51,668 nucleotides of DNA, from the NCBI GenBank assembly GCA_900128565.1, contig LT635921.1, forward strand, positions 1 to 51,668, read 5' to 3'. Below are positions 1-51,668 of this stretch, in pieces. The stretch's first letter is position 1; every line of letters starts with the position of its first letter. This DNA comes from Stramenopiles sp. TOSAG23-6. Lineage: Eukaryota. Made by a program: the position numbers and the translations under genes. A model generated the notes under the pieces. It made no database searches and had not been told where the DNA came from. It worked only from the letters and a program-made list of their open reading frames with translations.

Positions 1-3000
1 CAGAGTTCTAAACAAACATGTATTTTGTTAAATGGTCAAATTGCTATTTTGGTAAAGAAGAGTATGGCTTGTACATTGATACAGACACTTATAAGAGGTA
101 GACGCAGCCGAAAAATAGCAGATGCAAAATATCAAAAAGAAATGGAGGAAAGAGCAAAAGCATTTAAGATTCAATCCCGTATGGAGGAATCCTCAAGAGA
201 GAGATTTAAAAATGAGCGCTATGATAAAAAATGTGCTCGTCGTCTTCGGAGACAATCAAATGTATATTCAAAAGATAAATCATACATATTCAAAGATCCA
301 ACATCCTCTTTGGTGATTAGTAGTGGAAGTGAATATAGCAGTGAATCTGAAATTGAGGATATGCATTTTTCCTTATTTGATGAGGATACTAGCCGACGAG
401 TATTATGGACTTCAACTAATGATGGTACGACTGTATGTGTAGTAGATATGGTTGAATACACTTTCAAAGAAATCGAAAGTGTTGGTATGAATTTTCTAGG
501 TCTCAATAAAGTCCAAATAAAGGAATTAGTAAATGAAGTTCGTAAGCATCGTGATGCTATTCTTGAAAAAAAGAGAGAAGCGTGTGTTCTAAGAAATATA
601 AGTGACACTATTAGTAATTCTGCCAAAGCTGCAATGTCAGCTGCTAAAGATGCAGTAGTTGCGTCTGGTCTGGCGCAGTTTGTAGAAGAAAACGTGAAAA
701 GAATACACACTGAAGGATTGGCATGGTTTGCCCTAGAGGAAGAAATATGGTCTATTCTACGAAGCTCTTCAAGACTAATTAGACTTTGGGATACATTCAA
801 AACCATGATTGCAGATGGACAAGAGACATTACGTACAGGTGTAAAAGAACTATCCAATAAACCACTTATCAGTAATGCTCCGAATATTAGAGAGGCACTA
901 AGTGAAGACTTCGAGCGAGGAGGCTATGATAAGTTATTGGATAGCTCTGAAAATACTGATCGCGACTCGTTTATGCTTGGGAATATGGAATTCTTCGCTC
1001 GATCTCATCCTATATTAGATAACCCACAGTCTCTACGCTGTTCATATTGGTTATCTCATAAGTGCTACTTTGATTTGGAAGATTTTGTAGAGAACTCTGT
1101 AAACGTCGATTCTCTTTTCTTTGATGATCATGAAAACGAGGTAGAAATAAATGAAAACACTATACCAAAAAAGAATTTTTACATCAACGAAAGTGTTCAT
1201 GTACTACTCGAAAATGATGACGAAGAAGATTCTGATGATTTCTTTGTTACTGTAGATAAATTGCAACAGAAAAAGGATTCAAAGAAGAAACGCAATGCTC
1301 GCATTTATGCATTAAGTGCTGCTGACAATGGAATGGTAACCGTGCAATACATGGATGATTCAATAGAGAAAATACCGACCAAAGATGCAAAGGCCCGATT
1401 AACACACAATGAAGTTCAAGATGCTAAACAAGGAAGCAATGTAGAACCCCCGGTTATTGGTGTAGTATCAATAGGACAGTCTATACTTGTCAGACACAAC
1501 GACACATGGAACTCTGCAACCGTATATGCAGTCTCACCCCATAGAATATGTGCGTTGTATAAAGATGGTACCATCGAAACAATCAAAAAAGATATTGCTG
1601 CGAAAACCATACAGCTTGATGATAAATCTGATATTATAGAGGACGAATCTATCGAAGGTCAATTAAATCCAAAATTAAACGAGTTAGAAAAAGAACTTCT
1701 TGAAAACCAGCTTATTTTAGAAAAACTTAATGATGAGCTTGCTATAAGCACACTATATTTAGAGAAATTAAATTCAAAAAAACGCATCACAGGTAAACTA
1801 TTTAAGAAACAACGCGCTAAAAGCAAAATTACATCCTTAAACCAGAAAAAACAAAATATACTTTTAAAGTGTGCTGCATTACAGAAATCTAAAGATAGTA
1901 TTCAGAAAAGTAATGGAGAAAAAAATCCCCGAAGCACAAAAATGAAGACGGCTGCAACAAGTAATATACCTTCAATGAACCAAAGTGTGGGGCTTACATC
2001 AGATATTCGTTTATTAATCCAAGAAGTTCGTCGGCGTAAATTCCCATTATTATTGCGAGACTGGTTCTATTCGTCATGGGTGTGGAGTATCCTTGAGAAT
2101 CTAGTAGATAATCCAGATTTATTTCTTCAAGGAAATCCACAAAATCCTAAACTAATGCCTATAAGTAAACTTGAATTTCAGAGTCTTATTGCACGTCTAG
2201 GCCACTCTGACGATCCTGACTTATGTTCTGATGAAAAAGTCACAGAGACATTTAATAATATTTCTAAACTTCAAAAACCAAAAATCGGTGTTGGGTGGAA
2301 ATTATTGAAGAAACGTGTTGCATTTAGTAATGTTAATTATGTACCATTTACTGCTGTATATAAATGGGTAGCAAATCGAAGAATCTGTATCCCTTCTTTT
2401 GATGAAAATGCAAACGAAGGAGACCAACTTTTAAATGATCTAGATAATGAAGGAAACACTAGCCCTCAGTCAAACACATCAACTTCTACAAGCATTCGCA
2501 AAGTTCCGTGGCATACATTTTTCTTTGACTATATGAACGAAGAAGAAGAAAGAATTCGTTGTAGCGGCCTTCAAGTTTCAAAGGTTTTAGAGCAAGCGAA
2601 TTTACAAGCCAAAGATGAGGTAAAGAAATTATCTGATATTGGTTTACTGGCACTGCAACTAGAGATTGAAAAATTGACACAAGCAGAAGAATCTTCTAAT
2701 ATATATGCATTAGATGCAATACCAGAAAATAATTCCAAAACATTAGAGCGACAAAGAAAAGTGGTAGATGAATTGAATAGTAAAGAAGCAAAACGCTTGC
2801 CATTACCACAACTGAACATGGGTGAAGCTATTGAAGTGCATTTTGTTGTGAAACTTAATAGAATTACTGAAATATCGAATAAAAATATTGATGAATTAGA
2901 GAGTTATGACGATAGAGATATTGAGAATAATCAGGGACATGTTGAAGGTGAAATGCCCAAGGAAATAGATGATAATGATGAATTAGTGAGTAACGCAAAT

Positions 3001-6000
3001 ATATCAAGTGAGACGGATACACTTATCGGAGAAAAAATGTCTCCAGATAAGGGTACTCTAAACGATCTTAAAGACTCTAGTGTTGGAACGGCTATGGATC
3101 CAGCTATACTATCCATTGTTAAAGACTCGAGTACTGAAACAGCTTTAGATACATCTAATACTAGAGACTCTACTGTTGAAATCCCTCCGGGTATAGATAA
3201 ACAATCTACCGAGAAAGAATCCAATAAGACACAAGTAACACCAATACGTTTAGAGAATGAGCCAATAAGTGATGCTGTTTCACCGATTACAGCCAATACT
3301 TCAACATTTGATGTGCTTCTTCTTAAATCTAGAAAAGAAAAGATGCCAAAGTGGATACCGGGAATCGTGGTTCGCTGCTGGCCAGATGGAGATTTTGACA
3401 TTAAACTACCCAACACAACATCATATAAAGGATTGACTCCTACAGAAATAAAAGAAGAGGAATCAAAACATTTAATACACCGTTGCGATCGTCGTCTAAT
3501 AAGAAAACCGTTGAATATTTTACACAACTTACTTACCAGTTCTATCATAGAACTTGAGAACGCTGATCGAGAAGAAAAAAAGAAGAACAAGAGAAAAAAT
3601 GAATTGAAAGCTAAATTAAAGAGGTTCGGAGATGCCGGGCAATTTGCTGGGATGTCATTGAAACAAATTCGTAATAAGCGTAGAGAGAGGGAGCTTCGTA
3701 GAATTACCGGCAACATTGGTGCCAAAGTAGATATAAAGAAACGAATGGAGGATATAAAAAAGAAGCAACTACTAGAAAAGCAAATAATTGAGTCTCGTAA
3801 AAAGAAATTAGAACTTTTGAAAAACCGAAGATATGATACACTTCATGGATTAGTATCATCTGGGAGTACAATAGATAACGAAAAAGAAAAACAAAAGACA
3901 AAACAAGAAGAAATCGATGCAGTTGAATGGATCAAAGAAGAGTTGAAAAAGAAATGTATCACCCCTGCACAGTTGTATCGAATGGCAGATAAAAACAGAC
4001 GTGATTGTATTCGTATACAAGAATTCGAGATTGGGATTAATAAGTCAGGAATTATTGGGACACCCGAACAGATTCGCGCACTGTTTCGAGCAATTGATTT
4101 AGATAGGAATGGAACACTGAGTTTTGCTGAGATAGAAAAAGTTGTAACCGATGTAAAAATTCTCTCTCTAGCAGAAAAGACAAAAATGGCGACTGCAATG
4201 CGTGCAAAAAAACGAAAAATGGCGCAAGACATGAAGGAGAAGAGACAGCAAGTGAAAAGGGCCAGGGAAGATAAGCTAGGAGAACGAATTAAGAAGGAAT
4301 CTCGTTCTTTACAACAAGAAATCATCAAACTAGAGGAGTCATTATCAAAAGAAGGTGGTTGGAACAAGCGCGACGTCGCTCTATTGGCAAGTAAACGGGA
4401 GCGCCTCGAGGCTGTTCTAGCTCAAATTGAAGAATACGAGAGGGTTAAACGCGAAGAAGAAAAAAGATTAAGACTTGAAAAGAGAAAAAGGTTAAGACAG
4501 GAAAAATTAGAGCGTAAAAAAGAGCGACGAAGAAGGCGCAAAGAAAAACAATTGGAAATTAATGGTTTGATTGATTCTTCAAGAAAGCGTAAAAAGAAAA
4601 AGAAAAAAACAAATTCTGAACATGCAAAGGCTATCTCAAATTGGGATACACAGATGAAAGAAAATGAGACAGAAATAAAGAAGCGCAGGCGTAAAAGAAA
4701 AGAAGCTGATGAACTTGCTGCACAAGAGGCAAGGGATGCATTAAAAGAAGCAATATTGAAACGTCAGAAATCTAAGGGTTTAACAATGCAAGAAAAAAAG
4801 TGGCTTCAGCATAGAGAAGAATCGCTGCAAAAGAAAAATAAGACTTCTATGATATCATCTACACGTAAAAATCGCTTGGAAGAAGCACGCGAACGAAAAG
4901 AGAAGTTATTGTTAGACATTAAATCGACTGGGATAAAAAAGCGACAGGCTCGTCGTCAGCGACAAGTTCTACACAATCAGCTATCAGGAACTTCATCATC
5001 AAAAGATTTAGCTTTGCAATTAGAACTTAGCGGAGATCTAAAGCGTATGATAGTACAATTACAAAGAGCTTTGCGTAAAAACTATATGACACTGCAATAT
5101 GTATTTAATAAGATGACTGAAGAAACCACGGATTCACTTTTATTAAACACTGTTGATGATGACAAAAAGACTGTATCTAAAGGGCAATTTATACGAGGTT
5201 TGACAAACATTGGTATAATAGACAATCTTGGTAAAATTAGCAATGATGGAAAAGATGGACCTAAATTAAATACAATGTCAAAGGCTGAAATATGTAAACT
5301 TGCTGCCGCACTATTTGCTCATTTGGATAAAGATAAAGATGGTCGACTTACTATTGATGAATTAACTTCAGTACTTGGGAACCCAGCCGAATCGGATAAA
5401 TTGAAAGAATTAAGAGAAAGAAGGGCTCGACAAAGACAGAGAAAATTGGATGAAATAGAAAGTCGGCGAAAATTAAAAGAAACCGCTACAAAGGCAAAAG
5501 TTCTTGCAGATGCACAGATTGCGATAAAACATGTTCGTCATATCATGAAGTCACGGAATATGAGTGTTTCTGGTCTCTTTAAAATTCTTGATACAGATAG
5601 GAGTGCTTCAATTACACCATTGGAACTTGAGGCCGGAATTACTGCTCTTCTACCCTTACGAAAAGACGGAAGGGAGATTTCAAAAGGAGCCGTAAAAGCT
5701 CTTTTCAGAGAAATCGATGGAGGTGAAGGTGGTGATCGCCGAATAACGTATGAAGAATTAGCAGCTGTATTTGACCCCACAAAAAATGAAATAAAAGACG
5801 GGAAAGCTGCACTTAAAAAAAAAGTTGAAAAAAAGAAAGCTCTTGCACAACATGAGGCATTGCAGCGTCAAAATCATTTAGATCGTATGCAAAAAGCAAT
5901 GGAAGCACGCGAACGTTTGCGTTCAAAACGACTTGAGGAAGAATCAGTTTTTGTGAGAGGTGATTGGAAGAAGGAAGCTTCTTCACCAGCCTTTGAATTT

Positions 6001-8349
6001 GAAAGTGCTAAATCGAAGGAGGACGAAAAGTATATGGTAAAGAAGAAAGATCCTTACCTTGAGATATCTGCTGCAGAAAGAAGGAAACTGTGGGAGAAAG
6101 CAAACAAAGAAGCAAAGAAAGCACGTGAGTTGTCAGTTTTAGTAGAAGAGAAAGAGAAAATTAGAAAGAAAAATATGAAATTAAGAATTGAAAAGAAAAA
6201 AAGGGAAATGACTAAAGCAGAAGTTGCGAAGCGTAAAAAACAAAATCAAAATCAAAGAGAAGAGCATGAAAGGAAAGTTAAGGAGTTCGCTAAAAAAGAG
6301 AATGCTCGGATAGAGCACCAATTGCTTATGCTTCAACGCCACGCATCTCACGCGAATAAGGAGTTGTTTACTCTTCTTGGACATTTATGTGCACCGAATG
6401 AAGCTTCTCCGGCACATAAAAAAGCTGGATATAATGTTGAACAATTTCATGATTTGGAAAACGAATTCAAAGAATGTGAAAAATCTACTTTGCATGCAGT
6501 CAATGGTATCGATACCATCCACAGAAGAGATTTAGGAAAAGAAAAATCTGCTGAAGCATCACGTTTGCTTACTATCATGGTTGGTGCAGCAGCAGAAATC
6601 GAATGTGGGGACCTCTCACAAAGTTGCGGTTTGCCTTTACAATTATCTCCTGAACGCCACGACATACTAAAACGTACTTCAGAATCCGCGTCACGTGAAT
6701 TAAAAGAACTTATTGGATATAATAGTAAAGCAATAAAGGAAGTAGATGCAGAAAAGATAGCACACTATTATATGCGACGAGTCAGTGCGTTGGCAAAATT
6801 TATGTTAGCTATCAGACGACAGGCAACTGATTTTCTTGAGAAAAATAACTCTAAAATAAAAGACACTCACAAGAAACGGCCAACTGTGAAAGAAATGGAT
6901 GAGGAAAAATTACAGACTATGAGACATCATCGAAATGTACAACGCGTTGAAATATTTTGTCGCGAAGCTGATGCATTAGTTAGAATGCGGCTTGCATCTA
7001 TATGCGTCGTTTATAGAAATGAAAAACATGTTGAAAAGAAAAAACCTTTGATTGAAGACACACCCGAGCCAGTAGTAGAAATAAAACAAGAAAAACTCAA
7101 AAGTAAGAAAAGTAAAAGTAAAAGTAAGAGTAAAAGTAAAAAGATGGATAAATACAAGGCTAGATTAAACAATAGAAAAATACAAACCAAACACATATCG
7201 GAATTAAAAGAGGAAGACGAGAAAGACGAGAAAGAGAAAGGAGGTTTATTCTCTCGTTTGAAGTCGCGCATTCTGCCAGGACTGAGAAAGGCTAAATTCC
7301 AAGAACAGGTAATGGCAAAGCTTCAATACGAAAAATTAAGAAAAGAAGAAGAGAGTCGCCGTGAAGAGCAAGAACGACAGCTAATGTATGACGAGGAACA
7401 GGATGCTCGATTTATTGCCAAAGTTCGTAGGGCACGATTGCGAAAAGCGAGGGCAAAAGCAAAGAAAGCAGAGGCCAAGGCAAAAAAACTTGAAGCGGAT
7501 GCCAAAGCAAAAGAAGAAAAGGAAGCCAAAGCTAAAGCAGCACGTGAAGCCAAAGCTAAAGCAGCACGTGAAGCCAAAGTAAAAGAAGAAAAGGAAGCTA
7601 AAGCTAAAGCAGAACGTGAAGCGAAAGCGAAAGCAGAAAGTGAAGCCAAAGCAAAAGCAGAAAGTGAAGCCAAGGCAAAAGCTTTACAAGAAATAGAAGC
7701 AGAAGCAAAAGCAAAGGTAAAAGCATTGCAAGAATTCGAAGCAAAAGAAAAAGCAAGTAACGGTAGTAGTAGCAGTAGTAGCAGTAGCAGCAGTGATGAT
7801 GATGATAATTGGAAAACATTTGTTCGCCAGATGAAATTAACTACACATCCAAGAAATAATTTAAACTTTAATTCTCTACATTTTGTTCACTCTGAAGTCT
7901 TATGTGCAGCAGCAAAGTCATCAAACGAAAACGGATTCGTTGGTTGCAAATTTTCGGATGGTGTTGATTCTTTCGGTGTTGTTCTCAGTGGGTTTGAGCC
8001 AATTGATAAAGCTGGAAATTTAGGAGAGCCACAAAAATCAGGCATTATTTCAGTTGGAATGTCACTAATTAGTGTTCAACCACAACAGAAAAATAAAACT
8101 TGGAGGAAAATAAAAGGGTGTAAAGCGGCAGGAATTCTAGCACTTTTACCTTCAGATAGAGTAAAAGAAATCCTTTTACAGTTAGCAAAAGAAGAGAAAA
8201 AAATGATATTTGGGATGATCACTCCATCATTATTGGACCAAATGCGATCAGTATGTTGTACTATTATACAAAAAAGGACAAGGAAGTTCTTGTTGTCCCG
8301 AAGGAAATACGCAAATGAAAAAGCTCTTCTTCGTGAAGAGGTTTGGTAA
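1..8349 (+). CDS. Giant coiled-coil protein with IQ motifs, Tudor-like segments, multiple EF-hands and a C-terminal PDZ-like region (5' end lies outside the window)
   Basis: Frame 1 is open from base 1 (QSSKQTCILLNG...). IQ-like IQTLIRGRRSRK and IQKRTRKFLLSRR; EF-hand loops DLDRNGTLSFAE, DKDKDGRLTIDE, DTDRSASITPLE, DKNRRDCIRIQE; long K/E/R-rich helices; GVVLSGF...SGIISVGMSLISV resembles a PDZ domain. Confidence 0.85.
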   Translation, partial: QSSKQTCILLNGQIAILVKKSMACTLIQTLIRGRRSRKIADAKYQKEMEERAKAFKIQSRMEESSRERFKNERYDKKCARRLRRQSNVYSKDKSYIFKDPTSSLVISSGSEYSSESEIEDMHFSLFDEDTSRRVLWTSTNDGTTVCVVDMVEYTFKEIESVGMNFLGLNKVQIKELVNEVRKHRDAILEKKREACVLRNISDTISNSAKAAMSAAKDAVVASGLAQFVEENVKRIHTEGLAWFALEEEIWSILRSSSRLIRLWDTFKTMIADGQETLRTGVKELSNKPLISNAPNIREALSEDFERGGYDKLLDSSENTDRDSFMLGNMEFFARSHPILDNPQSLRCSYWLSHKCYFDLEDFVENSVNVDSLFFDDHENEVEINENTIPKKNFYINESVHVLLENDDEEDSDDFFVTVDKLQQKKDSKKKRNARIYALSAADNGMVTVQYMDDSIEKIPTKDAKARLTHNEVQDAKQGSNVEPPVIGVVSIGQSILVRHNDTWNSATVYAVSPHRICALYKDGTIETIKKDIAAKTIQLDDKSDIIEDESIEGQLNPKLNELEKELLENQLILEKLNDELAISTLYLEKLNSKKRITGKLFKKQRAKSKITSLNQKKQNILLKCAALQKSKDSIQKSNGEKNPRSTKMKTAATSNIPSMNQSVGLTSDIRLLIQEVRRRKFPLLLRDWFYSSWVWSILENLVDNPDLFLQGNPQNPKLMPISKLEFQSLIARLGHSDDPDLCSDEKVTETFNNISKLQKPKIGVGWKLLKKRVAFSNVNYVPFTAVYKWVANRRICIPSFDENANEGDQLLNDLDNEGNTSPQSNTSTSTSIRKVPWHTFFFDYMNEEEERIRCSGLQVSKVLEQANLQAKDEVKKLSDIGLLALQLEIEKLTQAEESSNIYALDAIPENNSKTLERQRKVVDELNSKEAKRLPLPQLNMGEAIEVHFVVKLNRITEISNKNIDELESYDDRDIENNQGHVEGEMPKEIDDNDELVSNANISSETDTLIGEKMSPDKGTLNDLKDSSVGTAMDPAILSIVKDSSTETALDTSNTRDSTVEIPPGIDKQSTEKESNKTQVTPIRLENEPISDAVSPITANTSTFDVLLLKSRKEKMPKWIPGIVVRCWPDGDFDIKLPNTTSYKGLTPTEIKEEESKHLIHRCDRRLIRKPLNILHNLLTSSIIELENADREEKKKNKRKNELKAKLKRFGDAGQFAGMSLKQIRNKRRERELRRITGNIGAKVDIKKRMEDIKKKQLLEKQIIESRKKKLELLKNRRYDTLHGLVSSGSTIDNEKEKQKTKQEEIDAVEWIKEELKKKCITPAQLYRMADKNRRDCIRIQEFEIGINKSGIIGTPEQIRALFRAIDLDRNGTLSFAEIEKVVTDVKILSLAEKTKMATAMRAKKRKMAQDMKEKRQQVKRAREDKLGERIKKESRSLQQEIIKLEESLSKEGGWNKRDVALLASKRERLEAVLAQIEEYERVKREEEKRLRLEKRKRLRQEKLERKKERRRRRKEKQLEINGLIDSSRKRKKKKKKTNSEHAKAISNWDTQMKENETEIKKRRRKRKEADELAAQEARDALKEAILKRQKSKGLTMQEKKWLQHREESLQKKNKTSMISSTRKNRLEEARERKEKLLLDIKSTGIKKRQARRQRQVLHNQLSGTSSSKDLALQLELSGDLKRMIVQLQRALRKNYMTLQYVFNKMTEETTDSLLLNTVDDDKKTVSKGQFIRGLTNIGIIDNLGKISNDGKDGPKLNTMSKAEICKLAAALFAHLDKDKDGRLTIDELTSVLGNPAESDKLKELRERRARQRQRKLDEIESRRKLKETATKAKVLADAQIAIKHVRHIMKSRNMSVSGLFKILDTDRSASITPLELEAGITALLPLRKDGREISKGAVKALFREIDGGEGGDRRITYEELAAVFDPTKNEIKDGKAALKKKVEKKKALAQHEALQRQNHLDRMQKAMEARERLRSKRLEEESVFVRGDWKKEASSPAFEFESAKSKEDEKYMVKKKDPYLEISAAERRKLWEKANKEAKKARELSVLVEEKEKIRKKNMKLRIEKKKREMTKAEVAKRKKQNQNQREEHERKVKEFAKKENARIEHQLLMLQRHASHANKELFTLLGHLCAPNEASPAHKKAGYNVEQFHDLENEFKECEKSTLHAVNGIDTIHRRDLGKEKSAEASRLLTIMVGAAAEIECGDLSQSCGLPLQLSPERHDILKRTSESASRELKELIGYNSKAIKEVDAEKIAHYYMRRVSALAKFMLAIRRQATDFLEKNNSKIKDTHKKRPTVKEMDEEKLQTMRHHRNVQRVEIFCREADALVRMRLASICVVYRNEKHVEKKKPLIEDTPEPVVEIKQEKLKSKKSKSKSKSKSKKMDKYKARLNNRKIQTKHISELKEEDEKDEKEKGGLFSRLKSRILPGLRKAKFQEQVMAKLQYEKLRKEEESRREEQERQLMYDEEQDARFIAKVRRARLRKARAKAKKAEAKAKKLEADAKAKEEKEAKAKAAREAKAKAAREAKVKEEKEAKAKAEREAKAKAESEAKAKAESEAKAKALQEIEAEAKAKVKALQEFEAKEKASNGSSSSSSSSSSDDDDNWKTFVRQMKLTTHPRNNLNFNSLHFVHSEVLCAAAKSSNENGFVGCKFSDGVDSFGVVLSGFEPIDKAGNLGEPQKSGIISVGMSLISVQPQQKNKTWRKIKGCKAAGILALLPSDRVKEILLQLAKEEKKMIFGMITPSLLDQMRSVCCTIIQKRTRKFLLSRRKYANEKALLREEVW
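7495..7806 (+). repeat. Coding minisatellite (EAKAKAARE/EAKAKAES, ~24-bp units) followed by a poly-Ser AGT/AGC run and poly-Asp
   Basis: Repeated gaagccaaagctaaagcag units, then agtagtagcagtagtagc. Confidence 0.85.
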
Positions 8350-8439
8350 TTAGCACACCATATATTCATTGTCACATGTATAACTACATGTGGGACATTT
8401 TCTGTTTATTATAGGTTTTATTCCATAAAAATTAATTTA

Positions 8440-10272
8440 TTATTTACTCGATCTTCTAAAAGCATTTTGAAATATTTTTAATACTTCTTCTCCACTACTC
8501 CAACTACAAACCTTTGGCATTCCAATACGTGTTGTTTGATACTTTACTTTTTTATTTTGATCCAGCATACTCTCTCGGTCAAGTTTTTCTATTTTTACCA
8601 TTTCTTTATGTAATGACCAATTTTTGCGTGCAAGGACCATGTGATTTGGGAAAATATTTTTTTTAGTAAAAGGTTTTGTTAGGTACAAAATTTTAAAAAA
8701 AAAAAAGAATTTAGAATTGATCCTGAAAACAAACACGTCATTCGTCCCTAAGAAGTTACACGGACAAACATCTCCACGACCATCACCAACATACAGAATT
8801 CGTTCTGTGCTTAATTTATCTAGAGTTAGTTCATTTCGATGACTGACATTATTAAGTGGAATAGTATTTACATCAGGATAATTTATTTTCTGTCGATGTC
8901 TGCGCGCAAGTAATTGCTTCAATGCCAAACCTTTACAAAGATTCGGAGGACATTTTGGACAAAAATGTGCGTCGCGATGAAACGGTTTTATTCTAAGAAT
9001 TTCATTTGCGTGTGATGCGAGAGGTGTTTCTGTTTTTTGCCATTCACCAACATTGCTTATAATACCACCACTAGCAAATAAATCCTCAAGACCAAGAAAT
9101 TCTAATATAACAGAGATATACCATGTATTTGCATCACTTAGAATTAATAAATCTGCACCAGCAGCAGAAGCAAGTTGAACAGCTTCAATCATTTTAACAA
9201 ATACAGGAATACTTTGCAACGCATTAGAAAGATCACTTTTGGTAATACGTGCTTTATAATTCTCAGATGATACATTTTGTTCCGTCTGAATCTGTTTTCC
9301 TATTTCGTCAGAATTGTCTTCGGAAAGAAGTTTTAGAATACAATGGTCCATCAGTGCAGTCCAACAACCTTTACCATAGTGATCAGGGTCAGTTTTTTGG
9401 ATTAATTTTGCATATTTTCGTAAAGATGGACGTAGTTGATCAAATACCCAAGTATCGCTGTTTTCATTCACTAAAGACCAATCAAAGTCAAATACGCATA
9501 GAGTGGGTTCAATAGGCAAAAACACTTTGTTAGATGCCCATTCTATGGCTTCAACAGTTGTATTAAAACAAATAGTTGCCCCTGAAGCAATGAGCTTTTT
9601 TTCTGTAAATGAAGTCAATACACCACATATTATACCAATACCTGCAGCTGATGCAGACCCACAACCTGATGGAGAATCTTCAAACGCAATGCATTGACTT
9701 GGATGAAAGCCTATTTTTGCAGCGGCGCGTTGATAGGGTTCAGGATGAGGTTTACTTTCATTGCAATCACAGTTTGTTATTCGCAAATGTGGAGGAAATA
9801 ATTTACCAATTTTAGGTGCTGCGTCTAATAAAGCTGATGCTACGATGCGATATGATCCTGTGCACAACACAGTGGATACCGATCCAGATTGCAGCTTCTC
9901 AATGGCTTTGGATACTCCGTCAAAAACCACTGGAGGAGGAGCCTGTGTGACGAAATCTGCCATTTTTGTCTGCTTCAACGACATCAACTCGTCCGCACTT
10001 ATAGGGACATTTTTAAATGACCTTTCTCGACGCACCAGACCACGAGATGCTATTCTAAGTACTAATTTATCAGCCAAACCATTACCAGGCACACCTATAT
10101 GTGCATTATACAGCTCTTCATCCAATATTTCAGATGCAGTTTCAATTGATATATTAACCACAGAAGCCAGTGTAGCGCGCCAGTTGAATAGACTGATTTG
10201 TTCACTATCAATTAGAGTCCCATCCATATCAAAGATAAATCCATGACAACCCAATGATGTAGTGGAACTCAT
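8440..10272 (-). CDS. Two-domain HAD phosphatase: N-terminal HAD-IA (beta-PGM/HDHD1/CbbY-like) fused to a PHOSPHO1/PHOSPHO2-type phosphatase; probable intron 8639-8734
   Basis: Motif I FDMDGTL, KPHPEPY and FEDSPSG in domain 1; FDFDWSL, ILSDAN, CPKCPPNLCKG and YVGDGRGDVCP in domain 2. ATG at 10272 (MSSTTSLG) is more plausible than the GTG start at 10500. Confidence 0.88.
   Translation of the reverse strand: MSSTTSLGCHGFIFDMDGTLIDSEQISLFNWRATLASVVNISIETASEILDEELYNAHIGVPGNGLADKLVLRIASRGLVRRERSFKNVPISADELMSLKQTKMADFVTQAPPPVVFDGVSKAIEKLQSGSVSTVLCTGSYRIVASALLDAAPKIGKLFPPHLRITNCDCNESKPHPEPYQRAAAKIGFHPSQCIAFEDSPSGCGSASAAGIGIICGVLTSFTEKKLIASGATICFNTTVEAIEWASNKVFLPIEPTLCVFDFDWSLVNENSDTWVFDQLRPSLRKYAKLIQKTDPDHYGKGCWTALMDHCILKLLSEDNSDEIGKQIQTEQNVSSENYKARITKSDLSNALQSIPVFVKMIEAVQLASAAGADLLILSDANTWYISVILEFLGLEDLFASGGIISNVGEWQKTETPLASHANEILRIKPFHRDAHFCPKCPPNLCKGLALKQLLARRHRQKINYPDVNTIPLNNVSHRNELTLDKLSTERILYVGDGRGDVCPCNFLGTNDVFVFRINSKFFFFFKILYLTKPFTKKNIFPNHMVLARKNWSLHKEMVKIEKLDRESMLDQNKKVKYQTTRIGMPKVCSWSSGEEVLKIFQNAFRRSSK
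8639..8734 (-). other. Putative 96-nt non-canonical intron GTTTGT...TCACAT
   Basis: Very T/A-rich in-frame insert with CTAAC and TACTAA branch-like motifs; removing it gives LGTNDVVLARKNWSLHK, matching the PHOSPHO family C-terminal motif. Confidence 0.65.
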
Positions 10273-10632
10273 TGTATTATATAATAAATTGAATGGAAGA
10301 AAACACAATAATTGAAAGATCTTAGATCCGAGGTGGACACGTCTTTCGTTTTTTCGTGGCCGCACAAACAATGACCATCCATCCATCCCATCCATCACTG
10401 ATTTTTTGACTAGGTCCTGGCTGACGTCATCCAAAAAATCCAAAATTCCTTGGGTTGGAATCGAATGGAAATTGGAATGCACAATATTTTTAATGTGCAC
10501 TCAAAAATCCTTCGAATCGAATTTAGTTTTTATTCATATTCGAAGCTTGTGTCAAGCTGCTTGCAAGGAAAAAGCAAAAAACGCATGATAGAAAGAAGAA
10601 CCGATTACATCCGAGATTATTTTTAAAGCACC

Positions 10633-11439
10633 ATGAGTTTAAGCAGTGACAAAAGCATTGCTCGTGCTTCAGTTTCTAGTGATTTGATTTCTTCAGAGTC
10701 CTCAGATGACGTTAACCTTCAAAAGAAACTTATTCAACCAGCTCAAGTGCTTTTAGAACAGAATTTGAAGAGCGTTTCTAAAAATGAAGCGGATGAAGTA
10801 CTACTGGCTGAAAATACAAATGCAGTTTGTATAGAGAAAGAGTCCATGAAATTAAATGGGGATTCTGAGTCGAGTACTCGTTTTGAACAAATTGAGGACA
10901 CTTTAATTAAAGAAGACATCGGAGAGCACCCGTTTAGTATTGGAGATGAAAGTATTGCCAATGAAAAAACATCATTTGAAATGGTAATTCCATTAGAAAA
11001 GATTGAAAATGGAGTGCGAGTTGCGAATACTGTGATAACTGCGGCGAGTGACGCTGTTAGAAATAGTGATGCTTTAAAAACTACCTCTGTTGCTATTTCG
11101 AAAGCCTCATCAGCAGTAATAGAAAACACGATATCAGTCATAGAAAATACAGCAACAAGTGTAGAAGACGCAGCAACGGCTTTTTATACTTCTGCAAAAC
11201 CTGCTTTTGAGAGCGCTTCAACTCAAATCAGTGATTGGTTTTCATCCTTTTTGGACGACACTATTACTGAAAATTCTAGCAATCACGAAAACGACAATAA
11301 TAAAAATCCTCCTGATCCTCCTGGTATAAACAAAAATACTGTCGACAATACTGCAAATCCTCCTGGTATAAGCAAAAATACTGTGGACAACACTGCAAAT
11401 CCTCCTAGTGTAAGCAATCATGACGATGCACTTTGCTAA
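10633..11439 (+). CDS. Hypothetical acidic, low-complexity protein with C-terminal 14-aa repeats
   Basis: 268-aa ORF with ATG in a good context (gcaccATG); no recognisable domain. Confidence 0.7.
   Translation: MSLSSDKSIARASVSSDLISSESSDDVNLQKKLIQPAQVLLEQNLKSVSKNEADEVLLAENTNAVCIEKESMKLNGDSESSTRFEQIEDTLIKEDIGEHPFSIGDESIANEKTSFEMVIPLEKIENGVRVANTVITAASDAVRNSDALKTTSVAISKASSAVIENTISVIENTATSVEDAATAFYTSAKPAFESASTQISDWFSSFLDDTITENSSNHENDNNKNPPDPPGINKNTVDNTANPPGISKNTVDNTANPPSVSNHDDALC
11317..11417 (+). repeat. 42-bp coding tandem repeat (PPGI[N/S]KNTVDNTAN, x2.4)
   Basis: cctcctggtataa.caaaaatactgt.gacaa.actgcaaat is repeated. Confidence 0.9.
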
Positions 11440-11536
11440 CTACAAAATCTGTTAGTGTAAATTTTCTATGTTTTTAAAAGTATAAAAGAAACGTTTATAA
11501 TATGAATTTTATCACAGAAAAACACAACATATATAT

Positions 11537-13606
11537 TTAATCCCAATATTTAATGAGACCATCCCAGCCACATGTAGCAACTTTACTCTTCTCGGTAGGG
11601 TGCCATATAGCACCAATACATGGCCCATTATTATGTGCTTTCAATTTACGATAGACAAATCTTGTTTTTCTGTCCCAGAACCAAAGTTTACCATCACCAT
11701 CACCGGACATGATAAATTGTCCATTTGGTGAGAATCCAACTTGACATGCAAATCCTGCATTAATATGACCTTTGTACACAATATTTTTTACTTTTCGTAT
11801 ATCAGGTATACTATATGTAACGATTTGGTTATCAAGAGATTGGCCCATTATATGTTTGCCGTCAGGAGATAATGTCATAGATGGTATTGAGAACAAATCT
11901 GCATCACCACTTGTATGTTTTACTGGAACAGGTACGCCATAGTCCCATCGAATAATAGACCTATCATCAGCAGTTGTTACAAACCCCTTTGGTTTAAAGC
12001 ATGTGATTGTATGGACTGGTCCAGTATGATGATCATACTCTTGTTCCACTTCTCCAGTTCTAACATCGTATTGTACAATTTTCTGACTACTTGTTCCAAT
12101 AAGAACTGAGTTATTATCATATTTATAATAAGTGATACAATACGGTATCTTATTACCAGTATAATCACCAATACATTGTCCAGTTTCCGTATCCCAACGT
12201 TTTGCAGTCCTATCCATTGAAGCAGAAACAAAAGTTGTTGAATCATCACTAAAGCTGATGTCACGAACACCTTGAGAATGTCCCATATATGTCCGACGAC
12301 ATTGACGATCATTGTGTACATCCCATATCTTAATTTTTGTATCATAAGACGCAGATAAAAGTAGATGACCATAACCAGGAGAAAATTCAATCTTTTGTAC
12401 ACCTTTAGTGTGCCCAGTCCACGTATGAAGACATTTCTTGGGAATAAAACATTTTTCATTTTCCCAATCCTCGTACTCTTTTGGTCTAAGACTAGAATCA
12501 GGTTGGTTCCAAGGACGCCCTTGATAATCTCTTTGACTATTACCATGGAAAATTGTCTTACACTTATCCATAGTAATGCCTCTTGACCAATTTACATGAG
12601 GACCTTCACCTTTACTGAACGTCATTGCTTGCGCTTTATCATTTCTATCTTGATTTAATTGCTCAATTTCTTTCCTGTCCTTGGCTGCTACCTCCTCAGC
12701 ATCTGAATCATCATCAGAGTAAACTCCCACATCATCAACCTTGAAATTGTATTCCTCACCCAATTGCGCTTTGTATTTGGCAGCACCCAAACGATATTTT
12801 CTCTGATCTTTTGTCAATGTATGAGCCTCTACATCAGTAGGAACACATTGTTGTATACCAGATGTAACTTCCGTTGCCCAAGGATTGCCAGCGTTACCAA
12901 AACCATCATCCATTGCATCATCATCAGCTAATAATTTCTGTTTCCAGGCTTCTGCCTTTTTCCTACGTTGCCCTTTAGTAAGACGCTTTTTTTTATTATT
13001 CTTAATAATTTGATCATTCAAATATTTAGATTTATCTGATGCCAAGAAACCGGTGGATTTTGAAGCTAAACTATTTTGCGGTTGATTGATCAATACATTA
13101 CCATGTACAGAATAAGCTTGACCCGTGTTTTGGTAATCTTTATACATTTCTTCAAAAGAATCAACATTAACAGAAGTTTTTTCTGCTACACCCGCATTTA
13201 CAAGCTTACCATCATATCCTTTCATACGTACACCTACATTAGGTTGTGTGGGACCTTCAGTGGGTGCATATAAATCGACAGCTAGAGGATTGTGTGTAAG
13301 CTCTGAGTTCTCTTTGAGGAAGGTTAATGCTAGAGAGCTGTTTTTATCGGGAGCAACAACCGGCGCGATTGTTGTACATATAGATGCCTTTTGTATCTGG
13401 GCAGAAAATGATCGTGGATCAAGTGGCAGGCGTTGGCCATGTGCTGCCATTTTCTTTGCTAGCATCCGGCTTTTCTTTACAGCTTGTGCTGAAGTATCAA
13501 CTCTCCCACGTTTTCCAGTTTTAACGCTCGAAGCTTTACGTTGCTCGGAGGTGCTTTGTCCCTCTTCATCAGAACTCGAGCCATAGGAAGCAAGAAACTC
13601 CATCAA
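11537..13606 (-). CDS. CDC40: Pre-mRNA-processing factor 17 (second-step splicing factor, WD40)
   Basis: LYAPTEGP (cf. human FAPEFGP), DYQGR, CFIPKK..HTWTGHTKGV, YGHLLLS, WD40 repeats and the C-terminus WHPTEKSKVATCGWDGLIKYWD are all typical of PRP17. Confidence 0.95.
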   Translation of the reverse strand: MMEFLASYGSSSDEEGQSTSEQRKASSVKTGKRGRVDTSAQAVKKSRMLAKKMAAHGQRLPLDPRSFSAQIQKASICTTIAPVVAPDKNSSLALTFLKENSELTHNPLAVDLYAPTEGPTQPNVGVRMKGYDGKLVNAGVAEKTSVNVDSFEEMYKDYQNTGQAYSVHGNVLINQPQNSLASKSTGFLASDKSKYLNDQIIKNNKKKRLTKGQRRKKAEAWKQKLLADDDAMDDGFGNAGNPWATEVTSGIQQCVPTDVEAHTLTKDQRKYRLGAAKYKAQLGEEYNFKVDDVGVYSDDDSDAEEVAAKDRKEIEQLNQDRNDKAQAMTFSKGEGPHVNWSRGITMDKCKTIFHGNSQRDYQGRPWNQPDSSLRPKEYEDWENEKCFIPKKCLHTWTGHTKGVQKIEFSPGYGHLLLSASYDTKIKIWDVHNDRQCRRTYMGHSQGVRDISFSDDSTTFVSASMDRTAKRWDTETGQCIGDYTGNKIPYCITYYKYDNNSVLIGTSSQKIVQYDVRTGEVEQEYDHHTGPVHTITCFKPKGFVTTADDRSIIRWDYGVPVPVKHTSGDADLFSIPSMTLSPDGKHIMGQSLDNQIVTYSIPDIRKVKNIVYKGHINAGFACQVGFSPNGQFIMSGDGDGKLWFWDRKTRFVYRKLKAHNNGPCIGAIWHPTEKSKVATCGWDGLIKYWD

Positions 13607-14016
13607 TATTTTGGATCCACAGTTTCACGTTATGATTAACTCAACTGTAAATGGTCAGGAGTCTAATGAGAGGCAGTCCGTAGCAGAGGAACTTGTTGAT
13701 TACGTATTTGGAGGAGAAGGCGATAGACACACGTCCCTGGAGTCGAAAAAGTCGTGGTAATACAGACTCTCTCTACGGAACGAAGAGTCAAGACCGAAAG
13801 AGGTTCGCTCGAGTCGAGCAGGTAGCACAAAAAATTTTAAATTCGAAATTCGGTCGAGCCGTCGACAGAATATAATAATTGTGAAACTGTTGCCTTCCTT
13901 GATTTGTTCTCTACTACTCTCACATAACTGGCATTTCTATCCATATTTCTCTTTCTACCTTCTCCAGAGGCAAAAGTATTTCATTACACGAGATATACTA
14001 TCTTTGCACATCATAT

Positions 14017-15309
14017 ATGAATAGTTGTCCGCCATCACGGAAATTACGAAGGGTAGTACCGAGTACCTACAATATAAGTTGTAGAGTCACACATACGAAG
14101 AGTACTGCTTTTTCTCATTTTTCTTTTTCTCGCGAGAGTAAAACCAAGGGAGTATTGTCTGTATCGTTTTCAAAAGATGGGATTCAAGTCGTTACAGAGA
14201 ATATTTCATTATCACTAAATGAACTTGATGCAGTAAAGCGTCTCATAACTTTATCAGAAATGACTCATTGGGCTACAGGGTATCAAACATTCAATGACGA
14301 GATTGAAGTAGGTGAAGTAGGTGAATGGATCCTTTATATAAACTTATTTCTTAGAGGTCAACGGTGGTCACATTCAGACAATAGAATAATTTCACAAAAT
14401 CAACCTTGGTGCACACATACCCGATGTAATTATGGATCAGATTCGAATCTTGAAGAGTTTCGTAATCAACACTTAAATCATATGAAAAATACACAAAAAC
14501 AGTGTAATTCTATAATAAAGTCACAAAAACAGTGTAACTCTATAAAGTCGGGAAATAATCCAACAAAGAAAAGTTTTTTTGGTTCAAAGGATAATACTCA
14601 AGATATCGGAGAACAAGATATTTACTGCACTCCAAACTACATTAGATCTAGAGAGAAATTATTACATACACTTAAAAATTTGAATCATCTTGTTGAAATA
14701 TTACTAAATGGACGAATTCAGCAAAAAGATTTGGCATTACCAGTGTTTATTGAATCCACAAATACAGGAAAAATATTTCCCCCAAGAAAGAATACTTTTG
14801 AAAATAGATATACTACAAAAGAAACTAAAATACATAAAATAAACCACAAATATAGCTATCCTAAATTCTTCCCAAGGAAAGACCAAAAATCAAAGAAAAA
14901 TGGGATTCATAGAAAAAAGGAAAATAGAATTCATACAAAAAAGACTTGGTTATCTCCTTTTACAAAACGAAAGATGTGCCGTGAAAACGATAAATCACCA
15001 CAAAAACAGTTGAAAGATAATTCCTGTACAAATACAAAAAAACATGAAATATTGGCAAATGATTTAATAGTTGAAGGATCACAGTCTGTACTAAGTAGAA
15101 ATTCAGATAGATACACCGAAAGTCATGCTAGAGAATCTTTGCTTGATGATTTGGATACCAAAATCTCTTCCAAAGAACAAAATTATGAAAGATCTGTTGT
15201 ATCTCCTATAAATGGATGGTTAAATGAAAACAATGTGATAAATAGTGAACACGAAACTAGAGCTTTTGAAACTATCGAAGTCGGAATATATAAGTATAAT
15301 AATTCGTAA
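14017..15309 (+). CDS. Hypothetical protein
   Basis: 430-aa ORF that fits the alternating gene pattern; short internal duplication QKQCNSI x2; no recognised domain. Confidence 0.6.
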   Translation: MNSCPPSRKLRRVVPSTYNISCRVTHTKSTAFSHFSFSRESKTKGVLSVSFSKDGIQVVTENISLSLNELDAVKRLITLSEMTHWATGYQTFNDEIEVGEVGEWILYINLFLRGQRWSHSDNRIISQNQPWCTHTRCNYGSDSNLEEFRNQHLNHMKNTQKQCNSIIKSQKQCNSIKSGNNPTKKSFFGSKDNTQDIGEQDIYCTPNYIRSREKLLHTLKNLNHLVEILLNGRIQQKDLALPVFIESTNTGKIFPPRKNTFENRYTTKETKIHKINHKYSYPKFFPRKDQKSKKNGIHRKKENRIHTKKTWLSPFTKRKMCRENDKSPQKQLKDNSCTNTKKHEILANDLIVEGSQSVLSRNSDRYTESHARESLLDDLDTKISSKEQNYERSVVSPINGWLNENNVINSEHETRAFETIEVGIYKYNNS

Positions 15310-15487
15310 ATTTCAGCTGATTCCATTGAAGAATTTAGAAGAATTTTTAAGCATTTTCAAATAAAGTTTATGTTTATTTTGTATTTTGAAAGGATAATAA
15401 TTTGCTACAGCAATTAATCGTATTTAAATAGTACGTAGATTTCCTTTCAATGTAACATATATATTGCATGAAATATAATTAAGAACT

Positions 15488-17308
15488 TTACCGTTTTTGA
15501 CTTAATGATAAACAGTTTGCTCTAAGAAGCTTGGATATTTCATCAGCTTGAGAACCGCTATCCAATCGAGATATAACATCGGCTTTAAATCGTTTCCCCC
15601 ATTCAGTATACAGAGCAAGTGTCTTCTTGAAACTAGCATTAGTCAATACAAAATATTCACAATTCGTTTTTGCTCTCACTGTTGCTGATCTTGGTTGTTC
15701 TACGATGAGTGATATTTCACCAAAGAAAGATCCTGCAGGAAGAGTCGCTATATGCTGATTTTCCTTGGAAGTTACATCTACGCAACCACTATGTAACATA
15801 TACATTTCTGTTCCATGTTCGTCAACTCGAAATATATAATCACCAGCAATACACATCCCTGGTTGGATACAACGGACAATATTTTGAATAACACCTACCG
15901 GGGCGTTTTTAAATATATCTGCACGAGCTACGAACACACGATACATTTGTATTCGAAGGCGGCTATGCATATGATAGGGTAAATATTTGTTACAGATCAT
16001 AGTCAAGCGATTAGATGCGGATTTGCGACGCCACTGTACTGTAGCGTATCTTTTCATTTTATCGCAAAATACTTTTGGAAGTGATTTCTTGTTTCGACGC
16101 AGGAACATACCAAATGAACCAAAAAACTCTTTGCGTATTTTTGAGTTATAGTTGACTGCATCTAAATAGACGGTAATAGCACCCAAAATGGATGCATAAA
16201 AAATTATTCCAATGAGGTATATAAAAATAAAGAAAAGCCGCTCTATATTAGTAACTGGCGCAACATCTCCAAATCCTACTGTAGAAAGGGTCGTAACAGC
16301 AAAATAAAGTACAGTGATATATTGAGTGGCTTTGCCTGCCATATTTGCAGATACCATTATTCCTGCTCCAGTAACTCCACAGTTTTGGATACTCGCATCA
16401 CAGACCCCAGCAGATTCTTGAGCAACCCATGGAACTCCAGTAAAATTAGTACCAAATGATCCCAAACCACCTGTTACGGCTGACTCCACTGAAGATACAA
16501 AGAAAAAAAAACACCCTAGGTAATGGCACGCCAGAAGAAAGTATGACAAAACTTCAATTATCCCACTGACAGGTGAATTACTTCGTATCCATCGAACTGC
16601 AGGTTTAACAGTGTGATAGACTCGTTTGAAACGTGCAAGTCTTGCAAAGAGAAGTAAATCAAAAATGAATCTTACATTCAAGCGACCACTACAGCACAGC
16701 GTAGAATTGTTATCGACAAAAAGGCGACCCCAGTCAGCGAAGCATAGAATATCGAATATGAGACCTGTCTTATCTTCAGCGTAACCCATAAAAATCTTTT
16801 GCCGATCAGTAGTATAATACTTACCTTCCTCAGTTTGAAGGATATAACTCTTTTTATTATCTATACCCATTTCATGTGCAATTTCTTCATCTATACGGTC
16901 ATGACAGTCTTCCAGTATCCGAGCTGTAAAAAATGTTAAAATAACATCAATCATGAAGAAAATGCTTAAGACAAACTCATGTGGAAAGTTGATGTCAAAT
17001 GCAATTGCAAGTGGGGTAGTAATCACCGTAACGCAACACAATATAAAAATTAATAAATCGAAATACCATTTTTTCTCAGGCAGAATGACGCATACTTTAG
17101 AATTATTCAGGAACTTAATGAAGTTTCTCTGTTGTAAAAGCGCTTTATTTTGAAAAGCTAGCCTGAAAGATGTTGATTTTGGTGAAGTAGGTGGTGCAAA
17201 TACTAGGTTTCGTGTTTCAGCTGCTACAGGTGGATGCATAGTATTTATTTCAGCGATTGATGCAGTTTTACATACGCTATTATTGTCAGCAGGTACTATA
17301 TGTGACAT
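15488..17308 (-). CDS. Cyclic-nucleotide-binding-domain K+ channel (EAG/HCN/CNGK-like)
   Basis: Six TM segments, S4 LLFARLARFKRV, pore TTLSTVGFGD, cNMP-binding domain GSFFGEISL...PRSATVRA. Confidence 0.93.
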   Translation of the reverse strand: MSHIVPADNNSVCKTASIAEINTMHPPVAAETRNLVFAPPTSPKSTSFRLAFQNKALLQQRNFIKFLNNSKVCVILPEKKWYFDLLIFILCCVTVITTPLAIAFDINFPHEFVLSIFFMIDVILTFFTARILEDCHDRIDEEIAHEMGIDNKKSYILQTEEGKYYTTDRQKIFMGYAEDKTGLIFDILCFADWGRLFVDNNSTLCCSGRLNVRFIFDLLLFARLARFKRVYHTVKPAVRWIRSNSPVSGIIEVLSYFLLACHYLGCFFFFVSSVESAVTGGLGSFGTNFTGVPWVAQESAGVCDASIQNCGVTGAGIMVSANMAGKATQYITVLYFAVTTLSTVGFGDVAPVTNIERLFFIFIYLIGIIFYASILGAITVYLDAVNYNSKIRKEFFGSFGMFLRRNKKSLPKVFCDKMKRYATVQWRRKSASNRLTMICNKYLPYHMHSRLRIQMYRVFVARADIFKNAPVGVIQNIVRCIQPGMCIAGDYIFRVDEHGTEMYMLHSGCVDVTSKENQHIATLPAGSFFGEISLIVEQPRSATVRAKTNCEYFVLTNASFKKTLALYTEWGKRFKADVISRLDSGSQADEISKLLRANCLSLSQKR

Positions 17309-17527
17309 GCTTCTATAAATGAAAGAATTTGTTGAAAGGATTTAAAAATATACTGTGTGTACTAATCGTGGATGTACGTGGAAGATCTGACCGGTGCCTC
17401 AGAAAACCCCCGATATATAGAAATCAAATAGCCCCGATGTCAAAAAATCACTGCTGGGTAGTCGTAGTGTAAAGAAGAGAGTCAACTCGAAAGTCGAATC
17501 TCGATTGTCGAGAGAGTAAATCCAAGT

Positions 17528-18616
17528 ATGTCTGGCGTTGCAGTTCCAAAGTCTGCTTACAAGTTATCGTCATATGAGTTGGCTCGTCTTGCGAATATAA
17601 AGCGAAATGAAGAGGTTTTGAGAAGTCTTGGGTTGGACCCAAAACGCTTCACAAAGAAATGTCCGAAAGAAAAAAGACCACTCAAACGCCGGATTGTAAG
17701 CCACGAACCGACTAGAAGGTCAAATCGACTGGCAAAATTAGAGACACCGGACTACAAAGAAGAACAAAACTACACTAACGAAGATAAATGTAAGCGTAGA
17801 CGTATCGATCCAATTTCAGAGATAGAAGGCCCTTGCGTTGAAGCTAGAGCGACCTCGAGACAAAAAGCTCTGGCTGCTCGACTTGAAAAGCAGAATCGTT
17901 CAAAGCGTGTTGCTACACCAATAAATTCCATCAAAGTTATTAATGTGGATGTGGAAAAGTTAGATAAAAATTGGCTTGGGAAAGTTATCCCCCCTCGTGG
18001 TGGTCAGGTAAAAGCTGCTGTTATGGATCTTGCTGGTGGTCAGCGAGTTCGCTTCAGTAGAATGAGCGGAATACAAGCTTGGCATAATGCGATACTATTG
18101 TTTATAAATGTGTATGGTGATGAATATAAGAATGTTTTTCTTGATTCTGGTCGCGAAATAACATGGTTTGCACAAAATTCGCAGTGGGAAGGCACTCCAG
18201 TGATTCAAAGATTAATTAACTCCAGTGGTGGAATTGTAACGTATGATATCGATGGTAGGTTGGAAGAAGAAGAGTGGGATGAAACCCCTGTGTTGTTATT
18301 CTGTAGAGTCAAAGGTAGTGGATACACTTATTGTGGACGTTTGGAGTACGTAGCGCATAACCCAGAAGAATTGCCCATAAGATTTATATGGCGTCTTCGT
18401 GCATTTGATGGTTATAAAGAAGAATTTGTCAAGGATAGTAATGAAAATAATGGGAGTAATTTGACAAAAGATATAAATACTGACAAGAATAATTCCAATC
18501 AAGCACTAGGCAAAGATAAATCCTCAAAATCAAAAAGGAAAGTTAAACTCAGAGATTGTGCTGCATTTGCTGAACTTCTTGAGGAATGTAATTCTTTACT
18601 ACCAAAAGGATCTTAA
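17528..18616 (+). CDS. Nuclear protein with N-terminal SxYExxRxxNIxRNxxxLxSLGL helix and a C-terminal DUF3427/SRA(PUA)-like domain
   Basis: SSYELARLANIKRNEEVLRSLGL; basic linker with RRSNRL; LLFIN...YKNVF...ITWF.Q...VLLFCR...YTYCG pattern. Confidence 0.7.
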   Translation: MSGVAVPKSAYKLSSYELARLANIKRNEEVLRSLGLDPKRFTKKCPKEKRPLKRRIVSHEPTRRSNRLAKLETPDYKEEQNYTNEDKCKRRRIDPISEIEGPCVEARATSRQKALAARLEKQNRSKRVATPINSIKVINVDVEKLDKNWLGKVIPPRGGQVKAAVMDLAGGQRVRFSRMSGIQAWHNAILLFINVYGDEYKNVFLDSGREITWFAQNSQWEGTPVIQRLINSSGGIVTYDIDGRLEEEEWDETPVLLFCRVKGSGYTYCGRLEYVAHNPEELPIRFIWRLRAFDGYKEEFVKDSNENNGSNLTKDINTDKNNSNQALGKDKSSKSKRKVKLRDCAAFAELLEECNSLLPKGS

Positions 18617-18714
18617 TCTAAATTTACTCTTTTCTAGTACGATGAAGAACTGCCAAAACAAATACACATATGAAACAATAGAGAATGTAATAAAATATGT
18701 TTAATTGGATTACG

Positions 18715-21138
18715 CTATTTTGATGTATTCTTTAGTGTTTTCGTAACACTCATCTTACTTAAAGCTTTTGCTTCAATAGATGTTACTTTGACTACCTTCC
18801 GAGACTTTACTACACAAGGATGCTCATCACCAAAACATACAGCTCGTATACGCATAGCAGCTGTAAGACAAGATATGGCACGTTGTGCTGCATCTATAAT
18901 ACTAATTGACATATTTAATGAATCCCAGGTTTTTACATTTGTTCTTAAAAGTCGCATTAATCCATGACCATATAAACCATACAATGCTGCTAATCGTGGT
19001 GTTCCTATTGGAAGAATATCTTCCATTGTTTTTAATGCTATTGGGGTATAGCGAGCGACTACTTCTAAATTAGAAATACGTTTTGCAGAAGCAATGATTG
19101 CAAGAACACAGGAGTGTCGTAAAAAATGACATTGATGTAGCTGTGTCATGACAGGGCCACTTTCAACTTCTAATAAACATCTAAGCGCAGCTAAATGTTC
19201 ATCTGCTGAAATAAGATCAAGACCTCGTTGTAGTAATTCACCAGCATGATAAACTATTGCTTCATTTGCCTTTTCTTTTCCACCAATGGCAGCTTCAATT
19301 AACCAATCAGGAGACATTTTATCAGACAAAGAAGAAGCACATCTTTTACAACAACAATTGAAAAAGTACGCATCTCGAAGAAACTGCTGTCGTTGGAGCC
19401 GAGGTTGAAATGCATCTATGTAGCTAATGGTGAGTTCTTCACCCTGGGGAATGTCCCTTAATGCACGAAAAACTATTGTTTGGCCAGCATTCAAGAAGTA
19501 ATATGTTGCGTTAGGCAAACATGCATGATTGACATATGCAGCAGCAGGAAAGAGACCAAGACCAATACGACGTCTTGATGCTGCTAGTACAATAGGATAT
19601 GAGTTAAAACGCACTCGAAGGAATAAATTAGAAATAGTTTCGATAGAATACTTTCTCTTATTCTGATTATTGTTAATTTCTTTGTATATTTTACGTGATA
19701 ATTTCATAGTTTTTTGCCACTGTACAGGAGAACTTTTACGAAAATAATTTTCGTGTCCCACAAGATCGATGATATCATCGAAATTCAAAGGTTTATTCAA
19801 ACCATTGATATTGCAACTATCATTATTTTCAGAGTGTGTATCATTGGTACCAGAATTTGTATCAATATTTTTATCATCAGCAGCTTCACATTCTTTCAAA
19901 CCACGACGTAGTATAGCTAAAACCAATGATTTTGCTTCGTCATCTTTATCAAAAGATTTTGTATTTGTTTTATATGTTTTATGAGCTTTACAGCCAAACC
20001 CTAATGAAGGAGTTGACGGCATAAGTTTTATATCTTCAATAGTATCAGTAGTTGTTATATTCAATATGTCCACATTATTATTTTTTTGAAATGAATCACA
20101 GTATGTGACGGCATATGCATCAGCTGCCAAAGCTACATGCCCCCTCAGTATTCGGCGCTTTGCTACGAGTCGGCGACCTGTATTTGTTGAAAAACTCAGG
20201 GCTACTGGAGACGCTGAGTCTGAAAAGAAACTCGAAATTCCAATATTTTCTTCATTTTCTACATTACATTTAAAATTGGTTACATTATCAACAGCTTTTT
20301 TACATATAGTAGTTCTCAGTATATTGTCCGGTTGTTTCGTATTTGTTTTCTTTGGTTGCACATGAAGGTTTTTTTTTTTACTATTTTTTTCAGTTTTTTT
20401 ACTTTTTTTATTTTTGTCAGTAAAAATTCCAGAAAATGCTGCTTTTTCAGACATACGTCCTTTAATAACAGATTTCTCCAAGAGAGATATAACAGCTGTA
20501 TACTTGGCCCGAATAGCTTTATTTTGAGGATTTAGTGAAGCTGCTTTGCCTAAATCCGTCGAAGCACTTTCATATTGACATAACTCAGAACTCATCCGAG
20601 CCAATCCTCTGCGGTACAAAGCTTTTACATTATCTGGTTCTTGTTCTAATACTAAAGTACACCGCTTGGCTGCCAAAGCAAAACGTTTTAGTTTTAAGTA
20701 ACATTGTGCAACATTCAAATAAATTTTACGCCGCAAAACAGAGATATCCGAATGACAAGCTGGGCCGACAGGGCGAGGTAACGGAGGTGGTGAGAAATTT
20801 TGTGAACTTGGCGTATCGCTCGAACCACTCTTGATAAATCCTGGACGGTCAATGTAAGCTACATAGTTTAAAGCCTCCAAGTAAGATTCAAGCGCCTTTT
20901 TATATTTTCCTACCCGATATAATTTACCAGCAGCAATATTACAACGTTCAGCCATTGCAACAACAGACTTACCCACGCCACTAGGCTGCCCCTTCAGGTG
21001 GTTAGGATGTAGATGCCGTAAGTCAGGTGCTGTTGATTCACCAAGATCAACCTTATTTGAGACACTTTTTACATGAATATTTCCACCTTCCATCCCAGTA
21101 ATTTCGTAAAGCTGCTCATTCACTCCTCCAGGTGTCAT
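18715..21138 (-). CDS. TPR + SET-domain (SMYD-like) lysine methyltransferase; may have an extra upstream exon 21226-21259
   Basis: TPR YLNVAQCYLKL...NVKALYRRG; SET GRRLVAKRRI..G, AAYVNHACLPNA, GEELTISYI; post-SET YFFNCCCKRC. Confidence 0.9.
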   Translation of the reverse strand: MTPGGVNEQLYEITGMEGGNIHVKSVSNKVDLGESTAPDLRHLHPNHLKGQPSGVGKSVVAMAERCNIAAGKLYRVGKYKKALESYLEALNYVAYIDRPGFIKSGSSDTPSSQNFSPPPLPRPVGPACHSDISVLRRKIYLNVAQCYLKLKRFALAAKRCTLVLEQEPDNVKALYRRGLARMSSELCQYESASTDLGKAASLNPQNKAIRAKYTAVISLLEKSVIKGRMSEKAAFSGIFTDKNKKSKKTEKNSKKKNLHVQPKKTNTKQPDNILRTTICKKAVDNVTNFKCNVENEENIGISSFFSDSASPVALSFSTNTGRRLVAKRRILRGHVALAADAYAVTYCDSFQKNNNVDILNITTTDTIEDIKLMPSTPSLGFGCKAHKTYKTNTKSFDKDDEAKSLVLAILRRGLKECEAADDKNIDTNSGTNDTHSENNDSCNINGLNKPLNFDDIIDLVGHENYFRKSSPVQWQKTMKLSRKIYKEINNNQNKRKYSIETISNLFLRVRFNSYPIVLAASRRRIGLGLFPAAAYVNHACLPNATYYFLNAGQTIVFRALRDIPQGEELTISYIDAFQPRLQRQQFLRDAYFFNCCCKRCASSLSDKMSPDWLIEAAIGGKEKANEAIVYHAGELLQRGLDLISADEHLAALRCLLEVESGPVMTQLHQCHFLRHSCVLAIIASAKRISNLEVVARYTPIALKTMEDILPIGTPRLAALYGLYGHGLMRLLRTNVKTWDSLNMSISIIDAAQRAISCLTAAMRIRAVCFGDEHPCVVKSRKVVKVTSIEAKALSKMSVTKTLKNTSK

Positions 21139-21444
21139 TCTATCCAACTATGTTCAAACTATCTTAAGGTACTGACATTTTTATCTACCTTTTTGGAACA
21201 TACTACGAAATTTTTTTCTTCTTACGCGTGCTCGGGAGAAAATATTTTGACTTGCTCATTTGACTTGCTTCGTTACCCGGTTTACTATTTGATTTCCAAA
21301 ATTATTTATCACGACGAAAATTACAACCCGATTTCGTGGGTGACGAATAATTCCAGTGCCCTCCACGTGCCACCCCGACAACGAAGTAAACCAACTTATT
21401 TGCAAGCCTTGTTCTAACTAGATAATAGATTATTTGGTTCGAAG

Positions 21445-22080
21445 ATGTCTTCACATAATTTTAAAGCCGTGGTGAAAGTGAATAACTTACTTTCACAACG
21501 ACGTACGATGAAGTTAGCACAGCGAACGATGGACGCAGCTCCAAAGAACGCTACTTGGCACTTAATTGATGCGGAAAACATGGTTATAGGCCGGTTATCA
21601 ACACGCATTGCATCCCTACTTCGCGGAAAGCACAAGCCTACTTATCGCCCAGACGCTGACACTGGAGACTACGTCGTTGTGGTTAATGCAGAAAAAGCAG
21701 GTTTTACTGGTGCAAAGTATAAGGAGAAAAAATATCATTGGCACACAGGTTGGGTTGGTCATTTAAGAAAGACGACACCTGAAAGGTTACACGAGAAAGG
21801 TATGCCGGAGGAGGTTCTCCGCCGTGCTGTGAGTGGTATGCTCCCCAAGAATAAGTTGCGTAGAACATACGAAACAAAACTTAAAATATTTCCTGGTCCT
21901 GATCATTATTTCGGTGATGTTATACCAAAAGATCAACAACCATTGTTCCCTCGTGATAAGATAGTTACTGCTGAAGTCGAGGATGAACTCACGGTAGAGG
22001 AAAAGAAGGTCCTTGCTGAGGAGGAAGCCATGGTTCTTAAAGCTGTAAAGGAAGAAGGGGCTATAGTGTATGATGTATAA
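21445..22080 (+). CDS. MRPL13: Mitochondrial ribosomal protein uL13m
   Basis: WHLIDA...GRLST.IA..LRGKHKPTY.P..D.GDYVVVVNAEK and AVSGMLPKNKL; basic N-terminal presequence. Confidence 0.93.
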   Translation: MSSHNFKAVVKVNNLLSQRRTMKLAQRTMDAAPKNATWHLIDAENMVIGRLSTRIASLLRGKHKPTYRPDADTGDYVVVVNAEKAGFTGAKYKEKKYHWHTGWVGHLRKTTPERLHEKGMPEEVLRRAVSGMLPKNKLRRTYETKLKIFPGPDHYFGDVIPKDQQPLFPRDKIVTAEVEDELTVEEKKVLAEEEAMVLKAVKEEGAIVYDV

Positions 22081-22130
22081 TTCGTTAGATTTTGAAAATT
22101 TATAAAAATAGTTTATTAGCATTTTTTTTC

Positions 22131-23540
22131 TCAAAATCGGGAGATATCTCTACCAAATATCCAAGCTTTGAACCAATACATTGGAATAAGCACCATATTT
22201 GAGTAAGAAAGTTGTTTCGTCCAATATGTAGAGCGCCAAGCTGCTAAAGCAGTTTTACCACAAAATCCAACTCGAGGAAGAGGTAATTCAGAATGTGTGA
22301 GATCCATTACAGCAGATTGACTTCCACTCGAAACTGTTATACCCCGCTCAACGTATCTAAATGCAGGTGATGCTTTGTAGAATTTATTTAATAAAGCAAG
22401 CCCTTTGAAAGGCATTGCGACGGGATGTACAGGTGCAGGTATTGGTAATGATATCTCTTCATTTGATGAAAGCAGTTCATCAGTGTGATTTACATAACTA
22501 TCATTAAAACACTTTATCAAGTACTCACCTTGCTGCTCTGCTGAGCTTGCTGTAGGTGGAAGCACCGAACTATCTGTACTACTTTTTTGTGTTGCAGCAC
22601 AATCTCCAACTGCAAATATTCGACCATCATTTTGAGTACCAACAGCTCGTAAGTAATTATCAACTACAATTCGACCTCCTACTTTATCAACTTGAAGATT
22701 TTCAACAAATTTCACAGGTGCAAGTCCTGCAGACCATACCATCATGCCAAATGGAATTTCATCCTTATCATTACCTAGTTGAGCAACACTCGAAAATTTC
22801 CCCTTCTTTATTGCAGTTACAGGAGTTTCAGTCATTACAGTGATCCCACGTTTTACTAACTCTTCATCATATTGCTCAACACAAGCAGCATCAAAAGACC
22901 CTAAAATTCGAGGGCCAGCTTCAATTATAGTTAACTTGACCTTTTGTGCCAGATCAGGATACCAAGTTCGTAAATCATCGTTTACAAAATCTGAAAGCTC
23001 TGTGGTAAATTCACAACTAGTAGCACCTCCACCAACAATTACAAATGAAAGCAGTGCATCTCGTTCAGCTTCATCTATTACAGGGTTAGTTGCTCTCTCC
23101 ATACATTCTAAAATACGTTGACGTATCTGGCGTGCGTGATAAAGATGTTTCAAAAAATAGACGTCATCACCTTCTCGATCTAAAACTCCTGATGCTTCAA
23201 ACGTGTTAGTCTTACAACCTGTAGCAATTATCAAAATGTCATATTTAACGTCAAACTTACGACTCTTGAAAATATCTTCACATCTTATGACTCTTGAAGA
23301 TGTATCAACTGTGCGTGCTTTTGCTTGGTAAAACTCGGACAGTCCTTTTATTGTTCGTACAGGTTCCTGGATTGCCCTAAATTCTAGTGTCCCAACAGCA
23401 GTTGATGGTAATAAGGGTGTGAATAGAAAATGATTAGCAGGCGAAATCACTCTAACGTCAAAAGCGGCTTTATTAAGTCCTCGGGCTAGTACATTTCCTG
23501 CCCATCCTGAGCCAACTATTACTACTCTGGGTAAGTTCAT
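22131..23540 (-). CDS. Type II NADH:quinone oxidoreductase (NDH-2)
   Basis: VVIVGSGWAG, ISPANHFLFTPLLPSTAVGTLEFRAIQEPVR, IVGGGATSCE, FAVGDC, C-terminal WIFGRDISRF. Confidence 0.95.
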   Translation of the reverse strand: MNLPRVVIVGSGWAGNVLARGLNKAAFDVRVISPANHFLFTPLLPSTAVGTLEFRAIQEPVRTIKGLSEFYQAKARTVDTSSRVIRCEDIFKSRKFDVKYDILIIATGCKTNTFEASGVLDREGDDVYFLKHLYHARQIRQRILECMERATNPVIDEAERDALLSFVIVGGGATSCEFTTELSDFVNDDLRTWYPDLAQKVKLTIIEAGPRILGSFDAACVEQYDEELVKRGITVMTETPVTAIKKGKFSSVAQLGNDKDEIPFGMMVWSAGLAPVKFVENLQVDKVGGRIVVDNYLRAVGTQNDGRIFAVGDCAATQKSSTDSSVLPPTASSAEQQGEYLIKCFNDSYVNHTDELLSSNEEISLPIPAPVHPVAMPFKGLALLNKFYKASPAFRYVERGITVSSGSQSAVMDLTHSELPLPRVGFCGKTALAAWRSTYWTKQLSYSNMVLIPMYWFKAWIFGRDISRF

Positions 23541-23859
23541 TTTGAGTTTGTTTTTCTTGTATTATTCTTCAAAGAATCGTTCGCGAATAGCCAGGAACTG
23601 AGAATTGATGTCAACACCCGGAAACGGAAACTTGTACGTTAAAATTAGGCCTAATTTAATTAGGAGTTACATTTTTCTATAATAACGATTATTATTATTA
23701 TTATTATAGTACTGGTACTTTAGTAATCAACCAAAGCTAGCTTAGTTAGAGCAACACAATTCTTCGTTGGACTTGTAGCTATATAAACGTAGCTTTACAT
23801 GCTGTTACTAAGTTTTTATTGCTAAGGACTGTGTCAAAGTGAAGCAAATTGAGGGGAGG

Positions 23860-26800
23860 ATGCCAAATTCTTCTTCCTTACACAAAAAACATGTGAAGAT
23901 ACCAGGTAGTAAGCGACGTATATCTGATTTATCCAGTACTTCACCTTACAATAGTGCTGGTTTGGCGTACAAAGGTAACCTTTCAAGATCACAAACAGCG
24001 AAGGCTAGATCAAGTCGCATACCTTCTATAGAGCAAACGAATAAACGGGAGATACCACGTGTAAATACATCTCCCCCACTATTGAAACTTCTTCGTAGGA
24101 TAGTATCACAAAATGATATGCTAAGAAAGGATATCAATACACTTAAGAATACACAGATGCGTATGGAACAGAACGAAATTGATCGAGAAAAACGAAATGC
24201 TGAAGTACAGGCTCGAGGTCCTGTTCACGAATTATTGATAGGTTCTCCAACACCAGCAGAACAAGCATTGGTTTCTTTATTACCAGAGTGTGAAAATATT
24301 GTACCTGGAATTGGGAACCACATACGTCGTCTTGTTGGTCGCAATAGACTTCATTTAGCAGGGCGGAGTATTGCTTTAGACTATAATCCAGATGATGGTC
24401 TTGTACTTGTTCGAGATTTGATAGGCGAACGACGACGTATAAATTCCATGCGTAGTGACCGTGTCAGGAAACCGCCAAAACCTAGGCATATTATACTATG
24501 GATTACTAAACATCAAATAGAATTACGAAATTTTATAGCCAGAGTAACTGGTAAAGCTTTCATCGATAGTGACATTTGTCAAGTTGAATGCAAGAGTAGT
24601 ATTGAGACACCGATCTCCCCAGGAAACTTTATTAGTAACAATAACGAAGACTTATATTCTGAGACATCTAAACAAATTTTAGCAATGTCTAATGATCTTG
24701 ATAAACTTACGTGTAAAGTCGATTCCCTTTCTACAATGATGCATTCTTTAAAGGAGCAACATAAACAGACTTCGGGTGATGGCGATGTCCAGAAAAAAAC
24801 TTTGCAGAGCACACTCGACCATTTAGTTTCTACAGTAAATCAGCAACGCAGTGAAATTAATAAATTTATAAAAAGTAATAGCGACAAGAAGGAAGTGTAC
24901 AATGAAGAATACCGTGATCGCGAGAAGGCTTTGTCTGATAACAATTCTAGATTACAAAATAATATGAATAATTTGATTGATGCCTTATCTAGAAGTGACG
25001 TGACAAAACTAACAGGATCGTCCCAGACAATCGTAAGTACAGCGAATGAATTTGAAATGAAAAAGATGCATGCCTCTCTAAAGGTTTTACAAAAAGATAT
25101 GACAAGTGTAAAGGATCATTTTACAGCTATTTCGACCAAGACTAACAAGATAGGCAATGAAAATATTTATTCAGCACTCGAAGATCTAAAGAATGAAATA
25201 AAGGAAATAAAAAAAACAAATGATACGCAAAAATTAAGAAATGAAACGCAGCTCCGGGAAATGCAAAATACGTTGCAAGCTTTGCACAAATGTATCTCAG
25301 AGAGAAAGGATATTCAGAATAGTACTTTACTAACAGAACAAGAAATGAGAATAGAAAATCAAAATACGCAAAGTGCATCATCTACAAATATCCCAATATT
25401 GAGAACAGGAGAGCAAATAAAAGAAATATTAGAAGATTGTTTAGAAAAGACAATGACGAGTATGCGTGTAGAAGAAAGAATACATTATCAAAAACTTGAC
25501 GAAACTTTGCGGGTTACAAATGAAAAGGTAGAAAATATTTCGAGGTCATTAATTTCGAGTTCAATAGAGGGAAAACAAGTGGAGCCAACTAGTAATAGTA
25601 ATGAAAATCTGGCAAAAGAAACAAGTGATAATGTAAAATCGTACCGTAAAAAAATGTCAGCAAGACACAATGAAGTTACCACTATGTTAAATATGATACT
25701 AAAGGCATTAAAATTATTAAGTGAGCATCGAGGAGGTGACATGCACCTATTAAGTGGGCATCAAGGAGGTGACATGCACCTATCGGAAGTTGACCCCCAT
25801 GGTCACAGCGACTCATTGAAAAGAGTTCTAAAAATGCTCAAAGGTATTCAAAAGGCAACTTCGATCAATCACAAGCATATGAATCTAATATATCACAGAA
25901 AGGGCGAAGGTGTGTGCAGTAGGATATTCGAGTCCATTCAAAAATTGCATCATAAAGTAGAAGGTTTCAAAGGTGAAATAGAGAAACAACATACTCAGTT
26001 ACTTGAAGGAATTGATAATCAAGCATATACCAATACTCCTACTGATCAAAGTAAAAGGTCAAATGAAATATCTGAAATAAATTCCTTAAAAAAGGCATTG
26101 CGTAAACTTAGACTTCAAGCAGCAATTGATTCCGGTAAGCATGCAGTGTACAGATCTAAGACAATTGAGCTCGAGAAGACAACAATAAAATTATTGAAGC
26201 TTGAAGATCAACTTGTTGAAGCTTACACTCAGATAGACAGTCTTGCTGCAACAAAACTCCAAGCAACACAACGTGGGAATGCTATCCGTAAACGTTCTAT
26301 AGAAAAAGAAAAGGAAGTAAAGTATGTAACTGAAAATAAAGTCGCTAGTACCAAAGCAGATGGATCAAAAACAGAGCATACTTTATCTTTAAAAGATGTA
26401 CCAACAGTGGAAATTTCAAACGGGCATCACTCAATTGTTGCAAACGAAAGTCCTGAGACATTAGCTGCTATAAAAATACAAGCGTGTCATAGAGGAAGGA
26501 CGACACGTAAAACTATAGTATCAAATAAAATTATTTCTGAAGCCGCAGCAGCAACTAAAATTCAGGCAAGACAAAGAGGTATGAATGTGCGTAAAAAAGA
26601 AAGAACAAAGGTAAAACCCAAGGCAAAGTTTGTAGTAGGCGAGACAGTTGCTGCACGTTACATCGACAGCCCAAATTACTACGAAGCGATCATTAAAGAT
26701 GTTGTACAAAACAATGAAATATTTTCATACACATTGCTATTTTCTGACGGTGATTTTCAGAAAGGNATCACTGAAAGCAATATCAAATCCCTCCGTGGTC

Positions 26801-27060
26801 TCATAGATAATAAACATAGTTCTATACATTATAAAGCTGAAACACCAGATAGCCCAAACACTTTTGATCGTTCCACAATTGAATATTGTATTGGTCAATC
26901 CGTCGCAGCTCGTTATAATGGCGGAGAAGAATACTTTGAAGGAATAATTATTAAAATGAACGATAATTTTACATTTTTTGATGTAAAGTATAGTGATGGA
27001 GAGATTGAAAAAGATATTCCAAGAGATTTTCTTGATGCCAATTTTAAGTTAGTTGAATAG
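23860..27060 (+). CDS. Coiled-coil protein with two IQ motifs and two C-terminal Tudor-like domains
   Basis: AAIKIQACHRGRTTRK and AATKIQARQRGMNVRK; FVVGETVAARY...YYEAII...YTLLFSDGD and IGQSVAARYNGGEEYFEG...DVKYSDGE. First ATG at 23860. Confidence 0.85.
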   Translation: MPNSSSLHKKHVKIPGSKRRISDLSSTSPYNSAGLAYKGNLSRSQTAKARSSRIPSIEQTNKREIPRVNTSPPLLKLLRRIVSQNDMLRKDINTLKNTQMRMEQNEIDREKRNAEVQARGPVHELLIGSPTPAEQALVSLLPECENIVPGIGNHIRRLVGRNRLHLAGRSIALDYNPDDGLVLVRDLIGERRRINSMRSDRVRKPPKPRHIILWITKHQIELRNFIARVTGKAFIDSDICQVECKSSIETPISPGNFISNNNEDLYSETSKQILAMSNDLDKLTCKVDSLSTMMHSLKEQHKQTSGDGDVQKKTLQSTLDHLVSTVNQQRSEINKFIKSNSDKKEVYNEEYRDREKALSDNNSRLQNNMNNLIDALSRSDVTKLTGSSQTIVSTANEFEMKKMHASLKVLQKDMTSVKDHFTAISTKTNKIGNENIYSALEDLKNEIKEIKKTNDTQKLRNETQLREMQNTLQALHKCISERKDIQNSTLLTEQEMRIENQNTQSASSTNIPILRTGEQIKEILEDCLEKTMTSMRVEERIHYQKLDETLRVTNEKVENISRSLISSSIEGKQVEPTSNSNENLAKETSDNVKSYRKKMSARHNEVTTMLNMILKALKLLSEHRGGDMHLLSGHQGGDMHLSEVDPHGHSDSLKRVLKMLKGIQKATSINHKHMNLIYHRKGEGVCSRIFESIQKLHHKVEGFKGEIEKQHTQLLEGIDNQAYTNTPTDQSKRSNEISEINSLKKALRKLRLQAAIDSGKHAVYRSKTIELEKTTIKLLKLEDQLVEAYTQIDSLAATKLQATQRGNAIRKRSIEKEKEVKYVTENKVASTKADGSKTEHTLSLKDVPTVEISNGHHSIVANESPETLAAIKIQACHRGRTTRKTIVSNKIISEAAAATKIQARQRGMNVRKKERTKVKPKAKFVVGETVAARYIDSPNYYEAIIKDVVQNNEIFSYTLLFSDGDFQKXITESNIKSLRGLIDNKHSSIHYKAETPDSPNTFDRSTIEYCIGQSVAARYNGGEEYFEGIIIKMNDNFTFFDVKYSDGEIEKDIPRDFLDANFKLVE

Positions 27061-27140
27061 AAAATTTTCAAAGGTACATTACATTTATAAATTAATATCA
27101 TAATCATGTGAACAGGAGCGGTTTCGTAACATATTATTTC

Positions 27141-27851
27141 CTATAGTGTATTTTCTTTAAGTGGAGGAATATCCCAACCGTCTTTCATATTTTTCTCCTT
27201 TTTATGTAGGGAATCACAGCAACAACAGAAGACGCTCCAAAGTACAAGTTTATAATATGAAGCACCCATCCCACCATGGGATTGATGCATACGGTACTGT
27301 ATCGAAGCAACAAAAAGTATATATCCTACATATCGAACTATCATAACAGCAAGTATAGCTTCATCATCTACCTTTAGTGTCTTCGATTTTTTTTTTTTTG
27401 AATCAGCAAGATTGTAATAAAAAATAAGTCCAACTAAAAGTATTGACAGAACCATTATTATCATCTGAAGCCAATTCCATACTGTTAGAAGAAATTGCTC
27501 CACGCGACTATTTCGAGCTGGGAAGAAAAAATTCGCAGCCCCTGCATACATTATTTCTAGAACTATTTCAAATGTTAAAACCGAAGTTACAAAAATTTCT
27601 AAGAATAAGAAAAATGGTTGTGTAGGAACACCCTTTGAAGTACTAATTGTTAATACCAATAAGAGTACAATTAAGACTAACAAAAATGCCTGAAAAATTA
27701 GATATTCTAACGAGTACCTTAAGTGAACAACCCAGTCATAAGTCTTCATCTTTGACTGTGAGTCGTTCGTCTGAAACTTTTGATCTTCGCTTTCTATAAG
27801 CCTTTGTCTTTCCGCCACCGCATGAATTGGTTCAAATTGCTTATATTGCAT
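27141..27851 (-). CDS. Four-TM membrane protein resembling an isolated, degenerate voltage-sensor (S1-S4) domain
   Basis: Hydrophobic helices with S2-like LEIFVTSVLTFEIVLEI and S3-like WNWLQMII; Cys cluster CCCC near the C-terminus. Confidence 0.65.
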   Translation of the reverse strand: MQYKQFEPIHAVAERQRLIESEDQKFQTNDSQSKMKTYDWVVHLRYSLEYLIFQAFLLVLIVLLLVLTISTSKGVPTQPFFLFLEIFVTSVLTFEIVLEIMYAGAANFFFPARNSRVEQFLLTVWNWLQMIIMVLSILLVGLIFYYNLADSKKKKSKTLKVDDEAILAVMIVRYVGYILFVASIQYRMHQSHGGMGASYYKLVLWSVFCCCCDSLHKKEKNMKDGWDIPPLKENTL

Positions 27852-28111
27852 ATCTATCCTAAAAATATGTTTTGGAAAGGGGCAGCAATTCAGTCAAAGC
27901 CAAAGTTGCAGCGATTCGGTTTGGTTTTAACGAAAAAAAAAAAGTACACCCCACAGGAGCAAAAAGAGAAGCAAGGAAAGTCGAGCAGGTTTGTTTGTTT
28001 TTTTTAAACGGTCAAGTTCAACAACACTTCTTGACTTTGAAGATCAGATCTCAGATCTTCTTGTATTTGTATAATGAGTAAATAAACTTGTTCTGCAAAT
28101 TGGCCAAAATC

Positions 28112-29008
28112 ATGGTTTCAACTTTTGACCCAGAGCCATATCTTGAAAAGTGGTATGTGCAGCCATGTTCTTATAATAAGCGTGATGTCTTAATGTATGC
28201 ATTGGGCATTGGTTGTACTGAGTTAAACTGGATTTATGAAAATGACTTAGATTTCTCTATTTTTCCCACTTTTCCAGTCAACCTTCTATTTAAAGGAACT
28301 TCTCAAGATGTTGTGTCATTTCCATCGCCTGTTATATTTAACGGACCTATTATGGCAATGCCACAACTTCCTGGAACCAAAGTTATTTTGGATGGCGAAC
28401 GACACATTGAAAAATTTCATGAGTTGAATCCAGATGGAGAAGATTTGAAGTTGAGGGAGAAACTCGTTGGAGTTCATCAGAAGGGTAAAGGAGCAAGCGT
28501 GGAGCAAATATCTGAGATTTTGGACAAATATGGGAAAGTGTATTACCGGATTATATCACTTTCATTTTTTGTCGGTGCTCGTGGATTTAAAGATTCTGGG
28601 AAAAGTTATTCTGAAAAGGTTATTATTCCACGTCGAGAACCAGATTATGTAGAGGAAATTCAAACTTCTAAATACCAAACTAACGTATATCGATTGAGTG
28701 GAGATTATAATCCTTTACATATTGATCCAAACTTCGCACTGGTATCAGGTTTTCATACACCGATTATGCACGGGCTTTGCAGCATGGGAATCAGTGTGAG
28801 AGCAATTATGGGACGTTTCTCAATAACATCCGAAATATTTAAGGCAGTTAAGGTAAGATTTGCAGCCCCTGTAGTGCCTGGACAGACGCTTTGTGTTGAA
28901 ATGTGGAAAGATGGGCCTCGCGTGATTTTCTTGTCAAAAGTTAAAGAAACAGGAGTCATTGTAATTAATAATTCTTATGTAGATTTAAATATGAAATCCA
29001 AGATGTAA
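28112..29008 (+). CDS. Peroxisomal enoyl-CoA hydratase 2 (MaoC/hot-dog fold)
   Basis: Hydratase-2 motif YRLSGDYNPLHIDP...PIMHGLCSMG; LMYALGIG; C-terminal PTS1 SKM. Confidence 0.93.
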   Translation: MVSTFDPEPYLEKWYVQPCSYNKRDVLMYALGIGCTELNWIYENDLDFSIFPTFPVNLLFKGTSQDVVSFPSPVIFNGPIMAMPQLPGTKVILDGERHIEKFHELNPDGEDLKLREKLVGVHQKGKGASVEQISEILDKYGKVYYRIISLSFFVGARGFKDSGKSYSEKVIIPRREPDYVEEIQTSKYQTNVYRLSGDYNPLHIDPNFALVSGFHTPIMHGLCSMGISVRAIMGRFSITSEIFKAVKVRFAAPVVPGQTLCVEMWKDGPRVIFLSKVKETGVIVINNSYVDLNMKSKM

Positions 29009-29034
29009 TAAATTTATGAATTCATTTGTTTATT

Positions 29035-32000
29035 TCACTTTACTTTTTCTACAGGAATATTCAAATCTTTAGCTAGTTCTCTTGGTATTTCCATTGATTT
29101 TGGTTTATCGTTTGCTATTGAATGCATCAATGTCTTGTAAGATAATTTGTCTATACCTAAAGTTCGTGCATTGATATTGTCCTCGCCAATTTCGTTCGAC
29201 AATTTTGTCACTGGTAATCTTCTCCGCCTATTTGATTCAGGGCGCTTCGACTTACTCTGGTGTTTCTTAATTTGTGGCATTGTCCATTCTTGACCATGAC
29301 CAAATAATACACCAGATGCATCAGTACCGATGGTGACACGAGGAATTTCTTCTTTCACGCGATTAGGTGCAACTACAGGTTTACCACAATCCGATGATTC
29401 AACTTCAATTTCTTTATTTTCTTCAATATGTTTTGCATCTAGATCCAATAAATAATGATCAAATGGAATATTGTCGGAATCAATCATGATTGGATCAATA
29501 CCCCTTTTTGTTTTTGTTGATTTCTTGGTATGAGCTTGTACATTCTTCATATTCTTTTCGTGAACTGTAAGTGTCGGTTTCTGTAAAGTATCACTTTTCT
29601 TCATTGTTACGTTTAACTCTTTTGTTCTATAATCTGATGAGTCATGTGTGGGCTTTTCATTAGCATTCCTTAATTTAGAAGAATTTGAGGAGACTGAACT
29701 TTTAAATGGTACACCCTGGGTAACATTTGTTTTTGAATCATCTGTTTTTTTAACTGGCGTTTCTTGTTTGGACCTATTTTCGGGCATTTTCTTTAATGTC
29801 CTTTTTCCACCCCTTGCAATCATTTCAGGCTCATCATCTTTTCTAGTTTTCAGTCTTCTGATATTATAAACTCGCTTCCTCGCAGACTTATCTCTTGTAT
29901 GTTTATTAGCATATATAATTGCATCATCCAACTTTTGTTTCTTTTCACTGACAGTCATTAATCGTTTTGTTTCTCTTCTCTTCGGTCTGGTTAATTTTAC
30001 CTTCGAAATATTTTTTGTTTTATTACTTTGAGGTTGACTTGCCGAATGTGATTTACTTTCTTCAGGATATTCTGCCTTGATCAACTCGTCGATAACTGAT
30101 GTAACGTTTTCTGAGTCTCTATGTGCAAATAGATTAGGTGGAAGCTCAATATTTAATTCTTTTGCAGCGGTCATTGCAATACGGTTTTGTCGATCAACCC
30201 AAGTTGGCGAACCTACTACATCAAAAGTACTAGATGCTGTATAATGACCAGGCCCAGGGAAATTTTCGTTGCGCTTCATTGCCGCTTCTGTTGAAGTCAT
30301 CCCAATATGCTTACCCCATGTACCACCAGTTGCTACAAGTGTACTAGGTAAGTTATATTGTCCAGGGGATGGCATTTCAGCTGCACGTTTTTGTAGAATT
30401 TCCACGTCCGATGGCGCACTGGATGAGTTAAATTTCCCCCCTGAAACCTTCGGAGTATTTAATACATATGCACCTGATGTAATGTGTGGAATATATCAAG
30501 TATGTGAGAAATGAATGAAACAATTATGATGAAAAGAATACATTAAAATACAATATTTTTTGTAATAAATTCAAAATACGCCCTGGTGTAAGAGCAGCCT
30601 CTTTCATACGTATCTCAACATCACTATATCCCGAAGATTTACCCCAAGTTCCACCAGAAACAGCCAAAGTACTTGGTAGAGTATATTCACCTGGGCCAGG
30701 TAGACTTCTAGATTTCTTTTGTAAAATTTGAACATCTGATATGGGATTTGATAAATTGAATTTCCCACCTGATATTTTGGGTTGATGTACTGTATAAAAT
30801 CCAGGGGCTGGAGTTTGATTTGCATGTTTTATGACTTCTTCTGTAATTGTCATTCCAATGTGTTTACCCCATGTACCACCTGCTTTTGTGTATTGATCTG
30901 GAAAAATGTATTGGCCTGGACCAGGTGTAGAAGCTGCCCGTTTCTGTAAAATATCTATATCTGTTGGAGCATTTGATGTGCTGAATTTCCCCCCTGAAAC
31001 CTTCGGAGTATTTAACACATAAGCCCCCGATGTAATGTGTGGAATATATCAAGTATGTGAGAAATGAATGAAACAATTATGATGAAAAGAATACATTAAA
31101 ATACAATATTTTTTGTAATAAATTCAAAATACGCCCTGGTGTAAGAGCAGCCTCTTTCATACGTATCTCAACATCACTATATCCCGAAGATTTACCCCAA
31201 GTTCCACCAGAAACAGCCAAAGTACTTGGTAGAGTATATTCACCTGGGCCAGGTAGACTTCTAGATTTCTTTTGTAAAGCTTCAATATCTGACATGGGGT
31301 TAGATAAATTGAATTTTCCGCCTGATATTTTGGGTTGATGTACTGTATAAAATCCGGGCGCTGGAATTTGATCTGCATTTTTTGTTACTTCTTCTGTAAT
31401 TGTCATCCCAATATGCTTACCCCATATGCCACCAGTTGCTACAAGTGTACTAGGTAAGTTATATTGTCCAGGGGATGGCATTTCAGCTGCACGTTTTTGT
31501 AGAATTTCCACGTCCGATGGCGCACTGGATGAGTTAAATTTCCCCCCTGAAACCTTCGGAGTATTTAATACATATGCACCTGATGTAATGTGTGGAATAT
31601 ATCAAGTATGTGAGAAATGAATGAAACAATTATGATGAAAAGAATACATTAAAATACAATATTTTTTGTAATAAATTCAAAATACGCCCTGGTGTAAGAG
31701 CAGCCTCTTTCATACGTATCTCAACATCACTATATCCCGAAGATTTACTCCAAGTTCCACCAGAAATAGCCAAAGTACTTGGTAGAGTATATTCACCTGG
31801 TCCTGGACTAGAAACAGAACTTTCAGCTTGATTATTCTGTCTTCTATTAGTAATAGCAATTTTCCTTTTTTGTGTTTTTGCATAAAACTTCTCTTTTTCA
31901 AAACGTTCTCGCTTCTGGTTTATAATTTTGTAGTTATTTCGTATCATCTTGAGTACGAATGCCCTTTTTTTCTTTAAGTATGCCGCCTTTGAAGCTTCAG

Positions 32001-33615
32001 CTCGAAGCTTCTGTCTAGCAGCCATTTTTTCTTTATTTAGTTGCCTCTCTCTTTGCATCTCTAACAAGCGACATTTTCGAAAATCGTTGTTTCCTTCACG
32101 CAAGCTTTCCTTTAGTTTGATATCATATTGCCGCTCTTTCTCTTCTTTCAATTTGATTTTTTTCATTTCCATTTTTTTTTTCTTTATCATTTCTTTAACA
32201 CGCATTGCTCTATCCTTACGCATCTTTGCTATTTTGGCAAGCTCGTCTGGTGAAGGAAGTTTTACTTTTTTAGTAGAAAGTATGTATGGCTTTGAATCTG
32301 TAGATTTAATGCATCCTTTATTTGGTGCTAATTTACATTTCTTCAAGTTATCACCAATATTACCACAAGGGTAGTATTGTGCGGGCCCAGGTGTCCGAGA
32401 TGCACGAGATATTTTTAAATCAATATCACTCATAGGATTGGATAAATTGAATTTTCCACCGGAGACATCACTGACAAAAGACTTCTTTGCATCATATGTG
32501 TGACCAGGTGCAGGTACTTCCCTCGCACGTTTTAATATCCAGTCTAAATCAGACATTTCAGGTTTTGGAACAATATCAGGTGCAAAACTACCACCTCTAA
32601 TATCAGAGACAAAACTTTTACTCTTACTGTAATCTGCGGGGCCAGGCGTTGAAGCTGCTCGTTTGATTAATATATCTGTGTCACTTAATGGTTTTGATAT
32701 ATTAAATTTACCACCAGATTGATTTAGAGTTGTTTGGATTTTCCCACATCCTCCAGGTGCTGGAGTATGTTTAGCTTCGGCAATGGAAATATCTAAATAA
32801 GATCTAGGTACAGAACAACTCCACGACCCACCCGAAATTGTTGTACAAGAAGGCGGCAGAGAATACGCTCCTGGGCCCGGTGTTGTAACTCGTGTGGGTT
32901 TCATTGCAACAGCTTTGTGTTTAGAAACATCTGCTGCATGTCGTCTTTTTTTACGTTCAACTTGACTTTGCATTTTTTTCACGCGAACTACTCTTATCTT
33001 TGCTTCCTTTAATCTATATTTACTTTCACGTTCTTTTCTTTGCTTTTGTACCAGTTCCTTCCGCCTTTGCATTCTTTGTTTATGAATTTTGTGTTTTTTT
33101 GACTGTTTTTTAAAAAGCTGTCTTTTTCGTTTTTGATCATTCTGAATTTGTTTTTTCTTTTTCTCTGCTAGATCTTTAATTTTCTTTGCATACAGTTTTT
33201 TCTCGTAGAGTAATTTTGCCTTATTATCTGCTTCTTTAATACGAATATCTCGCATTTGTCGAGCTACTACTTCAGACGCCTTATTTCCCAACGCGTTTGT
33301 CATTCTATATTTTTTTTTGTTGTGGCTCGGGTGTTTTTTTGTCTCTACTATATCAACACGTTTTTTCTTCTCAAATATAACAAGATTTCGCCTCTTTTCG
33401 TTCGCGTTGTTGAGGTGACTGCGTCGTTTCATGAGCAACTTCATTCTCTGTCTTGCATCACCGCCTGTACTCAATGTATCTTCAGCATTTATGCTGTTTT
33501 TTTTCTTTCCTCTGATGCTTGACTTTACTTTACTTTTCATTTGCTCTATCTGATGACTTCTCGTTTCAGGGTATGATCCATCATTCTTTGATGACGATTC
33601 TATTGGCACATACAT
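29035..33615 (-). CDS. PGP/SHIPPO-repeat (ODF3/STPG-like) flagellar protein; 4 exons 33615-31686, 31582-31133, 31029-30580, 30476-29035
   Basis: Many TPGPG[A/E/Q]Y...SGG[K/T][F/W] repeats; four ORF-track fragments join in frame once three identical 103-nt AT-rich inserts are removed. Confidence 0.88.
30477..30579 (-). other. 103-nt intron 3 of the SHIPPO gene, GTATTT...TTACAT
   Basis: Identical to introns 1 and 2. Confidence 0.75.
31030..31132 (-). other. 103-nt intron 2 of the SHIPPO gene, GTATTT...TTACAT (no adjacent AG)
   Basis: Identical to intron 1 but followed by CGGGGGCT, so no AG is available at the junction. Confidence 0.8.
31583..31685 (-). other. 103-nt intron 1 of the SHIPPO gene, GTATTT...TTACAT
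   Basis: Contains an in-frame stop and no internal AG; removal restores TPGPGAY. Confidence 0.75.
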
Positions 33616-33817
33616 TTTTGTAGTTTGGTATAATCACAGTGTAATTCGAATTGGTATACAGTAGGCTATACAGTTACGGATCAGATCGGTCATTTGTCAA
33701 CAGAAAAAACACGAAATCCAATAATGAATAAAAACGCGCCGTTTCACCTCGTTTCATGGAGCTTTTTTCGGCTACTTGTGGAGTCGTCTAGATACTACAA
33801 TATTTATTCTACTAGCC

Positions 33818-36800
33818 ATGAATGAAAGTAAAAAGAACCCCCCATCCAAGATGGAGGATGATAGCAAAACACTGGAAAATACCACTAACAAGGGGGATGA
33901 AACGAAGGTTTCTACACAAAAAGGACAAAGAGTGCGCAATGTACTTATTGGACCAACAGCTTTTAAAGAGAGAGATACGTCTGAAACATATGCGAGCTAT
34001 GCAACAAATTCGATATCTACTAGTAAATACTCAATGTTTTCATTCTTTCCGAAGTGTATATTCGATCAATTCAGAAAAGTTGCAAATTTCTATTTTTTAT
34101 TACAAACAACATTTATGGCAATAGGATACTATACAGATGTATTTGATAATAGCATCGATCCAGTAACTACAGGAATCACACTGGTAGGGGTAGTTGGTCT
34201 GGCTATGATCATGGAAGCGTTAGATGACATTGCAAGGCATAAACAAGATCGAATTACCAACAGTAGACTATCAAGTGTTATACCATGCCAAGGTGGAACA
34301 AAGGAAATGCACATACGATGGGATGAGATAAAAGTACTTGATTTCGTGGTCCTGAGAGTGAATGAAGCACTACCAGCTGATATGATCGTTCTTGCGACTG
34401 CTCATGAAGATGGACTGTGCTACGTTGAAACGAAGAATATTGATGGCGAAACAAATCTTAAAATACGAAAATCAAATCAAGGGGCACTAATGGTAGCCCG
34501 AGAAGGTATTGTGAAACCGAAGGAAAATACTGGACATGATATCTACGCTTCAGAACTTGAAAAAACAATTTCAAATGTTATTAATATGACAGGTAAACTT
34601 GAATATGAAACACCGAATAACAAAATCGACCAGTTTGGTGGTAAACTTGAAATAGGTGGGAAAGTGTATCCATGTGATTCAAAAACATTGTTACTTAGAG
34701 GATCAATATTGAGAAATACAACATGGGTTATTGGTTTGGTTGTCTTTACTGGAAGTGAGACAAAAGTGATCCAGAACACTAGGGAAACTCCAAGTAAAAT
34801 GTCACACCTACAACACACAGTAAATAGAGTATTGATTATTGTATTTCTCGCACAATTTACAATTATTACCTGTTGTGATTTATTGGTCATGAACTGGATG
34901 TCTGAGAATGTCAGAAATCCACCTACGAATGTCTGGTACTTATACCCAGTAGGTTCCACTGAGACAATGAACTCTATTCCACCTATACTTGCTTTCTGGT
35001 TTACATACTTTGTGTTATACTGTAATTTTATACCAATTTCATTGTATGTGACTTTAGAATTTTGCAATATGACAATGGCTAAATTCATTAATGCAGATAT
35101 GAAAATGTACAATAAGGAAATTGACGCCCTTGCTTTATGTCGTTCTACCAATTTAGTACAGGAACTTGGTCAAGTTGAATATATTTTCTCTGACAAGACA
35201 GGTACGCTGACACAAAATAAGATGCAGTTTAAGTGTTGCTTGACACGGGGAGTTGATATTATACAAGGTTTTGATGAAGTAGGCAATAATGATTCTGGGC
35301 CATTCAATCCTCAAGGTTTGAATGACATGCGTAAAAAGGGAGGAAATGATGCAAAAGAGTCTCAGGATTTTCTCACGATCATGTCCGTGTGTCATACATG
35401 TACATGCACAAAAGCAGAAGGAAAGCCTGAAGGAGAAGACGAATTTGTATATAATGCGGAGAGTCCAGATGAAAAAGCTCTAATTGAAGGCGCAGCTCTA
35501 GCTGGTCTGACTTTTATAAAGAGGGAAGCGAATGTAATTGTATTAAGAGATGATACTATGATGCCAGATGCTAAAGGTAAACGCTGCTGGCGTCGTTACC
35601 AAGTCCTTGCTGTTAATGAGTTTAATTCTACACGGAAACGTATGTCATGTGTTGTGAGGGTATTGCCAATTGCATTCACGGAAGACCCTCCCGCAAACAC
35701 GGACAAATCAGGAAAAATTTTGTTACTATGCAAAGGGGCAGATAGTTTCGTCATGGACCTAGCGGATAATGGAGATGGTTGGTCCTCCACGCATATGCCA
35801 ATGATGTGTAAACAGTTATCTCAGTGTGCTATCAAGGGTTTAAGAACTCTAGTAATGGCACAAAAGGAAGTATCGGAGAGTGAATGCAATACCTGGATAG
35901 AGAAATATAATGCAGCATTAAGTGCTATGGAAGGACGCAAAGAGAAATTAGCTGCCACAGCTGCCGAAATCGAGGTAAATATGCATATTGTAGGTGCATC
36001 TGCTATTGAGGATAAATTACAGGATGGTATTGCACCGTGTATTGCCAGTCTCCACGAGGCAGAGATTAAATTGTGGGTACTAACCGGTGATAAGATGGAA
36101 ACTGCAATTAATATTGGAAAGAGTACTGAGGTTCTTCAAAGTGGCATGCGGATCATTCCTTTTGATATGCCCGAATCATTACAACGAAACAGTAATACCC
36201 CTGAAGCCCAGCATTATGTTGAAGATCGGTTAAAAAAGTTAAATACGAGCATTGAAGTTGCAATTAAAAAATATGGAGATCCAAATGTAATGTCTGAAGC
36301 TCAAAAGAAACATATCCTAGATGTTAATAATAGAAATGGAAACTTCAAAGCTTTAAAATCAGAAGAAACTAAAGTTGAACAGCAGAATGATAATAGTATT
36401 CAGTGGCCTGATTTATTAAATTTAGCTTTAGTCATCACTGGACCGTGTTTGTCGCATATAATCGGAATGACTAATGAAGATGGCACGCCTTCACCCAAAT
36501 CCAATGCCATGGAATCATTACTTCGAAATATTGGTACCCGATGTGTTGTAGTCATTGGTTGTCGAGTGTCCCCATTACAAAAGGCTTTGGTTGTACGTTT
36601 AATCAAAGAGGGGGTTGCTTCTCAACCAATTTGTTTAGCAATTGGTGATGGTGCTAATGATGTCAGTATGATACAGGAAGCACACGTTGGGATTGGAATA
36701 AGAGGCCTTGAAGGTATGCAAGCCGTCAATTCGTCAGATTTTGCCATTGGGCAATTCAAATTCTTGACACGGCTTCTTCTTGTTCACGGCCGCTGGAACT

Positions 36801-39265
36801 ACAGGCGTTCGTGTAAGGTAATCTTATATACCTTTTACAAAAATATGGTTGTCACACTTTGTATCTTTTATTATTCATTTTATACAGGATTTTCTGGAAC
36901 TCTATTGTACGAGGAATGGGTATATACCCTTTTTAACTCAGTTTTTTGTGCTTATCCTATTATTGCAATTGGGATATTTGATCAAGATTTGGTACAAGAG
37001 ATTTCTGTTGCCCAACCGAAACTGTACATGACGGGGCTACTGAATTTAGATTTAAATAATTTAAAAATGACAGAAACTGTAGGACTTGCAATAGTTCACA
37101 GTATAATTGTATTTATGTTTCCTTTACTTGTTTTTAATGGTATGGAAGCAAATGGTATTGGGGGATTCTACTGTTTTGGCACAACTGTATATAGCTGCAT
37201 TATTATAACATGTAATCTACGTGCAGCATTGATTACCTATACGTGGAACTGGGTTTCGTTTGCACTGATGGCATTCACAATTGTAGGATATTTTGGATTT
37301 CTCCTTTTGTACTCCAATATGAATATTAATCCAGCATTTCACTACGTAGGACCAAAATTGTTACAGAACAGTCTCTTTTGGTGTCTAGTGCTTGCTGCTC
37401 CCGCAGCTGCATTGCTTTTCGACTTAATCACAGAATACTGCAGGCTAAATTTCTTCAGCGATCCGATTGACATTGCACGCAATGTTAAACAAAACCTTCC
37501 CATAGGCATTGAGGAAGTAAATAGAATTTCACAGGTTCAAGATCACAAGAGTAGTACTCCTGTTGAGTTGATGAAATATCACAAAGATCATCAGCAACAT
37601 CAAAGTTATTTTACATTAGCACATCTTCGATCAATGCTTGACAATCATAAGGTCATTCACAATTTGGAGAAAATTAAATATAGCAAAAGTATTTTTGACC
37701 ACATTCAATTGCTTAATACCATGAGACATCATAATGGTAACCCTCATATTCAAGCTCCAAAACCTGATCGCACACATATTAATTTAGATGTCCCACAGTT
37801 TGTCTATGATCATGCGGAGTCGCCACACACATCATATATTAGTAAATTTGTTCGAAAATGCGGGGTAAATAGTAAATCTCACAATAAAATTGAAACACAA
37901 AAAGTAGAAGCATCTATTCAGCATCATCATACATGTGCAAAGAAATTAAAAACACTTCAACCGGGTATAAATCATACATCCAAGTCTCAAACATCGAGGC
38001 TCTTAAATAGTAATTTTCTTCAACAGGAGTTAAATTCGGTAAGACTAATTTTGACAGTCAGGAAAATCAAGTATTTCATCCTTGCTATGGGTACACTATT
38101 CATCATACTGGGCACACTTGGATATATAGAGTCATCAAAGATATTCGTTGTCGCCGGAATTTATGGATGTCCAATTGAAAAAAATAAGAATGGCGATACA
38201 AATACTCGAACCAATCAGAAGTGTACTTTTCCATCCACTGCAAATGTGGTGGTTGATTCCTATACAATCAGAAATTATAGGCTAACCAGCAATTCAGAAG
38301 AACGAATGAATTCCAAGCAACCATCAAATGAGTGGATTCGTACAAATGAAAATTACAATCCCCCGGTTATCACAGATTCCAGTTTAAGAGAGATGGCAAA
38401 GGGTGAGAAACAGGTTCGATGTAATGAAGGAGAAACTTGCCAAATAACTTTTACAATCCCTGAAGATATGCCTTATCCAATCCAGGTATTTTACAACATT
38501 GATAATTTTTACCAAAATCATAATCGTTATGTTTTTGATCGGTGCGATGAACAATTATCAGGCGATCTTGATTTTAATGCGTGTAACAAGTGTACAGAAT
38601 ATGTAAAGACAAATATCAAGAGTGAAACATACAAACATGGAACTACTACTGAAATACCATATGCTGCTTGTGGTTTAATTGCCCAGAGTATGTTTAATGA
38701 TAAAATCAGTTTATTATCATCAAATGGTATCGACGAACCCTCTAACATCAACTTGGTAATGAATACAAAAGTTTCGTGGTCACAAGATGACGATTTCTTC
38801 AAAAACCCTACCAAGTATAATACCCACACAAAGCGCACAACTGTAAAACCAATGTACATTTGGCCACTTGGAACTAATTATGATGATATAGGTAAAATGA
38901 CTTCTTCAGTGGAACAAGACGGACAACCCAATGACAAAGGTGGTTTCGAGGACGACCGTTTCAAAGTCTGGATGCGGGTTGCAGCTTTCCCAAACTTTTC
39001 CAAGATACTTGGAATAATAGAAAAACCTGAGGATTACACTCTTGATTATTTGAAGAAAGGATCTATACTCACATTTGATGTCCAGTCTGAATTTGACACA
39101 ACATCATTTGATGGTTCGAAGTCTATTATAATTAGAAATAAGAATTGGTTTGGCCAAAATACGGGATTAGAACTGATACTTATTTTCTTTGGAGTCGCGT
39201 GCTTTGTAATTTCGTTCGGTTTAACAATAAGACCAAACGTAAAGATCAAACCTGTACCATTGTAG
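33818..39265 (+). CDS. P4-ATPase phospholipid flippase fused to a C-terminal CDC50/LEM3 beta-subunit
   Basis: NSISTSKYS, DGETNLK, IPISLYV, FSDKTGTLT, KGAD, TGDK and GDGANDVSMIQEA; then FLQQEL, YNIDNFYQNHNRY, CGLIAQSMFND, FKVWMRVAAFPNFSK, FDGSKSI...WFG and a terminal TM helix. Confidence 0.95.
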   Translation: MNESKKNPPSKMEDDSKTLENTTNKGDETKVSTQKGQRVRNVLIGPTAFKERDTSETYASYATNSISTSKYSMFSFFPKCIFDQFRKVANFYFLLQTTFMAIGYYTDVFDNSIDPVTTGITLVGVVGLAMIMEALDDIARHKQDRITNSRLSSVIPCQGGTKEMHIRWDEIKVLDFVVLRVNEALPADMIVLATAHEDGLCYVETKNIDGETNLKIRKSNQGALMVAREGIVKPKENTGHDIYASELEKTISNVINMTGKLEYETPNNKIDQFGGKLEIGGKVYPCDSKTLLLRGSILRNTTWVIGLVVFTGSETKVIQNTRETPSKMSHLQHTVNRVLIIVFLAQFTIITCCDLLVMNWMSENVRNPPTNVWYLYPVGSTETMNSIPPILAFWFTYFVLYCNFIPISLYVTLEFCNMTMAKFINADMKMYNKEIDALALCRSTNLVQELGQVEYIFSDKTGTLTQNKMQFKCCLTRGVDIIQGFDEVGNNDSGPFNPQGLNDMRKKGGNDAKESQDFLTIMSVCHTCTCTKAEGKPEGEDEFVYNAESPDEKALIEGAALAGLTFIKREANVIVLRDDTMMPDAKGKRCWRRYQVLAVNEFNSTRKRMSCVVRVLPIAFTEDPPANTDKSGKILLLCKGADSFVMDLADNGDGWSSTHMPMMCKQLSQCAIKGLRTLVMAQKEVSESECNTWIEKYNAALSAMEGRKEKLAATAAEIEVNMHIVGASAIEDKLQDGIAPCIASLHEAEIKLWVLTGDKMETAINIGKSTEVLQSGMRIIPFDMPESLQRNSNTPEAQHYVEDRLKKLNTSIEVAIKKYGDPNVMSEAQKKHILDVNNRNGNFKALKSEETKVEQQNDNSIQWPDLLNLALVITGPCLSHIIGMTNEDGTPSPKSNAMESLLRNIGTRCVVVIGCRVSPLQKALVVRLIKEGVASQPICLAIGDGANDVSMIQEAHVGIGIRGLEGMQAVNSSDFAIGQFKFLTRLLLVHGRWNYRRSCKVILYTFYKNMVVTLCIFYYSFYTGFSGTLLYEEWVYTLFNSVFCAYPIIAIGIFDQDLVQEISVAQPKLYMTGLLNLDLNNLKMTETVGLAIVHSIIVFMFPLLVFNGMEANGIGGFYCFGTTVYSCIIITCNLRAALITYTWNWVSFALMAFTIVGYFGFLLLYSNMNINPAFHYVGPKLLQNSLFWCLVLAAPAAALLFDLITEYCRLNFFSDPIDIARNVKQNLPIGIEEVNRISQVQDHKSSTPVELMKYHKDHQQHQSYFTLAHLRSMLDNHKVIHNLEKIKYSKSIFDHIQLLNTMRHHNGNPHIQAPKPDRTHINLDVPQFVYDHAESPHTSYISKFVRKCGVNSKSHNKIETQKVEASIQHHHTCAKKLKTLQPGINHTSKSQTSRLLNSNFLQQELNSVRLILTVRKIKYFILAMGTLFIILGTLGYIESSKIFVVAGIYGCPIEKNKNGDTNTRTNQKCTFPSTANVVVDSYTIRNYRLTSNSEERMNSKQPSNEWIRTNENYNPPVITDSSLREMAKGEKQVRCNEGETCQITFTIPEDMPYPIQVFYNIDNFYQNHNRYVFDRCDEQLSGDLDFNACNKCTEYVKTNIKSETYKHGTTTEIPYAACGLIAQSMFNDKISLLSSNGIDEPSNINLVMNTKVSWSQDDDFFKNPTKYNTHTKRTTVKPMYIWPLGTNYDDIGKMTSSVEQDGQPNDKGGFEDDRFKVWMRVAAFPNFSKILGIIEKPEDYTLDYLKKGSILTFDVQSEFDTTSFDGSKSIIIRNKNWFGQNTGLELILIFFGVACFVISFGLTIRPNVKIKPVPL

Positions 39266-39376
39266 TTTTGAAAAAATAATAAATCTTTAATTTACAAATG
39301 ACACCATATTTATTATTTTAAGATATGATTGAACTTCTAAATTTAGTATCTTGGAATTGAAATCACTAACACAAAA

Positions 39377-41005
39377 TTATTGATATTTCTTGGCACTCAT
39401 AAACTTTGAAAAGAAGCCTGCACTATCATGGCTAAAACCTCGTCTTGATGCTTCAGCAGCAAAGACTGCCATCATTGTACGAGTTTCTATTGAACTAGGT
39501 TGTAAAATAGCATTCATTCTCTGTTTTTTTGGAGGAATCTCCATGGTACCATCCATAACTAAGTTATTTCGTAGAGCATTTGTTACACCCATCATGTTTT
39601 GATTTTCATCGAAAAGACTTAAGTTATGTATATGCAAATTGCTCGTTTTGTATTTATGCAGATCGTTAACATATTCGTAGAAAGCTTCAATTTGTTCAGC
39701 ATATTTCGAAACGCTTGCACATCTATACTTATTACCACTATCATCATCATCATGATCATTCGAAGTTGTATGAATATTTCCATCACTATCCCTATTTGCA
39801 GCATATTCAATGTATTCATTGCAATCTACTATAAGTACAGGTAAAGCATCCACACATAAATGAGACTTTGACCCATCAATAAATCTAACACAACCTTTTA
39901 GAATATCTGGTATAGGAACGTGTAACACACTTTCACTTAGTATATCACAATTATCATGAGTAGTATTAGGTGCTAACCAACTTTCGTGATTTTCATGCAG
40001 TTTTGTTAAATATTCAAGAGAAACACCTGCTTCTTCTGATCTGCTGCGGATTTTAAGACGTTCATGACACGTTTCAGGTTCTGCTCTCAAGTAAATAAAT
40101 GCATCAGGTATTACTCCTGGAACTTGGGATACAACAGGATCAAACCAGGACTCATACAAGTTCATTTCTAGTGGAGTAAAACATTTTGTTTCAAACATAG
40201 CACGTACAAACACTAACCTATCACAAAATACAGATCGCTCCATAATACGAAGCGGTTTTTCGCCAATGACACTATTATAGGATTGCATCATACGCGTAAT
40301 AAAAACATATGTTTGAAATGCATAAGCATGTTTGACAGGGTCTTTGTAAAATGCATCTAATATATTCGTATCCTCTGACATATTTGAAGAACTTGCACGA
40401 TCAACAGAACTATTACTTCGACAGTCCTGCCATTTTGCAACAGGTTCAGGGACAACTTCAACTATGTCCTGTAGACGTAAATCACCAGCAATAATTTGCT
40501 GTAGAAAAGTTGTCTTACCAGAGCTAATATTACCTTCAACACAGAATGTCAATCGACGAGTTTTCGTGCCATGCAAACCTACCTGTGATCGAAGATCCAT
40601 TTCTCTTTGGGAAATATATGATGCTATCAACTTAGTCTCTTTGCTACAGCGTATACCCACAGTGTCACTTAGAAATGAAGCAAACTTCTCCTTGTTCCGA
40701 CTCATTGAATTAGAACAAAACTTTTCTAGGACAAGATGAATAGTGCCAAGGCCACCCAGAAGAAACAGACGCTCACTTTGTGGAGTTATTCCAGGAATTT
40801 TACGAAGGTCACTACTTCTCCAAGCAGTTTCGTATGCTACGTCTTCGTTTGCCAGTGTTTTCATTCGGGAGGGACTGCAATTAGTTGAAGTGGAGAAAAA
40901 AGACAGCGATGCCAAAGCAGTCGTCACTTTTCCACGCCGGTTAATAATCGGAAACCATGAACTTCCGAAACCTAGTCTAATAAATGTTGCTGGAATAATC
41001 ATCAT
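39377..41005 (-). CDS. Deoxynucleoside kinase (plant dNK-like) with an N-terminal BAF/HhH-like domain and an organellar presequence
   Basis: P-loop CVEGNISSGKTT, VPEPVAKW, LDAFY, ERSVFCDR.VF, PDAFIYLRA, R.RSEE.GVSLEYL..LH..HE.W. Confidence 0.92.
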   Translation of the reverse strand: MMIIPATFIRLGFGSSWFPIINRRGKVTTALASLSFFSTSTNCSPSRMKTLANEDVAYETAWRSSDLRKIPGITPQSERLFLLGGLGTIHLVLEKFCSNSMSRNKEKFASFLSDTVGIRCSKETKLIASYISQREMDLRSQVGLHGTKTRRLTFCVEGNISSGKTTFLQQIIAGDLRLQDIVEVVPEPVAKWQDCRSNSSVDRASSSNMSEDTNILDAFYKDPVKHAYAFQTYVFITRMMQSYNSVIGEKPLRIMERSVFCDRLVFVRAMFETKCFTPLEMNLYESWFDPVVSQVPGVIPDAFIYLRAEPETCHERLKIRSRSEEAGVSLEYLTKLHENHESWLAPNTTHDNCDILSESVLHVPIPDILKGCVRFIDGSKSHLCVDALPVLIVDCNEYIEYAANRDSDGNIHTTSNDHDDDDSGNKYRCASVSKYAEQIEAFYEYVNDLHKYKTSNLHIHNLSLFDENQNMMGVTNALRNNLVMDGTMEIPPKKQRMNAILQPSSIETRTMMAVFAAEASRRGFSHDSAGFFSKFMSAKKYQ

Positions 41006-41349
41006 ACGCAACTACAACACGATTAAGTAAGTGTTCCAAGTTGATTCTTGAGATTCTGCAAGGATTCTGAGCTGTCAAATCTCGGACCAAATCTCGTGGT
41101 CAAAATTCGATTTACTAGGACCTACATTTGATTTCGATCATGTGAACATCATTGATCTAGATCAAGAGAGTATATATATTTCATAACATATTTCATACGA
41201 ATAGAGCTCACTCAACGTACTGCCTAGAAACACCCAGCAAACTTACACCACTCAAAAATTGTAAGTAATATTACATCTAGTGTCATTGAATATTTACTTT
41301 ATAACTGTTTAAGAGTTGTATAGTTGCCCGTAATTAACAATTAAACGCA

Positions 41350-41904
41350 ATGCTTCTTAAAAAAATCGTCGTGTGTGTGTCTGCTACGATTTGCAGTTCA
41401 TTCTTGGTTGCTAAATATCTCCAACCCCCGGAGAATGTTCATTCTATCCTACTGTTTGACGGCGTCTGTAACCTTTGTAATACATTTGTGAATATAGTTG
41501 CGGATGGGGATTCAAAAAGAAATGTTAAATTTGGGGCACAGCAAAAACATATGGACCTACTAGACCGTTTAGGTGCCCCAAAAGACTTGTCCACAGTAGT
41601 GCTAGTTCAAGGTGATAAATATTGGACCCGGACGGCCGCAGTGATGAAAACATTTGCTTTGATGGACCCCATACCATGGCATATTTTGACAATATTCTAC
41701 TTACTACCCTCTCCGGTAGGCGATTTTTTTTATAAGCTTGTAGCGAAATATCGATATAAAGTTTTCGGTGTTTCAGACACGTGTCGTGTCCCTACGGAAA
41801 GTTTCAAAGGGCGTTTTATTGATGACATATCAGAAGAAGATAAAAATGAAGACATTGACGAGAATACTAGTTTTAATAAATCAATGATTAGAGAGGACCT
41901 ATAA
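41350..41904 (+). CDS. DCC1-like (DUF393/YuxK) thiol-disulfide oxidoreductase
   Basis: LLFDGVCNLCN (DxxCxxC) and YKLVAKYRYKVFG...C; hydrophobic N-terminus. Confidence 0.92.
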   Translation: MLLKKIVVCVSATICSSFLVAKYLQPPENVHSILLFDGVCNLCNTFVNIVADGDSKRNVKFGAQQKHMDLLDRLGAPKDLSTVVLVQGDKYWTRTAAVMKTFALMDPIPWHILTIFYLLPSPVGDFFYKLVAKYRYKVFGVSDTCRVPTESFKGRFIDDISEEDKNEDIDENTSFNKSMIREDL

Positions 41905-42043
41905 TGTTTTTATTAAAAATAAAAAAAACAGAATTCGCATTTTACACTCCAAAAAGTTGTTCGAAAGATACAATGACTATTTTTTACATATCATTTTCAT
42001 ACACAAACACATCAAAGTGAAAATATGCTTAAATATTATAAAA

Positions 42044-42120
42044 CATAAGATGCAGGAGTCGAACCCACAAATGATGATTTGGACCTTACACGAGTAATTC
42101 ATCATATAACCATTTCTTAT
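42044..42120 (-). ncRNA. tRNA-like element lacking a D-arm (possible pseudo-tRNA or Pol III RNA)
   Basis: B-box GGTTCGACTCC in a T-arm-like hairpin, ATAAGA/TCTTAT acceptor-like stem, ATGATGA/TCATCAT stem, followed by TTTT. Confidence 0.25.
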
Positions 42121-42517
42121 ACGACAGAAAATTAAAAGAACTGTCTAGTTCCAAATTTAAGGAACAGTCTGCTTCAATGGTAGACTTTTCAAAGAAGAGA
42201 ATGTCCAGTAATACTAAATAAGCAAATATCATATATACATGGATCATCAAACAACCTTACATAGTCTCGCAAAGAAGCACACACTGGAAAAGAACTAGGA
42301 AAGAATTAGGAAAGAAACAGGGAAAATATATAGAGGAGAAAGAAACACTGAGAAAACATATTTTGACACAGGATAACTCATCATTATCATGGATATACAC
42401 ACAATAGTTATATTGGATATACCCATGATAATCAAATGTCATCAAGTATATTAGATGGTAATATCTCCACAAAAAAAACGAAGAGCCATGAAGCACGTTA
42501 TTTTTTTTTTGAGGGAG

Positions 42518-42595
42518 TCAGACAATCGCACTAATTTTAACAAGGTGTACGAGCGCAAATTTCACCATAGGGTGTTGGGAATACGCCGTCATCAT
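42518..42595 (-). ncRNA. Candidate box C/D snoRNA (78 nt)
   Basis: Box C ATGATGA at 42595-42589 and box D CTGA at 42521-42518, GC-richer than the flanks, 38 nt downstream of a donor-like AAG|GTGCGT. No terminal stem and no target identified. Confidence 0.4.
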
Positions 42596-42940
42596 TTTGA
42601 ATAAAACCATAGATCCAAAGTTACTAAACGCACCTTGCGGCGCACGTTTTCACAATGGAGCTGTAGGAGGAAGTATTCATTACCATACAAGGAAAACAAC
42701 GCCGCAGCCACAGCGCAGCCACAGCGCAGCCAAGCAAAGCGACGAAACACAACACGTGCTTGACTCGAACTGACTCCATCAGATTCTTTTTTTGCTATTA
42801 TATTCTCCATTATTATCTTAAAAATAATTATTAATTTGGTACCCCAATACAATGTTCCTTTTGAAACAATACCATTATATATTTCAACTCTAAATACTCA
42901 TGTGCCCGAAGATTCACCATATTGATAGAATAGGTAGATA

Positions 42941-44131
42941 ATGACACAAAAAAATCTTCAGGATGGGAGTAATTGTACAATGACTCTGGAGATTATTACA
43001 CGTAAAGTGACACGTCTTATGAGACGCGGTGCCAGGCTTCCCGATATCATTGACGCTGCCAGACTTGCTTCACAAGATGATTTACATCGATTTGATATTA
43101 CTGCACAAAGAGTAGTGTGCAATGCAATGATGGATTCATTTATAAGAAAATACCCTTCGCAGAATACGGAAAAACTGTTGCGACAGATCGCTTCAACAAT
43201 TGAACTCGAGGATCAGTTGTTAAGTGATGACTTCGCAACTATCTTTTTGGAATCACTAAAAAAAATTTCGTCGTTAAAAAAAAACTGGGATGTAAGGCAG
43301 TTTTCTTACAGTTTGAAAACTGATACCGAGGATAATTATAACAAAGTAAATATTCATAGTACTAGTGATATTTTATCAGGCTCAACTGGAAATCATCCTT
43401 GGAGTTGTGGATTTTTGTTGGGTGAAATTGCACTAAACCACCGAAATATATTTCAGGGCAAACGAATATTAGAATTAGGCGCAGGTGTTGGCGTGTCGAC
43501 AATATGCATGGCACGACAGTCACCTGCTGCATTGTATGCAACTGATGGTAATAAAAAGACTTTAGATAATTTAATGAAAAATCTTTCTCTGAATGGTCTT
43601 TGTATAGAAACTATGAACAGTGAAGAAATTATTGATTTGAATATAGAAACGATGAACAGTGAAGAAATTATTGATTTGAATATAGAAACGATGAACAATG
43701 AAGAAATTATTGATTTGAATAAAGATACTGCTGCAGTTGGAGCATGTAAAGTAAATAATGTACCAAATGTAAAATGTGGAATATTAGATTGGGGTACTGC
43801 AAATGTGAATATTTTAAAAGCTATCAAACCAGACATCATTATTGGTTCAGATTTAGTATATAGTCCTGAAAATATCACTCCTTTAATTGACGTTCTACTT
43901 ATACTATTAGAGTTTTCAACAACTTCAAAACAAAAACCTATGGCATTGCTTGTTCACGCAGTACGCAATCAAGATACATTTAATGCATTTCGTGTGGCTT
44001 GTATTGATAATAATATGATATTAAAAGATGTGACTAAAAAGTTTTTGTCTAATCAACAGACATCCATACAATTTCATCATGATGTAAAGTTTGACGAGGA
44101 ATCGTTCAAGTGTTATCAAATCACTTTGTAG
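42941..44131 (+). CDS. Seven-beta-strand protein methyltransferase, Methyltransf_16 family (FAM86A/EEF2KMT-like)
   Basis: GSTGNHPW, GKRILELGAGVG, ATDG, LDW, DIIIGSDLVY, VRNQDTF. Confidence 0.88.
   Translation: MTQKNLQDGSNCTMTLEIITRKVTRLMRRGARLPDIIDAARLASQDDLHRFDITAQRVVCNAMMDSFIRKYPSQNTEKLLRQIASTIELEDQLLSDDFATIFLESLKKISSLKKNWDVRQFSYSLKTDTEDNYNKVNIHSTSDILSGSTGNHPWSCGFLLGEIALNHRNIFQGKRILELGAGVGVSTICMARQSPAALYATDGNKKTLDNLMKNLSLNGLCIETMNSEEIIDLNIETMNSEEIIDLNIETMNNEEIIDLNKDTAAVGACKVNNVPNVKCGILDWGTANVNILKAIKPDIIIGSDLVYSPENITPLIDVLLILLEFSTTSKQKPMALLVHAVRNQDTFNAFRVACIDNNMILKDVTKKFLSNQQTSIQFHHDVKFDEESFKCYQITL
43604..43720 (+). repeat. 39-bp coding tandem repeat x3 (IETMN[S/N]EEIIDLN)
   Basis: Three near-identical 39-bp units. 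Confidence 0.95.
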
Positions 44132-44295
44132 AAGACAAATTAATATAAATATTATTAAAACGAAGATTAATACAATTTTATAATATATTTGATAATAATA
44201 CAAAAACTTCTAGAAAATTTCTGTAAATACAAATACATAAAACGAAATGCTAATACTTTTGCATATCATTTATACAGCATATATAATTTTTTTTC

Positions 44296-47200
44296 TTATG
44301 AGCTACTACGTGAACTATTTGAGCTACCAGTGCTGAGCCTATCTCTCTTAGCCCGACTTCTCCCGAAATTGCGTAGATTACTATTACCTTGGCCTGTACG
44401 TTCGGCTCGACTTGCGGCCCCACGAAGTGTACCCATTACGCTCATGCGTCTATTTGCTTCTTTTGCTTCAAGTTCATCTTGGATTTTCTTCAATCGTTCT
44501 CGCTCGGCTTTCTGTGCAATTTTTCCTCGGGCAGCTTCAATATGAAAGGTGCCAGCGCCTTTGCGCCCTGGAGTTAATGCAGCAATACACAAAGATGCTC
44601 TTCGACTAGCAGTTCGCTTACTTTTTCTCTTCACTGACTTAGGAGGTTTCATATCCGCAACACCAGAACTCCCCCAATCATTACCGAATAATTTATCTCC
44701 ATTATCCCCATTCCATTCAGCATTTTTCGCAAATCCATTTTCATCATCAAAAGTATCGGCATCTTCTCCCGCTTCCTCATCGACTTCACTATTTCCACAT
44801 ATAGCCATTGGAGTACCAATCATCTCCTTCAAAGTCTTCAAACCCGAAGAAAAAGATGCTTTTTGAGCAGCAGAATTACTCGAAGACCCACGAAGTCCTC
44901 CAAGAGACTGTCGCCTGGAACCAGTTTTCTTTGATTGTCGGCGCCCAGACATCATTGCACGTACGGTACGTGATCCTTTATGTTTTTTATAAGGACTTTC
45001 TTCATGCTCACCAGTATCCTGTGACATAGATCTTTTTTTTGATAATTTCCAAGAACCTCGCTTGCTTGCTTTGAACTCTTTTTCCACTTCTTCGAATTTT
45101 CTCTTAAACGACTTCGCCTGTCCAGCCCAATGAATTTTCTCCTTTTCCAGTTTATCTTTATATCCAGAAAGTTTTTCAATACGTCTTGCTTTACGACGAA
45201 TATCAGCATGCAGTGTAGCACCTTCCTCAGTCTTCTCCGCGAGTTCAGCAGTTATACCATCAAGAACTATTTTAAGTGCACTACTTTTACCAACTAAGCC
45301 ACTCAAACATTGCTCAGCATGTGCAGTACTATCTTGTAAAATACTTGTTTGGTGAGAGATACGATTCTCTATATCTTGTATTTCTACCTCCGAAGCATCG
45401 TCATTTGAACCAGCATTATGAGCTGTAGCAAGAGCAGAGTTTAAGATTCTATCCTGTTGTCTGTACAAATCCTGCAACTTTGCAACAGCTTGTGCCTGTA
45501 ACCTTCTGGCATGGACAACATCATGAGCTCGATCTAGAGAATGCTGTGCACTTGCATTGCTATTTAATCGACCTGCTTTTCGCTCTTCTCTTTTTGTATG
45601 TTGTGCAAGTTTACGCTTCGCAAGTGCCATTGTCTGTTTCTTCGCTTTCTTTAATTGAGATGTTAATTTAGCAATCTGTTTTGCCCTGCGATCCAATTGC
45701 GCGTCTTTATGTTTACCTTTAGATTGTACCTTTTGGAGTTTACGTTGAGTCCCAGATAAAAGTTTCGTCTGTTTTGCTAGCTCCAGAGCTCGGGCTTTAC
45801 GATCAGCTCGGATTTCTTTCTCTCGCTGTGCTTTTCTTCTCTTCATATCAACATTCTTCGATTTTAGTTCACGCAACTCCTCTTCAATTTTGCTACGGGT
45901 ACCGGTAGTTTTCTTCAAACTATTTAATTTTGCAACCTTGGCTCGTAAGTTTGAATTCAACTGATTAATTCGTTTTTGTTTAATTTCCAATTGTTCACGC
46001 AACTTTTGTCGTTTCCCACCATTATTTGCTACATTGTTTGCCTTGGCTTGCAACATTTCCTGTTCTGCCTCTGCCAACTGCGCCTGTAATTCTGCATACT
46101 CCTTTTCATTTGACTCGACTTTCAATGCCAACTCACAATGTTCTTTTTGAAGAGTCTGAAATTCGACGAGGTCATCTCTAATTTTTTGTAAAATACGTTC
46201 CTTACTGGCAATGTTAGCTGCATTTTCATTGATAGCTCCTTCAACAGCTTCAAGCTCTTCAGTTTCCTGTGCATCTTTACGAGCGTTTTTAAGTTCTTGA
46301 TCAAGAAAGTCCATTTCCTCTTGTGCTGCAGATATATCAAGAGCTTGTCGAGCTTGTCTAGCTACCTCAGCAGCCTCCGCTATCCTACTGGTTGATCTAC
46401 TTGCTAGAATCGCAGAATTTTTACTTTGTGCACTCATTGTGCTACAAGTACTTACTGTACTATTACTTCTACCACGACCAAGAAGACTTCGGGATGATGT
46501 TGATTTTCCTATGGCATCGAAGAATGATCTTGATCCTTGCGTAGTTTTCGGTGTGAAGGATGATGAACTGGCTTTGAATGTCATTGTAGAAGTCATTACC
46601 ATACCCTTCTCACGTATATTTTCCAAATCATTTTTAACTCTTTCTTGAAGTAATAATTCAGAAATATCCTCGTCAGAACAACCAAACCCACCCCCAAATT
46701 TCTCTTTTACATATGCACGTGCAAGTGCATCGATATGAAGACGCATGCGATGCATTTTCTCCTCAGCCTCACTTCGGTTAACAACTGCTTTATTTTTGAT
46801 TGCTTTGACTTTATTTGCATATCTGAGAGAACTTAATGTTTCACTGAAATTAGTTTGCGCTGGTGATAAACAGGCCATGAATAGTGTTCTGCTATTACCA
46901 CCTAATGCATCTTTAAGAAGCAACGTAAGTTTGTGATCACGATAAGGAATATGTCCTCTGTTAACTGCTAAAGCATTAATTACAGCACCAAGACAACTTA
47001 GACCCTGGTTAATGGCAATTCCCTCAGCCATACGCGAACCAGTTGCGTTTGTTCGTTTCAATCGTTCAGATCCAGCTAAATCCACAAATGTTAACTTTGC
47101 AGTAAATGCCGACTTTAAAGATGACTCAAGGCCATTAAGGTCTGTTCCTTCGCGTGGGCAAAGATCAAGTTCAACAGCAAAAACTGCGTGGGATCGCGAC

Positions 47201-47928
47201 GATACTGCGTTCATGTCTGTTGAACCTACTTGGCGTTTTTCAAGCCCTTCTACTAACACTTGCATGGCTTCTGCACTTGTTTGCAATGGTGCATGATGCA
47301 AACCATCTACGTTTACTGACCCTTTAGCGTCAATTCGGGGTTCCAAACTTTTTCCACGTGTACCACTAGTGGTTACAGCACAAGGTACATTTTCGAGAAG
47401 ATCACGAATTTTATCTTGATAAATTTCTAAAAGGGAACACTTGAGCGATATTTCGCGGGTTTCTGCTAATTGATCTACTCGCTCAAAAATATTCGATAGG
47501 ATTCGTGGAATAATACCTAAACATGACTGATCTTGGTCTTTGTCAGACCCCATAGTGTATGTCTTACCTGAACCGGTTTGCCCATACGCCATGAGTGTTA
47601 CGTTATACCCGTTGAAGAGATCCACAAGCATAGGTTCTGCAGAAGTTTTGAAAATATCTTCTTGACCTGCAGTTGCCGAAAACACTTGATCAAATGTGAA
47701 TATTTGATCCATTCCCATACGAACTTGCTTTCCATCCGATGATACTGAAACGCAACACTGGTTGCTTTCGTCTGCCTCCTCTTTATTCGACATTGGACGA
47801 ACTCGCACAGCCACCTGGACTTTGTTAGTGACCGGGGACGGGATTGCTGGTTCAATTGGGTTAGTATCACTAACATCGATTTCCATATTTTGCGCAACAG
47901 AGCGACAACCCTCTCCCATTGTTGCCAT
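44296..47928 (-). CDS. Kinesin-4 family motor (KIF4/KIF21/KIF27-like)
   Basis: VAVRVRP, AYGQTGSGKTYTMG, NAVSSRSHA, VDLAGSERLKRTNATGSRMAEGIAINQGL, HIPYRD.KLT.LL.DALGGNSRT; long coiled-coil stalk. Confidence 0.93.
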   Translation of the reverse strand: MATMGEGCRSVAQNMEIDVSDTNPIEPAIPSPVTNKVQVAVRVRPMSNKEEADESNQCCVSVSSDGKQVRMGMDQIFTFDQVFSATAGQEDIFKTSAEPMLVDLFNGYNVTLMAYGQTGSGKTYTMGSDKDQDQSCLGIIPRILSNIFERVDQLAETREISLKCSLLEIYQDKIRDLLENVPCAVTTSGTRGKSLEPRIDAKGSVNVDGLHHAPLQTSAEAMQVLVEGLEKRQVGSTDMNAVSSRSHAVFAVELDLCPREGTDLNGLESSLKSAFTAKLTFVDLAGSERLKRTNATGSRMAEGIAINQGLSCLGAVINALAVNRGHIPYRDHKLTLLLKDALGGNSRTLFMACLSPAQTNFSETLSSLRYANKVKAIKNKAVVNRSEAEEKMHRMRLHIDALARAYVKEKFGGGFGCSDEDISELLLQERVKNDLENIREKGMVMTSTMTFKASSSSFTPKTTQGSRSFFDAIGKSTSSRSLLGRGRSNSTVSTCSTMSAQSKNSAILASRSTSRIAEAAEVARQARQALDISAAQEEMDFLDQELKNARKDAQETEELEAVEGAINENAANIASKERILQKIRDDLVEFQTLQKEHCELALKVESNEKEYAELQAQLAEAEQEMLQAKANNVANNGGKRQKLREQLEIKQKRINQLNSNLRAKVAKLNSLKKTTGTRSKIEEELRELKSKNVDMKRRKAQREKEIRADRKARALELAKQTKLLSGTQRKLQKVQSKGKHKDAQLDRRAKQIAKLTSQLKKAKKQTMALAKRKLAQHTKREERKAGRLNSNASAQHSLDRAHDVVHARRLQAQAVAKLQDLYRQQDRILNSALATAHNAGSNDDASEVEIQDIENRISHQTSILQDSTAHAEQCLSGLVGKSSALKIVLDGITAELAEKTEEGATLHADIRRKARRIEKLSGYKDKLEKEKIHWAGQAKSFKRKFEEVEKEFKASKRGSWKLSKKRSMSQDTGEHEESPYKKHKGSRTVRAMMSGRRQSKKTGSRRQSLGGLRGSSSNSAAQKASFSSGLKTLKEMIGTPMAICGNSEVDEEAGEDADTFDDENGFAKNAEWNGDNGDKLFGNDWGSSGVADMKPPKSVKRKSKRTASRRASLCIAALTPGRKGAGTFHIEAARGKIAQKAERERLKKIQDELEAKEANRRMSVMGTLRGAASRAERTGQGNSNLRNFGRSRAKRDRLSTGSSNSSRSSS

Positions 47929-48020
47929 GATAATTTACCCTAATGGCACTTTCACGAAGGAAATTTCTAACACTTCTTAGTGAAGGAGCGCGTAATTGAG
48001 AGAGAGGGTCAAGTGTTGAA

Positions 48021-48037
48021 TTTGAAAAGCGCGCCAA
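48021..48037. promoter_or_regulatory. Candidate CHR (TTTGAA) + E2F-like (GCGCGCCAA) cell-cycle element upstream of the kinesin
   Basis: tttgaaaagcgcgccaa lies ~95-110 bp upstream of the kinesin ATG. Confidence 0.3.
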
Positions 48038-48357
48038 TAATTATATAAAATTTTTGATTGTTTGAAAATAAATTGGAAATTGAAATTGTGCTGCACAGTT
48101 ACAAAAATAAACAGGAGCGACGAAAAATCAATCTCAAATCATGCTCCTCTTTCGATAATCGATTCGAAGTTTTGCTTTTCGGCAAGAATTTTTATTTGTG
48201 CATCTATTTTGATTAGAATTGCTTCTCAAATTACTACTCAATTTTGTTTGTATTTTTTATAAGTGAGACACAAAAAGATTTATCTTTCTCTTAGAAAATC
48301 AGCCATCAAACAGGAAAGGTTTATAGTAAAAGCAATCTGTCCGGTAATATACTTACC

Positions 48358-48690
48358 ATGCCTTCAGCTTTAGAAAATAAAGAGTGGATGTTTAATACAT
48401 GTGCAAGTGTCAGTTGGATTCTAGCATCGCTCGCATGGCTAGGAGAAACTGGGAGCATGTCCGCATCAAACTTTTTCCAATTCATGGCTGCATTTTTTTG
48501 AAATTTTGAAGATTTTTACACATACCAACAGATGCAGTACACTAAACAGTCAGACGTTGGTCAAAACGGACGGCAGATGAACCCTATTTCATTTCCGAAC
48601 GGACGAATAGAAAGGATGTTAGAAGAAAGAACAAATGCGGATTTTGATGATGTAATAACAGTTGAGGAGCAAGTAGGTGTAGAAACATGA
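48358..48690 (+). CDS. Small putative membrane protein (110 codons) interrupted by an in-frame TGA at 48499-48501
   Basis: MPSALENKEWMFNTCASVSWILASLAWLGETGSMSASNFFQFMAAFF*NFEDFYTYQQ...VGVET*; the same frame stays open for 62 codons after the TGA. Not in the ORF track. Confidence 0.45.
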
Positions 48691-49079
48691 AAGCTTGTTA
48701 AATTAGTTACAACAAATGTTTTCAATCCCGGAACAAATTTCTTTACACATTCTAAATAAATGTGTGCCATTTTTAGTTTGTATGTAGTTTTCGAATTTGT
48801 TCAATACTGTAGTAATATCGAAAATAACAATATAGTAATATCGAATGAATCATTGAATTGATCATTGTCGACAATGTCGAGTGGAATCTCTAAAAAAAAA
48901 GTTTTTTTTAATAAAATATTTTTGATACCCGGTACCCGCTTTGTTGAAGTTCGAGAAACATCAAAACAGAAACAGAAAGATTTTTTGTGAATTTTTTTGT
49001 TCCCCATATTTCGAAATTCTGTTGTAAATTTTCCCAGAATTTCTCTCCACGAATTACCAATCTAATTTAGTATTTTACA

Positions 49080-49516
49080 ATGCTTGCGCGTATCGTTCGT
49101 CAGTCTCGCTTTATTGCTATTCGTGGTTTCAGTAGTGGTAAGTAGATCTTTTTTAATTTCTCTTATATATTTTCCACCTCTTCGTAACTCTTTTACTCAT
49201 TAAACAATACGGTTGAATTATATATTTTTCTATAGGCTTTTCCCCAGTAGAAAGTTTCGTTGGACGCGCATTTGAGTCTGCTGGTTTATCGAGTAATGAT
49301 GCAAAAGATGATATTGAAAAGTTGAAGAATGCAAAAATTTTAAACCACGATCTTCTACTGTCTCTTTCCTCAGAGGATTTCAAAGAAATTGGTGTTAGCC
49401 TTGGTGGTGCAAAGTGTATCACGGCTGCACTTTCTTCTGCAGATCGACCAAATTTACAACGATCACCTAGTCGAGGTGGCCAAGCACTTGATGGCCGTAC
49501 AATGGGATCAATGTAA
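49080..49516 (+). CDS. Small mitochondrial-targeted SAM-like protein; exons 49080-49137 and 49236-49516
   Basis: Presequence MLARIVRQSRFIAIRGFSS; canonical 98-nt intron G|GTAAGT...TTTTCTATAG|GC restores the frame; LLSLSSEDFKEIGVSLG resembles the SAM signature. Confidence 0.8.
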
Positions 49517-49794
49517 ATGCGTTTTCCTTAAGGGATATTGTGAAATAATCAAGCTTGCACGTGGAACGGGGTATCGTGTAATGAAGTGTCATATGAAAGA
49601 ATTTTCAAAATAGTATGGACAGTTGAAGCTCTAGTATATATTTTACGATAGAGTCTTTTTTTTAAAATCATATCATAATATACTTCAATCCTATATATAT
49701 ATATTTTAGAACCAACATTTATTTTCCTTTTAACCTCTTTCAATCAGTTTCAAAAGAAGCGGAACACAACGGTTTCGAAGCCAATAGTAATTCT

Positions 49795-51231
49795 TCAAGT
49801 ACTTAACTTTGTATTAAGTTTATCAACTAGTAAGACGAGATCCTTTGCAACTTCATCCTCTACTTCACCTTTTGTATTTTTCGTTGGATAAGCTCGTGCT
49901 GACCACATTTCCCTCACATCTTTCAATAGAGTATTGTATTTATCACGGATAACACTTCTGCAGTTCATTTCTTTACCGTCCGTCAAAATGTGAAGAACAT
50001 TCAATAATTTTTCAGCTATATCATCTTCAGCATTACTATCTTCGAAAGTATCTAATAAAGACATCATATACTCGCACCACTTTGGTTTTCTAAATTCATC
50101 ACGAAATGCTGGATAGAAAGCGTCAGCAGTATACCCTAAAGAAGCAAGACTCCCAACTAAAGGAACTATTTTCTTCTCAACATCCCTATTTGTTGGATGG
50201 TTAGAAGTGATATTGGACATGAGCTTGGTAAGAAGAACTTCACCATTAAGCTTGGAAAATGCAATTTGTGTATCCTTAGATCCCCGAAGAAGAGATGTTA
50301 AACAATACAATACTTTTGTAATACTTTTGTTCTCAGTAACAACATTTTTTTGTTGATGTATAGGTTTGTTACTTTCAATAAATTTTTCTATAGCTTGAAC
50401 CAATATTGAAAGTATTCCTACATCCACTGCCACCTTTTGCAATTTTTTTTGATCCTTTACAGTAGTTCCAATCACCCAAAAAGCCTTTTCTCTGATTTCG
50501 ACTGACTCAGAACGTAAAAGTTGTTTTGAAACTTGTATTCCACCCATTGACACGAAATCAACAGCGTTATCAATATCAGCAACATAGTATTCCAAATTCA
50601 CCAGAGACTGTATTTTCGATTCTTCGCTTGCTTCTATATCCAATAAAGTTTGTAAAAGTTTGTTCATTGAAGAAAAATTACTCACAGCTTTTTGAGAGTC
50701 AAGTTGAAGCTCCCTCTGTCTCCGAGCCCAAACTTTTTTTACGAGAGCGTCTCGCTCAGCAGCAGGCATATTAGCAAACAAACCAGACACTAATTCTGGA
50801 TCAGGTTCCGGTAAACCTAAAAGTAGTTCTTCAGCTTTTGCAGAATTAAGATTTTTGGAGTGTTTTTCGTCACCGAGATTCAACTCAACTTCAGTTCCTT
50901 CGACATTATCTGAAGAATTTACGACTAGTTTCGCTGGTTCTTTACCTTCCATGAGTTTTGCATATTTCTTTCCAGCAGCAAGGTCCATCCTGTAGTGCAG
51001 ACCTGCCTCGACGTGCTGACCGGGGAGAATTTCCTGCCATTCATGGGTGGGTACAAACTCAGGTTTAGTGGCATCAGTTTCGTCAATCACAATATTATTA
51101 TCAGGTTTCACATCTCGCACCTCTCCAGTGACCATAACTTGAACATCAACGCTTTTGGAAGCAGCACTTGCTACTAGTGGTGAATTCAAAAGGACTAAAA
51201 AACATAAACTCAAAACACAACTCACTTTCAT
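49795..51231 (-). CDS. SIL1: ER Hsp70 (BiP) nucleotide exchange factor SIL1
   Basis: Signal peptide MKVSCVLSLCFLVLL; FVPTHEWQEILPGQHVEAGLHYRMDL..GKKYAKL; LEYYVADIDNAVDF..MGG; ARM-like helices. Upstream ACTAAC...TACAG suggests a 5'UTR intron. Confidence 0.9.
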   Translation of the reverse strand: MKVSCVLSLCFLVLLNSPLVASAASKSVDVQVMVTGEVRDVKPDNNIVIDETDATKPEFVPTHEWQEILPGQHVEAGLHYRMDLAAGKKYAKLMEGKEPAKLVVNSSDNVEGTEVELNLGDEKHSKNLNSAKAEELLLGLPEPDPELVSGLFANMPAAERDALVKKVWARRQRELQLDSQKAVSNFSSMNKLLQTLLDIEASEESKIQSLVNLEYYVADIDNAVDFVSMGGIQVSKQLLRSESVEIREKAFWVIGTTVKDQKKLQKVAVDVGILSILVQAIEKFIESNKPIHQQKNVVTENKSITKVLYCLTSLLRGSKDTQIAFSKLNGEVLLTKLMSNITSNHPTNRDVEKKIVPLVGSLASLGYTADAFYPAFRDEFRKPKWCEYMMSLLDTFEDSNAEDDIAEKLLNVLHILTDGKEMNCRSVIRDKYNTLLKDVREMWSARAYPTKNTKGEVEDEVAKDLVLLVDKLNTKLST

Positions 51232-51351
51232 AGTGCTGTAGTAAAAAACTATGTACAATAATTTACAGGAACTCAAGTTAGTTGGCCAGAAGAAGAGTCT
51301 TTGAAGACGACCAGTAAAGTCCAGTAAAGTTTGACACCAACACAAAAAACG

Positions 51352-51417
51352 NNNNNNNNNNNNNNNNNNNNNNNNNNNNNNNNNNNNNNNNNNNNNNNNN
51401 NNNNNNNNNNNNNNNNN
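51352..51417. other. Assembly gap (run of N)
   Basis: Ns in the sequence. Confidence 1.
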
Positions 51418-51668
51418 TAAACCTTCATTTTTTATTACCTCTCTCTGCTTTTGACACACTCACACATTCAACCGACAGACAGATAGTCTCTAAACTTTTT
51501 GGTATGCTCTAAATTGATTTATTTATCAACGATTGGTGAGGTGCAATTCAATATCAATATAAAATTGACTACTGGGTCATAGTATATAATTAAACTAAGA
51601 AATGACAACTGGACGGCGTCTTCTTCGGTCTATTTTACGTTGTCATCGTAGTTTAACACCCAAACAAC

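Follow-up and report, generated by a model that had tools for sequence, protein, structure and literature searches.

Few signals in eukaryotic genes are as constant as the AG that closes spliceosomal introns, and exceptions to it are informative on the second cut made by the spliceosome. In human and mouse, non-AG introns of the U2 type are isolated exceptions among some 10^5 introns. GT-AT is a known and rare terminus for both spliceosome types (PMC1557818; bioRxiv 10.1101/2020.10.12.336362). The former counts seven GT-AT introns of the U12 type in human plus mouse, states that the U12 machinery can splice GT-AT, and describes rare U2-type non-AG introns, such as the GT-AT intron of DGCR2 that is conserved between human and mouse (PMC1557818); in the latter, GT-AT makes up 17% of the 1,014 non-canonical U12-type introns of Physarum (bioRxiv 10.1101/2020.10.12.336362). 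Further papers report that many introns escape GT-AG in Fritillaria and other tunicates, Amoebophrya, hemistasiid diplonemids and Euglena (PMC13326754, PMC12501133, PMC7789003, PMC12621601), the source for Euglena being PMC12501133 (PNAS 2025), with PMC13326754 dating from 2026 (NAR). For Amoebophrya and the diplonemids, these papers describe introns whose termini are not fixed and whose ends are paired through inverted repeats and hairpins (PMC7789003, PMC12621601). In the literature searched we found no lineage described with repeated GT-AT introns. What appears to be new here is that GT-AT is apparently recurrent in an intron-poor genome.

The DNA analyzed, called the window below, is a contig of 51,668 nucleotides from Stramenopiles sp. 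TOSAG23-6 (LT635921.1, assembly GCA_900128565.1). It is a gene-dense piece of a eukaryotic scaffold, AT-rich (about 36% GC), read with the standard code and containing runs of N; its ORFs are long and unbroken, alternate between the strands and amount to about 23 genes. One of them is a PRP17 gene at 11540-13624, whose identity was confirmed. Neither Rfam families nor tRNAs were found when the window was scanned. The gene that concerns us lies on the reverse strand, as an ORF at 8440..10500 that Pfam profile matches identify as a HAD plus PHOSPHO-type phosphatase. As in the phosphatases of the PHOSPHO1/PHOSPHO2 type (PF06888), the invariant D-x-D, S-D-x-N and G-D-G-x-x-D are all present; unlike them, the ORF is fused to an N-terminal HAD domain (PF00702/PF13419, residues 87-291 according to Pfam) and carries a stretch of 96 nt. 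The match to PF06888, Put_Phosphatase, is strong (E 8.4e-35; 120.7 bits against a curated cut-off of 27) and comes in three pieces. No PDB sequence matched the phosphatase domain. With the 96 nt read as an intron, exon 1 would start on the reverse strand with the ATG at 10272 and end immediately before the candidate intron (8735..10272, from the ORF and Pfam), and exon 2 would run from V-L-A-R-K to the C-terminus (8443..8638, from the ORF, the sequence and the invariant Arg described below), with the stop codon at 8440-8442. The region upstream of 10272 is taken as non-coding because it contains indels relative to a sister contig, P0001.

The stretch itself, at 8734..8639 of the reverse strand, is a candidate GT...AT intron of phase 2, as proposed on the basis of the sequence, the gap in homologues, the composition and a scan for AG. 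It starts with GTTTGT, ends with TCACAT and reads as 32 stop-free codons in the frame of the ORF; an earlier note on this DNA had described these features, as well as a branch-like CTAAC and TACTAA, and was correct to the base. GTTTGT (8729..8734, reverse strand) has two mismatches to GTRAGT and would be a weak donor. The branch-like elements, both on the reverse strand and putative, since they were read from sequence only, are TACTAA at 8663..8668, which precedes the proposed 3' end by 24 nt, and CTAAC at 8678-8682. The stretch also holds a run of 12 T (8706-8695) and one of 8 A (8664-8657). Excision of 8734..8639 brings GAC GT next to G GTC and yields D-V-V-L-A-R-K, so that the product announced in the earlier note could be reproduced. 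With TG present at each of the two junctions, cuts shifted by one base, TG..CA (8735-8640) or TT..TG (8733-8638), give the same product, and a cut two bases upstream, GT..AC (8736-8641), again removes 96 nt in frame and gives D-M-V-L-A-R-K. Seen against a generic spliceosomal intron, the stretch possesses the GT at its 5' end (8734-8733) and has AT at its 3' end in place of AG. An AG is found 12 nt into the stretch (8724-8723) and the next only at 8605-8604 of the same strand; all GT-AG pairs are out of frame or remove the invariant Arg, and the earlier statement that the first downstream AGs are unusable holds. Ordinary GT-AG splicing is incapable of removing the 96 nt. Elimination of TA-bounded DNA as in ciliates was rejected by inspection, there being no TA at either junction.

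A protein search returned 111 hits, and 93 of them were aligned with the ORF after exclusion of P0001, which represents the gene itself, and of 17 short or low-coverage sequences chosen by eye before the counting. No residue occupies the 32 insert columns in 88 of the 93 homologues, and once the 96 nt are removed the flanks align with them without gaps, as for example with P0005. The other five homologues have inserts of 5-23 residues at the site, and the two that were inspected (P0015 and P0016) are hydrophilic. The Arg downstream of the site, in V-L-A-R-K, is invariant (93/93); the position that follows the conserved Asp is most often Val (31/93), and Met is outside the eight commonest residues there. 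A metagenome scan with the alignment provided 80 related loci, 75 of which could be aligned straight across the site, and no intron was found at this position in these relatives, so its location is not conserved; the remaining five comprise two partial alignments that stop short of the site and three loci without alignment. A single-protein locus search in metagenome contigs found nothing. Since the insert is lacking in 88/93 homologues and 75/80 loci, the 32 residues are unique to this lineage, and the comparison with homologues that the earlier note had proposed thus came out in its favor. P0001 is an independent Logan contig of a sister strain carrying the same gene (589/606 identities, with four substitutions only across the coding part), and its sequence covers 14 codons from the start of the stretch and ends in the poly-T run. 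As it shares the start of the stretch, the 96 nt are real DNA and not an artefact of one assembly.

A second gene of the window offers the closest parallel. The SHIPPO-repeat gene (29035..33633, reverse strand) is split into four ORFs by three identical stretches of 103 nt that end in ACAT, which agrees with the likeness claimed in the earlier note (an ACAT end and a size of about 100 nt). On the reverse strand, copy 1 lies at 31583..31685 (GTATTT...TTACAT, phase 1), copy 2 at 31030..31132 and copy 3 at 30477..30579; the exon that follows copy 2 starts with CG and not with CA. Each stretch brings a +1 frame shift and blocking stop codons after it, so the SHIPPO stretches must be removed. Within ±6 nt of each copy there are 57 junctions that keep the frame; we examined them all, and only one, GT..AT, restores P-x-P-G-x-Y, a motif with 14 further occurrences in the protein at identical S-D-V-E-x9 spacing and in a repeat also seen in the relatives that were fetched. 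Copies 1 and 3 have a CAG three bases downstream as a possible canonical acceptor, but its use gives P-G-R-A-Y, which breaks the motif; copy 2 has CGG in place of CAG, so no AG acceptor exists there. Counted from ACAT, copy 2 first departs from copy 1 at +2, +5, +8 and +14, each of them the third base of a codon. Over the whole copy 2 exon, changes number 37 at the third codon position, 17 at the first and 15 at the second, and of the codon changes 27 are synonymous and 26 non-synonymous; copy 2 is thus under coding constraint. We conclude that GT..AT splicing is needed in the SHIPPO gene. A transposon with a CAGG target duplication was considered for these stretches and rejected, its product being T-P-G-A-Y without the motif. 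The tandem units measure 553 nt and share, without any difference among the three, the intron and about 220 nt of the exon upstream of it; the three introns, being tandem duplicates, represent one independent case only.

The window also holds a canonical intron, predicted from the sequence alone, of 98 nt and phase 1 (49138..49235, forward strand; GTAAGT...CTATAG), so that the 96 nt of the candidate compare with 98 nt here and 103 nt in the SHIPPO gene. Upstream of it lies an exon with an ATG (49080-49137), which splicing would connect to an ORF of 93 codons without ATG (49236-49516); if it is not removed, a stop is met two codons further on, and the spliced product of 49080-49516 has a weak match to SAM_1 (E 0.023) that is under the Pfam cut-off. 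Among the approximately 23 genes of the window no further introns were found. If this intron is real, the genome uses AG acceptors with a strong GTAAGT donor, and the ACAT-ended introns are at most a second class. The earlier note had gone further and regarded the CAT acceptor as a system: ACAT does occur in two unrelated genes, but the SHIPPO copies count once and a canonical TAG intron is also present, and the claim was overstated. Its reading of the stretch as an intron, on the other hand, is supported indirectly by the uniqueness of the insert, the intron-like composition, the lack of a GT-AG route and the precedent of the SHIPPO gene.

As to composition, the 96 nt contain only 5 G and as many as 43 T, proportions almost equal to those of the SHIPPO intron, and none of the 40,810 coding-strand segments of 96 nt that do not touch the stretch has 5 G or fewer. 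In-frame versus out-of-frame codon scores were too weak to set the stretch apart, and a coding-versus-intron log-likelihood score was used instead, with an intron model trained on nothing but the window's two remaining introns: the 96 nt scored -8.8, below all 12,344 coding segments of 32 codons (minimum -7.2, median 19.2). When translated, 9 of its 32 residues are Phe, compared with 3.6% in the proteins of the window. Scans of sense-strand ORFs for G-poor and T-rich DNA returned this stretch and the SHIPPO introns only, besides 13907-13966, which is probably upstream of the real start of its gene. By these measures the stretch does not look coding.

How the two GT-AT introns relate to the described classes was examined with the U12-type motifs as quoted in the Physarum paper (bioRxiv 10.1101/2020.10.12.336362). 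In both, including the GTTTGT donor of the phosphatase gene, three of the eight positions of the 5' motif [G/A]TATCCTT are mismatched, and 1,498 and 1,639 of 5,000 shuffles (30-33%) match equally well; the best match to the branch site TTCCTT[G/A]AC near the 3' end has three mismatches in nine, which about 3,750 of 5,000 shuffles (75%) equal. The two introns therefore do not qualify as classical U12 members. They are like U12-type GT-AT introns in their terminal dinucleotides, in that no AG is used and in that no pyrimidine tract adjoins the 3' end, TTCC being located 10-11 nt before the end in both, but unlike them they have neither the 5' nor the branch-site motif. With the rare U2-type non-AG introns the phosphatase candidate shares a GT donor, an ordinary size, the branch-like TACTAA 24 nt upstream and a non-AG end; unlike those isolated introns, the GT-AT introns here would be two of three independent introns in 51 kb. 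Both GT-AT donors lack the GTRAGT consensus, unlike the canonical intron of the window. In contrast to the introns of Amoebophrya and diplonemids, GT is kept and the four-base 3' end is identical in both genes. Pairing of the ends as in euglenozoan and Amoebophrya introns was not found in the predicted folds, which amount to -7.4 and -5.6 kcal/mol and in which the two introns begin with 11-15 and end with 3-18 unpaired bases; a blastn search of both introns for introner-type copies in the 51-kb window returned only themselves and the SHIPPO tandem copies. A pattern scan placed the 3' end of the candidate, TTCC-N6-ACAT (8639..8652, reverse strand), next to the TTCC-N7-ACAT of the SHIPPO intron, a shared end of weak significance, given that it comprises two independent cases only and that the ACAT resemblance was noticed post hoc.

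Nine sequencing runs match the window, eight of them recorded as RNA, from seawater metatranscriptomes with small shares (0.05-0.16). Four metatranscriptome runs (X1-X4), compared with 8000-24000, gave pieces at least 99% alike across the region and no joints, and at these small shares no contig bridging 8610-8780 was found in the four. Contigs from RNA libraries cover 8391-8609, those nearest to the site stopping at 8609 and 8599. A high depth over 8534-9067 and loose ends at 8657-8735, in the A/T runs, are taken as low-complexity matches from other organisms. The spliced form of the protein was not found in the protein collection, also when the search was made with the last 136 residues.

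Taking the evidence together, we regard it as fairly probable that the 96 nt are an intron, whatever the exact boundary, and with somewhat less assurance we favor a GT-AT intron of the phosphatase gene at 8734..8639 of the reverse strand. The explanation that competes most directly holds that the 96 nt are retained, as non-coding-like DNA inserted in frame and translated into a tolerated, Phe-rich surface loop of 32 residues. It would have to accommodate a composition unlike that of the 40,810 coding segments, a score below all 12,344, the abundance of Phe, and homologue inserts that are short and, in P0015 and P0016, hydrophilic; nor would it explain, other than by chance, why the stretch has in common with the obligatory introns of the SHIPPO gene a GT start, an ACAT end, a size near 100 nt and TTCC. 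Yet a length that is a multiple of three and the absence of a stop are required if the stretch is translated and have a chance of 0.038 for introns of this composition, the site is a loop edge at which five of the 93 homologues tolerate inserts of 5-23 residues, no AG acceptor and no splice joint in the RNA contigs speak for removal, and the sister strain reads the identical first 14 codons. AlphaFold keeps the fold and extrudes the segment (mean pLDDT 83, pTM 0.85), modeling the 32 residues as a loop directly before strand 294-298 and as the sole segment with pLDDT below 50 (residues 261-269 and 271-284); because the stretch can be modeled as a loop, this result is not discriminating. In a rough weighing, made by judgment and not by calculation, the coincidence of a stop-free length divisible by three would cost the intron reading about 25-fold, and the GT start, the ACAT end, the size of about 100 nt and the extreme composition, if they are coincidences, would cost the translated reading more. 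We consider translation of the stretch unlikely, although it deserves to be kept seriously in mind.

If the 96 nt are an intron, its boundary could lie elsewhere, either two bases upstream as GT..AC (8736-8641), with D-M-V-L-A-R-K as the product, or at the equivalent TG..CA or TT..TG. The GT..AC junction, which the earlier note had mentioned as an alternative, would likewise take out 96 nt in frame, and the one-base shifts have in their favor that the TG at both junctions makes their product the same as that of GT..AT. However, homologues prefer Val after the conserved Asp (31/93) and place Met outside the top eight, the three AC-ending junctions among the 57 of the SHIPPO gene start with AG, GC and TA and none of them restores the motif, and only GT..AT fits both genes; we find a displaced cut improbable. 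Even less credit is due to an error of assembly as the source of the stretch, or to the gene being a decaying pseudogene. A scaffold with N runs and homopolymers of 12 T and 8 A, which are prone to error, would invite such a suspicion, but the stretch begins identically in P0001, which was assembled independently and differs by four substitutions only in the coding part, the 610-codon frame is otherwise undamaged and retains every invariant residue of the family, and RNA-library contigs lie over the 3' part of the gene. We regard this explanation as very improbable.

Under the GT-AT intron that we favor, the 96 nt would be excised from the pre-mRNA with GT at the 5' end and AT (ACAT|) at the 3' end, leaving N-D-V-V-L-A-R-K. 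The candidate would be grouped with the SHIPPO intron by a size of about 100 nt, a T-rich and G-poor composition, a GT start, the lack of a usable AG and the TTCC-N6/7-ACAT end. Removal would be spliceosomal, the 3' cut being set by a cue other than AG, such as the distance from the branch site or a pyrimidine block, and this AG-independent removal would operate beside ordinary GT-AG splicing within one genome. That the RNA is actually spliced, at which exact site and by which type of spliceosome, are points that we infer. More tentatively, and with the balance of our judgment rather against it, a second class of spliceosomal introns without AG may exist in this intron-poor, very compact marine eukaryote, with a GT start and a fixed TTCC-N6/7-ACAT end, beside ordinary GTAAGT...YAG introns. 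If so, the choice of the 3' splice site would have changed, either in a diverged minor spliceosome with drifted motifs or in a major spliceosome that takes the branch site as its reference for distance.

Should ACAT ends prove recurrent in a free-living, intron-poor marine protist, they would provide a small and tractable set of natural AG-independent introns, and a lineage in which to seek matching changes in U2AF, in second-step factors or in minor snRNAs. Gene callers limited to GT-AG would mis-annotate such genomes; here they would report a phosphatase with a spurious insert of 32 residues and a flagellar repeat protein, SHIPPO, broken into four ORFs.

The gene with SHIPPO repeats (29035-33633, minus strand) is built of three tandem units of 553 nt, of which 450 nt are exon and 103 nt intron. 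The entire intron is 100% identical across all copies, as are about 220 nt of exon sequence, and the exon directly 3' of the intron shows 15% divergence in copy 2 vs. copies 1 and 3, a divergence that begins at the second exon base. This distribution of identity and divergence points to gene conversion or unequal crossing-over whose boundary falls sharply at the splice site. A predicted canonical intron of 98 nt, GTAAGT...CTATAG, interrupts an unannotated two-exon gene on the plus strand (49080-49516), whose predicted product, 112 residues long, is presequence-like at its N-terminus and weakly matches the SAM domain (E 0.023). A scan of the window for introns revealed no other GT-AG intron.

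The phosphatase ORF (8443-10272, minus strand), which holds the candidate GT...AT intron of 96 nt, consists of a beta-phosphoglucomutase-like HAD domain fused to a PHOSPHO-type HAD domain. Leaving aside P0001, which is the same gene in an independent Logan contig, the hits of the protein search are mostly as long as the second, PHOSPHO-type domain alone. In the metatranscriptome run X1, one contig matches the 96-nt stretch up to exactly 8735, the last base of exon 1 at the proposed 5' boundary, whereupon the following 207 bases of the contig are unlike; we treated it as a low-complexity match, and it could also represent a different locus with a similar intron start.

Gene strands alternate almost without exception across the whole window and the spacers are very short, as in the convergent pair with stop codons at 8349 and 8440, a separation of 91 nt. 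The RNA-library contigs that cover the phosphatase gene stop at 8391-8392. On the plus strand, a single ORF of 1,845 residues (33728-39262) joins the domains of a P4-type phospholipid flippase (PF16212 and PF16209) to a C-terminal CDC50/LEM3 domain (PF03381, E 3.3e-55); most organisms have CDC50 as a subunit of its own.

In a poly(A) RNA-library contig of the metatranscriptome run X4 (depth 10.6), a 9-base homopolymer (16502-16511) within the coding part of the cyclic-nucleotide-gated channel gene is one base longer than in the window. The difference could stem from misassembly of one or the other sequence, or from variation between strains. At 48295-48690 on the plus strand, two neighbouring coding-looking ORFs in different frames are joined at a run of seven Ts near 48495-48505, where the change of frame could be an assembly frameshift or another small interruption.

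The window also encodes the second-step splicing factor PRP17/CDC40 (11540-13624, minus strand), recognized by its WD40 domain and an Atlas score of 0.98 to PRP17 clusters. If the choice of the 3' splice site is altered in this organism, this gene would be a natural candidate of interest.
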